Translations under genes and position numbers: made by a program
The notes under the pieces: model-generated
What the model was told of the DNA's origin: nothing
Databases searched by the model: none
The model's input: only the letters and a program-made list of their open reading frames with translations
In this document: positions 1 through 36,524 of the stretch, piece after piece
Numbering within the stretch: the stretch's first letter is position 1
Layout: each line of letters opens with the position of its first letter
Assembly: GCA_028286505.1 (NCBI GenBank)
Contig: JAQBRK010000002.1
Coordinates: forward strand, 1 to 36,524
DNA length: 36,524 nucleotides
Reading direction: 5' to 3'
Source of the DNA: Parcubacteria group bacterium
GTDB lineage: Bacteria; Patescibacteriota; Minisyncoccia; Phycocordibacterales; Phycocordibacteraceae

Positions 1-26
1 GCAAACCTGCCGTATAGTGAGTAAAC

Positions 27-1310
27 ATGCTGGATATCCACTTCATCCGCGAGAACGCCGACCTCGTGAAGGCGGGCGCGGCCAAGAAACTCATTACGGT
101 CGATATCGACCGGCTTTTGGCGCTTGATGACGAGCGTAAGACACTCCGCGAGCAGATGGACCAGAAGAAGAATGAGCAGAATCGCGCGGGACAAACCATC
201 GCGCTTGCGCACGGAGAAGAGAAGGAACGTCTTCTCGAATCGATGCGTCACGTGAAGGAAAGCTTCGGCGTGCTCGAGGAGAAATACAAGACGGTGATGG
301 GGCAATGGCAGGAGCTCATGCTCACGGTCCCGAACATTCCGGATATGTCGGTTCCGGAAGGCGAGAGCGACGCGGATAATAAAGAAGTGAAAACGTGGGG
401 CGAACCTACCAAGTTCGACTTCGCCCCGAAGGACCATGTCGAACTTATGACGAAGCTCGGGATCGCCGACTTCGAACGCGGCACGAAGGTTGCGGGCTTC
501 CGCGGCTACTTCCTCAAGGGTGACGGCGTGCTGCTCGCGAACGCTATCTCGCAGCTCGCCCTCAAGCATTTCGCATCGAAGGGTCACGAGCTTCTTATTG
601 CACCGTCTTTGGTGCGTCGCGAGACGTTCATGGGAACAGGGTATCTTCCGCAAGGCGAAGAAGATCTCTACAAAACGCAGGACGGCGAGTATCTCGCCGG
701 TACCGCGGAGGTGGCAACCATGGGGTACTACATGGACGAGACCCTTGAATTGAATCAGCTTCCGATAAAACTGCTCGCGTACTCGCAGTGTTTCCGTCGC
801 GAGGCAGGCGCGCACGGGAAAGATGTGCGCGGGCTCATCCGCGTGCACGAGTTCTTCAAGTGGGAGCAGGTCGTGCTGTGCGAGGCGTCGCACGCGGCTT
901 CCGTCGAGATGCATGAAGCCATCAATCGGAACACGGAAGAATTCATGGAGCTGCTCGGCATTCCGTACCATACCGTCGTGAACTGCGGCGGCGACCTCGG
1001 GCTCGGTCAGGTGAAGAAATACGATATCGAACTATGGGTACCGGCCGAAAAAACCTATCGCGAGATAAGTTCCGCGTCGTACTTCCATGATTTCCAGACC
1101 CGCCGCTTGAACATCCGTTACCGCGACGCCGAAGGTAAGATGCAGTTCGCGCATTCTCTTAATTCGACTGCGGTCCCGTTCCCGCGTATTCTCGTTTCCA
1201 TCATCGAGAACTATCAGCAGGCCGATGGAAGCATTCGCGTACCGGAAGCACTCGTGCCGTTCGTGGGGAAGGTGGCGATAGGAAACGATGCCGAAGTCCT
1301 GGGACATTAA
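27..1310 (+). CDS. serS: Seryl-tRNA synthetase
   Basis: 427-aa ORF with a coiled-coil N-terminal arm. Class II motifs 'CFRREAGAHGKDVRGLIRVHEF' and 'HSLNSTAVPFPRILVSIIENYQ'. TATAGT at 13-18 lies 8 nt before the ATG. Confidence 0.95.
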   Translation: MLDIHFIRENADLVKAGAAKKLITVDIDRLLALDDERKTLREQMDQKKNEQNRAGQTIALAHGEEKERLLESMRHVKESFGVLEEKYKTVMGQWQELMLTVPNIPDMSVPEGESDADNKEVKTWGEPTKFDFAPKDHVELMTKLGIADFERGTKVAGFRGYFLKGDGVLLANAISQLALKHFASKGHELLIAPSLVRRETFMGTGYLPQGEEDLYKTQDGEYLAGTAEVATMGYYMDETLELNQLPIKLLAYSQCFRREAGAHGKDVRGLIRVHEFFKWEQVVLCEASHAASVEMHEAINRNTEEFMELLGIPYHTVVNCGGDLGLGQVKKYDIELWVPAEKTYREISSASYFHDFQTRRLNIRYRDAEGKMQFAHSLNSTAVPFPRILVSIIENYQQADGSIRVPEALVPFVGKVAIGNDAEVLGH

Positions 1311-2280
1311 CCCGGCGGGAGCACCTGCCCGCCGCAGCGCTCCGTCCCGACCGCAACCCGTTGCCGCTCCGCGCTCCGTAGCACGCCAGGTACCGACCCG
1401 TCGCGAATCGGTGCGTGCGTCTGCACCTCCTTCCCGCACGCCGCTCAAGAAGCAGCGTCAGTTGAAACGCCGTCGCGTATTCGTCATATTTCTCCTACTC
1501 GCTCTCGCGATTTTCGTACTTGTTGAAGTTATTTTATGGCAGTCGTTCCTGCGCGTGCAATCGGTAAAGACCGAGGGACCTAATGCGAACGAACTCAGTG
1601 CCTTCGTGCTCCAGGACCTATCGGGCACGCGGTATATGCTCGTACCGAAGAATTCCATATTCTTTCTGCCTGAAGCGACGCTGCGCGCTCACATTCTCGC
1701 TAAATTCCCGAACGTCGAAGCCGTATCAATTTCTCCGGAAGGCTTGACCACGCTTGCGGTCACCACGACCGAGCGTTCGGCCGTGTTCTGGTGGTGCGGT
1801 GCTTCGAAGGACGCTCCCGAACTCAGCTGCTATGAGACGGATTCCCAGGGGCTCATCTTCTCCGAAGTGCCGCTTGATGTGGGCGTTGCATCGACCTCGA
1901 TGCTCAAGTTCTATGCACCGCTTACAACGCCGCTTGCGCCCGGCATTTCTCCGCGCGGTTCGATACTCAAGAACCCGACCTACCTCACCGGCGTACTCCA
2001 ATTCGTGAAAGCGATGAAGGCGCTGAATGCGAACGTAACCGTCGTTGACCTCCGAGCTGACGAAGTGGACCTCTATACTCCCGCCGGCACGCGCATTACG
2101 TATGTAGCCGGTCGCGAGCAGCAGGCGGTTACGCTTGCCGCAAGCGCCTTCCCGTCTCTGTCGCTTAACAACGGTTCGCTCCAGTACGTGGACCTTCGTT
2201 TCGAGGGTAAGGTTTTCTTTAAGAAAAAAGAAGACGCAGCCGCAACATCGACCGCGAAACCCGTTCAACCAGCTCAGTAA
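1288..2280 (+). CDS. FtsQ/DivIB-like cell-division protein (Arg/Pro-rich N-terminus, one TM, POTRA-like region)
   Basis: 330-aa ORF with a single TM 'VFVIFLLLALAIFVLVEVILW' followed by a POTRA-like segment ('VQSVKTEGPNANELSAFVLQDLSG'). It overlaps the serS stop by 23 nt and sits in a housekeeping context. Confidence 0.5.
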   Translation: MPKSWDINPAGAPARRSAPSRPQPVAAPRSVARQVPTRRESVRASAPPSRTPLKKQRQLKRRRVFVIFLLLALAIFVLVEVILWQSFLRVQSVKTEGPNANELSAFVLQDLSGTRYMLVPKNSIFFLPEATLRAHILAKFPNVEAVSISPEGLTTLAVTTTERSAVFWWCGASKDAPELSCYETDSQGLIFSEVPLDVGVASTSMLKFYAPLTTPLAPGISPRGSILKNPTYLTGVLQFVKAMKALNANVTVVDLRADEVDLYTPAGTRITYVAGREQQAVTLAASAFPSLSLNNGSLQYVDLRFEGKVFFKKKEDAAATSTAKPVQPAQ

Positions 2281-2288
2281 ACGTTGTC

Positions 2289-3248
2289 ATGAATAGTTTT
2301 TGGAATGAGTTGAAGAAACCGATTATGGTGCTTGCGCCGATGGCGGACGTTACTGATCCTGCCTATCGCAAACTTATAGCGCAAACGGGAAGGCCCGACG
2401 TCACCTGGACGGAATTCGTTTCGGCCGACGGCCTCTATGCTACGCGCGAACGTAAGCTGATGAAAGACGAAGAGAATCCGCTTGTACGCGATTTTTTATA
2501 TACGGAGGGCGAGCGGCCTATTGTCGCGCAGATATTCGGCAGCAATCCCGAAACCATCGCGTACGCATCGAAGCTTGCTGCCGAGCTCGGCTTTGACGGC
2601 GTTGATATCAATATGGGCTGTCCCGATAAGACCATCGAGAAACAGGGAGCTGGTGCGGGCATGATGAAGCATCCGGAAGACGCGTCTGCCATCATTCGAG
2701 CAGCGAAAGAATCCGGTCTGCCGGTCTCGGTGAAAACGCGTATCGGCTACAGCAAGAACGAGATGGATACGTGGCTGCCCATTCTCCTCAAGGAAGACTT
2801 GGCGGCGCTTACGGTGCACTTGCGCACCCGCAAGGAGATGTCCTCGGTCCCCGCGCACTGGGAGCTCGCGCCTCGCATCGTGGAGCTTCGGAACGAGCAT
2901 GCGCCTGATACGCTCGTGCTCGGTAACGGTGACGTAAAGGATCTTATCGATGCGCGTACGAAGGCGAGCGAATCCGGTCTCGACGGCATCATGCTCGGGC
3001 GCGCCATCTTCGGTAATCCGTGGCTCTTTACCGGTCGTGACATCACTGAAGTTACGCAGGAGGAAAAACTCGGCGCGCTTCTGGCACTTGCGCGCAATTT
3101 CGACGAGATGCGCCCGAAGAAATCTTTTCATATTTTGAAGAAGCATTTCAAAGCGTTCGTTGCCGGTTGGCCGGGCGCAGCGGAGCTGCGAGGCACGCTT
3201 ATGGAAACAAACTCCCTCGACGAACTCGTAGCGGTGCTGGGTAAATGA
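2289..3248 (+). CDS. dus: tRNA-dihydrouridine synthase
   Basis: Dus family motifs 'LAPMADVTD', 'DGVDINMGCP', 'VSVKTRIG' and 'LTVHLRTR'. Confidence 0.9.
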   Translation: MNSFWNELKKPIMVLAPMADVTDPAYRKLIAQTGRPDVTWTEFVSADGLYATRERKLMKDEENPLVRDFLYTEGERPIVAQIFGSNPETIAYASKLAAELGFDGVDINMGCPDKTIEKQGAGAGMMKHPEDASAIIRAAKESGLPVSVKTRIGYSKNEMDTWLPILLKEDLAALTVHLRTRKEMSSVPAHWELAPRIVELRNEHAPDTLVLGNGDVKDLIDARTKASESGLDGIMLGRAIFGNPWLFTGRDITEVTQEEKLGALLALARNFDEMRPKKSFHILKKHFKAFVAGWPGAAELRGTLMETNSLDELVAVLGK

Positions 3249-3262
3249 CTCTATATACGTAA

Positions 3263-3287
3263 ACTCCTCGGCATGAAGCCGAGGAGT
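3263..3287. terminator. Hairpin between convergent dus and the 3307-4023 gene
   Basis: ACTCCTCGGC-ATGAA-GCCGAGGAGT, a 10-bp perfect stem. A T-run (TTTAC) follows on the minus strand. Confidence 0.6.
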
Positions 3288-3306
3288 CAATGTGTTAAGA
3301 CGATAT

Positions 3307-4023
3307 TTATGTCCACTCAGTGGGAAAACCCAGCCGTTCGTGTGGGTGGAAACATTTTATACCTGGTCGATGGTCAAGAGGTCGCACATCCGGTGCCCAT
3401 ATGTCGGGGGATATTTCAGATAGTGCGAGAACCGAAACGCCACCGCTGCGATTGGCGACAAAGAAGCAAGTTCCTCGCTTTTCCAACACTTTGAAAACAG
3501 GAGCAGATTTCTTGTCACTCTCGACGAGGTACTCAATCTGTCCCAGACTCGTTACCAATTTCCGGGCCATGAGCCAATGGGAAAGATTCTCGCAGTCCGT
3601 ATCCAGGGGCACATCGAGGAGGCAGGCAGCCATCTCCGACAAAGTCAGGGATTTAATAGGCTGGGACAGCGATAACCTCGTTTCCTGTGTGTCCTGCTGT
3701 TTTTTCGCGAGCTGAGGATAGACATGGGTCTGTATGGCGTTCTCATCGCCCCTCCATGCGTACCCTTCCTTAAAATAGTGGTTTGTTCGTTTTCCAAGAA
3801 GTGCAGGGACCCGAATGGTGTCGCCCGGTTTCAGCATCTTTCTTCGCGAATCACAATTTACCCGTAAGAACTCAATAAGTCTGCGGCGCGCCCCGGTATC
3901 GCTTACCGGAAGATGCAAGTCTTGAGAACTTACGCCACCGTCAGCTAGCAGACGGATTAGCTTCGCTATGGAATCAAGGGAGTTGCTTGCGGTTTCGAGG
4001 GTAGCGATGTCAGCTTGAGTCAT
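3307..4023 (-). CDS. Hypothetical protein (238 aa, no recognisable domain)
   Basis: Long ORF with a strong SD: AAAGGAGG lies 6 nt before the ATG at 4023. It has its own canonical promoter and a downstream hairpin. Confidence 0.6.
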   Translation of the reverse strand: MTQADIATLETASNSLDSIAKLIRLLADGGVSSQDLHLPVSDTGARRRLIEFLRVNCDSRRKMLKPGDTIRVPALLGKRTNHYFKEGYAWRGDENAIQTHVYPQLAKKQQDTQETRLSLSQPIKSLTLSEMAACLLDVPLDTDCENLSHWLMARKLVTSLGQIEYLVESDKKSAPVFKVLEKRGTCFFVANRSGGVSVLALSEISPDIWAPDVRPLDHRPGIKCFHPHERLGFPTEWT

Positions 4024-4059
4024 CGGATGCCTCCTTTCTTAGGTTAAAGAGCTGGAACA

Positions 4060-4076
4060 TATCGGACTGTCCGATA
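4060..4076. promoter_or_regulatory. 17-bp perfect palindrome (operator-like) in the leader of the 3307-4023 gene
   Basis: TATCGGAC-T-GTCCGATA, 8+1+8 nt, located between the predicted promoter and the SD. Confidence 0.55.
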
Positions 4077-4091
4077 CCATCAGCCGGGCGC

Positions 4092-4119
4092 AGTATACGT
4101 CTTGAAAATCATAAGTCAA
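4092..4119 (-). promoter_or_regulatory. Canonical sigma70-type promoter for the 3307-4023 gene
   Basis: The minus strand reads TTGACT (4119-4114), a 16-bp spacer, then TATACT (4097-4092). The leader to the ATG is about 68 nt. Confidence 0.6.
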
Positions 4120-4159
4120 AACTTTTATGACCTAGTTGCACGCGGTATACTTACGAAAT

Positions 4160-5188
4160 ATGGCCCATCAGTCCCTCTATCGTGCATATCGTCCGAAGTC
4201 CTTCGATGAAGTGGTCGGCCAGGACCAAGTTACGGGGCCGCTTTCGGAGCAGATAAAGTCCGAGAAGGTCGGGCATGCCTATCTCTTTGCGGGCTCTCGC
4301 GGTCTCGGAAAGACGTCCATCGCGCGTATCTTCGCGCGGGAGCTCGGTACGACCGAGAAGGACTTGTATGAAATAGATGCGGCCTCGAACACGGGCGTCG
4401 ATAACATACGCCAGCTCACGGAAAACGTATATACGCTTCCGTTCGAATCGAAGTATAAAGTCTACATTCTTGATGAGGCGCACATGCTCTCTAAAGGTGC
4501 TTGGAATGCTTTTCTCAAAACGCTTGAAGAGCCGCCGGCGCACGTCATATTCATACTCGCCACCACAGAGCTTGAGAAAGTTCCTGACACGGTACGCTCG
4601 CGCACCCAAGTATTCGAATTCAAGAAGCCGACGCGTGCCGGACTCGCAAAGCACATTGCGAATATCGCGAAGAAAGAAAAGTATGCGATCGAGCCGGGCG
4701 CGGTCGAACTTATCGCGCTTCTTTCGGAAGGTTCCTATCGCGACGCGCTCTCTATACTCGAGAAAGTTTTCTCGGTCTCATCTGACACCAAGATTTCGCT
4801 TGAAGAAACCGAGAAAGCAACGGGCGCGCCGAAGCGCTCTCTGGTGCTCGCGCTCGTTACCGCCCAAGGGTCAGGTGATAGAGAGAAGGCACTGGTGGCG
4901 GTGCGGGGAGCCGGAAGCGCTGATGTCGATATGCAGCTGTATCTCACGCTTGTGCTCGAAGCGCTTCGGAACGTTCTTCTTATCCGTCATGCGCCGGAAC
5001 TGCGTAAGGAACTTGCAGAAGAGCTGGGTACAGATGAGTACGCGGAGCTTGAGAAACTTGCACGAGACACCGCTTCAAAAATTTCTCACCGCACCTTGAA
5101 GACCTATCTCGATGCGGCGAGCCGCATGCGCTTCTCACCGGTTCCGGCGCTCGCGCTTGAACTTGCGGTGCTCGAATCCGGCGAATGA
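4160..5188 (+). CDS. dnaX: DNA polymerase III subunit gamma/tau (short form)
   Basis: 'YRPKSFDEVVGQ', Walker A 'GSRGLGKTS', 'YILDEAHML', 'LKTLEEPP' and 'SRTQVFEF'. The ATG at 4160 is preferred over the TTG at 4136 because TATACT at 4146-4151 lies 8 nt upstream. Confidence 0.9.
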   Translation: MAHQSLYRAYRPKSFDEVVGQDQVTGPLSEQIKSEKVGHAYLFAGSRGLGKTSIARIFARELGTTEKDLYEIDAASNTGVDNIRQLTENVYTLPFESKYKVYILDEAHMLSKGAWNAFLKTLEEPPAHVIFILATTELEKVPDTVRSRTQVFEFKKPTRAGLAKHIANIAKKEKYAIEPGAVELIALLSEGSYRDALSILEKVFSVSSDTKISLEETEKATGAPKRSLVLALVTAQGSGDREKALVAVRGAGSADVDMQLYLTLVLEALRNVLLIRHAPELRKELAEELGTDEYAELEKLARDTASKISHRTLKTYLDAASRMRFSPVPALALELAVLESGE

Positions 5189-6102
5189 ATCGATACGTCC
5201 CTTATTTTTACGCTCTCGTCGCATTCGTTGTTGCGCTTACCGCAGGCGTCTATTTTTATGAGCGACCGCTTGATATTTCGAACTTTTCGTTCGTTCCGCA
5301 CTGCGCTAAGCCCATTCCGTATACGATAGGAACCGTTGACCCGAAGTTCGCGATGACGAATGCGCAAATCATCGCAAAGCTTGATGATGCCTCACGGCTT
5401 TGGAACGATGCGGCCGGGAAGCCAGTGTTTGCCTATGACCCCACGAACAATCACGCGATTCCCGTTAATTTCGTCTACGACACTCGTCAGCAGGCGATAG
5501 AACTCGGAACTAAAATAGACACCACCGAAGCGTCGCAAAGCACCGCGCGCACCGAATTGAATGCTCTTGTCACTGCATACCGCGCCGCAGAAAACGCCTA
5601 TGCCAAAGCCGTTGCATCGCTTAATACCGCGAGCCTCGCGTATTCCGAAGAAGTAAGGCGCGTGAACGCAGCCGGAGGTGCCGATAAAGAAACGTATGCC
5701 CGCCTGCACACCGAACAAGCCCGGTTAAATCAACAGCAAGATGAACTGAAGCAACAGGGAGTTGTTCTGGATGCACAGTCAGCGGCTCTCAAAACGAAAA
5801 CCGCAGCGTTCAATGCGAGCGTCAACAGCATTAATAAAGTAGTGAACCAGTTCAATGCCGCGGTCGGAGGTGATTTCGAAGAAGGGGAGTATGTGCGCGA
5901 TGCGGCGGGGAATCAACGTATCGATATCTATGCATATAAAACTCAGAACGAACTCATTCACTCGCTCGCGCATGAGCTCGGTCATGTACTCGGTCTCGCG
6001 CATAACGACAATCCAAAATCCATCATGTTTCCGTATAACAAAAGCGGCGTGACACTGTCGGACGACGACGTGACCGCGCTCAAAACGCTCTGCAGACTCT
6101 AG
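5185..6102 (+). CDS. Membrane-anchored matrixin-like (M10) zinc metalloprotease
   Basis: 'HELGHVLGLAHNDNPKSIMFP' gives HExxHxxGxxH plus a Met-turn. N-terminal TM 'YFYALVAFVVALTAGVYF'. The ATGA overlap with the dnaX stop suggests translational coupling. Confidence 0.8.
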   Translation: MNRYVPYFYALVAFVVALTAGVYFYERPLDISNFSFVPHCAKPIPYTIGTVDPKFAMTNAQIIAKLDDASRLWNDAAGKPVFAYDPTNNHAIPVNFVYDTRQQAIELGTKIDTTEASQSTARTELNALVTAYRAAENAYAKAVASLNTASLAYSEEVRRVNAAGGADKETYARLHTEQARLNQQQDELKQQGVVLDAQSAALKTKTAAFNASVNSINKVVNQFNAAVGGDFEEGEYVRDAAGNQRIDIYAYKTQNELIHSLAHELGHVLGLAHNDNPKSIMFPYNKSGVTLSDDDVTALKTLCRL

Positions 6103-6154
6103 CCATTCACACGCTAAGGTAGGTTAGTGGTCAGGTAACCTATATACTACCTTA

Positions 6155-6871
6155 GTGGCAAACCCCCATAAGCAACAGGCGATAGCGTTTCGACGAGAAG
6201 GTAAAAGTTATCGCGAAATACGAGCACTTTTACCCGTCGCCAAGTCGACTTTGTCGGAATGGTTTAAATCGGTCGAACTGGCCGTGCCGCAGAAGCAACG
6301 AATGACCACCCTACGTCGCGAGGCCGCATTACGCGGAGCGCATGCACGAAGAGATACACGTCTCTTACAAATCCAGAAATTGAATGAGGATGGCAAAAGA
6401 GACATTGGAAAATTAACGGATCGTGAGCTTTGGCTTATTGGTACCGCGCTTCACTGGGCCGAAGGTTCGAAACAGAATATGCGGTCACCAAGCGCGGGGA
6501 TAATGTTTGGAAATTCCGATCACCGTATGCTTTCGGTATTTCTGGCATGGCTACACAGCCAAGGTATTGAAAGGAAAGATATATTTGTTGAGCTCTATAT
6601 CCATATCGAAAGAAGAAAAGATACTGAGAAGTTTAAAACGTGGTGGTCGGAGAAACTGGATATATCGATCGAAAATCTAGACAGAGTTTATTATAAGAAA
6701 GGAAATCCAAAGACAAATCGCGGCAATGTTACTGACTTGTACCATGGTCTATTACGGATTAAAGTGAGGTCAAGCACAACCCTTAACAGACAAGTGAATG
6801 GCTGGATAGAGGGTATTGTAGCTTCCTTGGGAGATCGTCTAATGGTCGGACAAACGCCTTTGAAGCGTTGA
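6155..6871 (+). CDS. HTH-domain protein with LAGLIDADG-like endonuclease motif (tentative)
   Basis: The N-terminal 'GKSYREIRALLPVAKSTLSEWFK' resembles a Hin/resolvase-type HTH. 'ELWLIGTALHWAEGSK' resembles a LAGLIDADG motif. The GTG start lies 6 nt after TATACT (6143-6148). The ORF has no stop until 44 nt inside the tRNA-Gln gene. Confidence 0.45.
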   Translation: MANPHKQQAIAFRREGKSYREIRALLPVAKSTLSEWFKSVELAVPQKQRMTTLRREAALRGAHARRDTRLLQIQKLNEDGKRDIGKLTDRELWLIGTALHWAEGSKQNMRSPSAGIMFGNSDHRMLSVFLAWLHSQGIERKDIFVELYIHIERRKDTEKFKTWWSEKLDISIENLDRVYYKKGNPKTNRGNVTDLYHGLLRIKVRSSTTLNRQVNGWIEGIVASLGDRLMVGQTPLKR

Positions 6872-6898
6872 ATCTAGGTTCGATCCCTAGTCTCCCAG
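6828..6898 (+). tRNA. tRNA-Gln (anticodon UUG)
   Basis: Hand-folded cloverleaf. Acceptor TGGGAGA/TCTCCCA, D stem GTCT/GGAC with a GG loop, anticodon stem AACGC/GCGTT with loop CT-TTG-AA, and T arm CTAGG-TTCGATC-CCTAG. U1-A72 and discriminator G match bacterial tRNA-Gln. No CCA is encoded. Confidence 0.9.
6884..6898 (+). repeat. Direct repeat copy 1 (3' end of tRNA-Gln)
   Basis: TCCCTAGTCTCCCAG is identical to 7038-7052. Confidence 0.85.
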
Positions 6899-7037
6899 CA
6901 AAAGGTGCGGCGCAGCTTTTGCTGTGGAGAAGCGAACGTGGGACGTTCGCGTCTAGAGATCGAAAATGTTGCGAGCATTTTGCGGTGCAAAATCAGCAAT
7001 GTGTACTGCTCCTGTAAGGAGAGATAGTGTAATCACG

Positions 7038-7052
7038 TCCCTAGTCTCCCAG
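7038..7052 (+). repeat. Direct repeat copy 2 (att-like duplicate of the tRNA-Gln 3' end)
   Basis: TCCCTAGTCTCCCAG is a 15/15 match to 6884-6898. No T-arm or 5' half lies upstream, so this is not a second tRNA. Confidence 0.85.
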
Positions 7053-7070
7053 TAAATAGCTCAAAGTGAA

Positions 7071-7090
7071 GGGTCGCCGTGAGGCGACCC
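7071..7090 (-). terminator. Terminator hairpin of the 7101-7454 gene
   Basis: GGGTCGCC-GTGA-GGCGACCC lies 10 nt beyond the stop, followed by a T-rich tract on the minus strand. Confidence 0.6.
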
Positions 7091-7100
7091 AGTGGTGTAC

Positions 7101-7454
7101 TTAGCTCCTCTCGGGAAGAGCACGTACATAATGTTCGATAAAGTCAGGGTTCGGAACCTGCTTGCTTGAGAAGTCGATGCCGCGCTGTCTCAGATGATCA
7201 ACCACCCAGCTTGTCATGTGAGTCACCCAGATCTTTCCGTCCTGAATGAATGCGAAATAGCGGGGTGCGGGTAAGCAGTCGAGCTGTACAAAGGCTATTG
7301 CTACAGCCTCGGAAAGCGGATTATGCTCGCGGATTTCGTATCCGCCAGAACCCATTGGTCCGAATGTGTTGTCCGCATCGAGGAGCAGTTTCTTGAGTGC
7401 GGTACGGTCTCTTGATGTCTCAATCAAGGTGCAGTTGCTAGAAAAGGAATTCAT
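7101..7454 (-). CDS. Hypothetical protein (117 aa)
   Basis: The internal ATG at 7454 is preceded by GGAG, in 'GACAGGAGACGTGTCATG'. The upstream part of the 190-aa ORF covers the conserved non-coding module, so it is rejected as coding. Confidence 0.6.
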   Translation of the reverse strand: MNSFSSNCTLIETSRDRTALKKLLLDADNTFGPMGSGGYEIREHNPLSEAVAIAFVQLDCLPAPRYFAFIQDGKIWVTHMTSWVVDHLRQRGIDFSSKQVPNPDFIEHYVRALPERS

Positions 7455-7465
7455 GACACGTCTCC

Positions 7466-7526
7466 TGTCTGGACAAAACCTAACACATGTTGCAAAAAGG
7501 TTCCAACATCGTCCCAGACGGCCAGC
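7466..7526 (-). repeat. Island intergenic module copy 1 (full core, short distal arm)
   Basis: The minus strand reads GATGTTGGAACCTTTTTGCAACATGTGTTAGGTTTTGTCC. TTGGAA is at 7506-7501, followed by an 18-bp spacer and TG-T-TAGGTT (hexamer 7482-7477). The distal arm is TTCCAACATCGTCCCAGACGGCCAGC. Confidence 0.8.
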
Positions 7527-7545
7527 AATATTGTAAACTTTAAGT

Positions 7546-8241
7546 ATGCGCGACTTACGAATTTTCAAGCGAGGTACATCTGAGCTTAAAAGAATTGTTC
7601 TTACATTCGATGACGGACCGAATCCATATGCCACTCCCGAAATTCTCGACATTCTTAGGCGAGAAAATTGCAAAGCCGCCTTCTTTCTTATAGGAGACAG
7701 GGCTGAAAGCTATCCGGAGATAGTTAAACGAATAGTCGATGAGGGGCACACCATTGGCGGGCACACGCAGAAACACGGAGGCTCAGACGGAAAAGAACCG
7801 TACCATGAGTTCCTTCTTGGTAATCGATCAATAGAGAAGATTAGCAGGAAGCCTGTTCACTACATTCGCGTGCCACAACTCATGTATAACGCGGTTGATA
7901 ACGGCATACCTCGAGTCAAAGAATTGTATGAACAACCTTTACGGGAAAAAAACCTACGGAACGAAATTATCGTAGCCGATTGCTCGATCATCACTCACGA
8001 TTGGTTCATCCGCATCCCTATATGGCTCATGCTTCTAAAAGTGAAAATACAGCTTCATAACGGAGCAATCATCAATATGCATGACGGAAGCGAGAACACA
8101 TCTGAATTAAAAACCCGTGCGGTTCGAACGGTGCGTATGCTACCGACCCTTATTCAACAGATTCGTGCTCGCGGGTTCGAGATAGTGGACATTTCAGAGC
8201 TGGAGCCAGTGTTTATAGTCAAGGAAATTCGTACCCTCTAG
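7546..8241 (+). CDS. Polysaccharide deacetylase (NodB/CE4 family)
   Basis: 'LTFDDGPNPYATPEILDIL' and 'HTIGGHTQKH' are NodB motifs. TAAACT at 7534-7539 lies 6 nt before the ATG. Confidence 0.85.
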   Translation: MRDLRIFKRGTSELKRIVLTFDDGPNPYATPEILDILRRENCKAAFFLIGDRAESYPEIVKRIVDEGHTIGGHTQKHGGSDGKEPYHEFLLGNRSIEKISRKPVHYIRVPQLMYNAVDNGIPRVKELYEQPLREKNLRNEIIVADCSIITHDWFIRIPIWLMLLKVKIQLHNGAIINMHDGSENTSELKTRAVRTVRMLPTLIQQIRARGFEIVDISELEPVFIVKEIRTL

Positions 8242-8306
8242 CCAAGAAGGTTCCAACCCAGCACCAAAGGATATTGGTACTGGACAGGCATCGTCCTGGT
8301 AGCCAG
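8241..8306 (-). repeat. Island intergenic module copy 2 (truncated: distal arm with hairpin insert only)
   Basis: GCCAAGAAGGTTCCAACCCAGCACCAAAGGATATTGGTACTGGACAGGCATCGTCCTGGTAGCCAG. It starts at the stop codon of the deacetylase gene, and the promoter-like half is missing. Confidence 0.75.
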
Positions 8307-8325
8307 TAAGCTTTAGTATGCAAAA

Positions 8326-8347
8326 GCGCGGATGTTTCCATCCGCGC
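8326..8347 (-). terminator. Intrinsic terminator of the 8355-8780 gene
   Basis: GCGCGGATG-TTTC-CATCCGCGC followed by TTTTGC on the minus strand. Confidence 0.75.
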
Positions 8348-8354
8348 CTGCTCG

Positions 8355-8780
8355 CTACATCAGTGAAACTGTCAGATCGAGGTAAGGACCGAGGGCCATA
8401 CCATCGTGCCGATACCACTCGACCTTCATTGTTCGAACCGACTTCTTGCCCCAGGGCACTTCGACCTCAAGACGCACGGCCTCGCGATACTTCCATACCG
8501 CCTTGTGAATCTCAGTCAGAAGCCTGTCTTGGGCGTCCCACCTGAGCTGCATGAAGGTGAGTGCGAGTTCGGTGTGAGTGAAGGCCACGCCATTGGGTTT
8601 CGGCTCCTCAGTCTTCAAGCGCTCCTGCCACTCATCGAACTTCGGTCGTTTATGGATATTGTAGGTAAGACCCGGAAGTGTGCGGTGGAAGACATCGTTA
8701 ATATCTCCGAGCAGTCCAGGGAATTCCCTCAAAAGCTCGGCCAAGGTGCACTTGGCGATAGCTGCTGTCTCGATTCTCAT
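8355..8780 (-). CDS. Hypothetical protein (141 aa)
   Basis: The ATG at 8780 is preceded by GGAG with a 7-nt spacer (GGAGATTGAAAATG). It has its own canonical promoter at 8857-8885. No domain recognised. Confidence 0.6.
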   Translation of the reverse strand: MRIETAAIAKCTLAELLREFPGLLGDINDVFHRTLPGLTYNIHKRPKFDEWQERLKTEEPKPNGVAFTHTELALTFMQLRWDAQDRLLTEIHKAVWKYREAVRLEVEVPWGKKSVRTMKVEWYRHDGMALGPYLDLTVSLM

Positions 8781-8856
8781 TTTCAATCTCCGTTCCTGAC
8801 TCTTGCAGAGATACCCGGGGACTACGCCATCAGGAAGATCTTGGGCATCCGAAAGG

Positions 8857-8896
8857 ATTTAACATTAAATAATGTTATCTGTCAAAGACAGATAAC
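8857..8896 (-). promoter_or_regulatory. Canonical promoter overlapped by two perfect palindromes
   Basis: The minus strand reads TTGACA (8885-8880), a 17-bp spacer, then TTAAAT (8862-8857). The palindromes are TAACATTA-AA-TAATGTTA (8860-8877) and GTTATCTGTC-AAA-GACAGATAAC (8874-8896). Confidence 0.65.
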
Positions 8897-8986
8897 AGGG
8901 TCATTACGGTTACAACATGGTTCTATCAGCGTTCTCGTTACTTTTTAAGAGCTAATAGCATCCTAACCGTTCAGCGAAAAACAGAA

Positions 8987-9021
8987 AATCGCCTACGGGA
9001 GACGATTCTCCGTAGGCGATT
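8987..9021 (-). terminator. Long hairpin terminator overlapping the stop of the 8993-9262 gene
   Basis: AATCGCCTACGGGAGA-CGAT-TCTCCGTAGGCGATT forms a stem of about 15 bp with one bulge. TTCTGTTTTT follows on the minus strand. Confidence 0.7.
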
Positions 9022-9262
9022 TACTCTCGCCCCAACGCCTGAATTTTGCAGCATCGCTACCGAAGTAGACGATGTGGCGTTCTTTTCCGCATCCCGGACA
9101 TTGGTGAGCATCGGGCCCAAGCATCTTTTGTGGGTCATGCTCCCACACGCATCTATACTCAGGGCATCTGTGCTTATGCGTTCGGCGAGGGCGAAATGCA
9201 CCTGCGCCATACAGGGTGGCTACAAATGTTATGAGCACCGCAAGTGCGACAAAATACCACAT
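8993..9262 (-). CDS. Small membrane-anchored zinc-ribbon-like protein (89 aa)
   Basis: The ATG at 9262 is preceded by AGGAGG. N-terminal TM 'WYFVALAVLITFVATLYGAGAF'. Cys pairs CPEYRC and CPGCG. Confidence 0.55.
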   Translation of the reverse strand: MWYFVALAVLITFVATLYGAGAFRPRRTHKHRCPEYRCVWEHDPQKMLGPDAHQCPGCGKERHIVYFGSDAAKFRRWGESKSPTENRLP

Positions 9263-9274
9263 CGATATTCCTCC

Positions 9275-9320
9275 TGGACAGAACCTATCACAAGCTGCAG
9301 AAAGGTTCCAACCCGGCACC
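9275..9320 (-). repeat. Island intergenic module copy 3 (full core, distal arm broken inside the hairpin)
   Basis: The minus strand reads GGTGCCGGGTTGGAACCTTTCTGCAGCTTGTGATAGGTTCTGTCC. TTGGAA is at 9311-9306, followed by an 18-bp spacer and TG-A-TAGGTT (9287-9282). Confidence 0.8.
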
Positions 9321-9362
9321 GAGATCCAGCGAGTTTAAGGTAAAAGACGATATACTGGGGAA

Positions 9363-9800
9363 ATGGCGATCAAGAGATTGGACCACATCAGCGTCGTCGT
9401 TGACGACCTTATAACCGCTACCGATTTTTTCACCGCGCTCGGCATGACGCGCGAAGGCGAGGCGTCGGTCGAGGGCCCGTGGGTGGACCGCGTGAACGGA
9501 CTCGAAGGCGTTCAAGCCGATATCGTTATGATGCGGACCCCGGACGGGCACGGGCGGCTTGAGCTAACGAAGTTTCGCAATCCAAAACTGATCGAGATCG
9601 AGCCGGCGATCATACCGCCGAACGCGCTGGGCCTTCGAAGCGTCATGTTCACCGTCGACAACGTCAATGACGCCGTCGCGCGCATGGGCGCCTACGGCGC
9701 CGAACTTATCGGCGAAGTGGTTGAATACGAGAACCTGTACAGGCTGTGCTATGTGCGGGGTCCGGGAGGCATCATCGTATCGTTGGCCGAGGAACTCTAA
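9363..9800 (+). CDS. VOC/glyoxalase-bleomycin resistance family protein
   Basis: 'IKRLDHISVVVDDLITATDFFTALGM' is a typical VOC N-terminus. TATACT at 9351-9356 lies 6 nt before the ATG. Confidence 0.85.
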   Translation: MAIKRLDHISVVVDDLITATDFFTALGMTREGEASVEGPWVDRVNGLEGVQADIVMMRTPDGHGRLELTKFRNPKLIEIEPAIIPPNALGLRSVMFTVDNVNDAVARMGAYGAELIGEVVEYENLYRLCYVRGPGGIIVSLAEEL

Positions 9801-9858
9801 ATAACGGTTCCGGCGCGAGATGCGTCGATCCGAAAGCGCTCCGTAACAAACAAGCATA

Positions 9859-10263
9859 ATGTCAAAACAAGTCATCATAAATCTACCGGTCAAAGACCGC
9901 GAGATATCAAAGGAATTCTTTACTGCCATGGGGCTTTCACTTGATGCCGAACTTACCGACGAAAACGCCCTATGCTTCGTCGTACTTGAGAACGTTATCG
10001 TTGCGCTGTTGCCCGAACCTCATTTTAAAGAAGCATCCATGGGAGAAGTCGCCGATGCCGCGAAGGTAAATGAAATGCTTATCTCAATCGGGACCGATAG
10101 CAGGGAAGAAGTGAATTCATTGGTCGATAATGCCCTTAAAGCCGGGGGTTCGGAGCTGCACGAGCCTGCGGATATGGACACAATATATGGTCGAAGTTTC
10201 GCCGACCTCGACCACCACAAGTGGAACGTCTTTTATATGCGTGACAGTAAAACCGTAAGTTAG
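9859..10263 (+). CDS. VOC/glyoxalase-like family protein
   Basis: 'INLPVKDREISKEFFTAMGL' and the C-terminal 'YGRSFADLDHHKWNVFYM' are typical of small glyoxalase-fold proteins. Confidence 0.7.
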   Translation: MSKQVIINLPVKDREISKEFFTAMGLSLDAELTDENALCFVVLENVIVALLPEPHFKEASMGEVADAAKVNEMLISIGTDSREEVNSLVDNALKAGGSELHEPADMDTIYGRSFADLDHHKWNVFYMRDSKTVS

Positions 10264-10286
10264 TCGTACAAACTTTGGATAGGCGC

Positions 10287-10322
10287 TATATACAGGCTCC
10301 AACATCGTCCCAGACTGCAAGC
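10287..10322 (-). repeat. Island intergenic module copy 4 (degenerate core, short distal arm)
   Basis: TATATACAGGCTCCAACATCGTCCCAGACTGCAAGC. The distal arm is well conserved, but the promoter-like half is degenerate and abuts the VOC gene stop. Confidence 0.7.
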
Positions 10323-10343
10323 TTTCGGAATATACTTAATGCT

Positions 10344-10940
10344 ATGAAACCAGAGATAGAAGTTAAGTTCCTCGCCGTGGACCATGACGACATGAGAAAA
10401 AAACTTCAGAAGCTAGGTGCAAAATGTACCGCACCCATGCGTCTCATGAAGCGAGTAATACTTGATTTTCCCGACCGGCGACTCCAGAAAGGCGAGCATA
10501 ATTCCTTCGTGCGCGTTCGAGATGAGGGCGACAAGATTACGCTCACGTTCAAGCAATTCAAATCACGCACGGTCGATGGCGCTTACGAGACAGAGACAAT
10601 CGTGAAATCGTTTGACGATACCGTTAACATATTTACATCGATAGGCCTGGAAGTCGTCTCGTTCCAGGAATCAAAAAGGGAAACGTGGGCATATGGAGAT
10701 TATGAAATAGTACTCGATGAGTGGCCGTGGCTTGAGCCTTATATTGAGATAGAGGGTGAATCTGAGGACGGCCTTAGATCGATCGCCGTTGAACTTGGAT
10801 TACATTGGGTCGACGCGGTATTTGGCGGAGTCATGAGAGCCTACCGAGTCCAGTATCCCAATACGGAACCGCACGAAGCCATCGGAAACATGGCAGAAGT
10901 TCGGTTCGGCGCACCACCACCGGACTTCTTGCGAAGCTAA
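10344..10940 (+). CDS. CYTH-domain protein (CyaB/ThTPase-like)
   Basis: The N-terminal 'MKPEIEVKFL' carries the ExExK signature. TATACT at 10331-10336 lies 7 nt before the ATG at 10344, so the longer ORF from 10275 is rejected. Confidence 0.8.
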   Translation: MKPEIEVKFLAVDHDDMRKKLQKLGAKCTAPMRLMKRVILDFPDRRLQKGEHNSFVRVRDEGDKITLTFKQFKSRTVDGAYETETIVKSFDDTVNIFTSIGLEVVSFQESKRETWAYGDYEIVLDEWPWLEPYIEIEGESEDGLRSIAVELGLHWVDAVFGGVMRAYRVQYPNTEPHEAIGNMAEVRFGAPPPDFLRS

Positions 10941-10966
10941 TAACTAAGGCTACCTGTACCAAACAG

Positions 10967-11003
10967 AAGCACCCAGCGGATGGGTGCTTTCCGCTGGGTG
11001 CTT
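10967..11003. terminator. Bidirectional terminator with alternative pairings
   Basis: AAGCACCCAGCGG (10967-10979) pairs with CCGCTGGGTGCTT (10991-11003). The loop contains a second GGGTGCTT copy that can pair instead. It lies between convergent genes. Confidence 0.65.
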
Positions 11004-11012
11004 ACCCAAAGT

Positions 11013-11216
11013 CTAAATCCTGTTAGCGATGATCTGGGCGGCGAGTGAATAAGGCTGACCGGCCTCCCGGTTCTTCTCGGCCTGATCATGGGCCTCGCGC
11101 AAGCGATCATTGAGGTTTCCCAGCGTACCTACCAGATGCGTGCCGGACGCATTGATGAGCTTGCCTTGGGCGTCGTAGTAATGCCAAAGGATGACACAAT
11201 CGACTTCGTGGGACAT
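11013..11216 (-). CDS. Hypothetical small protein (67 aa)
   Basis: The ATG at 11216 is preceded by AAGGAG. The upstream part of the 99-aa ORF lies over the conserved non-coding module. Confidence 0.5.
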   Translation of the reverse strand: MSHEVDCVILWHYYDAQGKLINASGTHLVGTLGNLNDRLREAHDQAEKNREAGQPYSLAAQIIANRI

Positions 11217-11230
11217 GTCCCGACTCCTTC

Positions 11231-11310
11231 TGTCTAGACAGAACCTATCACGTGTTGCAGAAAGGTTCCAACCCGGCACCAAGGGATATTGGTGTTGGGC
11301 AGGCATAGTC
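11231..11310 (-). repeat. Island intergenic module copy 5 (full core, long distal arm with hairpin)
   Basis: The minus strand reads GGTGCCGGGTTGGAACCTTTCTGCAACACGTGATAGGTTCTGTCTAG. TTGGAA is at 11271-11266, followed by an 18-bp spacer and TG-A-TAGGTT (11247-11242). The hairpin is at 11272-11299. Confidence 0.8.
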
Positions 11311-11312
11311 AA

Positions 11313-11338
11313 GCAAAAGGACCTCCCGAAGGAGGCCC
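11313..11338 (-). terminator. Terminator of the Fis-type HTH gene
   Basis: The minus strand reads GGGGCCTCC-TTCG-GGAGGTCC followed by TTTTGC. The stem has one mismatch. Confidence 0.65.
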
Positions 11339-11371
11339 CATTCCATCGTCTTATTCCACAGAAAAGCCTAT

Positions 11372-11584
11372 TTACCCTTCGGGTGCCGGCCTCCTGAATT
11401 TCTTCTCGTTCATTTTGCGATAGAGCGTGCTTCTACCGATCTTAAGACCCCAGGCGGTCTCGCTCATGTTGCCCTGGCTCTTCGTTATGGCGAATTGGAT
11501 TATCTCGTACTCAAGGTCGTCCATGGAACGAAGTTCGCCGTGCGCATCAAGAAGCTGCAGCACGCCTTCTGGTGAATCCGACAT
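11372..11584 (-). CDS. Small Fis-type helix-turn-helix DNA-binding protein (70 aa)
   Basis: The C-terminal 'GNMSETAWGLKIGRSTLYRKMNE' matches the Fis/NtrC-type HTH. The ATG at 11584 lies 7 nt after GGAGG. Confidence 0.7.
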   Translation of the reverse strand: MSDSPEGVLQLLDAHGELRSMDDLEYEIIQFAITKSQGNMSETAWGLKIGRSTLYRKMNEKKFRRPAPEG

Positions 11585-11620
11585 ATGCAAGCCTCCAAGA
11601 TTGATTGTGTGCGTAACCCT

Positions 11621-11675
11621 GGAGAACGTACCACGTATTGTATAAAGGTCCCAACATCGTTCCAGTCAGTCAGCC
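11621..11675 (-). repeat. Island intergenic module copy 6 (full but diverged core, short distal arm)
   Basis: The minus strand reads GATGTTGGGACCTTTATACAATACGTGGTACGTTCTCC. TTGGGA is at 11654-11649, followed by an 18-bp spacer and TG-G-TACGTT (11630-11625). Confidence 0.75.
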
Positions 11676-11740
11676 ATTATTTATTTTCAGACGAGCATGT
11701 CCATGTGTATACTTTGAACATTAACTAATGAATTACTCGT

Positions 11741-12151
11741 ATGCCTAAATGGGACAGCCTCTTCGGTAAGAATCCAAAAAAGACTCCTGAGTCCGCGAAA
11801 TCTACACCCAAGGAGGAAGTTCGGTATGAGCAGCATGTAGCGGTGCGAGATTTTGTTGCTGATCCTGAGCTTGAAAAAATCATTAAAGATATCCGTGACG
11901 AGCAGGTGAGGGCATATGTGAATACTGTTGACGGCGACAGGTCGTTGGTTGAGCAAAACATACAAAAAGCTGACTCCATGCTTGAAGCTCACAAAGACGA
12001 GCTATTAACCTATCTTGAACCGTATCGTTCCTACACCGAGGAATATTTCGCAAAGAAGGATACGGATCGCGAAATCGATTTGCGCAATCATAGCCTTACT
12101 CACGAAGAGAATTCACGCTTCCTCGTCATGACTAGTCTTCTCCGGCCCTAG
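11741..12151 (+). CDS. Hypothetical protein (136 aa, charged/helical)
   Basis: ORF with coding-like composition. TATACT at 11708-11713 lies 27 nt upstream. No domain recognised. Confidence 0.5.
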   Translation: MPKWDSLFGKNPKKTPESAKSTPKEEVRYEQHVAVRDFVADPELEKIIKDIRDEQVRAYVNTVDGDRSLVEQNIQKADSMLEAHKDELLTYLEPYRSYTEEYFAKKDTDREIDLRNHSLTHEENSRFLVMTSLLRP

Positions 12152-12213
12152 GGAAAAACTGCATGGCGTAATTCTTCACGGATTGCCCGAAACCAATTTG
12201 ATATGATTGCCGC

Positions 12214-12828
12214 ATGAGGAAAATCATCACAACGACCTTCGTTACGCTCGACGGTGTTATGCAGGCGCCAGGAGGTCCGGAGGAAGACGCATCGGGCGGA
12301 TTCCCCTATGGCGGCTGGCAAATATCTTTTCCTTCGGGCGAGAAACTGGAATCTAAAATCGGCGAATTCATGAGTGCTCCGTTCGAGCTGCTTCTGGGGA
12401 AGAAAACCTACGATATCTTTGCTTCGTATTGGCCGAAGGCAACAACAGACCTTGAGGTGGCCAATCCCTTTAATACGACGAAGAAATACGTCGTCTCGCA
12501 TCACTCTTTCGAACCTGCATGGAGCAACTCGTTCTGTATTACGGGCGATGTCGTGATGCAACTGCAAAAATTGAAAGAAGAGGACGAACCGGACTTGTGG
12601 GTGTACGGCAGCGGGAACCTCATCCAGACCCTGCTTCAAAATGAGTTGATAGATAGAATGCATGTGTGGACGTATCCGATTACGCTCGGTACCGGGAAAA
12701 AGCTCTTCGCGGAGGGAACTCAAGCTGAAAACTTCAAACTTGTCGATTCGATAGTCTCCACAACTGGAGTAATTTTCGCCACGTACGAACTGGCCGGTCC
12801 GTTTACACCGGATTCGAAAACTTCCTAA
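12214..12828 (+). CDS. Dihydrofolate reductase-like (RibD C-terminal domain) family protein
   Basis: 'MRKIITTTFVTLDGVMQAPGGPEED...GGW' and 'LWVYGSGNLIQTLL' are typical of this family. Confidence 0.85.
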   Translation: MRKIITTTFVTLDGVMQAPGGPEEDASGGFPYGGWQISFPSGEKLESKIGEFMSAPFELLLGKKTYDIFASYWPKATTDLEVANPFNTTKKYVVSHHSFEPAWSNSFCITGDVVMQLQKLKEEDEPDLWVYGSGNLIQTLLQNELIDRMHVWTYPITLGTGKKLFAEGTQAENFKLVDSIVSTTGVIFATYELAGPFTPDSKTS

Positions 12829-12835
12829 AAACACT

Positions 12836-13060
12836 ATGCTGCATACGCTTCCTGCGGATTTTAGAAAGGCACTACATGCTGCTCCTGCGGCGAAAGCAAC
12901 CTGGGACGATATTACGCCGCTCGCGCGTAGCGAATGGATTTGCTGGGTTACGTCCGGAAAGAAAGCCGAAACGAGAGGCATCAGAATAAAAAAAGGCCTC
13001 TCGAAGCTCAAAGGGGGAATGCGCAGGCCCTGCTGCTGGGCTGGGTGCCCGCATCGCTAG
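12836..13060 (+). CDS. YdeI/OmpD-associated family protein
   Basis: 'ATWDDITPLARSEWICWVTSGKKAETRGIRIKK' matches the family's C-terminal signature, judged from memory. Confidence 0.65.
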   Translation: MLHTLPADFRKALHAAPAAKATWDDITPLARSEWICWVTSGKKAETRGIRIKKGLSKLKGGMRRPCCWAGCPHR

Positions 13061-13081
13061 GGCTAATGATAAGATAATCCT

Positions 13082-13480
13082 ATGAATATCATTGCTATCG
13101 TCGTTGCAGCTACCGTCGCATTCGTAAGTGCTTTTTTATGGAATGGTCCGTTATTCGGAAAAGTTGCTCTGAGACTGTCCAATCAGACAGAGCAACCAAA
13201 GCCCAAGGGTTCTCAGATACTTTTGAATTACGTCGTGTTCCTGGTAACCGCTACCGTTATGGCCGGCGTGTTTTGGATAGCATTCGCTTCACCGCTTATG
13301 GGGGATCGCACGTGGTTTCGCGGAATCATTATCGCCCTCTGGCTCTGTCTTGGCTTTATCGTTACCTCGACTTCAATCGAAGTAATTTGGAAGGGGCGTT
13401 CATGGAAACTTTGGGCATTCGAATGCGCATCGGCATTCGTGGCGTTCGCGCTTATGGGTGCGGTACTTGGCGCCCTGTAG
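13082..13480 (+). CDS. DUF1761-like integral membrane protein
   Basis: Four hydrophobic segments. The N-terminal 'AFLWNGPLFGK' is typical of DUF1761, judged from memory. Confidence 0.6.
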   Translation: MNIIAIVVAATVAFVSAFLWNGPLFGKVALRLSNQTEQPKPKGSQILLNYVVFLVTATVMAGVFWIAFASPLMGDRTWFRGIIIALWLCLGFIVTSTSIEVIWKGRSWKLWAFECASAFVAFALMGAVLGAL

Positions 13481-13507
13481 AATCACCGCGAAGCAGATAA
13501 CGCGTTC

Positions 13508-13852
13508 ATGATCGCCGCCATCCAGCTTTTCCTTATCGTGCTTTCGGGTCTTACTATTGCGCTAGCCGATACGATAATCAAGAAAATAAGCAGCGGCCGC
13601 ACGTTCGTCGATGCCTTCTTCAATCCTTGGATGCTGCTCGTTTATATTCTGTATTTTGTGCAGATACTTTTTGCCATATGGGTGTTCATGTATCAAAAAG
13701 AGCTCGGCATATATTCGAACATATTCATCGTTTTTTATTCGATACTCAGCATCGGCTTCGGCATCCTTATTTTTAGGGAACATCTTTCGCTACTTCAGTA
13801 CGCGGGCATCGGGCTCGCCCTCGTGGGAATTCTGATGATGAACAGCCACTAA
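13508..13852 (+). CDS. Small 4-TM DMT/SMR-like (EamA/ArnE-like) membrane protein
   Basis: 114 aa with four predicted TM helices. The size and topology match small DMT transporters. Confidence 0.55.
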   Translation: MIAAIQLFLIVLSGLTIALADTIIKKISSGRTFVDAFFNPWMLLVYILYFVQILFAIWVFMYQKELGIYSNIFIVFYSILSIGFGILIFREHLSLLQYAGIGLALVGILMMNSH

Positions 13853-13871
13853 CGTTGCGTTAGCTCTCGAT

Positions 13872-15266
13872 TTACTTAGTACGAAGCAAGAGCGCGCCGA
13901 GGGCTGCAGCTCCTGCGCACAGCGCTCCAGCAAGGAAGGCCCAGTGGTACCCGCTCGCAAGCGCGTTAATCTGAGTCGAACCGCTCGCGAGCAGGCTCGC
14001 GGTGCGATATGCCGCAAGGCTAGCGAGCACTGCAAGACCGAGCGCACCACCCATCATGAACGACGTGTTGACGATGCCCGAGGCAACTCCGGATTCTTCT
14101 TCAGAGGCGTCTTGCATCGCGGCAAGGAGCATCGGATTGAACGCAATACCGCCGCCGATACCTATCAGGAGCATTCCGGGAAGTACGTCGAGCAGGAAGT
14201 GACCGTCCACTGGAGCGCGCGCAAAGAGAAGCAGCGCCAGACAAGCTAGCGCTAGTCCGATTACGAGCGGCCGCTTAATGCCAAAACGGTTTACGAGATA
14301 CGCGGAAAGCTTGAATGAGAATATCGCCATGATGATGTTACCCGGGAGAAAAGCGAGACCGACTTGTAGCGGCGTGTAGCCGAGCACGGACTGGAGATAC
14401 AGCGCGGAGAGGAAGAACGAGGCGAACATCGCCGCGGCCCACAGAACGCCAAGTACGTTCGCCACAGCGAGATTGTGCAGCTTAAAGAGATGCAGTGGAA
14501 TGAGCGGGTCTTTCACTCTCGATTCGACTATAAGAAAGACTACGAGAAGAACTACTGCGAGAGCGAGCAGGCCAAGAGTCGCGACTGACGTCCACCCGGC
14601 TTCGTTGCCATTCACTATCGCGTAGACCGCAAGCATGAGTGACGCGGTAACGAGCAGCGCACCAGCAACATCAAGACGAACTGCCTCCGGCCGAACGTGC
14701 GCTTTGGGAAGCAGGCGTAAAGAGAAAAGGAACACGAGAATACCGATAGGGAGATTCACGAGGAATATCCAGTGCCAATTGAAGGTACCAGTAAGTATGC
14801 CGCCGAGGAGCACCCCGACGCTGCCTCCTCCCGCCGCAACAAATCCGAAATAACCCATCGCCTTCGCGCGCTCTTCGGGCTCGGTGAAGAGATTCATCAT
14901 GAGTGAGAGCGAGACAGCGGAAACGATAGCGCCGCCGATGCCTTGTAACGCTCGAGCGGCGATGAGCATCCCCTGCGACCACGCGAACCCGCAGGCGAGC
15001 GAAGAAAGAGTGAATACCGTCAGACCGATGAGAAAGAGGCGGCGATGGCCGTACAGGTCGCCGAGACGACCGCCAAGCAGTAAGAAGCCGCCGAAGGTCA
15101 GAACATACGCATTTACTACCCATGCGAGCGCCGAAGGCGAGAAACCGAGGCTGGTGCGAATGGACGGAAGTGCCACGTTCACGATGGTCGTGTCGAGCAC
15201 TATCATGAGCGTTCCGGCGCACAAAATAAGAAGCGCCCACCAGCGGGCGGATGACGATGTATTCAT
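13872..15266 (-). CDS. MFS transporter, DHA2 (EmrB/QacA-like, 14-TMS) family
   Basis: 'LDTTIVNVALPSI' and 'GGRLGDLYGHRRLF' (motif A), plus many TM segments. The ATG at 15266 lies 6 nt after GATAGT (minus strand, 15278-15273). Confidence 0.9.
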   Translation of the reverse strand: MNTSSSARWWALLILCAGTLMIVLDTTIVNVALPSIRTSLGFSPSALAWVVNAYVLTFGGFLLLGGRLGDLYGHRRLFLIGLTVFTLSSLACGFAWSQGMLIAARALQGIGGAIVSAVSLSLMMNLFTEPEERAKAMGYFGFVAAGGGSVGVLLGGILTGTFNWHWIFLVNLPIGILVFLFSLRLLPKAHVRPEAVRLDVAGALLVTASLMLAVYAIVNGNEAGWTSVATLGLLALAVVLLVVFLIVESRVKDPLIPLHLFKLHNLAVANVLGVLWAAAMFASFFLSALYLQSVLGYTPLQVGLAFLPGNIIMAIFSFKLSAYLVNRFGIKRPLVIGLALACLALLLFARAPVDGHFLLDVLPGMLLIGIGGGIAFNPMLLAAMQDASEEESGVASGIVNTSFMMGGALGLAVLASLAAYRTASLLASGSTQINALASGYHWAFLAGALCAGAAALGALLLRTK

Positions 15267-15517
15267 TGCACTACTATCGCAAAAGCTAGTAGGCGAGTAA
15301 AGCTTTTTACCAAGACGAATGTCCGACATGCCACTTATGGCAGTAAGGGCAGCGATACGCATGAACCCCGCCGCCCATACGGCCGGCTTCACGCGCTGCG
15401 CTCCCTTGCGTACGGTGCGTTACTTTTCGCCAGCAAGTGCGATACCTGCGCCGGAAGAAGCGATAAATCATTCCAATCATTGCTCAAGTATACGCACGAT
15501 TGAATAAGACATAGAAC

Positions 15518-15545
15518 AAGACCGTCGGCTGAAGCCGGCGGTCTT
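15518..15545. other. Orphan GC-rich hairpin in a gene-free spacer
   Basis: AAGACCGTCGGC-TGAA-GCCGGCGGTCTT, a 12-bp stem with one G-T pair. There is no flanking T-run and no convincing gene ending nearby. Confidence 0.35.
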
Positions 15546-15705
15546 GGGTTATCTTCAGCAGACACCGTTACGTCTCACCAGACGTGCACAGTGCATGACG
15601 AACCGAACTTACCGTTCGCTCCGGTTCTTCCGGATGAGTTCGTAGAGCATCGGCCTGACATGCATCGGAGCAGTAGAAGAGATTCCCGCCCACAAGAAGA
15701 ATATC

Positions 15706-15752
15706 TTGGCAGGAATTGCAGAAGCCCGTGACAAGGTTCTTCACAACCTATC
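15706..15752 (+). repeat. Possible degenerate seventh copy of the island module (opposite orientation)
   Basis: TTGGCAGGAATTGCAGAAGCCCGTGACAAGGTTCTTCACAACCTATC. It shares the blocks TTGG.A, TGCA, CGTGA.A and GGTTCT with the core, and ACAACCTATC with its reverse arm. Confidence 0.35.
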
Positions 15753-15844
15753 TCCATTTCTGACTCTAGTGAGCATGGCACGCCCACTCCTCTTTTCAAA
15801 CGTAAGCATGCGAACTGTCGGCGCTCGGTATATACTGCACGCAT

Positions 15845-16180
15845 ATGGAAAAATTCATCGCAATATACCGTGCGCCAGCAGCAGCAATGGAGGAGTGGGC
15901 TAAGACGGACCCCGAAGTACGAAAAGCAGCAGAAGCAAAGATGCAGAGCGACTGGCAAGAATGGGCCACTAGTCACAAAGACGCAGTTCAGATGAGTGCT
16001 GGGCTCGGAAAGACCAAGGTAGTTAGTTCCGAAGGAGTGGCAGACGGTAAGAACGACTTGATGCTGTACTCGGTCGTTGAAGCAGAAAACCAGGATGCTG
16101 CGGCGGAGATGTTCGAAGGACATCCGCATTTCGGCATACCGGGAGCGACCATTGAAATAATGACGAGCAAGCCGATTTAA
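15845..16180 (+). CDS. Hypothetical small soluble protein (111 aa)
   Basis: ORF with TATACT at 15831-15836, 8 nt before the ATG. Family not named. Confidence 0.6.
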   Translation: MEKFIAIYRAPAAAMEEWAKTDPEVRKAAEAKMQSDWQEWATSHKDAVQMSAGLGKTKVVSSEGVADGKNDLMLYSVVEAENQDAAAEMFEGHPHFGIPGATIEIMTSKPI

Positions 16181-16182
16181 GC

Positions 16183-16488
16183 ATGACCATTATCCTTTTC
16201 GTTCTCGGATTCGTTCTCGGCGCAGGCGCACTGGTGTTCGCACTTCAGAACAACGAAATCGTTTCGCTTACGTTCCTCGGATGGCAGTTCGATAGCTCGC
16301 TCGCGCTCCTCGTTATCGTGAGTGTGGCCGTTGGTATTCTCATCAGCATGCTCGCATTCCTGCCGTCGGCACTTGCCGGTAGTTTCCGCATCATGGGACT
16401 CAAGAAAGAGAACAAAAAACTCGCAGAAACCCTTGAAGCGCATCAGCAGCCGCAAACCGTCGTCATAACGACCGACCCGCTTCCGTAA
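16183..16488 (+). CDS. LapA-domain (DUF1049-like) membrane protein
   Basis: 'LGFVLGAGALVFALQNNEIVSLTFLGWQF..SLALLVIVSVAVGILI' shows the typical two-TM LapA-domain pattern. Confidence 0.65.
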   Translation: MTIILFVLGFVLGAGALVFALQNNEIVSLTFLGWQFDSSLALLVIVSVAVGILISMLAFLPSALAGSFRIMGLKKENKKLAETLEAHQQPQTVVITTDPLP

Positions 16489-16491
16489 CCG

Positions 16492-16872
16492 CTAAGCAGG
16501 GTTCGCAGAAAGACGCTTTTTCCAAAGCGTATAGGGGACGAACATGAATGCCAAGAACACGAGCGGCATGACGATGTTGATCGGGCTTCCCTGAATGAAG
16601 AACCAGGACGCTGCAGCTCCAATACAATCGATGGCATAGCCTGCAAACGCCCATTCTTTAATCGTGCGGTATTTGTTCTGGAAGATGGCAATTGCACCGA
16701 TGATTTTCGCTACACCGGTAATGGTAAGCACATAGAGAGGGTAGCCGAGCTGTGTTAGGGAATCTGCTCCCGCAGCTACGTGGAATACTCCGGCAAGTCC
16801 GTCGGCAATGAGCCACAAGCAGAGTAGAGAGATGGTTACCCAGTAGAGAATTGAACGTGTCTTTGTTTTCAT
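16492..16872 (-). CDS. DoxX-like family membrane protein
   Basis: 126 aa with four TM segments. 'YWVTISLLCLWLIADGLAG' and 'TGVAKIIGAIAIF' are DoxX-like. CATACT (minus strand, 16884-16879) lies 6 nt before the ATG. Confidence 0.7.
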   Translation of the reverse strand: MKTKTRSILYWVTISLLCLWLIADGLAGVFHVAAGADSLTQLGYPLYVLTITGVAKIIGAIAIFQNKYRTIKEWAFAGYAIDCIGAAASWFFIQGSPINIVMPLVFLAFMFVPYTLWKKRLSANPA

Positions 16873-16935
16873 GGGTGCAGTATGTCACGTTACGCGATTA
16901 TTCTCATGAGGCGCGGATTCACGTAGAATGTCTCT

Positions 16936-17562
16936 ATGATTCGCAAACCCGACGTTAAACGCGAGAAACTCATCCACGTAACCGTGGGGAGCGGCACCGA
17001 GCTTATTATGGAGGAATCGCTCATCGTCGGAGCTGATCTGGGAGAGCGGAAGCTAGAAACGTTGAACTTTACGGAATGCGTCGTTGAAAACAGCTCGTTC
17101 GACGGGGCGAAAATAGCCGAGGCCACCATTTCTGATTGCATACTCGAGAAGTGCAGCTTCACCGCTACGGAGCTATTCGAAACAAGTTTTAATCGCGTAC
17201 TTATAAAGGGAACGCGTTTTCAGGGAGCAACACTCGCCGAATCGGACCTGCGCGACGTGCAGTTCAATGCATCAAAACTCGACGGCGCGAACTTCAGGTT
17301 CAGCAAACTCAAGGACGTCGTATTTGATACGTGCGAAATGACGGAATGCGATTTCCTGCGTGCGGAGCTTGAAGATGTGGAATTCCGCAACTGCAATCTC
17401 ACCGGAGCCCAGTTCGTTTCAGGCAAGCTCGACGGTGTAGCGTTCCCGGGTTCGAATCTCGAAAATCTCCATATAGATAAAACGAGCATCGCTGACGTGA
17501 GCGTGTCTTCGGAACAGGCACTGTATCTTTCAGGCGTGTTCGGTTTACATATTAAGGACTAG
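16936..17562 (+). CDS. Pentapeptide-repeat protein
   Basis: Long run of A(D/N)LxX-type pentapeptides, for example 'ATLAESDLRDVQFNASKLDGANFRFSKLKDVVFDTCEMTECDFLRAELEDVEF'. TAGAAT at 16924-16929 lies 6 nt before the ATG. Confidence 0.85.
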   Translation: MIRKPDVKREKLIHVTVGSGTELIMEESLIVGADLGERKLETLNFTECVVENSSFDGAKIAEATISDCILEKCSFTATELFETSFNRVLIKGTRFQGATLAESDLRDVQFNASKLDGANFRFSKLKDVVFDTCEMTECDFLRAELEDVEFRNCNLTGAQFVSGKLDGVAFPGSNLENLHIDKTSIADVSVSSEQALYLSGVFGLHIKD

Positions 17563-17577
17563 GCATACCATACATCC

Positions 17578-18063
17578 ATGACCGAAGGATTTATTTTGCG
17601 CGAAAACGCTCCGAGTAACATTACGCTCCGTAAAGCAACTCCAAGCGATCTGGCTTTCCTGTATCGCGTTTCTACTGAAGCAATGCGTCCGGTAACGGAA
17701 GCGGGAACTGCAACGCAAAATGACGCGGGTGAAGAATATGAAAAATATAAAGCGAAATTCGACCCGGAAAAAATCGATATCATTCAATACAATGGCAAAG
17801 ATGTCGGGCGGCTCCGCGTAGTGAGATCGGAAGCATCCATCTATGTGGGCGGTATACAGATACTTCCGGAGTACCAAGGAAAGGGTATCGGCACTTCACT
17901 TTTTACCGACCTGATACAAGAATCAATAACGTCGAACCTCCCCATTACGCTTGAAGTACATGATATTAATACGGGCGCACGGGCTTTCTACGAAAACCTC
18001 GGCTTCGAGTACGGCGAAAAGAAAAATGATCAGACCATCATGATATATAACCCGGTAGGTTAA
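17578..18063 (+). CDS. GNAT family N-acetyltransferase
   Basis: Acetyl-CoA binding motif 'ILPEYQGKGIGTSLF' and the C-terminal 'ARAFYENLGF'. Confidence 0.85.
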   Translation: MTEGFILRENAPSNITLRKATPSDLAFLYRVSTEAMRPVTEAGTATQNDAGEEYEKYKAKFDPEKIDIIQYNGKDVGRLRVVRSEASIYVGGIQILPEYQGKGIGTSLFTDLIQESITSNLPITLEVHDINTGARAFYENLGFEYGEKKNDQTIMIYNPVG

Positions 18064-18144
18064 TGAACCCTTCATCCGGGGTGTGGCATTGTCCCGTTCA
18101 TGCGCGCTCGGCCGCGCATTGTCTTATTACCTAGTACCACCACA

Positions 18145-18903
18145 ATGAAACAATTCAGCGCACTCGCTCTCTCGCTCACATTCGGCCTTTCGGGCGCAGG
18201 CACCGCGCTTGCGGCCAACACAGTTACCGGTGCCGTTCAATCCGGCACTACTATAACCACAGGAACGTCAAACGGTTCCTCAAGTGCGAATTCCGGTACG
18301 AACGTCTCGGGCGGCACGAACGGTTCTGACACCTCCGTATCCGGTAACGGTTCGTCGAACACCACTAGCGGCAGCGCAACCTCCGACACTTCGTCCTCCG
18401 CAGGTCTCAACATAAACCTCATGCAGGGCGATGTTCAGAATTCGACCACCGGCGTTACCGTTACCAGTGCTTTGGACGTAACGACGAACGACTCGCTTTC
18501 CGCCTACGCGAACTCCGTAGTAAAAGGTGATACGAACGTCGACGCCGTAGCGGTAAATGACCAAGGTATGGATATGACGTATCGTCGTCCTGCTCATTTC
18601 CTCGGATTCATCCCTGCTTCGATGAAGGTCAGGGTGCATCTCGATAACAATGGTGCCGTATCGGTGCACTACCCTTGGTACGCGTTCCTTATGAGCGGTA
18701 CGGAGGCGCGCGCCGATCTTGAGAGCAAGCTTCAGGCGCAAGTTACGTCGATGCAGTCTGCAGAAGCTACTGCTTCGGCTAAGGCTTCTGCCTCCGCTTC
18801 AAGCATGACGAACCGCATGCGCGCGATGATACTGGAGAAACTCCAGGCCGCGCTTCATGCAGGCGTCTCCGCTGATGCTTCGGCAAGCGCAAATAGTCAA
18901 TAA
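18145..18903 (+). CDS. Secreted Ser/Thr/Gly-rich protein with a conserved C-terminal domain (paralog of 23008-23673)
   Basis: Signal peptide 'MKQFSALALSLTFGLSGAGTALA', a low-complexity S/T/G/N region, and a C-terminal block 'MTYRRPAHFLGFIPASMKVRVHLDNNGAVSVHYPWYAFL'. Confidence 0.7.
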   Translation: MKQFSALALSLTFGLSGAGTALAANTVTGAVQSGTTITTGTSNGSSSANSGTNVSGGTNGSDTSVSGNGSSNTTSGSATSDTSSSAGLNINLMQGDVQNSTTGVTVTSALDVTTNDSLSAYANSVVKGDTNVDAVAVNDQGMDMTYRRPAHFLGFIPASMKVRVHLDNNGAVSVHYPWYAFLMSGTEARADLESKLQAQVTSMQSAEATASAKASASASSMTNRMRAMILEKLQAALHAGVSADASASANSQ

Positions 18904-18918
18904 TAGAATGTCTCTGAT

Positions 18919-18944
18919 AAAACCGGCCGCCTGCGGCCGGTTTT
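18919..18944 (+). terminator. Intrinsic terminator
   Basis: AAAACCGGCCGC-CT-GCGGCCGGTTTT followed by a T-run. Confidence 0.8.
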
Positions 18945-19039
18945 ATCGTATAAAAAAGTGACCTCCGCTGGGGCGGAAATCATATTTGGATTCTCCTTGC
19001 GTTTCTTCATGTGCGAATGTGGCGTAGAATGCTAGGACA

Positions 19040-20179
19040 ATGAAAAAAGCTCCGGCAGATAAGAGCAAAAAAAATCCCAAAGGGAAATCCTATGCCGTCA
19101 TGGGTGCGCTCGTACTGGTCGTGGTCGGCGTATTCGTCGTGCTTCCGGAAGTGTTCGCCGGCCGCTATGACCGAGCGGAAGCGCAAGGCACTTCGACGGT
19201 AAAGAGTCTCCTCATGCCTAAAATGCCCGCAGCTCCCGTAACGCTCGATACGAAAGAATACGACCGCTTGATGCTCAAGCTCGCCAATTATCCGGTGAGT
19301 ACCGCATCCACGACCGCGAGTACCGCTACCGCGAGTACGACAGTCGTAAAAGTTAAGCCATGGCCGGCAAATACCACCGTGTATCCGAAGGTCGGTGCAA
19401 TATTGCCGTACAAGCGCGTTATCGCGTATTACGGCAACTTCTACTCGACCAAAATGGGCGTGCTCGGCGAGTATTCGCGAGAAGTCGTGAAGCAGAAACT
19501 GCTTGCCGAAATGAAAGCTTGGGACGCAGCTGACCCGACAACGCCAACCATCGCCGCAATCGATTACATTGCGGTTACCGCGCAGGGCACACCTCAGTCC
19601 GACGGCACCTATCGCCTGCGTATGCCGGGAACGGAAATCCAAAAGGCTATTGACCTCGCGGCTGAAGTGCACGGTATCGTCATCCTCGACGTCCAGGTGG
19701 GTCTTTCGGACCTTCCTCGCGAACTACCGCGCCTCGAGCCGTACCTCAAGCAGGCGAACGTGCATCTCGCCATCGACCCGGAATTCGCGATGCATAACGG
19801 CGTGAAGCCCGGCCGCGTCATCGGCACCATGAGTTCGAGTGATGTTAATTACGCTGCCACCTTCCTCCAGAAGCTCGTCATCGACAACAATCTCCCTCCG
19901 AAGATACTCGTCGTGCACCGCTTCACCGAAGATATGGTGACCGGCTACAGGAACATCAAGCCTCTTCCGGAAGTGCAGATAGTCGTCGACATGGACGGTT
20001 GGGGATTTGCCGCGAAGAAACTGAATACATACAAGCAGGTGATAACCACCGAGCCGATACAATTCGCGGGGTTCAAACTGTTCTATAAGAACGATCTGAA
20101 GCCGCCTTCTACGCGTATGCTCACGCCTGCGGAACTCCTGAAATTACAACCGGCGCCTATTTTTATCCAGTATCAGTAG
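19040..20179 (+). CDS. Membrane-anchored extracytoplasmic protein, function unknown (379 aa)
   Basis: Basic N-terminus plus TM 'AVMGALVLVVVGVFVVL'. Conserved-looking C-terminal region ('LAIDPEFAMHNG', 'VVDMDGWG'). TAGAAT at 19025-19030 lies 9 nt before the ATG. Confidence 0.7.
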   Translation: MKKAPADKSKKNPKGKSYAVMGALVLVVVGVFVVLPEVFAGRYDRAEAQGTSTVKSLLMPKMPAAPVTLDTKEYDRLMLKLANYPVSTASTTASTATASTTVVKVKPWPANTTVYPKVGAILPYKRVIAYYGNFYSTKMGVLGEYSREVVKQKLLAEMKAWDAADPTTPTIAAIDYIAVTAQGTPQSDGTYRLRMPGTEIQKAIDLAAEVHGIVILDVQVGLSDLPRELPRLEPYLKQANVHLAIDPEFAMHNGVKPGRVIGTMSSSDVNYAATFLQKLVIDNNLPPKILVVHRFTEDMVTGYRNIKPLPEVQIVVDMDGWGFAAKKLNTYKQVITTEPIQFAGFKLFYKNDLKPPSTRMLTPAELLKLQPAPIFIQYQ

Positions 20180-20311
20180 CAGCGATTCCAGAAAAGCCTC
20201 GTCTGCGTTGTTGCCAGTTCGTGCTCACTCGTCACCGTACGTTAGTACGGCTCCTCATTCGCACTTCTGGCGCCTTGCATCCAAGACCTTTCTGCAACCT
20301 CTGGAACGCGT

Positions 20312-21076
20312 TTACAGACCGAGAGATTCGAGGAAGATAGCGAGTTCCTTTCCGTCGAGGCGCCGGTAGGCGCCGGGCGCGAGCTTGCCGAGTTCGATGT
20401 TCATGATGCGAACGCGACGGAGATCCTGCACTTCGTTGTGCATCGCAACCACCATGCGACGGATCTGATGCTTCTTACCTTCGGTGATGGTAATGCGGAA
20501 GCGTTGGTCAGCGAGCACTTCCACTTTCGAGGCCTTCGTGAGGTAGCCTTCGATATCCACGCCCTTCTCCATATATTCCGCAAACGAAGCGCGTAGCGGC
20601 ATCTTCGTCGTTACCTCGTAGGTTTTCTCATGGTCGTAGGCCGGGTTCAAAAGGCGATCGGTGATACGGCCGTCGTTCGTGAGCAGAAGCAGTCCCGACG
20701 AGGCCTTATCAAGGCGACCGAGCGGAAAGAGCTTGAGGCGCTTCAAGTCGCTCGGAAGCATGTCGAGAACATCCTTCTCTCCTTTCTCTTCGGATTGCGT
20801 AATGAGGTCCTTCGGCTTATGGAAGGCGAGATACACATAGCTCTTGGGTGCACGGCCTTTTACCTCAACGGTATCAGTCTCGAGGACCTTGTCGCCGAGC
20901 TTGGCTTTCACGCCGTTCAAGAACACCTGACCTTTCTCTATGATGGTATCGGCTTCGCGACGGGTAGCGTGGCCCTTATGCGCTAGGAATTTGTTGATGC
21001 GCATGGGAAATACCGCCTCGATACTTTGAGGCGGCTTCGTATCTTTCATCTTCTTGCGGCGTGGAGGAGGGGGCAT
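20312..21076 (-). CDS. Pseudouridine synthase, RsuA/RluB family (S4 domain plus catalytic domain)
   Basis: S4 domain 'RINKFLAHKGHATRREADTIIEKGQVFLNG' and the catalytic 'PLGRLDKASSGLLLLTNDG'. TATAGT (minus strand, 21090-21085) lies 8 nt before the ATG at 21076. Confidence 0.9.
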   Translation of the reverse strand: MPPPPRRKKMKDTKPPQSIEAVFPMRINKFLAHKGHATRREADTIIEKGQVFLNGVKAKLGDKVLETDTVEVKGRAPKSYVYLAFHKPKDLITQSEEKGEKDVLDMLPSDLKRLKLFPLGRLDKASSGLLLLTNDGRITDRLLNPAYDHEKTYEVTTKMPLRASFAEYMEKGVDIEGYLTKASKVEVLADQRFRITITEGKKHQIRRMVVAMHNEVQDLRRVRIMNIELGKLAPGAYRRLDGKELAIFLESLGL

Positions 21077-21161
21077 CGTTTCATACTATAGGGTTCGCGT
21101 CGGATTTGATAGGGATTGGGAGCGTGGTATAACGGTGCCTGGCAGCGAGAAAGGACACGCG

Positions 21162-21680
21162 ATGAGCCGAGCATGGAATTTTCGCGGCTTCCTGGAAGGA
21201 TGCGATCGCGATTTCGGAACCTTCATTCTGCGAGATATTACGGAGACGACCGATGGCGAACTGGTGTGCAAGATCAAGACCACGTTCATGCGAAAGCTCT
21301 ATGACGAGGAGGAACTGGAATGCGGCTTCTTCGCCTCCTGGAATCCCGAATTCGGCGTACTGAAGTTCTTGTACCGCATCAATACTCAAATTCACGCCAA
21401 TTGGTACGGTCAAGTACTTGAGTTCCTAAATACGAACACGCCGGAGCTCCCTTTGGCGCTTGCCGCGACCATTGAAGTTCCGTTTGAGGATAATGAAGAT
21501 CTTCAAATCCAATTGGCTTGCAGGTGGTCATTAGCCTTCAATCCTGCAGTATTCGGACGTCCGCTTACGAAGGTCGCTCTGCAGACCCTCATCCAAAAAA
21601 ATTTGACGCGCTTATGCGCTGAATCCATCCAACTGTACATGGAACTGATGAAAGCCATTTCCTCGTATAGCGAGCATTAA
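21162..21680 (+). CDS. Hypothetical protein (172 aa)
   Basis: The ATG at 21162 is preceded by AAAGGA, 7 nt upstream. The upstream ORF extension overlaps the divergent rsuA-like start region. No confident domain. Confidence 0.5.
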   Translation: MSRAWNFRGFLEGCDRDFGTFILRDITETTDGELVCKIKTTFMRKLYDEEELECGFFASWNPEFGVLKFLYRINTQIHANWYGQVLEFLNTNTPELPLALAATIEVPFEDNEDLQIQLACRWSLAFNPAVFGRPLTKVALQTLIQKNLTRLCAESIQLYMELMKAISSYSEH

Positions 21681-21684
21681 GCCG

Positions 21685-21706
21685 GGGCCGCCTTCTTAGG
21701 CGGCCC
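21685..21706 (+). terminator. Intrinsic terminator
   Basis: GGGCCGCC-TTCTTA-GGCGGCCC followed by TTTG. Confidence 0.75.
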
Positions 21707-21711
21707 TTTGC

Positions 21712-21799
21712 TATACCCCTTACCACTTTTAGATACAGTTATAGGTGCGGAGCGTACGACTGAGGAGAAGGTTCTCAGTAGAAAGTGGTAAGGGGTATA
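21712..21799. repeat. Inverted-repeat element copy 1 (18-bp arms, 52-bp centre)
   Basis: TATACCCCTTACCACTTT (21712-21729) and AAAGTGGTAAGGGGTATA (21782-21799) are perfect complements. The right arm ends in TATACT (21796-21801), 6 nt before the ATG at 21808. Confidence 0.9.
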
Positions 21800-21807
21800 C
21801 TCCACAT

Positions 21808-22041
21808 ATGAAAATACCTCCGGGCCTCTACCACCACTACAAGGACAAGACGAAGCTCTACGACGTGATGGGGGTAGCCTTCCAGACCGAGACCGAAGAG
21901 GAACTCGTCGTGTACCGACCGCTGTATGAGGTTGAGCATGAGTTTTTTGCTCGCCCGCTTGCCATGTTCCTTGAGAACGTCGACGTGCCCGAGCTCGGAT
22001 ATTCCGGCCCACGCTTCGTATTCGTCCGCGAGAAGCAATAA
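21808..22041 (+). CDS. DUF1653-like small protein (77 aa)
   Basis: 'YHHYKDKTKLYDVMGVAFQTETEEELVVYRPLY...FARPLAMF' matches the DUF1653 pattern, judged from memory. The start was chosen downstream of the non-coding inverted repeat. Confidence 0.7.
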   Translation: MKIPPGLYHHYKDKTKLYDVMGVAFQTETEEELVVYRPLYEVEHEFFARPLAMFLENVDVPELGYSGPRFVFVREKQ

Positions 22042-22103
22042 AAGGCTCCTAATCTGGGGAAAACCCCGAATAGTCGATTGCGCTCCACGGCGGGCGGGCT
22101 ACC

Positions 22104-22394
22104 ATGGGGGGACGGATGAGCGAATTTCTCAAGATGGACATTTTCTTCGTGGTGACAACCGTCGCCGTCGTTGTCATGACTATCCTCTTGGCGCTATGCC
22201 TCATTCGCGTGCTTCGGATACTTAAGAACATCGAAGACATATCGGTACTGGTAGAAGAGGAAGGTCAGAAGTTCCGCGAAGACATTGCCGACGTTCGCAA
22301 GAGCGTCCGCGAGGAAGGTCTGCGCGCAAAGCACCTCCTCAGCTTTCTCGGTACCGGTAAACGCCGTTCCCGGAAAAAATCCGATAGCGCCTAA
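22104..22394 (+). CDS. Small single-TM protein with a charged helical tail
   Basis: TM 'IFFVVTTVAVVVMTILLALCLI' followed by a charged helix. The start is uncertain (22104, 22116 or 22134). Confidence 0.5.
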   Translation: MGGRMSEFLKMDIFFVVTTVAVVVMTILLALCLIRVLRILKNIEDISVLVEEEGQKFREDIADVRKSVREEGLRAKHLLSFLGTGKRRSRKKSDSA

Positions 22395-22416
22395 CAGTAA
22401 TTTTCAAAACAGATCT

Positions 22417-22911
22417 ATGGCCACTACGAAGAAACAGACAGCTAAGAAAGCAACCGGCACGAAGAAGACTTCGAAGAAGGGTATGTCCACCGCAACGAAG
22501 GTAGAGGTAGGTGCAGCAGCACTCGCTGCAGCTGCAGCAGCAGGAGCCGCGGGGTATTACTTCTATGGCACGAAGAGCGCGAAGAAGCATCGTCAGGCGG
22601 CAAGCACGTGGGCAAAGGGCATGAAGCGCGACGTGGTGAAGAAGGCGAAGGCCATCAAGAACCTCGACGCAAAGTCCATCGCGCGTATCGTTGACGAAGC
22701 AGCAGCTGCTTACCAGGGAGTACGCGGCGTTGCCGCAAGCGACCTCGGTCACGCGGCGCTTGAGCTCAAGCGCAACTGGAAGGAAGTACAGCGCGAGCTC
22801 GAACCGTCGGCTACGGTGAAGAAGAACGTGAAAAAGGTACAGACCACGGTTAAGAAGACGGTCGGCAAAGTAATGCCGAAGAAGACTGCCAAAAAGTCTT
22901 CGAAGCGTTAG
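22417..22911 (+). CDS. Lysine-rich YtxH-like protein (164 aa)
   Basis: Lys-rich ends and an Ala/Gly hydrophobic segment 'GAAALAAAAAAGAAGYYFYG'. The ATG at 22417 is preferred over the upstream extension. Confidence 0.6.
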   Translation: MATTKKQTAKKATGTKKTSKKGMSTATKVEVGAAALAAAAAAGAAGYYFYGTKSAKKHRQAASTWAKGMKRDVVKKAKAIKNLDAKSIARIVDEAAAAYQGVRGVAASDLGHAALELKRNWKEVQRELEPSATVKKNVKKVQTTVKKTVGKVMPKKTAKKSSKR

Positions 22912-22929
22912 CCCAAGTCCTCAAAGTTC

Positions 22930-22967
22930 GAAACAGTACGGTCTCCGCGAGGAGACCGTACTGTTTC
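22930..22967 (+). terminator. Strong intrinsic terminator (17-bp stem)
   Basis: GAAACAGTACGGTCTCC-GCGA-GGAGACCGTACTGTTTC. Confidence 0.8.
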
Positions 22968-23007
22968 GTTAACGCTCGCTTCACCTTGCTCCGAGTATAA
23001 GTAAGGA

Positions 23008-23673
23008 ATGTTCAGAAACCCCGCCTACGATATGTTCGTTCTTGTTCCCGCACTTTTGATTGCGGCCGTCCTCACGCTCACTATTATGGGAAGTTCCGTG
23101 CACGCTCAGGAGATTGTTACCAGCTCTGCCGTACCGGCAAGCGTTTCAGCACCTGCAAACACGACCGCCACGAGCACTGGATCGCGTGCAACTATCGCTT
23201 CAACGAGCGGCACGACGCTTCCTGATAGTGCGGGAAAAGTCCTGAGCATTACCCGCACGGCAGTTACCACGACGCCCTCGGACGTTCCCGAACTTTCACC
23301 CGTAGGTATTCATACGTCGGATGAGCTGTATTCGTATGCAAAAACATTGATGCAAAAGAACGCCTCGATAGAAACCATTACGCTCTCGGGAACCGAAGTT
23401 TCAGTACGTTATCACCGGAATGCCCGCCTGCTCGGCATACTTCCCGTATCGGTGCCCGGTACCGTATCGGTCCGCACCGACGGCAGCGTGAGCTTTTCTA
23501 ACCCGTGGTACCGCATGCTTACGATAGCCGAACGTGATTACCTCACTACGGCGCTTGAAGTGCGGGTGCACTCGCTGCTTACCTCCGAAGGGTATCTCGC
23601 CTCCATGCACCTCGCTCCTTCGACCCAAGCCGAACTCCTTGCCACCATCACCGAACTTCTCTCAGGTGTATAG
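23008..23673 (+). CDS. Secreted/anchored Ser/Thr-rich protein, paralog of 18145-18903
   Basis: N-terminal hydrophobic segment, an S/T/A-rich region, and a shared block 'VSVRYHRNARLLGILPVSVPGTVSVRTDGSVSFSNPWYRML'. TATAAG at 22996-23001 lies 6 nt before the ATG. Confidence 0.7.
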   Translation: MFRNPAYDMFVLVPALLIAAVLTLTIMGSSVHAQEIVTSSAVPASVSAPANTTATSTGSRATIASTSGTTLPDSAGKVLSITRTAVTTTPSDVPELSPVGIHTSDELYSYAKTLMQKNASIETITLSGTEVSVRYHRNARLLGILPVSVPGTVSVRTDGSVSFSNPWYRMLTIAERDYLTTALEVRVHSLLTSEGYLASMHLAPSTQAELLATITELLSGV

Positions 23674-23768
23674 AAGTCGCGCTCCCCGCGACCCTCTGTT
23701 AGCATAGTCTGATACCTCCCGACCGCTCGTACAGCGGTAAGAAACCCTATCTCACTACGTCATAGACC

Positions 23769-24275
23769 ATGGATAACGAAGAAAACAAAGATCATTTTCT
23801 CGAGGTCTACGACCGGTACTCGGACGATATCTTCCGCTTTTGCGTCCTTAAAGTAAGCAGCCGTGCGGTGGCCGAAGATCTCACCCAAGAGGTCTTCATG
23901 CGCTTCTGGCAGCAGCTGCGCGCCGGGACCGAAATAGGCAACGAGCGGGCCCTCCTCTATGCCATGGCACGCAATCTGGTCATTGACTGGTACCGCAAGC
24001 GAAAAGAGCAATCGCTCGATATGCTGCAGGAAGAGGGATTCGAGTTCGCGAACGACGACCACACGAGCATCAAGCGAAATGCCGAAATGCGAGAAGTGCT
24101 CGACGTTATCAAAGACCTCGACGAGCCTTCGCGCGAAGCCCTGACGCTACGCTTCGTCGAGGGATTCTCCCCGATGGAAATAGCGGCACTCTCGGGGGAG
24201 ACCGCGAACGCGGTGTCGGTGCGCATCAACCGCGCCCTCAAAAAAGTCCAAGAACACCTACACGTCCATGATTGA
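23769..24275 (+). CDS. ECF-type RNA polymerase sigma-70 factor
   Basis: Region 2 'AEDLTQEVFMRFW' and 'LYAMARNLVIDWYRKR'. Region 4 'EIAALSGETANAVSVRINRALKKV'. Confidence 0.9.
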   Translation: MDNEENKDHFLEVYDRYSDDIFRFCVLKVSSRAVAEDLTQEVFMRFWQQLRAGTEIGNERALLYAMARNLVIDWYRKRKEQSLDMLQEEGFEFANDDHTSIKRNAEMREVLDVIKDLDEPSREALTLRFVEGFSPMEIAALSGETANAVSVRINRALKKVQEHLHVHD

Positions 24276-25311
24276 TTCAACTACCACATTTATCAAACGA
24301 CTTGCCGGCATCCGGCTTTCGAATAATGAACGCCTCGCGCTCCGCGAGCGCCTCAGCATGTACGCCGACCAACACCCGGCGCCTGTTCCTGCGAGCATCC
24401 CTTCGCCGTTCGGAACCTTTTTCATAGCACTTGGTTCTCGCCGCTTCTCTACCTATGCCATGGCTCTCGCGGTGCTCATTGTCGCAACGAGCGGCGTTAC
24501 GTTCGCTGCCGAAGGCAGCGTTCCCGGCGACTCACTCTATTCCATCAAGGTGAAAGTGAACGAGCCGGTCATGGTAGCTCTCGCTCCCACCGCCACCGGC
24601 CAAGCGAACGTCGCGGCGCGTATCGCGACCCGTCGCGTCGATGAAGCGGTAACTCTCGCCACGCGCGGAGAACTAACCCCCGAGCGCCAGGCATACCTCG
24701 CGACCGAATTCGATTCGAGCGTGAAAATTGCCGCACAGAAAGCCGATGACCTTGCGTCTTCCGGCGACGTAACGAGCGCCGCGAACGTGAAGGCGAACCT
24801 TGCGGCGAACCTCGCGGGAGAAGCGCAGGCGCTCGGTGCGGTCGCTACCGTTCCGGGAGAAGTACGCAATAACGATTTCCTTGCCGTAGTCGTTGCCACG
24901 AGCGAAAGCATCTCGAGCACGAGCGGCTCCGATACGAGCAGTGCCGCTATCGCGGCAGGCATAAGCGAATCCGCATCAGACTCCGAAGAGGGAACCACGA
25001 CCGCACTGCTCATGGAGCAATCCAGCGCTCCTGCTTCGGCGCGCACCATGCTTAAGGCCGCAACGCTCGCGCCGGTAGCCTCAACAACACCGCTCAAGGC
25101 GAAGCGTGCATTTATCACTGGCCGTTTCGGCAGCACGTTCAACCTCGCTTCCTCCACGCTGCGTGCCCGTCTCGCAGCACCCGCACTCTCCAATTTCCTC
25201 GTACCCAAGATGGATGTCGCCATCCCGAAAGTACCTCAAACGATGGCACCCGAGGCAGTCGTCAATTCCGAAACAACAACCTCCGGTTCAAACTCGCCCG
25301 ATACGAAATAA
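24268..25311 (+). CDS. Anti-sigma-like membrane protein with an extracytoplasmic DUF5667-like domain (tentative)
   Basis: Overlaps the sigma gene stop by 8 nt. TM 'YAMALAVLIVATSGVTFA', then 'GDSLYSIKVKVNE...ARIATRRVDEA'. The C-terminal half is low-complexity and Ala/Ser-rich. Confidence 0.65.
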   Translation: MIDSTTTFIKRLAGIRLSNNERLALRERLSMYADQHPAPVPASIPSPFGTFFIALGSRRFSTYAMALAVLIVATSGVTFAAEGSVPGDSLYSIKVKVNEPVMVALAPTATGQANVAARIATRRVDEAVTLATRGELTPERQAYLATEFDSSVKIAAQKADDLASSGDVTSAANVKANLAANLAGEAQALGAVATVPGEVRNNDFLAVVVATSESISSTSGSDTSSAAIAAGISESASDSEEGTTTALLMEQSSAPASARTMLKAATLAPVASTTPLKAKRAFITGRFGSTFNLASSTLRARLAAPALSNFLVPKMDVAIPKVPQTMAPEAVVNSETTTSGSNSPDTK

Positions 25312-25347
25312 TTAGTAGGTCCGTAGCGTCACGCCTATACTTACCCT

Positions 25348-26028
25348 ATGAAACGACCGATCGTCATCCTCTGTGCCGTCATCGTCGCCATAGCTTTCAG
25401 CTTCGTCTTTTACATGGTGCATTCGAAAAATACCGGCATGCCGCCGATTTCTTCCGTTGCTTCGTCCACGCCTGTAGACCTGAGCGGACAAGCCATATTT
25501 ACCGATGGCGAACATGGGTTTTCAATCGTGTATCCCGAGAAGTACCAGACCGATCCCACCTTCGCGACTTCATACCACCTCCCGGCTACCTGGCGCGTGA
25601 ATGCGCTACCGAACGCAACCGGCACGCCCATCTTCACCATCATCAGCTATCGCATAAAGAATGACTCGTCCTATCCGCGCTACTTCGATGCGGAAGTGCG
25701 CATAGGCGCGTCGAGCGACCCGAAAGAACTAGCTCGCTGTGAAAAGCCCGCAACGGACCAGAACGAGCAGGCACTTCCGGACGTAACGCTCGGAACAACG
25801 AAGTTCAAGGTATTCTCGTTCGGTGACGCGGCCATGATGCAATACGAAAAGGGAATCAGTTACCGTGTCGTTCATGACTCTACCTGCATAGCCATCGAGC
25901 AGCTTCAAACGGGCTCCAGCTATCGGGATGACCCGGCGACAAGCAAAGACGTCTCGGACGCCGACTTGCAAAAATACTATGCGGACCTCGATACCGTCGT
26001 GAAGTCGTTCTCGTTCTCGCGGCCATAA
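25348..26028 (+). CDS. Membrane-anchored hypothetical protein (226 aa)
   Basis: N-terminal TM 'IVILCAVIVAIAFSFVFYMV'. TATACT at 25336-25341 lies 6 nt before the ATG. Confidence 0.65.
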   Translation: MKRPIVILCAVIVAIAFSFVFYMVHSKNTGMPPISSVASSTPVDLSGQAIFTDGEHGFSIVYPEKYQTDPTFATSYHLPATWRVNALPNATGTPIFTIISYRIKNDSSYPRYFDAEVRIGASSDPKELARCEKPATDQNEQALPDVTLGTTKFKVFSFGDAAMMQYEKGISYRVVHDSTCIAIEQLQTGSSYRDDPATSKDVSDADLQKYYADLDTVVKSFSFSRP

Positions 26029-26056
26029 CGCACCTGGTTTTGCTATACTGCCAAGA

Positions 26057-27112
26057 ATGAAAAAAATATTCTTCGGACTTCTCCTCCTCACCCCGCTCAC
26101 TATCGGGGCGGAACTTCTGCACGTGTCTCCCCTCATCGTTTTCCTTATGGCTGCTGCGGCCATCATTCCGCTTGCCAAATACATAGGGGACGCCACCGAA
26201 GACCTGGCGCTGCGTACCAGTCCCGCCATAGGGGGGCTTTTGAACGCCACCTTCGGCAACGCTACCGAGCTCATTGTTTCGCTATTCGCCATCCATGCGG
26301 GTCTCGTGGAAGTGGCCAAAGCTTCCATTACAGGTGCCATCATCGGTAACCTGCTTCTCGTGCTCGGTACCGCCATGTTCCTTGGAGGTCGTAAGCGCGA
26401 GCGCCAGCACTTCAACGCGACTGCGGCGAAGGCAGCATGCTCCATGCTCATTCTCGCAACCATCGCGCTCGTTATTCCGGCCATATTCCTCATCACCTCG
26501 GGTGCAAGTTATACGGGGGATGTGGGACTGCTTTCGATCTTCGTCTCCATCCTGATGATTGCCGCCTACGGAGCCAACCTGTTCTTCACGCTCCATACGC
26601 ATAAGCACCTCTATGCGGGAGAAGAGGCCGACGAGCGTTCAATCGCGCCGAAGTGGAGCGCGAGAAAGAGCACCATCATTCTCTTCTTTGCGACGGTCTT
26701 CGTTGCCATTCTTTCCGAAATACTCGTGGGCGCCATCCGCCCGGTCGTCGCGCAGTTCGGCTGGACCGAGCTCTTCATCGGAGTCGTGGTCGTTGCTATC
26801 GTTGGAAACGTGGCGGAACATCTCTCCGCCGTCACAGCGGCCATGAAGAACAAAATGGACCTGTCGCTCCAGATAGCTATTGGTTCCGCGACGCAGATCG
26901 TCATGTTCGTGGCCCCGGTACTGGTGCTCGTCAGTTTCTTCATCGGAACGCCAATGAACTTGGTATTCAATACCTTCGAGCTGGTAGCCATCATATTCGC
27001 TATCTTCGTGACGAACGCAGTGGTGGAAGATGGTGAAAGCACGTGGTTCGAAGGGTTCCAGCTATTGGTTGCATACGTCATCATGGCTGTGGCGTTCTTC
27101 CTCCACCCGTAA
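26057..27112 (+). CDS. Ca2+/H+ antiporter (CaCA/CAX family)
   Basis: Two alpha-repeat signatures, 'GNATELIVSLFA' and 'GNVAEHLSAVTAA'. About 10-11 TM segments. TATACT at 26044-26049 lies 7 nt before the ATG. Confidence 0.9.
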   Translation: MKKIFFGLLLLTPLTIGAELLHVSPLIVFLMAAAAIIPLAKYIGDATEDLALRTSPAIGGLLNATFGNATELIVSLFAIHAGLVEVAKASITGAIIGNLLLVLGTAMFLGGRKRERQHFNATAAKAACSMLILATIALVIPAIFLITSGASYTGDVGLLSIFVSILMIAAYGANLFFTLHTHKHLYAGEEADERSIAPKWSARKSTIILFFATVFVAILSEILVGAIRPVVAQFGWTELFIGVVVVAIVGNVAEHLSAVTAAMKNKMDLSLQIAIGSATQIVMFVAPVLVLVSFFIGTPMNLVFNTFELVAIIFAIFVTNAVVEDGESTWFEGFQLLVAYVIMAVAFFLHP

Positions 27113-27115
27113 TGG

Positions 27116-27235
27116 CAAGCGATTATCGCCGGCGTCTACTTCGTTGCGGGGCCCATCCGGCTCATCCGCCGTACTCAAGTACGTCTACTTCGCCGAATTT
27201 CCCGCGCCTTGTATCCATCCGACGATAATCGCTTG
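27116..27235 (+). promoter_or_regulatory. Structured intergenic region with a 13-bp long-range inverted repeat and an 11-bp direct repeat
   Basis: CAAGCGATTATCG (27116-27128) pairs with CGATAATCGCTTG (27223-27235). The direct repeat CGTCTACTTCG occurs at 27133-27143 and 27182-27192. An inner hairpin GTAC-TCAA-GTAC is also present. Confidence 0.5.
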
Positions 27236-27238
27236 CTT

Positions 27239-27955
27239 ATGACCATGAACTCACACCAAGGTCCGGAATCTCACACGCACTCGGTCGCCGCCAAGCAAAA
27301 CTGGCTACGCGCTTCGGTGCTCGGGGCCAACGATGGCATCGTATCGCTCGCTGCGCTCGTCGTGGGCATTGCAGGGGCTGCCGTCAGCAACCATACGCTT
27401 CTTCTGACGGGCGTTGCCGGAATACTTGCCGGCGCGCTTTCCATGGCAGTGGGTGAATATATTTCGGTCAACAGCCAACGCGACACCGAGCATGCCCTCC
27501 TTAAGAAGGAGCGATTCGAACTTGATAACTACGCGGCGTCGGAGCTCGACGAGCTTACGGCCATTTATGAGAAAAAAGGTTTGAAGCCCGAAACGGCTCG
27601 CATCGTGGCGGAAGAACTCTCCGCACATGACGTATTCGCCGCGCATGTCGATGCGGAGCTTGGGATTGACCCCGATAATCTGACGAATCCTTGGCATGCC
27701 GCAGTGGCTTCGGCAGCCTCGTTCTTCGCCGGAGCCCTCATTCCTTTTATTGCCATCCTCGTCGCACCGGTAGCAGTGCGTATACCGGTCACCTTCGTGG
27801 CCGTGGTTGTCGCACTTATCATCACCGGTATCTTGAGCGCCCGTGCCAGCGGCGTGTCGCCGCTTGTGGTGACCGCTCGCTCGGTCATCGGTGGCCTTAT
27901 TGCGATGTTCGTTACCTTCGGCATCGGACGATTGCTCGATGTGAACCTGAAATAG
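27239..27955 (+). CDS. VIT1/CCC1 family iron/manganese transporter
   Basis: 'LRASVLGANDGIVSLAALVVGIAGA' and 'GEYISVNSQRDTE', with C-terminal TM helices. Confidence 0.85.
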   Translation: MTMNSHQGPESHTHSVAAKQNWLRASVLGANDGIVSLAALVVGIAGAAVSNHTLLLTGVAGILAGALSMAVGEYISVNSQRDTEHALLKKERFELDNYAASELDELTAIYEKKGLKPETARIVAEELSAHDVFAAHVDAELGIDPDNLTNPWHAAVASAASFFAGALIPFIAILVAPVAVRIPVTFVAVVVALIITGILSARASGVSPLVVTARSVIGGLIAMFVTFGIGRLLDVNLK

Positions 27956-28008
27956 TTGCGCACCCGCTACAAGCGCTATACTTACTACTTACCCCTTACG
28001 TCATATAT

Positions 28009-28347
28009 ATGGCTCTCATCCACTGGCTCGTTACCGCTCTCGCGATTCTCATTGCCGCCTATTTGATTCCTGGCGTCTCCGTCACCCTCGTAGGTGCACT
28101 CGTGCTCGCCGTCGTCCTCGGCATCATTAACGTGTTCTTCAAGCCGGTCATTACGCTTCTTACGCTTCCGATAAATATCGTCACGCTCGGTATCTTCTCG
28201 CTCGTCGTGAATGCGCTCCTCATCATGCTCGCGGCAATGCTCGTGCCGGGATTCCACGTGAATGGTTTCTGGGCAGCGTTCTTCTTCTCCATCGTCGTCT
28301 CGCTTGTCACGGCATTCTTCGGAATGATGGCGCGCAAGTCGGTCTAA
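28009..28347 (+). CDS. Phage holin family 4 / DUF360-like 4-TM membrane protein
   Basis: 'LIAAYLIPGVSV', 'FKPVITLLTLPINIVTLGIFSLVVNALLIML' and 'VPGFHVNGFW' follow the typical family pattern. The ATG at 28009 lies within the longer ORF 27691-28347. Confidence 0.8.
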   Translation: MALIHWLVTALAILIAAYLIPGVSVTLVGALVLAVVLGIINVFFKPVITLLTLPINIVTLGIFSLVVNALLIMLAAMLVPGFHVNGFWAAFFFSIVVSLVTAFFGMMARKSV

Positions 28348-28367
28348 GCACGAATATAAAAAAGGCG

Positions 28368-28394
28368 GCCGTCGACTCCGGAGGAGTCGACGGC
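28368..28394. terminator. Bidirectional intrinsic terminator
   Basis: GCCGTCGACTCC-GGA-GGAGTCGACGGC, flanked by an A-run upstream and TTTGCCGTTTG downstream. Confidence 0.8.
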
Positions 28395-28415
28395 TTTGCC
28401 GTTTGTCTGTTGTCG

Positions 28416-28814
28416 TTAGGCGAACTCAAGTTCGCGCGAAAGTTCAGGTTCGACATCGGGCAGAGCGGGAATGCCGTGGATAAGCTCAAGCCAGATATCA
28501 GTCAGGATTTGGTACAGAAAACGAGTGCGTCTGTCTTCTCTGTAGCTTTCAATGCGAAAGCCGTTGTGCCGGAGTTGTTCCGGGGTAAGCCGGTTTTCGG
28601 ATTCGTAGCCGAAGTATCCGGTCGGATGCGCTTGCGCTAGAAGACAGTGATAGGGGCACGACATGTCCAACTGAGCTTGTTCAATGCGTATGCGCCATCT
28701 GGAGTTCTCCGTGTCGAGGCGCGCGCAGCCGCGTTTGGCGAACGGGAGAAGGCGAGCCTTTTCGATTTCGTACTCGCTCTGCAATCCTGGTCCATCCGTA
28801 AGCATGACGGTCAT
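28416..28814 (-). CDS. Hypothetical protein (129-132 aa)
   Basis: ORF with possible starts at 28814 or 28805; the latter lies 8 nt after GAGGA. No domain recognised. It is divergent from the T4CP-like operon. Confidence 0.5.
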   Translation of the reverse strand: MTVMLTDGPGLQSEYEIEKARLLPFAKRGCARLDTENSRWRIRIEQAQLDMSCPYHCLLAQAHPTGYFGYESENRLTPEQLRHNGFRIESYREDRRTRFLYQILTDIWLELIHGIPALPDVEPELSRELEFA

Positions 28815-28992
28815 CCTCTAACGAACAATCAGGCACGATGCCGAACCAATCGTCTGAGTGAACCGTACCGCCGAGAGGAGTAATTGTAAAACGGTATTTT
28901 TTGTCCCAACTCCGCACGAGCGAGCTCCCGCCATGCCGCACCGCAAGGGCACTTCTTGTTCCCTAACTCGATGATTCGTAAGGAACAATGTC

Positions 28993-29102
28993 GTATACCC
29001 CTTACCACTTTCGGCAGAAATGCGTCATGCGATACGGAACGGCAGCGAAAGAAGGAAAGTTTCCAACAGGCTAGCGAAGAGTGAAAGTGGTAAGGGGTAT
29101 AC
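28993..29102. repeat. Inverted-repeat element copy 2 (19-bp arms, 72-bp centre)
   Basis: GTATACCCCTTACCACTTT (28993-29011) and AAAGTGGTAAGGGGTATAC (29084-29102) are perfect complements. The right arm ends in TATACT (29097-29102), 8 nt before the ATG at 29111. Confidence 0.9.
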
Positions 29103-29110
29103 TTGACCCT

Positions 29111-31840
29111 ATGGAGGGACCGTTACGGCCACTCGGGAATCCCGAGGACGAACTGGCATATCTGCGTGCGCAGGTTGCTCAGAAGGAGGCGGAGCTCGCA
29201 GTAATGCGAGAGTCTCCTGCGCGCGAAGAAGTTGCGCATGAGCGTCTGGTGAGTCACCGCACGGCGCCCGAAGCCGTACTTACCCCCGAATATCGCATCA
29301 CTTCGGAAGTTGCGCGCGACCTTGCGAAGGGTCTCGACCCGGAGCAGAACGACGAGACGATAAAGGAACTTCGTCAGATAATGGAGGAGAAGGGAATCAA
29401 GAACGCGTTCACGGTTCTTGAGCGCCTGAATAGTCCGCATCTCGAAGACGATTTCCACCGCTTTCTGGTGCAGTACCTGCTTTCCGGTATGTCCATATCG
29501 GGACTCCCAGAAGGACAGCCTGCCTGGAAGGCACTGCGCATGACGCTCTATGAAATCGCGCTTCCGGAACCTGACGCAGGGGACGACCCGAATACGCGCA
29601 CCAAGCACCTCAAAGAAATAATTTCCGCGATGGAGCAATTCTATTCGGGCATGCTCTCGGTGGAACACGCTGACCCCAAGGAGCCCGCGTACTTTACGCT
29701 CGAGCTCGCCGTAGCGGTGAATTCCCCGACGCTCCAGTTCTATGCCGCCGTACCCAACGGCAAGCGAGACCTGTTCGAGAAGCAGTTGCTCGCGATATTT
29801 CCCGATGCACGCGTTGCCGCGCAACCGAACGACTACAACATATTCACGGAAGACGGCTCAGCTATAGGCTCCTACGCGACCCTCAAGGACCGTCCCATGC
29901 TTCCTCTCAAGGATTACGCCGACTTCGACTATGACCCTATCAACTCGATTCTTAACGCCTTCTCGAAAATCGCTCCGGAAGGAGAAGGGGCATCGCTCCA
30001 GATACTCATCAAGCCCACAGGACACCGCTACGTCGAGCATTACCGCCGCATACTTGCCGAACTGCGTAAGGGTGAGAACCGCTACAAGGCGTTCAATCTT
30101 CCCGAAACATTCGTGGGCGACCTCGCGCGCGAAGCGTTCAGTCTGCTGGGCTCTTCTAAGAAACCACTTGACCCGAACCAGGCTGATAAGGTCGCCATCG
30201 AGCAGCTCGAGAAGAAAATAATGGCCCCCATCGTCGAAACGAATATCCGTATCGTCGTATCGTCCCAAGACCCTTCCCGCGCGCTTTCCATACGTTCCGA
30301 ACTTGAGGCGTCATTCAATCAATTCGAGAACACGATAGGCAACCGACTTTCATTCAAGGAGGTCGCAAAGAACGACGCGAAGAAACTATTTCATAATTTT
30401 ACCTTCCGATTATTCTCGGCTTCGAGCGCGCTTGCGCTTTCGCTTCGCGAACTCACCACCATCTATCACTTCCCACCGAAGGGCATCGAATCCTCGCCGC
30501 ATCTCGCGCAGTCGCGCTTCACCTCGGCACCCGCTCCTGCGGTACTGCCGTCACAAGGTCTTACGCTCGGAACGAACGACTATCGCGGTGCGAAGACCGA
30601 CGTGAAGCTCACGCCGCTCGACCGCATGCGTCACCTCTACACCATCGGGCAAACCGGTACGGGAAAGACGTCGTTCATGAAAACGCTGATTGCCCAAGAT
30701 ATCGCCAACGGCGAGGGAGTCTGCTTCATCGATCCGCACGGCACCGACATTCTGGACGTGCTCTCGTTCATCCCGCCTGAGCGCTACGAAGACGTCATCT
30801 ACTTCGACCCGGCTGAGATATCACGCCCGTTCGGTCTCAACATGCTCGAATACGACGAAACGAAGCCGGAGCAGAAATCCTTCATCGTGAACGAAATGCT
30901 CGCAATATTCCGTCAGTTGTATGGGGATGTCCCGGAATCGATGGGACCCGCCTTCGAACAGTATTTCCGCAACGCTACACAGCTCGTTATGGAAGACCCG
31001 GCGTCCGGCTCAACCCTCATGGACATCGGTCGCGTGCTTTCCAACAAACCGTTCCGGGACCTCAAGCTCTCGAAGAGTAACAACCCGATCGTCAACCAGT
31101 TCTGGAACGAGATTGCGACCCAGGCAGAAGGGGAAGCGTCACTCGCGAACATCGTTCCGTACATCACGAACAAATTCGATGAGTTCACGGCAAACGACTT
31201 CATGCGTCCGATAATCGGACAGCAGGAATCATCCTTCAAGTTCCGCGACGTCATAGACAACAAGAAGATCCTGCTCGTGAACCTTTCGAAGGGTAGGCTC
31301 GGTGAGCGCAATGCGAACCTCCTCGGTCTCATTTTGGTTGGCAAGCTCTTCATGGCAGCGCTTTCCCGTGCCGATAATCCGAGAGGCGACTTCGCTCCGT
31401 TCTATCTGTACATCGACGAATTCCAGAACATCACGACGGATTCCATTCCCGGAATTCTTTCAGAAGCCCGCAAATACAAGCTATCGCTCACCATCGCGCA
31501 CCAGTTCCTTTCGCAGATAGACGAGAAGATACGGGATGCCGTGTTCGGTAACGTGGGTTCCATGGCCATTTTCCGCGTGGGACAAGAAGACGGCGAATTC
31601 TTCGAGAAGCAGTTCGCGCCGGTGTTCAAAGCAGGCGATTTCACTTCCATCGAAAATTACAACGCGTATGTAAAAATTCTGGCAGAAGGCGTGCCGCAGA
31701 AGCCGTTCAATATCCATTCGCTTCCGCCGGTTGCAGGCGACAAGGACCAGATCGACGACTTGCGAGAGCTTTCCTATCTCACCTATGGACGTGACCGTGC
31801 TACAGTTGAAGCATCAATACGAGCTCGTTATCTTTCCTAA
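29111..31840 (+). CDS. Type IV coupling protein-like (VirD4/TraD-type) ATPase with a large N-terminal domain of unknown function
   Basis: Walker A 'GQTGTGKTS' and Walker B 'FYLYIDEFQN', then 'ARKYKLSLTIAHQFLSQ'. No hydrophobic TM segment was seen. The ATG at 29111 is preferred to the GTG at 29081, because the GTG would make the inverted repeat coding. Confidence 0.8.
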   Translation: MEGPLRPLGNPEDELAYLRAQVAQKEAELAVMRESPAREEVAHERLVSHRTAPEAVLTPEYRITSEVARDLAKGLDPEQNDETIKELRQIMEEKGIKNAFTVLERLNSPHLEDDFHRFLVQYLLSGMSISGLPEGQPAWKALRMTLYEIALPEPDAGDDPNTRTKHLKEIISAMEQFYSGMLSVEHADPKEPAYFTLELAVAVNSPTLQFYAAVPNGKRDLFEKQLLAIFPDARVAAQPNDYNIFTEDGSAIGSYATLKDRPMLPLKDYADFDYDPINSILNAFSKIAPEGEGASLQILIKPTGHRYVEHYRRILAELRKGENRYKAFNLPETFVGDLAREAFSLLGSSKKPLDPNQADKVAIEQLEKKIMAPIVETNIRIVVSSQDPSRALSIRSELEASFNQFENTIGNRLSFKEVAKNDAKKLFHNFTFRLFSASSALALSLRELTTIYHFPPKGIESSPHLAQSRFTSAPAPAVLPSQGLTLGTNDYRGAKTDVKLTPLDRMRHLYTIGQTGTGKTSFMKTLIAQDIANGEGVCFIDPHGTDILDVLSFIPPERYEDVIYFDPAEISRPFGLNMLEYDETKPEQKSFIVNEMLAIFRQLYGDVPESMGPAFEQYFRNATQLVMEDPASGSTLMDIGRVLSNKPFRDLKLSKSNNPIVNQFWNEIATQAEGEASLANIVPYITNKFDEFTANDFMRPIIGQQESSFKFRDVIDNKKILLVNLSKGRLGERNANLLGLILVGKLFMAALSRADNPRGDFAPFYLYIDEFQNITTDSIPGILSEARKYKLSLTIAHQFLSQIDEKIRDAVFGNVGSMAIFRVGQEDGEFFEKQFAPVFKAGDFTSIENYNAYVKILAEGVPQKPFNIHSLPPVAGDKDQIDDLRELSYLTYGRDRATVEASIRARYLS

Positions 31841-31848
31841 TTTAAATC

Positions 31849-34605
31849 ATGGCATTTGAAAGAGCATCACAGAAAAAAGCACCGAAAGGTCTGGATTTCA
31901 CTCCTGACGTAAAAAAGAAACGCGCAACGATAAGCGTTGTACCTAAGATGAAAATTGAAAACAAGAAGGTAGAAAAAGAACCGAAACTGACGAAGGAAGA
32001 GAAGGTCTTGCAACGCAAACGTCGCGCGGCGGAAGCCCTCAAGAATTTCGACCCTCATTACGCCGCGCAAGCCACCGCGCACGACTTGGATACGGCGCAT
32101 CGCGACGGCATGGCTACCGAGCTCGCCACCATGGAACAGGCCCGCCAAGCTGTTGAGAAATTGCATGCCCGAGCGCTTGATAAGGAAGTGAAGGCTCTTG
32201 CTCAGGAGTACGCCATCAGCGAAAAAGATCCTAACAGTTGGGCCGAATATAAAGCGAAACTCGAAGCCCTTCTCGACAAGCACGAAGCACTGAGGGAGGA
32301 CCCGTTCGCTCCCTTTCAAGGCAGGGTCGCGTCGTCGAGCGAAGTTCCCGCTTTAAGCGAAGCCGACATTCTTGCGCAACAGAAACAGTCGCCTGAAGCT
32401 AACGAGCAAGGACCGATGAACGATAACGAGACACTCGAACCGCCTTCGAACGTTATCCCGATGAACAAAGTTGAGCCCGTTCGGGAACCACAACCGGTGT
32501 CGGGTAAAGCTACGGTCGAGGGAAAGCCTGTGATGACACCTCAAGAAGCTCTTGACTGGTACCACACGGAGTTTACTCCCGGGCCCGTACCACCACCGAA
32601 CATGACGCCGCAAGAATCATTGGATTGGTACCACAGCGAATTCGTTCCGTACCAGGATCGGATGCGAAAAACTTCACCCGAGGCCGCACCTTCTGTGCCT
32701 TCCGTACCAGCTGAACAAACGCCCGTCGCTCTGAATACAACTCCGGAAGTTCAACCCACAAAAAAAGAGAATGGTTTGAGTGCAGAAGCAGCATTCCGAG
32801 CGGATGACATGCGCCTCGCAGCGCTCGTCGAAGACCGTGAAAGAACGTATTTCGCGGCGCTGAAAGCAAGTCAGCGCTCACGCGGCTTCATGAGCGCGAT
32901 GGGTGCAAGGCTCGGCATCGCGAGCGGAAGGGACAATGACCCTGTCGGTCAGGTGGCCGCGTTCCGCAAAGCATGGGTAGAGGCGCGTGAAGAACGCACA
33001 AAAGCGATGCTTAATTCGATAGAAACGCGACGAGAAGGTCGCGGAGGTGCCGCGCGGAGCGAGCGCGACGCGACTACCGTCATTAGCAAGGGTCCTCGCC
33101 GAGGTAAGAACTATCTTGATACCGTACGTGCCCGATACCAACGCATGTACGTAATCAAAGAAACGGCCTTCGGTGCGGAAGAGGCGGAACAAAAGAACCG
33201 CTCCGAAGGACTTCGACTACGTGACAACAACTTCGTTGAAGCTTCCATGAAGGCCTATAACAAGCTCTCGCCGAAACAAAAAATATTCGTAAGCGGAGCG
33301 ACGGGCGCTGCTCTCACGACTGCAGGAATGTTCGGAGGTATTGTCCCGATGATGATCATTGGCGGCATGAGCGCATCTGCAGCCGGGATAAACATGGCCG
33401 CGGAACTCGCAAAAGACAAGAAATTCAATAAAACGGGCACCGTTCTGAATCACGTTGCGAAAGCAACGACCTTCGGCGGTGTGGGAGGGTTCTTCGCACG
33501 CGTGTTCGGTCGCAGGATTACAAAGGAAGAAAAGGCAGTGGCCGAATCGAAGCTTAAGGCTCAGGTTCACGGAGATCTCCGCGATTCCGGAGCCTTTGCC
33601 TCGCTTTCTCGCGAGCGCATACAAGCGGCTGCAAAGAAAGAAATGCTTGATAACCGCGTGACCACTATGGGTGTTGCGGGCTCGCTCGCCGCGAGCGTTG
33701 CCGGTGGCGCTGCCGTCGGTGCCGCGTTCGGGCATCAGCCGCCGTCAGGGGCACAGAGCGGTCACTATACCGGCCCACTCGGCAAAGATACTGCCTCTTT
33801 CGGATCGGGTGGAGGCGGCGGACACGCTGCAGAAGCACCGGCCGGTGTTCCCGCTGCTGCAGAACAGGCGGGAGTTCATGCGACTGGTCCGTCTCTGACC
33901 AATCATTCCGAAAGCATCAGTGCCCACATCAGCTACAAGGGCGAAGGAGTCGATAAGTTGTATGCCGATCTGCGTGAGCAAATCAGCGAGGCGTATCGGC
34001 ATGCGGGAGTGCGTCCTCCCGTCGTTGAGAAGATGCTCGAGTTCAAGACCATGGATGAGTTCTCGAAGGCTACGGGATTCGAGCAAGTGATGAAAGGCGG
34101 AGATCTTCACGGTGCACACGGACATGTCGATAGCGCCGTTATGCATATGGAGGGTAATGGACTTGCTGCCGACAAGCTTACCCTTTCGGCAGATCGTATG
34201 CAGGTCCTATATACGGATTCTCATGGCGCAGAACATGTGCTGATGCAGCAAACCCCGCAAGGCGAAGTGTTCACCTATGAGCAGCACGTACCGATGCGCG
34301 ACTATTCGCATACGGCCGGGAACGGGAACGAAGCCGCGCATGCGAGCGCGGCACACAAGGGCGACGCTGCAGGAGACGCCAAGATTGCCGAACTCAATCG
34401 CGCGCAGTTGGACACTCAAGCAGACGTAAAGGGAAGTGACGTGCAAGTTGAAACTGCACCGACGACACCTTCTGTAGACCATGTGAGAGCACCCGATGAA
34501 GTTGAAGGTCTTACTCCTCGTGGTACAACACCTTCTTCGGAAGTGGCACCGCACTCAAACGCTCCCACAAACGATAGTGCAATGATTGGTCGGCGCATAA
34601 GCTAA
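31849..34605 (+). CDS. Giant (918 aa) membrane protein of unknown function
   Basis: Starts 8 nt after the ATPase stop. It has a Lys/Glu-rich N-terminus, a duplicated 'MTPQE(A/S)LDWYH(T/S)EF' motif, central hydrophobic Gly/Ala-rich segments ('IFVSGATGAALTTAGMFGGIVPMMIIGGMSASAAGI', 'VTTMGVAGSLAASVAGGAAVGAAFG') and a soluble C-terminal region. Confidence 0.75.
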   Translation: MAFERASQKKAPKGLDFTPDVKKKRATISVVPKMKIENKKVEKEPKLTKEEKVLQRKRRAAEALKNFDPHYAAQATAHDLDTAHRDGMATELATMEQARQAVEKLHARALDKEVKALAQEYAISEKDPNSWAEYKAKLEALLDKHEALREDPFAPFQGRVASSSEVPALSEADILAQQKQSPEANEQGPMNDNETLEPPSNVIPMNKVEPVREPQPVSGKATVEGKPVMTPQEALDWYHTEFTPGPVPPPNMTPQESLDWYHSEFVPYQDRMRKTSPEAAPSVPSVPAEQTPVALNTTPEVQPTKKENGLSAEAAFRADDMRLAALVEDRERTYFAALKASQRSRGFMSAMGARLGIASGRDNDPVGQVAAFRKAWVEAREERTKAMLNSIETRREGRGGAARSERDATTVISKGPRRGKNYLDTVRARYQRMYVIKETAFGAEEAEQKNRSEGLRLRDNNFVEASMKAYNKLSPKQKIFVSGATGAALTTAGMFGGIVPMMIIGGMSASAAGINMAAELAKDKKFNKTGTVLNHVAKATTFGGVGGFFARVFGRRITKEEKAVAESKLKAQVHGDLRDSGAFASLSRERIQAAAKKEMLDNRVTTMGVAGSLAASVAGGAAVGAAFGHQPPSGAQSGHYTGPLGKDTASFGSGGGGGHAAEAPAGVPAAAEQAGVHATGPSLTNHSESISAHISYKGEGVDKLYADLREQISEAYRHAGVRPPVVEKMLEFKTMDEFSKATGFEQVMKGGDLHGAHGHVDSAVMHMEGNGLAADKLTLSADRMQVLYTDSHGAEHVLMQQTPQGEVFTYEQHVPMRDYSHTAGNGNEAAHASAAHKGDAAGDAKIAELNRAQLDTQADVKGSDVQVETAPTTPSVDHVRAPDEVEGLTPRGTTPSSEVAPHSNAPTNDSAMIGRRIS

Positions 34606-34609
34606 TGAT

Positions 34610-34912
34610 ATGAACGTAACCGACTCATACAACGCTATTCTAAGTTCCGTCGAATTCGACGAATTTACTCCCGAGGAACAGGAGACGTTCCTTCGTGACC
34701 TGAACTCACTTGTGTTCAGGGGCGCCGTGCTACGCACTATTGAACGCATGGACGAAGGCACTCGGGACGACTGGTACCGCTTTCTTGCACAAAACCCAAG
34801 TCAGGAGAAAATTCGCCTATTTCTTGAGCGCCGTGTTCCTGGAGCTGACCTCGCTATTGCCGAAACGGTTGAATCTCTCGCGGGTGATATACTTGCGGTT
34901 ACTACCTACTAG
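34610..34912 (+). CDS. Small acidic helical protein (100 aa; DUF5663-like, tentative)
   Basis: Starts 4 nt after the preceding stop, so it is probably in the same operon. The family name is from memory only. Confidence 0.55.
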   Translation: MNVTDSYNAILSSVEFDEFTPEEQETFLRDLNSLVFRGAVLRTIERMDEGTRDDWYRFLAQNPSQEKIRLFLERRVPGADLAIAETVESLAGDILAVTTY

Positions 34913-34921
34913 ATAAAGCAT

Positions 34922-35464
34922 ATGAACATTACTGCCACCGCTGTCGCCGTTACGCTCGCTGTCGTTATTTCCATGGCCTTTCTTTTCCTAGGTCCTAGCA
35001 TCTTCCGACCGTTCCAGCCGCAAGCGCGCGCGACCGTGGAGCAAGTAACTACCGATACTATGGCAACAACATCCGATTCAACATCCGCAGCTGCTCCACA
35101 AGGTCAGCCGCAAGGAGCAGCAGTCTCAGGACCACTTCCAACAAAACTTACTATTACCGATGAAATAGTAGGTACCGGCCCTGCTGCAAAAGCAGGAGAC
35201 ACCGTTACCGTTAATTATGTTGGCTCGCTTCCTGACGGAACCGTCTTCGACGCTTCCGCAAAGCATGGTCAGGCGTTCTCGTTCCAATTGGGCGCGCAGC
35301 AGGTAATCGCCGGGTGGGATCAAGGACTTGTTGGTATGAAAGTAGGAGGCAAGCGCAAGCTCGTCATTCCACCCGATATGGCATACGGCAACCGTGACCT
35401 CGGTGTGATTCCACCGAACTCCACGCTCGTGTTCGAAGTTGAACTTGTGAAGATCGGCCAATAG
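34922..35464 (+). CDS. FKBP-type peptidyl-prolyl cis-trans isomerase, membrane-anchored
   Basis: 'GDTVTVNYVGSLPDGTVFDAS' and 'GWDQGLVGMKVGGKRKLVIPPDMAYG', with an N-terminal TM. Confidence 0.9.
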   Translation: MNITATAVAVTLAVVISMAFLFLGPSIFRPFQPQARATVEQVTTDTMATTSDSTSAAAPQGQPQGAAVSGPLPTKLTITDEIVGTGPAAKAGDTVTVNYVGSLPDGTVFDASAKHGQAFSFQLGAQQVIAGWDQGLVGMKVGGKRKLVIPPDMAYGNRDLGVIPPNSTLVFEVELVKIGQ

Positions 35465-35488
35465 CGCACACTAGAGGGTATAAAAAAG

Positions 35489-35514
35489 CACCGCCAAGCA
35501 TGAGCCTGGCGGTG
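35489..35514. terminator. Bidirectional intrinsic terminator
   Basis: CACCGCCA...TGGCGGTG stem with inner GC pairs, an A-run upstream and a T-run downstream. Confidence 0.75.
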
Positions 35515-35553
35515 TTGCCTTTTTAAGGGGCGTGCGACCGAAGTCGCGAGTTT

Positions 35554-36468
35554 CTATTGCGAGTTGCTGTACCGACCGGTGCAGTAACCTTCGACGAGGC
35601 CGAGGTAGTCGGCGTACATCTCCAGCGACATGATGTTGAACTCGACGTGCAGTCCGTTCAGGTCCTGGGTGAGGACGCCGGCATCCTTAGTGATGAACAT
35701 CATCTTCTCCCAGGCGCGCGTTTGCGCCTGGCTTCCGATGGCTGCACCGGCCGTCATTGCGCCGTAGAGAGGGCTCGAAAGAAAGCCCATGGCGCCAGTG
35801 AACACGTTCGCGCCCGTGGCGGTGGCGTACGCATTCTTGATCGTCTTTTCCATGCCGATGTATCGGTCACGGATGGCCACGATTTCCGGTGCCTTGCCGC
35901 CGTACCGCCTCATCAGCGATGCGGCATGTGCGATGTAGGTCGAGGTCGAGGAGCAGAAATGGCGGTTGTCGCGTTCGACGGCGTCGAACGTTTCCATGGA
36001 CCAACCTTTCTTAGTCCATTCTTCGCGCGTGAGTTCCGTGGTCTGACGATCTTTCGCGAACGCGATCGCCGGATTGGGAGCCAAGCGCCGGCGATTGACC
36101 TCTTCGAGATCGCCGTCGACGATGACCGAGTCCCGAAGGTTTCGGCCCACGACAGGCCCGGTGGACTGTGGCTGAACAGCGCTCTCGTTGCCTCGCGGCG
36201 CGAAGGTCGCAGTCGTTTGGCCGGCAGGACCGTCGATCAGCGTGGTGTCGGCGACCATCACCGTGTTCCGGTGTTGGGTCGTCGGCGCGGGTTGCCAAGG
36301 GCTGGCGGACTGGACTGTGCCATAGATGGCACAGCTGTCGATCTTCCCATTGAGCATGATGGGCTTCACACAGGGCGCGGTTGCGGCCTGGGCGAAGCTC
36401 GACGTGCTGGCGATAGCGACGACAGCCAGGGCAAGCCCCAGCAGCGCCTTACAGGTTTGCTTGAGCAT
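35554..36468 (-). CDS. Secreted hypothetical protein (304 aa), compositionally atypical
   Basis: Signal peptide 'MLKQTCKALLGLALAVVAIASTSSFAQA'. G+C is much higher than in neighbouring genes. No domain recognised. Confidence 0.7.
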   Translation of the reverse strand: MLKQTCKALLGLALAVVAIASTSSFAQAATAPCVKPIMLNGKIDSCAIYGTVQSASPWQPAPTTQHRNTVMVADTTLIDGPAGQTTATFAPRGNESAVQPQSTGPVVGRNLRDSVIVDGDLEEVNRRRLAPNPAIAFAKDRQTTELTREEWTKKGWSMETFDAVERDNRHFCSSTSTYIAHAASLMRRYGGKAPEIVAIRDRYIGMEKTIKNAYATATGANVFTGAMGFLSSPLYGAMTAGAAIGSQAQTRAWEKMMFITKDAGVLTQDLNGLHVEFNIMSLEMYADYLGLVEGYCTGRYSNSQ

Positions 36469-36524
36469 GGGGATGCCCTTTCTGTTGCGGTTGAAATGCG
36501 GTGGTTCGCTTCTAACTTACAAAG

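Follow-up and report, generated by a model that had tools for sequence, protein, structure and literature searches.

Cassette arrays next to tRNA-Gln in Parcubacteria are probably bounded by P arms of large serine recombinase elements

The contig from a Parcubacteria group bacterium analysed here (36.5 kb; hereafter, the window) contains a module that recurs between the genes of a short variable region, and the question is whether it is a promoter copied from gene to gene or a site at which genes are inserted. A preliminary description reported six copies in the same orientation, and all six are present at the positions it gave, on one shared strand (nhmmer E values from 1e-17 to 0.02). A four-copy model recovers the modules at 11281-11227 (E = 1.8e-17), 7519-7463 (3.4e-17), 9320-9269 (1.1e-15) and 11667-11613 (1.8e-14) and, weakly, those at 10315-10285 (0.012) and 8266-8244 (0.024). 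When built from foreign copies only, the model finds the same six modules and none elsewhere in the 36.5-kb contig; its best E value on shuffled windows (n = 20) is 0.046. With at most one mismatch, AAGGTTCCAAC occurs six times in the window versus 0.47 expected, with five of the six inside the array, and a repeat search of the window reports the modules as families D1-D3. Two other traces proposed earlier are chance matches: the 'seventh copy' at 15706-15752 is not detected by the module models, and the 13-nt fragment at 20286 scores at chance level (E 0.12-0.14). The proposed drop in G+C is present but modest, with 0.465-0.495 at 6-9 and 10-13 kb versus 0.56-0.575 at 0-3 kb; at 9-10 kb, G+C is 0.544, above the flanking 6-9 and 10-13 kb.

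The six copies belong to a larger family. Scanned for an exact pattern, 185,579 species genomes gave matches only in Parcubacteria/Patescibacteria metagenome-assembled genomes (MAGs) and two unclassified MAG contigs, and a 25-base module pattern has at least 120 matches in metagenomes. A census of 128 related loci (615 kb) yielded 321 copies, uniform in orientation in 84 of the 85 multi-copy loci, with a median spacing of 545 bp (interquartile range (IQR) 417-670 bp) and in runs of up to 8 units, the content of which is extremely diverse across loci. The modules do bound gene-sized units, as suggested earlier; the copies are confined to such arrays and do not lie upstream of most genes.

The core unit of the module is the ~33-nt left part, TTGCTGGCAGTCTGGGACGATGTTGGAACCTTT, which comprises the distal arm and the -35-like box and is invariant; among 242 unique left-only copies, conservation has sharp edges at TTGCTGG...AACCTTT. 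The right half is found in 52 of the 321 copies (16%), four window copies included. The 48 unique complete copies, which come from many genomes, share the pattern of TTGGAA, a variable spacer, TGnTAnnnT and CTGTCYAGA, always followed by a co-oriented Shine-Dalgarno sequence (SD) and ATG, and, on this pattern, the right half together with the TTGGAA inside the site very probably forms an outward-facing extended -10 promoter (TGnTAnnnT). Thus, the promoter assignment made earlier very probably holds for complete copies, which are, however, a minority. In the window, the complete copies lie, as described, upstream of SD-led minus-strand ORFs (starts 7454, 9262, 11216 and 11584), at a distance of 14-40 nt; TTGGAA and TAGGTT are 18 nt apart with TG at -15/-14, so that the earlier wording, 18 bp and then TG, was right about the spacing and off by 3 for the TG. 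From these four copies, the predicted promoter would drive a minus-strand gene with a terminator of its own, and terminators are found downstream of the minus-strand genes in the window. The module promoters are missed by a generic sigma-70 scan of the window, since TAGGTT agrees with TATAAT at just 3 of the 6 positions.

The arrays begin at a tRNA-Gln gene or a pseudo-tRNA-Gln fragment. Among 25 related loci that bear a tRNA, 22 have tRNA-Gln with the 3' end toward the array; tRNA-Gln-3'-like anchors are found in 51 loci, with the orientation of the modules in 34 of 34 and at the same array end in 32 of 34. The gene order serS-dus-dnaX-peptidase-tRNA-Gln is kept upstream of the arrays, with no synteny downstream. 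The window array is likewise anchored on a tRNA-Gln (UUG) gene (6828-6899, plus strand; ARAGORN, Rfam), which the preliminary description, treating the module as a promoter-like unit, had left unconnected with it. Judging from the alignment, the complement of the 33-nt left part is homologous to the 3' end of tRNA-Gln with a 5-nt insertion: the score is 22 with a single 5-nt gap, compared to a shuffle maximum of 13.3 +/- 2.5, with 1 of 1000 shuffles reaching 22. For the promoter half, no such similarity is seen (653 of 1000 shuffles are as good). On the tRNA strand, the left part copies the T-arm and acceptor end, retaining the inner motif CC.AG.CTGCCAGCAA and displacing the outer GGTTC motif 5 nt outward relative to tRNA-Gln. 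In serine integrases, a 5-bp shift between attP and attB in the zinc-ribbon-domain motif is documented (PMC3783163), and the GGTTC offset is the same as the one that separates these half-sites.

The 25 Pfam families seen most often in 132 large ORFs near modules include one kind of recombinase only, namely, proteins that combine Resolvase, Recombinase and Zn_ribbon domains (large serine recombinases, LSRs). In seven loci (L113, L038, L169, L170, L171, L172 and L178), the LSR gene terminates at or within the tRNA-Gln 3' end, and a co-oriented left part (hereafter, P arm) lies 0.4-7 kb upstream, at the far end of the element; whole elements have the order P arm-cargo-Rep-LSR and occupy the anchor-proximal position. 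In the empty-site comparison for L113, AAAAAGTGCGAAGCAGTTTTTGC comes after the P arm and is identical at 23 of 27 positions to the sequence after the tRNA in the window. A free form is represented by five contigs recovered from different samples. Measuring 5751 or 5726 nt, they are circularly permuted, overlap at their termini by 55 or 30 nt, and encode Rep and LSR but no tRNA. Here, the P arm lies at the 3' end of the LSR gene, exactly where integrated copies carry the tRNA end, an arrangement that is an attP; combined with the far-end module of the integrated elements, it points to the module as the P arm of an LSR attP/attR. We consider it probable, on the whole, that the module is the P arm (attP; attR once integrated) of LSR elements targeting the tRNA-Gln 3' end in Parcubacteria and that the arrays were built by stacked insertion. 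The association with LSR is direct for the large elements and, by analogy, would extend to the small cassettes.

These observations bear on the earlier view that the module is a regulon promoter and/or operator copied between intergenic regions, the truncated copies being decayed promoters. The complete copies do have a convincing extended -10 signature, always ahead of SD and ATG, and the 5' untranslated region (UTR) palindrome CTGTCTAGACAG could bind a regulator. However, 269 of the 321 copies lack the -10 half while the 33-nt part remains nearly invariant and sharp-edged; many copies are followed by the 3' end of an opposite-strand gene; the orientation is fixed relative to the tRNA-Gln anchor; and, in the free circular element, the recombinase gene has the same 33 nt at its 3' end. 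None of these four points follows from promoter function, which contradicts a promoter as the sole explanation, and we regard this origin as very unlikely. The GAACCT/AGGTTC inverted repeat put forward as an operator is not supported: its paired positions vary without constraint, and it folds no better than shuffled sequences.

The window array consists of six units (367-1023 bp, 1-2 genes each) beyond tRNA-Gln and a hybrid partial tRNA; no recombinase gene is encoded in the 36.5-kb contig. The proximal end would be a B-type (attB-like) anchor, namely, the tRNA-Gln 3' end (GGTTCGATCCCTAGTCTCCCAGC, plus strand), as tRNA 3' ends face the array in related loci. A hairpin just 3' of the tRNA (6896-6924, plus strand; inverted repeat I22, 14-nt arms, 93% complementary) is read as the likely tRNA-Gln terminator and, with its A-rich start AAAAGG, as the putative B' flank. 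The partial tRNA-Gln 3' end (7030-7056, plus strand) is module-like on the left (ATCACGTCCC) and tRNA-like on the right (TAGTCTCCCAG) and includes an exact 15-nt repeat of 6884-6898 (2 matches vs 0.04 expected). The same layout, a tRNA followed after 84-161 nt by a partial tRNA, is found in L010 and L024, and in L038 the partial tRNA lies ~20 nt beyond the tRNA.

Directly after the partial tRNA begins cassette 1 (body 7063-7454, minus strand), with a 117-aa ORF to which no function is assigned (7101-7454) and a terminator (7071-7090), followed by the complete module 1 (7462-7531, minus strand; nhmmer) with its P-arm site at 7494-7531 and promoter half at 7462-7493 (TTGGAA-18-TTAGGTT with TG). 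The gene of cassette 2, a polysaccharide deacetylase (7546-8241; Pfam PF01522, E = 4e-25), is in the opposite (plus) orientation, with a -10-like TAAACT 6 nt ahead of its ATG. Next to it lies module 2 (8244-8312, minus strand; repeat family D3, nhmmer), a P-arm-only copy of the long form that consists of GGAACCTT (8247-8257), a hairpin insert (8258-8283) and distal CATCGTCCTGGTAGCCAG (8289-8306). Cassette 3 includes a self-contained minus-strand unit (8309-8886) with a palindromic promoter region, a 141-143-aa ORF (8355-8786) and, by eye, a terminator-like hairpin at ~8320-8350, as well as an 89-aa minus-strand ORF (8993-9262) with a terminator (8981-9013) and module 3 as the putative promoter. 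Module 3 (9268-9335, minus strand; family D2, nhmmer) combines a full promoter half and GGTTGGAACC with a distal P arm that is broken within the hairpin insert. In cassette 4 (9363-10263, plus strand; Pfam), a glyoxalase/VOC gene (9363-9800) is followed by a second VOC/bleomycin-resistance-like gene (9859-10263) and by module 4 (10294-10324, minus strand), which is P-arm only (GCAGTCTGGGACGATGTTGGAGCCT; E = 1.3e-09 with the foreign-copy model). The module breaks previously described at the deacetylase stop codon and just past the VOC gene are confirmed.

Cassette 5 (10344-11216; Pfam) encodes a CYTH-domain protein (10344-10940, plus strand) and a 67-aa ORF (11013-11216, minus strand), with a bidirectional terminator (10967-11003; inverted repeat I20). 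The complete, long-form module 5 (11227-11310, minus strand; nhmmer) contains a hairpin insert (11272-11299) and has a 16-nt palindrome, TTCTGTCTAGACAGAA, in its 5' UTR. The long form noted earlier is present in two copies, with inserts of 26-28 nt instead of 31 bp; among the other fetched loci, the insert is absent except from the 1-kb contig L009, which carries an identical deacetylase gene. Cassette 6 (11318-11584, minus strand) encodes a 70-aa Fis-type HTH protein (11372-11584; Pfam HTH_8, E = 3e-10), a possible regulator with no homologue in the 128 related loci, and has a terminator at 11318-11339. The last, most distal site is module 6 (11613-11677, minus strand; nhmmer), which is complete and the most diverged (TTGGGA ... 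TGGTACGTT). Further along the variable region, outside the array, sit GNAT and pentapeptide-repeat genes.

We infer that an LSR acts on these sites. Strand exchange would occur at the CAGC end, the very end of the tRNA, so that each new unit would land between the tRNA (or pseudo-tRNA anchor) and the earlier content and leave its own P arm distally; repeated rounds would yield a one-orientation array of anchor, unit, P arm, unit, P arm. The exact crossover position is presumptive. Only one half-site is conserved in the small cassettes, and the 50 nt beyond the presumed crossover are nearly devoid of information. An approximate dyad symmetry is typical of classical LSR attP sites, and in the LSR elements only weak TTTTTGG/TTGGA symmetry is visible by eye. 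The dinucleotide examined as a possible crossover centre varies between copies of a single array and also differs from the anchor, which does not fit this placement of the crossover.

The recombinase-less cassettes would have been captured in trans and may move independently. Among the first 128 loci, cassettes are shared only between identical genomes, and neither a circular mini-cassette nor a strain pair differing by exactly one cassette was seen. The same cassettes do recur in different arrays: window 7063-7526 is 82% identical at the nucleotide level to L163 1616-2079, in another array with another anchor and other neighbours, and 8309-8886 has 76-79% identical homologues with the same limits in an array adjoining tRNA-Gln (L168) and in a locus without modules (L164). 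Alternatively, with the same sites, the small cassettes could be the remains of LSR elements (P arm, cargo, rep and LSR) that lost their recombinase and replication genes and were never independently mobile. Whole P arm-cargo-Rep-LSR elements do exist at the anchor-proximal position, the cassettes lack a second conserved half-site, and, in the Tycheposon islands of Prochlorococcus, newer elements similarly displace older ones outward, leaving partial tRNAs, with decay by loss from whole elements as this alternative supposes (bioRxiv 10.1101/2020.12.28.424599). However, the unit sizes are tight (IQR 417-670 bp), with clean boundaries and up to 8 consecutive units; a standard promoter half is common to 16% of the units across genomes; the P arms are strongly conserved, as expected of sites under ongoing selection; and the only recombinases in the array ORF census are intact-looking LSRs. 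We consider decay possible but rather unlikely as the origin of the cassettes.

Exchange of cassettes by homologous recombination after DNA uptake, or a repeat that serves as an uptake signal, would require no dedicated recombinase. Bacteria of the candidate phyla radiation (CPR) are generally assumed to depend on taking up DNA, and ~33-nt repeats do flank every unit of these extremely diverse arrays. We nevertheless give this explanation next to no credence: uptake signals are dispersed genome-wide, whereas the modules are confined to anchor-linked arrays; direct repeats would mostly give deletions; and homologous recombination would leave unexplained why the arrays are anchored on tRNA-Gln, why the module copies the tRNA end with a 5-nt shift, and why it sits where it does in a free circular LSR element.

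As an insertion system of the kind proposed here, the arrays can be compared with several known systems. In the staphylococcal cassette chromosome (SCC/SCCmec), elements are inserted by a Ccr large serine recombinase at the 3' end of a single conserved housekeeping gene, rlmH/orfX; later insertions pile up in tandem, a short direct repeat of constant sequence and orientation recurs at each junction, and recombinase-less units (pseudo-SCC) occur in the same arrays. The Parcubacteria arrays likewise have an LSR associated with the tRNA-Gln 3' end, a P-arm repeat at each junction and units lacking a recombinase. In contrast to SCC, a unit here has a median size of only 545 bp and is a single gene equipped with a promoter and a terminator of its own; a tRNA gene or a pseudo-tRNA anchor serves as the target, the repeat copies that target with a 5-nt expansion, and the hosts are CPR bacteria. 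With phage serine integrases (A118/LI, Bxb1, phiC31), they share the Resolvase, Recombinase and zinc ribbon domain set, a free circle with attP beside int, hybrid sites once integrated, and half-sites of P and B type that have an inner motif in common and an outer motif shifted by 5 bp; strong conservation of one half-site only is a difference, and repeated insertion at the same anchor into long arrays is atypical of phage systems. The Tycheposon islands also lie at particular tRNA genes, with older elements displaced outward by newer ones, partial tRNAs across the island and cargo as 'plug-in' cassettes, and a minority of their elements use LSRs; in contrast to the arrays described here, with a dedicated modified copy of the tRNA end every ~0.5 kb, many with a standard promoter, those elements mostly use tyrosine recombinases, span several kb and have genuine partial tRNAs at their flanks (bioRxiv 10.1101/2020.12.28.424599).

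The likeness to integrons (IntI, attI, attC; CALINs) extends to a fixed insertion end, one-orientation ~0.5-kb cassettes with one site each, hugely diverse cargo and arrays that may lack a recombinase. The modules could, accordingly, be taken for atypical attC sites in a CALIN-type array, with a tyrosine integrase encoded elsewhere recombining them in single-stranded, folded form: the cargo is typical (VOC/glyoxalase, deacetylase, small unknowns; GNAT and pentapeptide-repeat genes further along), and GTTGGAA loosely resembles the GTTRRRY core. However, the R''/L'' inverted partner is absent, single-strand folds are no better than shuffles (z -0.3 to -2.3), the would-be pairing positions vary without compensation, and Phage_integrase is outside the 25 most frequent Pfam families of the 132 large neighbouring ORFs. 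We find such an origin highly improbable and agree with the preliminary description in ruling out an integron attC, as well as a REP element or a CRISPR repeat. Unlike integrons, these arrays have neither a tyrosine integrase among those 25 families nor a folded attC hairpin; their cassettes carry genes in both orientations with their own promoters and terminators; the site is conserved in sequence across genomes, homologous to the tRNA end and linked to LSR; and, in full-size elements, the unit next to the anchor carries the recombinase gene along. In their layout, the Parcubacteria arrays thus resemble an integron, yet they appear to use a different enzyme.

The window, which is an entire contig, carries, in order, serS, dus, dnaX, an M10 peptidase gene, a 238-aa ORF (6155-6871) and tRNA-Gln (6828-6899), followed by accessory genes, with housekeeping genes resuming from ~20.3 kb; locus tags JWL82_21 and JWL82_23 belong to the metagenome-assembled genome (MAG) of the window. 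The 238-aa ORF directly upstream of tRNA-Gln, which has no Pfam match, recurs at ~50% identity in the same position in the related loci L071 and L090, and has clustered homologues beside tRNA-Gln in L014 and L047. All six copies of the repeated intergenic module that the preliminary description placed on one strand are present: with a model derived from the four complete copies, their E values range from 1.8e-17 to 0.024, and a model made only of foreign copies finds the same six, and no seventh, in the 36.5-kb window; the best E by chance, across 20 shuffled windows, is 0.046. The proposed seventh copy at 15706-15752 and the 13-nt fragment at 20286 (20285-20308), as well as a further candidate at 12896-12913, score at chance level and were dropped. 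The dip in G+C content reported for this region is real but small.

When the exact degenerate pattern of the module was scanned in one genome per species (185,579 species), the matches were Parcubacteria/Patescibacteria MAG contigs and two unclassified MAG contigs; in metagenomes, an exact 25-base pattern matches at least 120 contigs. Altogether, an nhmmer census counted 321 copies within 615 kb of related loci, with uniform orientation in 84 of the 85 multi-copy loci and a median spacing of 545 bp (interquartile range 417-670); L002, for example, holds seven copies 360-650 bp apart. From this census, 33 viral contigs (66% G+C) were excluded because their context is unrelated, the match consisting of 24 identical nt within a coding sequence that is C5-methyltransferase-like. 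In these contigs (L130-L162), the 24-nt core GTCTGGGACGATGTTGGAACCTT encodes part of ..VVWDDVGTFDG..PCQPFS.., and the same nucleotides in a free circular recombinase element (L173, 2214-2263; see below) encode ..VAVWDDVGTGL-stop, the recombinase C-terminus; the chance expectation for sharing such a 24-mer is ~1e-3. Full-text searches of an incomplete literature collection returned no account of the repeat or of tRNA-Gln-anchored cassette arrays in bacteria of the candidate phyla radiation (CPR).

Only 52 of the 321 copies are complete, that is, combine the 33-nt left part (hereafter P arm) with the promoter half; the other 269 consist of the left part alone. The 48 unique complete copies share TTGGAA, TGCAA, a variable 4-5 nt, TG-n-TA-nnn-T and CTGTCYAGA, with a Shine-Dalgarno sequence and a co-oriented ATG 15-45 nt downstream. 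The hexamers are arranged as TTGGAA-N17/18-TAnnnT with a variable spacer and TG at -15/-14; the middle of the -10 hexamer varies (TAGGTT, TAACTT, TACGTT, TAATTT) while T1, A2 and T6 are kept, which, as read from the alignment, is a classic promoter signature. With hexamers 16-19 bp apart, conserved contact positions and a gene downstream, the complete copies look like sigma-70-type promoters and are predicted to act as such. A generic consensus scan fails to call them, and terminators close the four minus-strand genes behind complete copies in the window. A sigma-54 promoter was discarded on reading the sequence, given that TGGAAC-N-TGCA yields GG-N9-GC where GG-N10-GC is needed. Genes of the tRNA strand that directly follow a site, in the window (7526-7548, TAAACT-6-ATG; 9336-9365, TATACT-6-ATG; 10318-10346, TATACT-7-ATG) and likewise in many related loci, lack a Shine-Dalgarno sequence, and a -10 box of the TAnACT type precedes their ATG by only 6-7 nt, which suggests leaderless mRNAs.

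The original reading of the module as a promoter probably holds for the complete copies but does not account for the invariant left part, which recurs without the promoter half in most of the census. Across 242 unique left-only copies, the edges of conservation are sharp, beginning with TTGCTGG and stopping at AACCTTT. In L002, this left part lies at each junction irrespective of the next gene, be it a co-oriented one, one with a promoter of its own or one on the opposite strand whose stop codon overlaps the module, a pattern unlike promoter behavior.

The repeat family is linked to tRNA-Gln, which is present in 22 of the 25 related loci that have any tRNA, always with its 3' end towards the array and on the strand opposite to the module. 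Upstream of the tRNA, synteny is retained across genomes, with 29-80% amino acid identity; downstream, none was found across the genomes compared. When complemented, the left part (GGTTCCAACATCGTCCCAGACTGCCAGC) can be aligned with the 3' ends of tRNA-Gln, for example GGTTCGA-----GTCCAAGTCTGGCAGC; one 5-nt gap is needed, and the alignment score is matched by only 1 of 1000 shuffles. The similarity is limited to the left part, the promoter half being matched by 653 of 1000 shuffles, so that the 60-nt module as a whole does not qualify as a pseudo-tRNA; tRNA was the sole Rfam match. Using the last 24 nt of tRNA-Gln as a model, we identified B-type (attB-like) sequences, or anchors, in 51 loci, many of them outside an intact tRNA. 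Where an anchor and modules occur in one locus, their relative orientation is the same in 34 of 34 cases, and the anchor occupies one and the same array end in 32 of 34. Pseudo-tRNA-Gln 3' ends without an intact tRNA (L002 3981-4001, L025 6326-6349, L076, L127, and L163 2978-2999 and 8552-8573) occur at other conserved chromosomal positions, namely, beside M23 peptidase-gltX-murG (L002, L025) or beside bipA, each heading its own array; three such sites are on a single 674-kb contig (L025, L078, L085).

In the window, the tRNA-Gln anchor, which has no bounding site, is followed by a spacer to 7056 comprising 139 nt and a hybrid partial tRNA end (7030-7056) that bounds it and includes an exact 15-nt repeat of 6884-6898. 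Read along the tRNA strand under the attachment-site model described below, six cassettes follow, each bounded distally by one site: a 117-aa gene (7057-7531; complete module), the deacetylase gene (7532-8312; long-form site), two small genes (8313-9335; complete module with a broken distal arm), two VOC genes (9336-10324; left-only site), a CYTH gene with a 67-aa gene (10325-11310; complete long-form module) and a Fis-type HTH gene (11311-11677; diverged complete module). The long form owes its name to a hairpin of ~26-28 nt whose insertion point in the P arm coincides exactly with the 5-nt expansion, following GGTTCCAAC (8258-8283 and 11272-11299, with a broken copy at 9313-9322); among ~180 fetched loci, it was seen in the window genome alone. 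Beyond the last module, a model scan found no sites up to 20.3 kb, though this stretch is also variable: 11741-20300 is non-syntenic accessory DNA with RibD_C, DUF1761, MFS, LapA-like, DoxX, pentapeptide-repeat and GNAT genes, and a homologue of the RibD_C gene lies directly after the first site beside tRNA-Gln in L114. Farther along, at 29081-34605, two adjacent ORFs of ~918 aa, the first matching HerA/DUF87 and TraG-D_C weakly and the second lacking any match, may encode a pair of DNA-translocation or conjugation-like ATPases.

Two of the units have relatives elsewhere. Positions 7063-7526 are 82% identical to 1616-2079 of L163, where the homologue takes the outermost place in a three-cassette array that ends at a pseudo-anchor next to bipA. 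Positions 8309-8886 have counterparts of 76-79% identity and matching limits in L168, in an array beside tRNA-Gln of a syntenic genome, and in L164, where there are no modules. Units of this kind thus turn up at different locations, their limits coinciding with sites or lying beside them. No strain pair differing by one unit was found among the loci compared. Among the first 128 loci, cassettes are shared only between identical genomes sampled twice, and none encode homologues of ten window proteins (nine cassette proteins and ORF 11741-12151); no circular mini-cassettes were found. At 8860-8900, upstream of the 141-aa gene (8355-8786), a near-perfect palindrome, TGTTATCTGTCAAAGACAGATAACA, lies beside TTAACATTAAATAATGTTA; the region is conserved together with this gene in L168 and L164 and looks like a candidate operator.

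No recombinase gene is encoded in the window. Among 132 large ORFs near modules, the 25 commonest Pfam families include no recombinases other than large serine recombinases (LSRs); proteins of the L113, L040 and L038 type match PF00239, PF07508 and PF13408 (Resolvase, Recombinase and zinc ribbon), and at E<=1e-30 this family numbers 1780 members. In seven loci (L113, L038, L169, L170, L171, L172 and L178), the LSR gene terminates at the tRNA-Gln 3' end or a pseudo-anchor, or extends a few codons into it, and a co-oriented left part 0.4-7 kb upstream bounds the element. In L113, the sequence beyond the left part is identical in 23 of 27 positions to the window sequence beyond the tRNA (AAAAGGTGCGGCGCAGCTTTTGC), indicating that the element with its module lies between the tRNA and its native downstream flank.

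Five contigs assembled from at least five different samples (L173-L177), 5751 or 5726 nt long, are mutual circular permutations with 55- or 30-nt terminal overlaps and apparently represent a free circular element of CPR origin. The circle encodes a rolling-circle Rep (REP_ORF2-G2P), an LSR of this family, a 404-aa Shedu SduA_C protein and unknown proteins of 526 and 75 aa; no tRNA was found on these contigs. Here, the left part lies exactly at the 3' end of the LSR gene, where integrated copies have the tRNA end, with the site, attP (~60 bp), around ...GTCGAGC|TGGTGGCAGTCTGGGACGATGTTGGAACC. By this exchange of P arm and tRNA, the junction of the LSR end with the P arm in the free form would be attP, that of the LSR end with the tRNA in the integrated form attL, and that of the P arm with the old flank attR. 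Judged by sequence comparison, the LSR elements present the two forms expected of LSR att sites, a putative free form with attP and an integrated form with hybrid sites.

In serine integrases, the distal motif, bound by the zinc-ribbon domain, is 5 bp farther from the center in attP than in attB half-sites (PMC3783163). In our alignment of one half-site, the GGTTC-to-CAGC distance measures 28 nt for P-type copies against 23 nt for those of the B type, with a single 5-nt gap and 12 of 14 inner positions identical; the outward shift of GGTTC in the P arm relative to the tRNA corresponds, at this half-site, to the reported offset. Unlike textbook serine-integrase sites, which are roughly dyad-symmetric about a 2-bp crossover shared by both partners, small cassettes have no conserved second half-site, and the LSR elements show only a weak TTTTTGG/TTGGA symmetry. 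Placing the central dinucleotide at GACNGCC, on its variable N, gave no consistency within arrays. Crossover at the GGTTC (T-loop) end, with cassettes made of promoter half, gene and next site, was rejected given the intact, proximal anchors; it is also contradicted by the P arm of L113, which abuts native tRNA-downstream DNA, and by the free form, in which the module's CTGG end is joined to the 3' end of the LSR gene. The LSR is predicted to act on these sites.

The arrays functionally resemble integrons, whose attC sites (including integrase-less CALIN arrays) are imperfect palindromes with R''/L''-L'/R' boxes that fold as single strands and are recombined by an IntI-type tyrosine integrase. 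However, folds of the module are unremarkable (z -0.26 to -2.28 against shuffles), the inverted partner of GTTGGAAC is absent and would-be paired positions vary without compensation, so that a hairpin or another RNA structure was likewise set aside; the GAACCT/AGGTTC inverted repeat of the preliminary description is not maintained across copies. No IntI-type integrase is encoded in the window, and Phage_integrase falls outside the 25 most frequent families near modules. The tRNA-Gln arrays are, then, not integrons by these features. Nor is the module a REP or MITE, which have a palindromic unit or terminal inverted repeats and are dispersed in both orientations: this unit is non-palindromic, and its copies are restricted to anchor-linked arrays in one orientation. 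The preliminary description was right in setting attC and REP aside. The tRNA-linked tycheposon islands resemble the window array (bioRxiv 10.1101/2020.12.28.424599). In architecture, SCC composite islands come closest: features in common are an LSR, a site fixed to where one conserved gene has its 3' end, repeats marking every junction, and units that lack a recombinase. This likeness is one of architecture alone (tandem units, direct repeats).

We tentatively propose, as a possibility rather than an expectation, that these arrays are a Parcubacteria serine-recombinase counterpart of the integron, a dedicated gene-acquisition platform of minimal genomes. Under this proposal, a cassette would be a single-gene expression unit of ~0.5 kb that carries only the P-type half-site of 33 nt and, in many cases, a standard promoter facing outward; cassettes would be captured successively and in trans at tRNA-Gln-type attB anchors, including pseudo-tRNA copies elsewhere on the chromosome, by an LSR travelling as an anchor-proximal cassette or on the 5.7-kb Rep-encoding circle. 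The main alternative is that whole elements were trimmed down and the cassettes are what is left of them; it has this standing because the window lacks a recombinase, the small cassettes show no second half-site, no consistent crossover dinucleotide emerged, and neither mini-circles nor strain pairs differing by one unit turned up.

CPR bacteria have tiny genomes, and little is known of how they gain genes. The 33-nt motif together with a tRNA-Gln-like anchor shows where accessory genes stack, making CPR variable regions readable from sequence, and the site connects these regions with one particular recombinase family and with a small circular element in free form. Should the cassettes prove to be captured in trans, the integron principle would have been invented a second time, by an independent mechanism, and the arrays would offer a compact natural pair of attP and attB sites that includes its own promoter. 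The motif, through its 25-base pattern, is also a probe for the flexible gene pool of Parcubacteria in metagenomes.

Follow-up and report, generated by a model that had tools for sequence, protein, structure and literature searches.

Two inverted repeats at leaderless promoters of a Parcubacteria contig are probably copies of a MITE-like element family with GIY-YIG-encoding relatives

Introduction

Bacterial MITEs, such as the Correia elements (CREE) of Neisseria, are small, non-coding, multi-copy elements with terminal inverted repeats and a target duplication, which often lie beside promoters or gene starts. The element family described in this study shares all of these features, and the Correia elements offer the closest analogy for those of its copies that are found near promoters. 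However, the family clearly differs from the Correia elements in several respects. It duplicates 4 bp of the form TNNA whereas theirs is a TA duplication, its modal size is only 35 bp, and it brings no -10 box. Neither was a DDE transposase partner found, the only open reading frame between the same arms being one for a GIY-YIG nuclease. Assignment to the MITEs of the IS630/Tc1-mariner type was rejected as well, because the flanking duplications are not TA but the 4-nt sequences TTGA, TCAA, TTCA, TTTA, TACA and TAAA.

Two other groups of palindromic repeats need to be compared with the family. Rickettsia palindromic elements (RPEs) are likewise palindromic selfish DNA that survives in frame inside protein-coding genes, but they are 100-150 bp long, unrelated in sequence and found in another phylum, and they are not known to have an enzyme. 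Our family, in contrast, prefers as its coding target a leader peptide which is later cut away, and the two copies that we started from are intergenic. REP sequences and REPINs, which are mobilised by RAYT transposases (HUH Y1), resemble the family in forming short palindromic doublets with conserved arms and a spacer that drifts while its pairing is kept. REPINs, however, show no target duplication and have a GTAG-type 5' motif and RAYT genes, whereas the family has a duplication and arms that start with CCCC. Membership in the REP/REPIN group therefore fails on the duplication, and an unsystematic look at the collected loci noticed no RAYT gene.

A third comparison is with GIY-YIG homing genes of the I-TevI type and the free-standing Seg/Mob genes, since the family also has GIY-YIG open reading frames in a highly conserved target, the G/FTLIE codons of prepilins (slashes in sequence motifs mark junctions throughout). 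As with inteins and introns, the insert would be silenced, in this case by the predicted post-translational removal of the leader; the removal would be carried out by the host prepilin peptidase and not by self-splicing as in inteins. Unlike genes that home by gene conversion, which show neither duplications nor terminal inverted repeats, the family has both, as seen in the inverted arms of loci L127 and L128 with their flanking TTTA and TTTA, and TTCA and TTCA, respectively. Its protein also differs from homing endonucleases in consisting only of a catalytic domain of ~80 aa with no separate DNA-binding domain. It has been reported that rRNA genes of CPR bacteria hold GIY-YIG-encoding non-intron insertions (PMC11270868). 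These insertions come from the same bacterial radiation, carry similarly small GIY-YIG ORFs and may be related to our family, although their target is an rRNA gene and the text of that paper contains neither "inverted repeat" nor "palindrom". Literature searches on CPR MITEs, on GIY-YIG proteins with inverted repeats or duplications, on GIY-YIG proteins with pilins and on CPR leaderless promoters returned no description of the element, in agreement with an earlier note on this DNA that knew of no described element with this sequence, and they returned no description of GIY-YIG domains in prepilin leaders. The family is thus apparently undescribed.

The DNA analysed here, called the window, is a stretch of 36,524 nt from a Parcubacteria group bacterium that contains perfect inverted repeats at two loci about 7 kb apart. 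We propose that these repeats are very probably two copies of a MITE-like element family of CPR bacteria which landed in the TATA of pre-existing -10 boxes.

Results

Two copies of the element in the window

A motif search located the exact 18-mer TATACCCCTTACCACTTT at 21712-21729 and 28994-29011 on the forward strand and at 21782-21799 and 29084-29101 on the reverse strand, confirming to the base the two pairs of perfect inverted repeats that had been described in the earlier note. By chance 0 matches are expected (100 dinucleotide-preserving shuffles, up to 3 mismatches), and in the 36,524-nt window no further arm copies were found with up to 3 mismatches, nor any of the variant arms. The arms at locus 1 enclose a centre of 52 nt, while the perfect arms at locus 2 extend to 20 nt (28993-29012 and 29083-29102) with 70 nt between them, or leave a centre of 72 nt when they are counted as 19-mers. 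The element proper is CCCCTTACCACTTT…AAAGTGGTAAGGGG, with terminal inverted repeats of 14-16 nt, CCCCTTACCACTTT(TC), and the flanking TATA lies outside it as a 4-bp target-site duplication. By this definition element 1 is 80 bp long (21716-21795) and element 2 is 100 bp long (28998-29097). The features of the two loci are as follows.

21712..21715, no strand: left TATA duplication copy of locus 1, recognised from the family-wide direct TNNA repeats around CCCC...GGGG
21716..21729, + strand: left terminal inverted repeat CCCCTTACCACTTT of element 1, identical to the family consensus
21730..21781, no strand: copy-specific centre (52 nt) of element 1, containing the CTGAG-N9-CTCAG hairpin, unlike other centres and the GIY-YIG gene
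21782..21795, + strand: right terminal inverted repeat AAAGTGGTAAGGGG of element 1, from the arm match
21796..21801, + strand: TATACT, the -10 box before the leaderless DUF1653 gene, with 21796-21799 as the right duplication copy
21808..22041, + strand: DUF1653 gene, 77 aa (PF07866, E 1.5e-17), starting 6 nt past the -10 box
28994..28997, no strand: left TATA duplication copy of locus 2, recognised from flank comparison and empty sites in relatives
28998..29012, + strand: left terminal inverted repeat CCCCTTACCACTTTC of element 2, from the arm match
29013..29082, no strand: copy-specific centre (70 nt) of element 2, containing the GGAAA-G-TTTCC hairpin, from centre comparisons
29083..29097, + strand: right terminal inverted repeat GAAAGTGGTAAGGGG of element 2, from the arm match
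29098..29103, + strand: TATACT, the -10 box before the leaderless ATPase operon, beginning with the right duplication copy of four bases
29111..31840, + strand: DUF8128/DUF87/TraG-D_C ATPase gene, 909 aa, starting 7 nt past the -10 box

Several further observations that had been made from the sequence of these loci were upheld. The downstream genes are indeed a DUF1653 gene (PF07866) and a 909-aa DUF87/TraG-D_C ATPase gene, and TATACT, which had been placed 6-8 nt before an ATG, lies 6 nt before that at 21808 and 7 nt before that at 29111. The latter ATG is the real start, because ~120 homologues share this length with 100% coverage. The two centres, said to be impossible to align, proved unrelated in our comparison, and both small palindromes, CTGAG-N9-CTCAG and GGAAA-G-TTTCC, are present. 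When the window centres were compared with each other, with other long centres and with the GIY-YIG gene described below, similarity did not rise above that of shuffled sequences. Centres that are unrelated to each other and to the GIY-YIG gene are unusual for MITEs arising by internal deletion. An Rfam scan of the window matched tRNA-Gln and nothing else; the repeat family at 7469-11677 of the window was tested as a tRNA-Gln 3'-end (att) repeat and is not one. Locus 1 has one other assembly, L031, which covers 20556-23115 of the window, and thus locus 1 but not locus 2, and which is identical to it with the orientation unchanged; an identical contig is present in SRR13312974.

An element family with a 4-bp target-site duplication

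A search of other genomes, as the earlier note had proposed, recovered many copies in related CPR genomes, mostly as inverted pairs. When a single genome of each species was scanned, the 18-mer was found at about 20 loci of ~10 CPR MAGs, and seven contigs of Kaiserbacteria GW2011_GWA2_52_12 carry it. Some ten single matches in unrelated phyla from the same scan were read as chance, and the 18-mer was absent from viral contigs. The contigs that bear the motif are from Parcubacteria, Minisyncoccia and Kaiserbacteria MAGs, as are the proteins nearest to those of the window, which marks the window as Parcubacteria/Kaiserbacteria-like CPR DNA. At the CPR loci the motif is nearly always an inverted pair whose arms are mostly 5-10 nt and sometimes 54-84 nt apart, with one side of the pair running into TATACT-N6-9-ATG. 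Metagenome contigs were scanned with the pattern CCCCTTACCAC-N6-36-GTGGTAAGGGG, in which the flanks were left free. Joined to the loci described above, these matches bring the list to 82 elements, or 81 non-redundant ones, since L031 is the window itself. The modal member of the family is 35 bp long, with a stem of 15-16 bp and a loop of 3-5 nt, most centres being 3-10 nt, and the inner stem of the short copies varies while its complementarity is kept.

Exact 4-nt direct repeats flank 29 of the 82 listed elements. The more informative cases are the 58 elements in which the left 4-mer is non-palindromic, for among these there are 12 exact direct and 2 inverted repeats, compared with a mean of 1.2 and a maximum of 5 direct repeats when the flanks were permuted 2000 times. 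Non-palindromic duplications include TTGA, TCAA, TTCA, TTTA, TACA and TAAA; TATA is seen too, and some duplications are 5 nt long (TATAA, TTGAC, TGTAA, TTGTA). All 28 clean duplications fit TNNA, with G at -1 in 19 and C at +1 in 16 of them, and the target consensus is G/TNNA/C. Such direct TNNA flanks indicate insertion with a 4-bp target-site duplication and not an extended palindromic binding site. Consequently, the TA target duplication considered in the earlier note has to be replaced by a duplication of 4 bp, TNNA across the family and TATA at the two window loci. A recognisable duplication is missing in about half of the elements, which we tentatively attribute to decay or rearrangement. 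Taken as a family, these are short non-coding elements bounded by terminal inverted repeats, with a duplication of fixed length and many non-orthologous copies that are present or absent at orthologous sites, as is characteristic of MITEs.

Empty orthologous sites and the age of the -10 box

Most genes of the window look leaderless: they lack a Shine-Dalgarno sequence, and their ATG is preceded at 6-8 nt by TATACT, TATAGT or TAGAAT. Since this spacing is usual in the window, the TATACT at the two loci is the genome's ordinary promoter, whether or not a repeat adjoins it. A sigma-70 promoter scan of both loci gave a weak TTCTCA-18-TATACT at locus 1 as its sole match. The ATPase locus could be compared with that of six distinct relatives, which share 78-84% amino-acid identity and a conserved gene order on both sides. 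In all six, (g/t)TATACT is followed by 6-7 nt and then ATGGAGGG before the ATPase gene, and no arm sequence occurs across 5-22 kb of their ATPase loci. The comparison of orthologous loci that had been suggested thus reveals an ATPase promoter without the element in six syntenic relatives. For example, the empty site in L125 is gtgtcgTATACTaaacgtaATG, while the filled site in the window is aatgtcgTATA[CCCC...GGGG]TATACTtgaccctATG. In-silico deletion of the element together with one TATA turns locus 1 into tttgcTATACTccacatATG and locus 2 into gtcgTATACTtgaccctATG, both of them normal leaderless promoters. Because the element-free relatives already have TATACT at an equal distance from the ATG, the -10 box is older than the repeat. 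The distal TATA of the window copies runs into upstream sequence (TATAGC, TATACG) and is no promoter. The precise empty-site junctions expected for the window loci are gtcgTATACTtgaccct and tttgcTATACTccacat. BLAST of reconstructed junctions against the collected loci returned filled sites only, with no empty site alignable on both flanks. The comparison of L105 with L066 appeared to provide an empty site but failed on alignment, and inspection of the relatives L032, L034 and L035 for variant palindromes revealed ordinary terminators only.

Insertion sites across the family

A -10/leaderless context is found on one side of 30 of the 81 copies and on both sides of none. A complete TAnnnT hexamer with a start codon behind it is never carried by more than one side of a copy. 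This one-sidedness would be expected if the end of the hexamer, its last two bases, stays with the gene-proximal TATA only. Other copies occupy different signals. Eight lie in TTGAC(A) -35 boxes with TAnnnT 15-19 nt downstream, and at least ten lie in frame within coding sequence, mostly in prepilin leaders, where a 35-nt element plus 4 nt makes a 39-nt insert of 13 codons that read TPYHFxxKSGKG. In-frame inserts directly before the G/FTLIE cleavage site of type IV prepilins are found in L036, L039, L048, L072, L074 and L108, and L040 carries the insert in four consecutive pilins and in the prepilin peptidase. The interrupted signal is rebuilt each time by the duplicated TNNA, be it the TATA of a -10 box, the TTGA of a -35 box or the TTYA of the GGN-TTY-ACN codons. 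Behind the copies lie housekeeping genes that are unrelated to one another, among them frr, pyrB, pyrC, scpA, rnhB, prfB, dnaX, secD and an aminoacyl-tRNA synthetase gene, which argues against a specific regulon. In two cases orthologous genes of different species both have the element, namely an aminoacyl-tRNA synthetase gene (L012/L022) and pyrC (L003/L023), a pattern that is compatible with retention under constraint and equally with a hot spot.

Alternative explanations

The central claim of the earlier note was that the right arm supplies the -10 box of two unrelated genes, and one of its readings was a MITE-like mobile promoter, that is, an element with an outward-facing -10 box that makes promoters on landing, as Correia elements do. 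In keeping with this, both window copies have TATACT at their right end, with an ATG 6-7 nt further on, and about 30 of 81 copies elsewhere are arranged likewise. However, the empty orthologous sites have TATACT at equal spacing, the TATA is target DNA, as other copies have TTGA, TCAA or TTCA flanks, no copy has a functional hexamer and a start codon on both sides, and the repeat does not include the CT that ends the hexamer. Thus the MITE-like part of the reading is supported by the duplications, the patchy distribution, the empty sites and the many copies, whereas the mobile promoter is unsupported and very unlikely, and the arm does not supply the -10 box. It was also suggested that the arms are paired operators, with the DUF1653 and ATPase loci belonging to one regulon that is co-controlled either by a dimeric regulator bound to the palindrome or by an alternative sigma factor reading AAAGTGGTAAGGGG next to the -10 box. 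Some observations would suit such control, including the exact conservation of arms that adjoin -10 boxes in many genomes, the two orthologous gene pairs that carry the element in different species and an ECF sigma/anti-sigma pair between the two window loci. Yet six relatives whose synteny is unchanged have no element at the ATPase promoter, the genes behind the copies bear no relation to one another from genome to genome, and the flanks are direct TNNA repeats, non-palindromic ones included. Copies are also found in -35 boxes and coding sequences, the arm spacing varies from 5 to 84 nt, and degenerate sites are absent from the window. Neither conserved orthologous promoters nor a coherent gene set nor symmetric flanks, the hallmarks of an operator or regulon, were found. 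Paired operators are therefore largely refuted, and we regard them as highly improbable. A special promoter consensus (sigma-B, ECF, sigma-54 or T7-like) was dropped in view of the TNNA duplications, obtained with unbiased flanks, and of the empty sites.

The remaining alternatives concern the palindrome itself. We consider it very unlikely that, whatever the origin of the element, its 14-20-bp stem is an exapted hairpin with a present role in RNA or DNA, for instance as a block to read-through from the gene upstream or as a promoter-insulating cruciform. Such a hairpin would be in keeping with the strong predicted stems (z -7.3 and -5.3), with the position of locus 1 directly after the terminator of a co-directional gene, and with an inner stem that varies in short copies but stays complementary. 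Such a fold, however, follows trivially from terminal inverted repeats, and a terminator scan of both loci scored no terminator-like site, a T-tract being absent after the stems. Moreover, the element would be transcribed only by read-through, because the promoters at the two loci start transcription downstream of it. The long stem in read-through RNA that had been listed among the possible readings gained no positive support. Nor did the short invertible segment, in which a recombinase flips the centre between the repeats. Although perfect inverted repeats around a unique centre are what such a segment would have, no recombinase gene is nearby, the centres are just 3-10 nt in most family members, and the other assembly, L031, which covers locus 1 only, is identical in the same orientation, making inversion extremely unlikely. 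Insertion of a mobile element into an existing -10 box is thus the reading that we carry forward.

Full-length relatives that encode a GIY-YIG nuclease

At two loci, L074 (2546-2829) and L054 (385-669), the same 16-nt arms lie 284-285 nt apart. These full-length elements of ~285-300 bp (284-298 bp among those with the same or co-varying arms) are filled from arm to arm by one ORF of ~95 aa, in which a GIY-YIG domain is recognised (PF01541; 59 bits, cut-off 22.6; E 5.1e-16); precomputed GIY-YIG Pfam matches are also carried by P0121-P0127. The ORF of L074 and L054 starts with M(AI)TPYHFSYVYIL, in which the left repeat codes for T-P-Y-H-F, and ends with KSGKG, coded by the right repeat as the reverse complement, from where it runs directly into a pilin (GFTLIE...). 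By this reading, full-length elements sit in frame at the G/FT cleavage-site codons of prepilin leaders. Short and full-length elements share the contigs L054 and L074. A clean duplication is missing in the full-length copies of these two contigs, the two longest-known ones, and is seen in two loci with variant arms, L128, which reads TTCA-CCCAGCAACATTTT…AAAATGCTGCTGGG-TTCA, and L127, which reads TTTA-CCCAGCACCAC…GTGGTGCTGGG-TTTA, its left arm being also written CCCAGCACCACTTTT. In L127 a short element is nested in the right-hand duplication.

An exhaustive phmmer search gave 387 matches below 1e-10. Among the ~170 matches read, 84 representatives show a GIY-YIG domain, then ...KSG(A/K)G/FTLIE and then the pilin body. 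In some of them the duplicated junction is visible at the protein level, as in MERGF/TPYHF...KSDKGF/TFFE and in MIGDKQRHGF/TQHHF...KSGAGF/TLIE. The two arms also co-vary in the protein, T-P-Y-H-F occurring only with KS[GD]KG (13 of 13) and T[QP]HHF with KSGAG (3 of 3), as expected if the ends of the element are kept complementary. However, most GIY-YIG-pilin fusions (~70 cluster representatives) begin at M[FY]YVY and lack the left arm, and therefore the nuclease in the leader may predate the mobile palindromes or be independent of them. The window itself contains neither a GIY-YIG gene nor the pilin motif, and no arms were found beside the stand-alone GIY-YIG genes of L022, L039, L047 and L077. 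Judged from these sequences, the GIY-YIG nuclease appears to be the best candidate for the enzyme that mobilises the family.

Discussion

The results suggest how the two window copies may have arisen. The family is very probably a non-autonomous palindromic mobile element of Parcubacteria/Kaiserbacteria-type CPR bacteria, which inserts at G/TNNA/C and duplicates the four central bases. Both window copies very probably landed in the TATA of the TATACT -10 box of a leaderless gene; with the TATA duplicated, the gene-proximal copy rebuilds TATACT at its original distance from the ATG, so that the promoter stays intact and the gene can tolerate the insertion. As for their origin, the window copies may be non-autonomous derivatives, though no similarity to the nuclease gene is seen in their centres, and their mobilisation could be due to the ~95-aa GIY-YIG nuclease. 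Both junctions of an insertion read G-TNNA-C again, with one flanking base contributed by the element, and thus one nuclease could cut both the targets and the element ends. We speculate that cuts with a 4-nt stagger would allow precise excision and sticky-end re-insertion, in other words a cut and paste by restriction and ligation. The overhangs left by characterised GIY-YIG enzymes are 3' and only 1-2 nt long, which makes the 4-nt stagger a real point of doubt in this model. A full-length insertion would probably be silent, as prepilin peptidase would remove the leader that bears the nuclease.

What kind of element the window copies are miniatures of can be answered only tentatively. One possibility, which we do not hold to be probable, is a new class of prokaryotic DNA transposon, whose sole protein would be a GIY-YIG nuclease of ~95 aa reaching from repeat to repeat, which would move by G^TNNA^C cut-and-paste and which would be kept silent in prepilin leaders, much as introns and inteins are by splicing. 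To our knowledge, none of the recognised classes of prokaryotic transposases relies on a GIY-YIG nuclease, and literature searches likewise found none. If the nuclease does mobilise these elements, it would represent a new enzyme class and an unusually small, potentially useful site-specific nuclease, and cleavage of the leader peptide would be a new route by which selfish genes become phenotypically silent. While the feature in the window resembles known MITEs, it is this combination of a GIY-YIG nuclease, inverted repeats and leader peptides that is likely to surprise specialists.

The persistence of such insertions in extremely compact genomes deserves attention as well. The element duplicates the core of the very signal that it interrupts, namely the TATA of the -10 box, the TTGA of the -35 box or the G/FT codons, and this rebuilding is a plausible reason why the insertions survive. 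There are also consequences for annotation. A conserved 14-nt motif beside -10 boxes in these genomes should be read as selfish DNA with its duplicated target and not as a promoter element or operator. Likewise, a short extension of an ORF, or a 13-aa TPYHFxxKSGKG insert in a pilin or another protein, should be read as an insertion of the element. One in-frame copy outside the pilins is found in an MnmA-like gene of L061.

In-frame insertions and GIY-YIG leaders

Another finding from this analysis is that copies of the element lie in frame within coding sequence. At the related locus L061 (677-714), an MnmA-like tRNA-modification gene is interrupted in frame by 14 codons (42 nt), consisting of a 38-nt element plus TTTA, in the protein context …GQRHGF[TPYHFLHQKSGKGF]TAPLYVV…, an insertion within a coding gene that is analogous to the Rickettsia palindromic elements (RPEs). 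At L040 (8567-10700), an in-frame 13-aa element insert, [TI]PYH[FL]xxxS[GD]KG, is present in every one of four pilin genes in a row and in the prepilin peptidase gene next to them; the same applies to L071 and L089. Such multiple inserts indicate that either the GGN-TTY-ACN codons are an extreme hot spot or duplication followed insertion.

Type IV pilin-like proteins can carry a GIY-YIG nuclease domain that fills their leader peptide (84 of about 170 hits read; cluster representatives, P0128-P0348), and this leader ends in ...KSG(A/K)G|FTLIE. The architecture is widespread in Patescibacteria, and no description of a GIY-YIG domain in a type IV pilin leader was found in the searched literature.

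Pilin loci with a GIY-YIG leader in related genomes and metagenome contigs
L054, 385-669
L074, 2546-2829
L111, 468-785
L127, 314-1012
L128, 814-1265

Element copies at orthologous genes, and matching arm ends in a low-GC organism

The element is also present at two orthologous gene pairs in different species.

Orthologous genes with the element
L012, 120-153, and L022, 3174-3214: aminoacyl-tRNA synthetase
L003, 3392-3425, and L023, 2654-2691: pyrC

Both centres and flanks have diverged between the copies of each pair, which fits either old insertions whose conserved arms have been retained or the same promoter being struck repeatedly.

Four loci, all from one low-GC organism, have 11-nt arm ends identical to those of the element; the centres that these enclose are long and form perfect palindromes (…AAAAGCC[CA]A[CA]AAAT…).

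Arm ends around long palindromic centres
L066, 2837-2893
L105, 328-385
L107, 1392-1448
L114, 727-783

Immediately preceding these palindromes is a conserved sequence, GGATGACCGCGTTAGGGATTG…GCGCAGTGGA.CGTAGCACCGAAGCGA, which looks like a structured RNA. The palindromes may belong to another subfamily or reflect a distinct phenomenon.

Other features of the window

In most genes of the window a TATACT, TATAGT or TAGAAT box precedes the start codon by 6-8 nt (for example the ATG/GTG starts at 27, 6155, 9363, 16936, 19040, 21076 on the minus strand, 25348 and 26057), and a Shine-Dalgarno sequence is absent. This CPR genome appears to use leaderless mRNAs as a rule.

The interval separating the two element loci contains, at 23769-25311, a gene for an ECF-type sigma factor (168 aa) and an overlapping downstream gene that probably encodes an anti-sigma factor; their synteny is conserved in all relatives, and they have no evident connection to the elements. 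At 22929-22968, 3' of the gene ending at 22911, the sequence CGAAACAGTACGGTCTCC/GGAGACCGTACTGTTTCG is a perfect 18-bp palindrome whose loop is 4 nt long; it is unrelated to the element family and is probably a terminator.

A second, separate family of direct repeats, with a unit of about 50-60 nt and the core AAGGTTCCAAC[AC][TC][CG]G..CCA, lies 5' of several small genes in a stretch of lower GC (46-49%) directly after tRNA-Gln (6828-6899).

Direct-repeat copies in the window
7469-7529
8247-8295
9274-9334
10273-10325
11234-11310
11625-11677

This repeat does not copy the 3' end of that tRNA. The repeats could be a promoter or operator in common, or an island recombination site.
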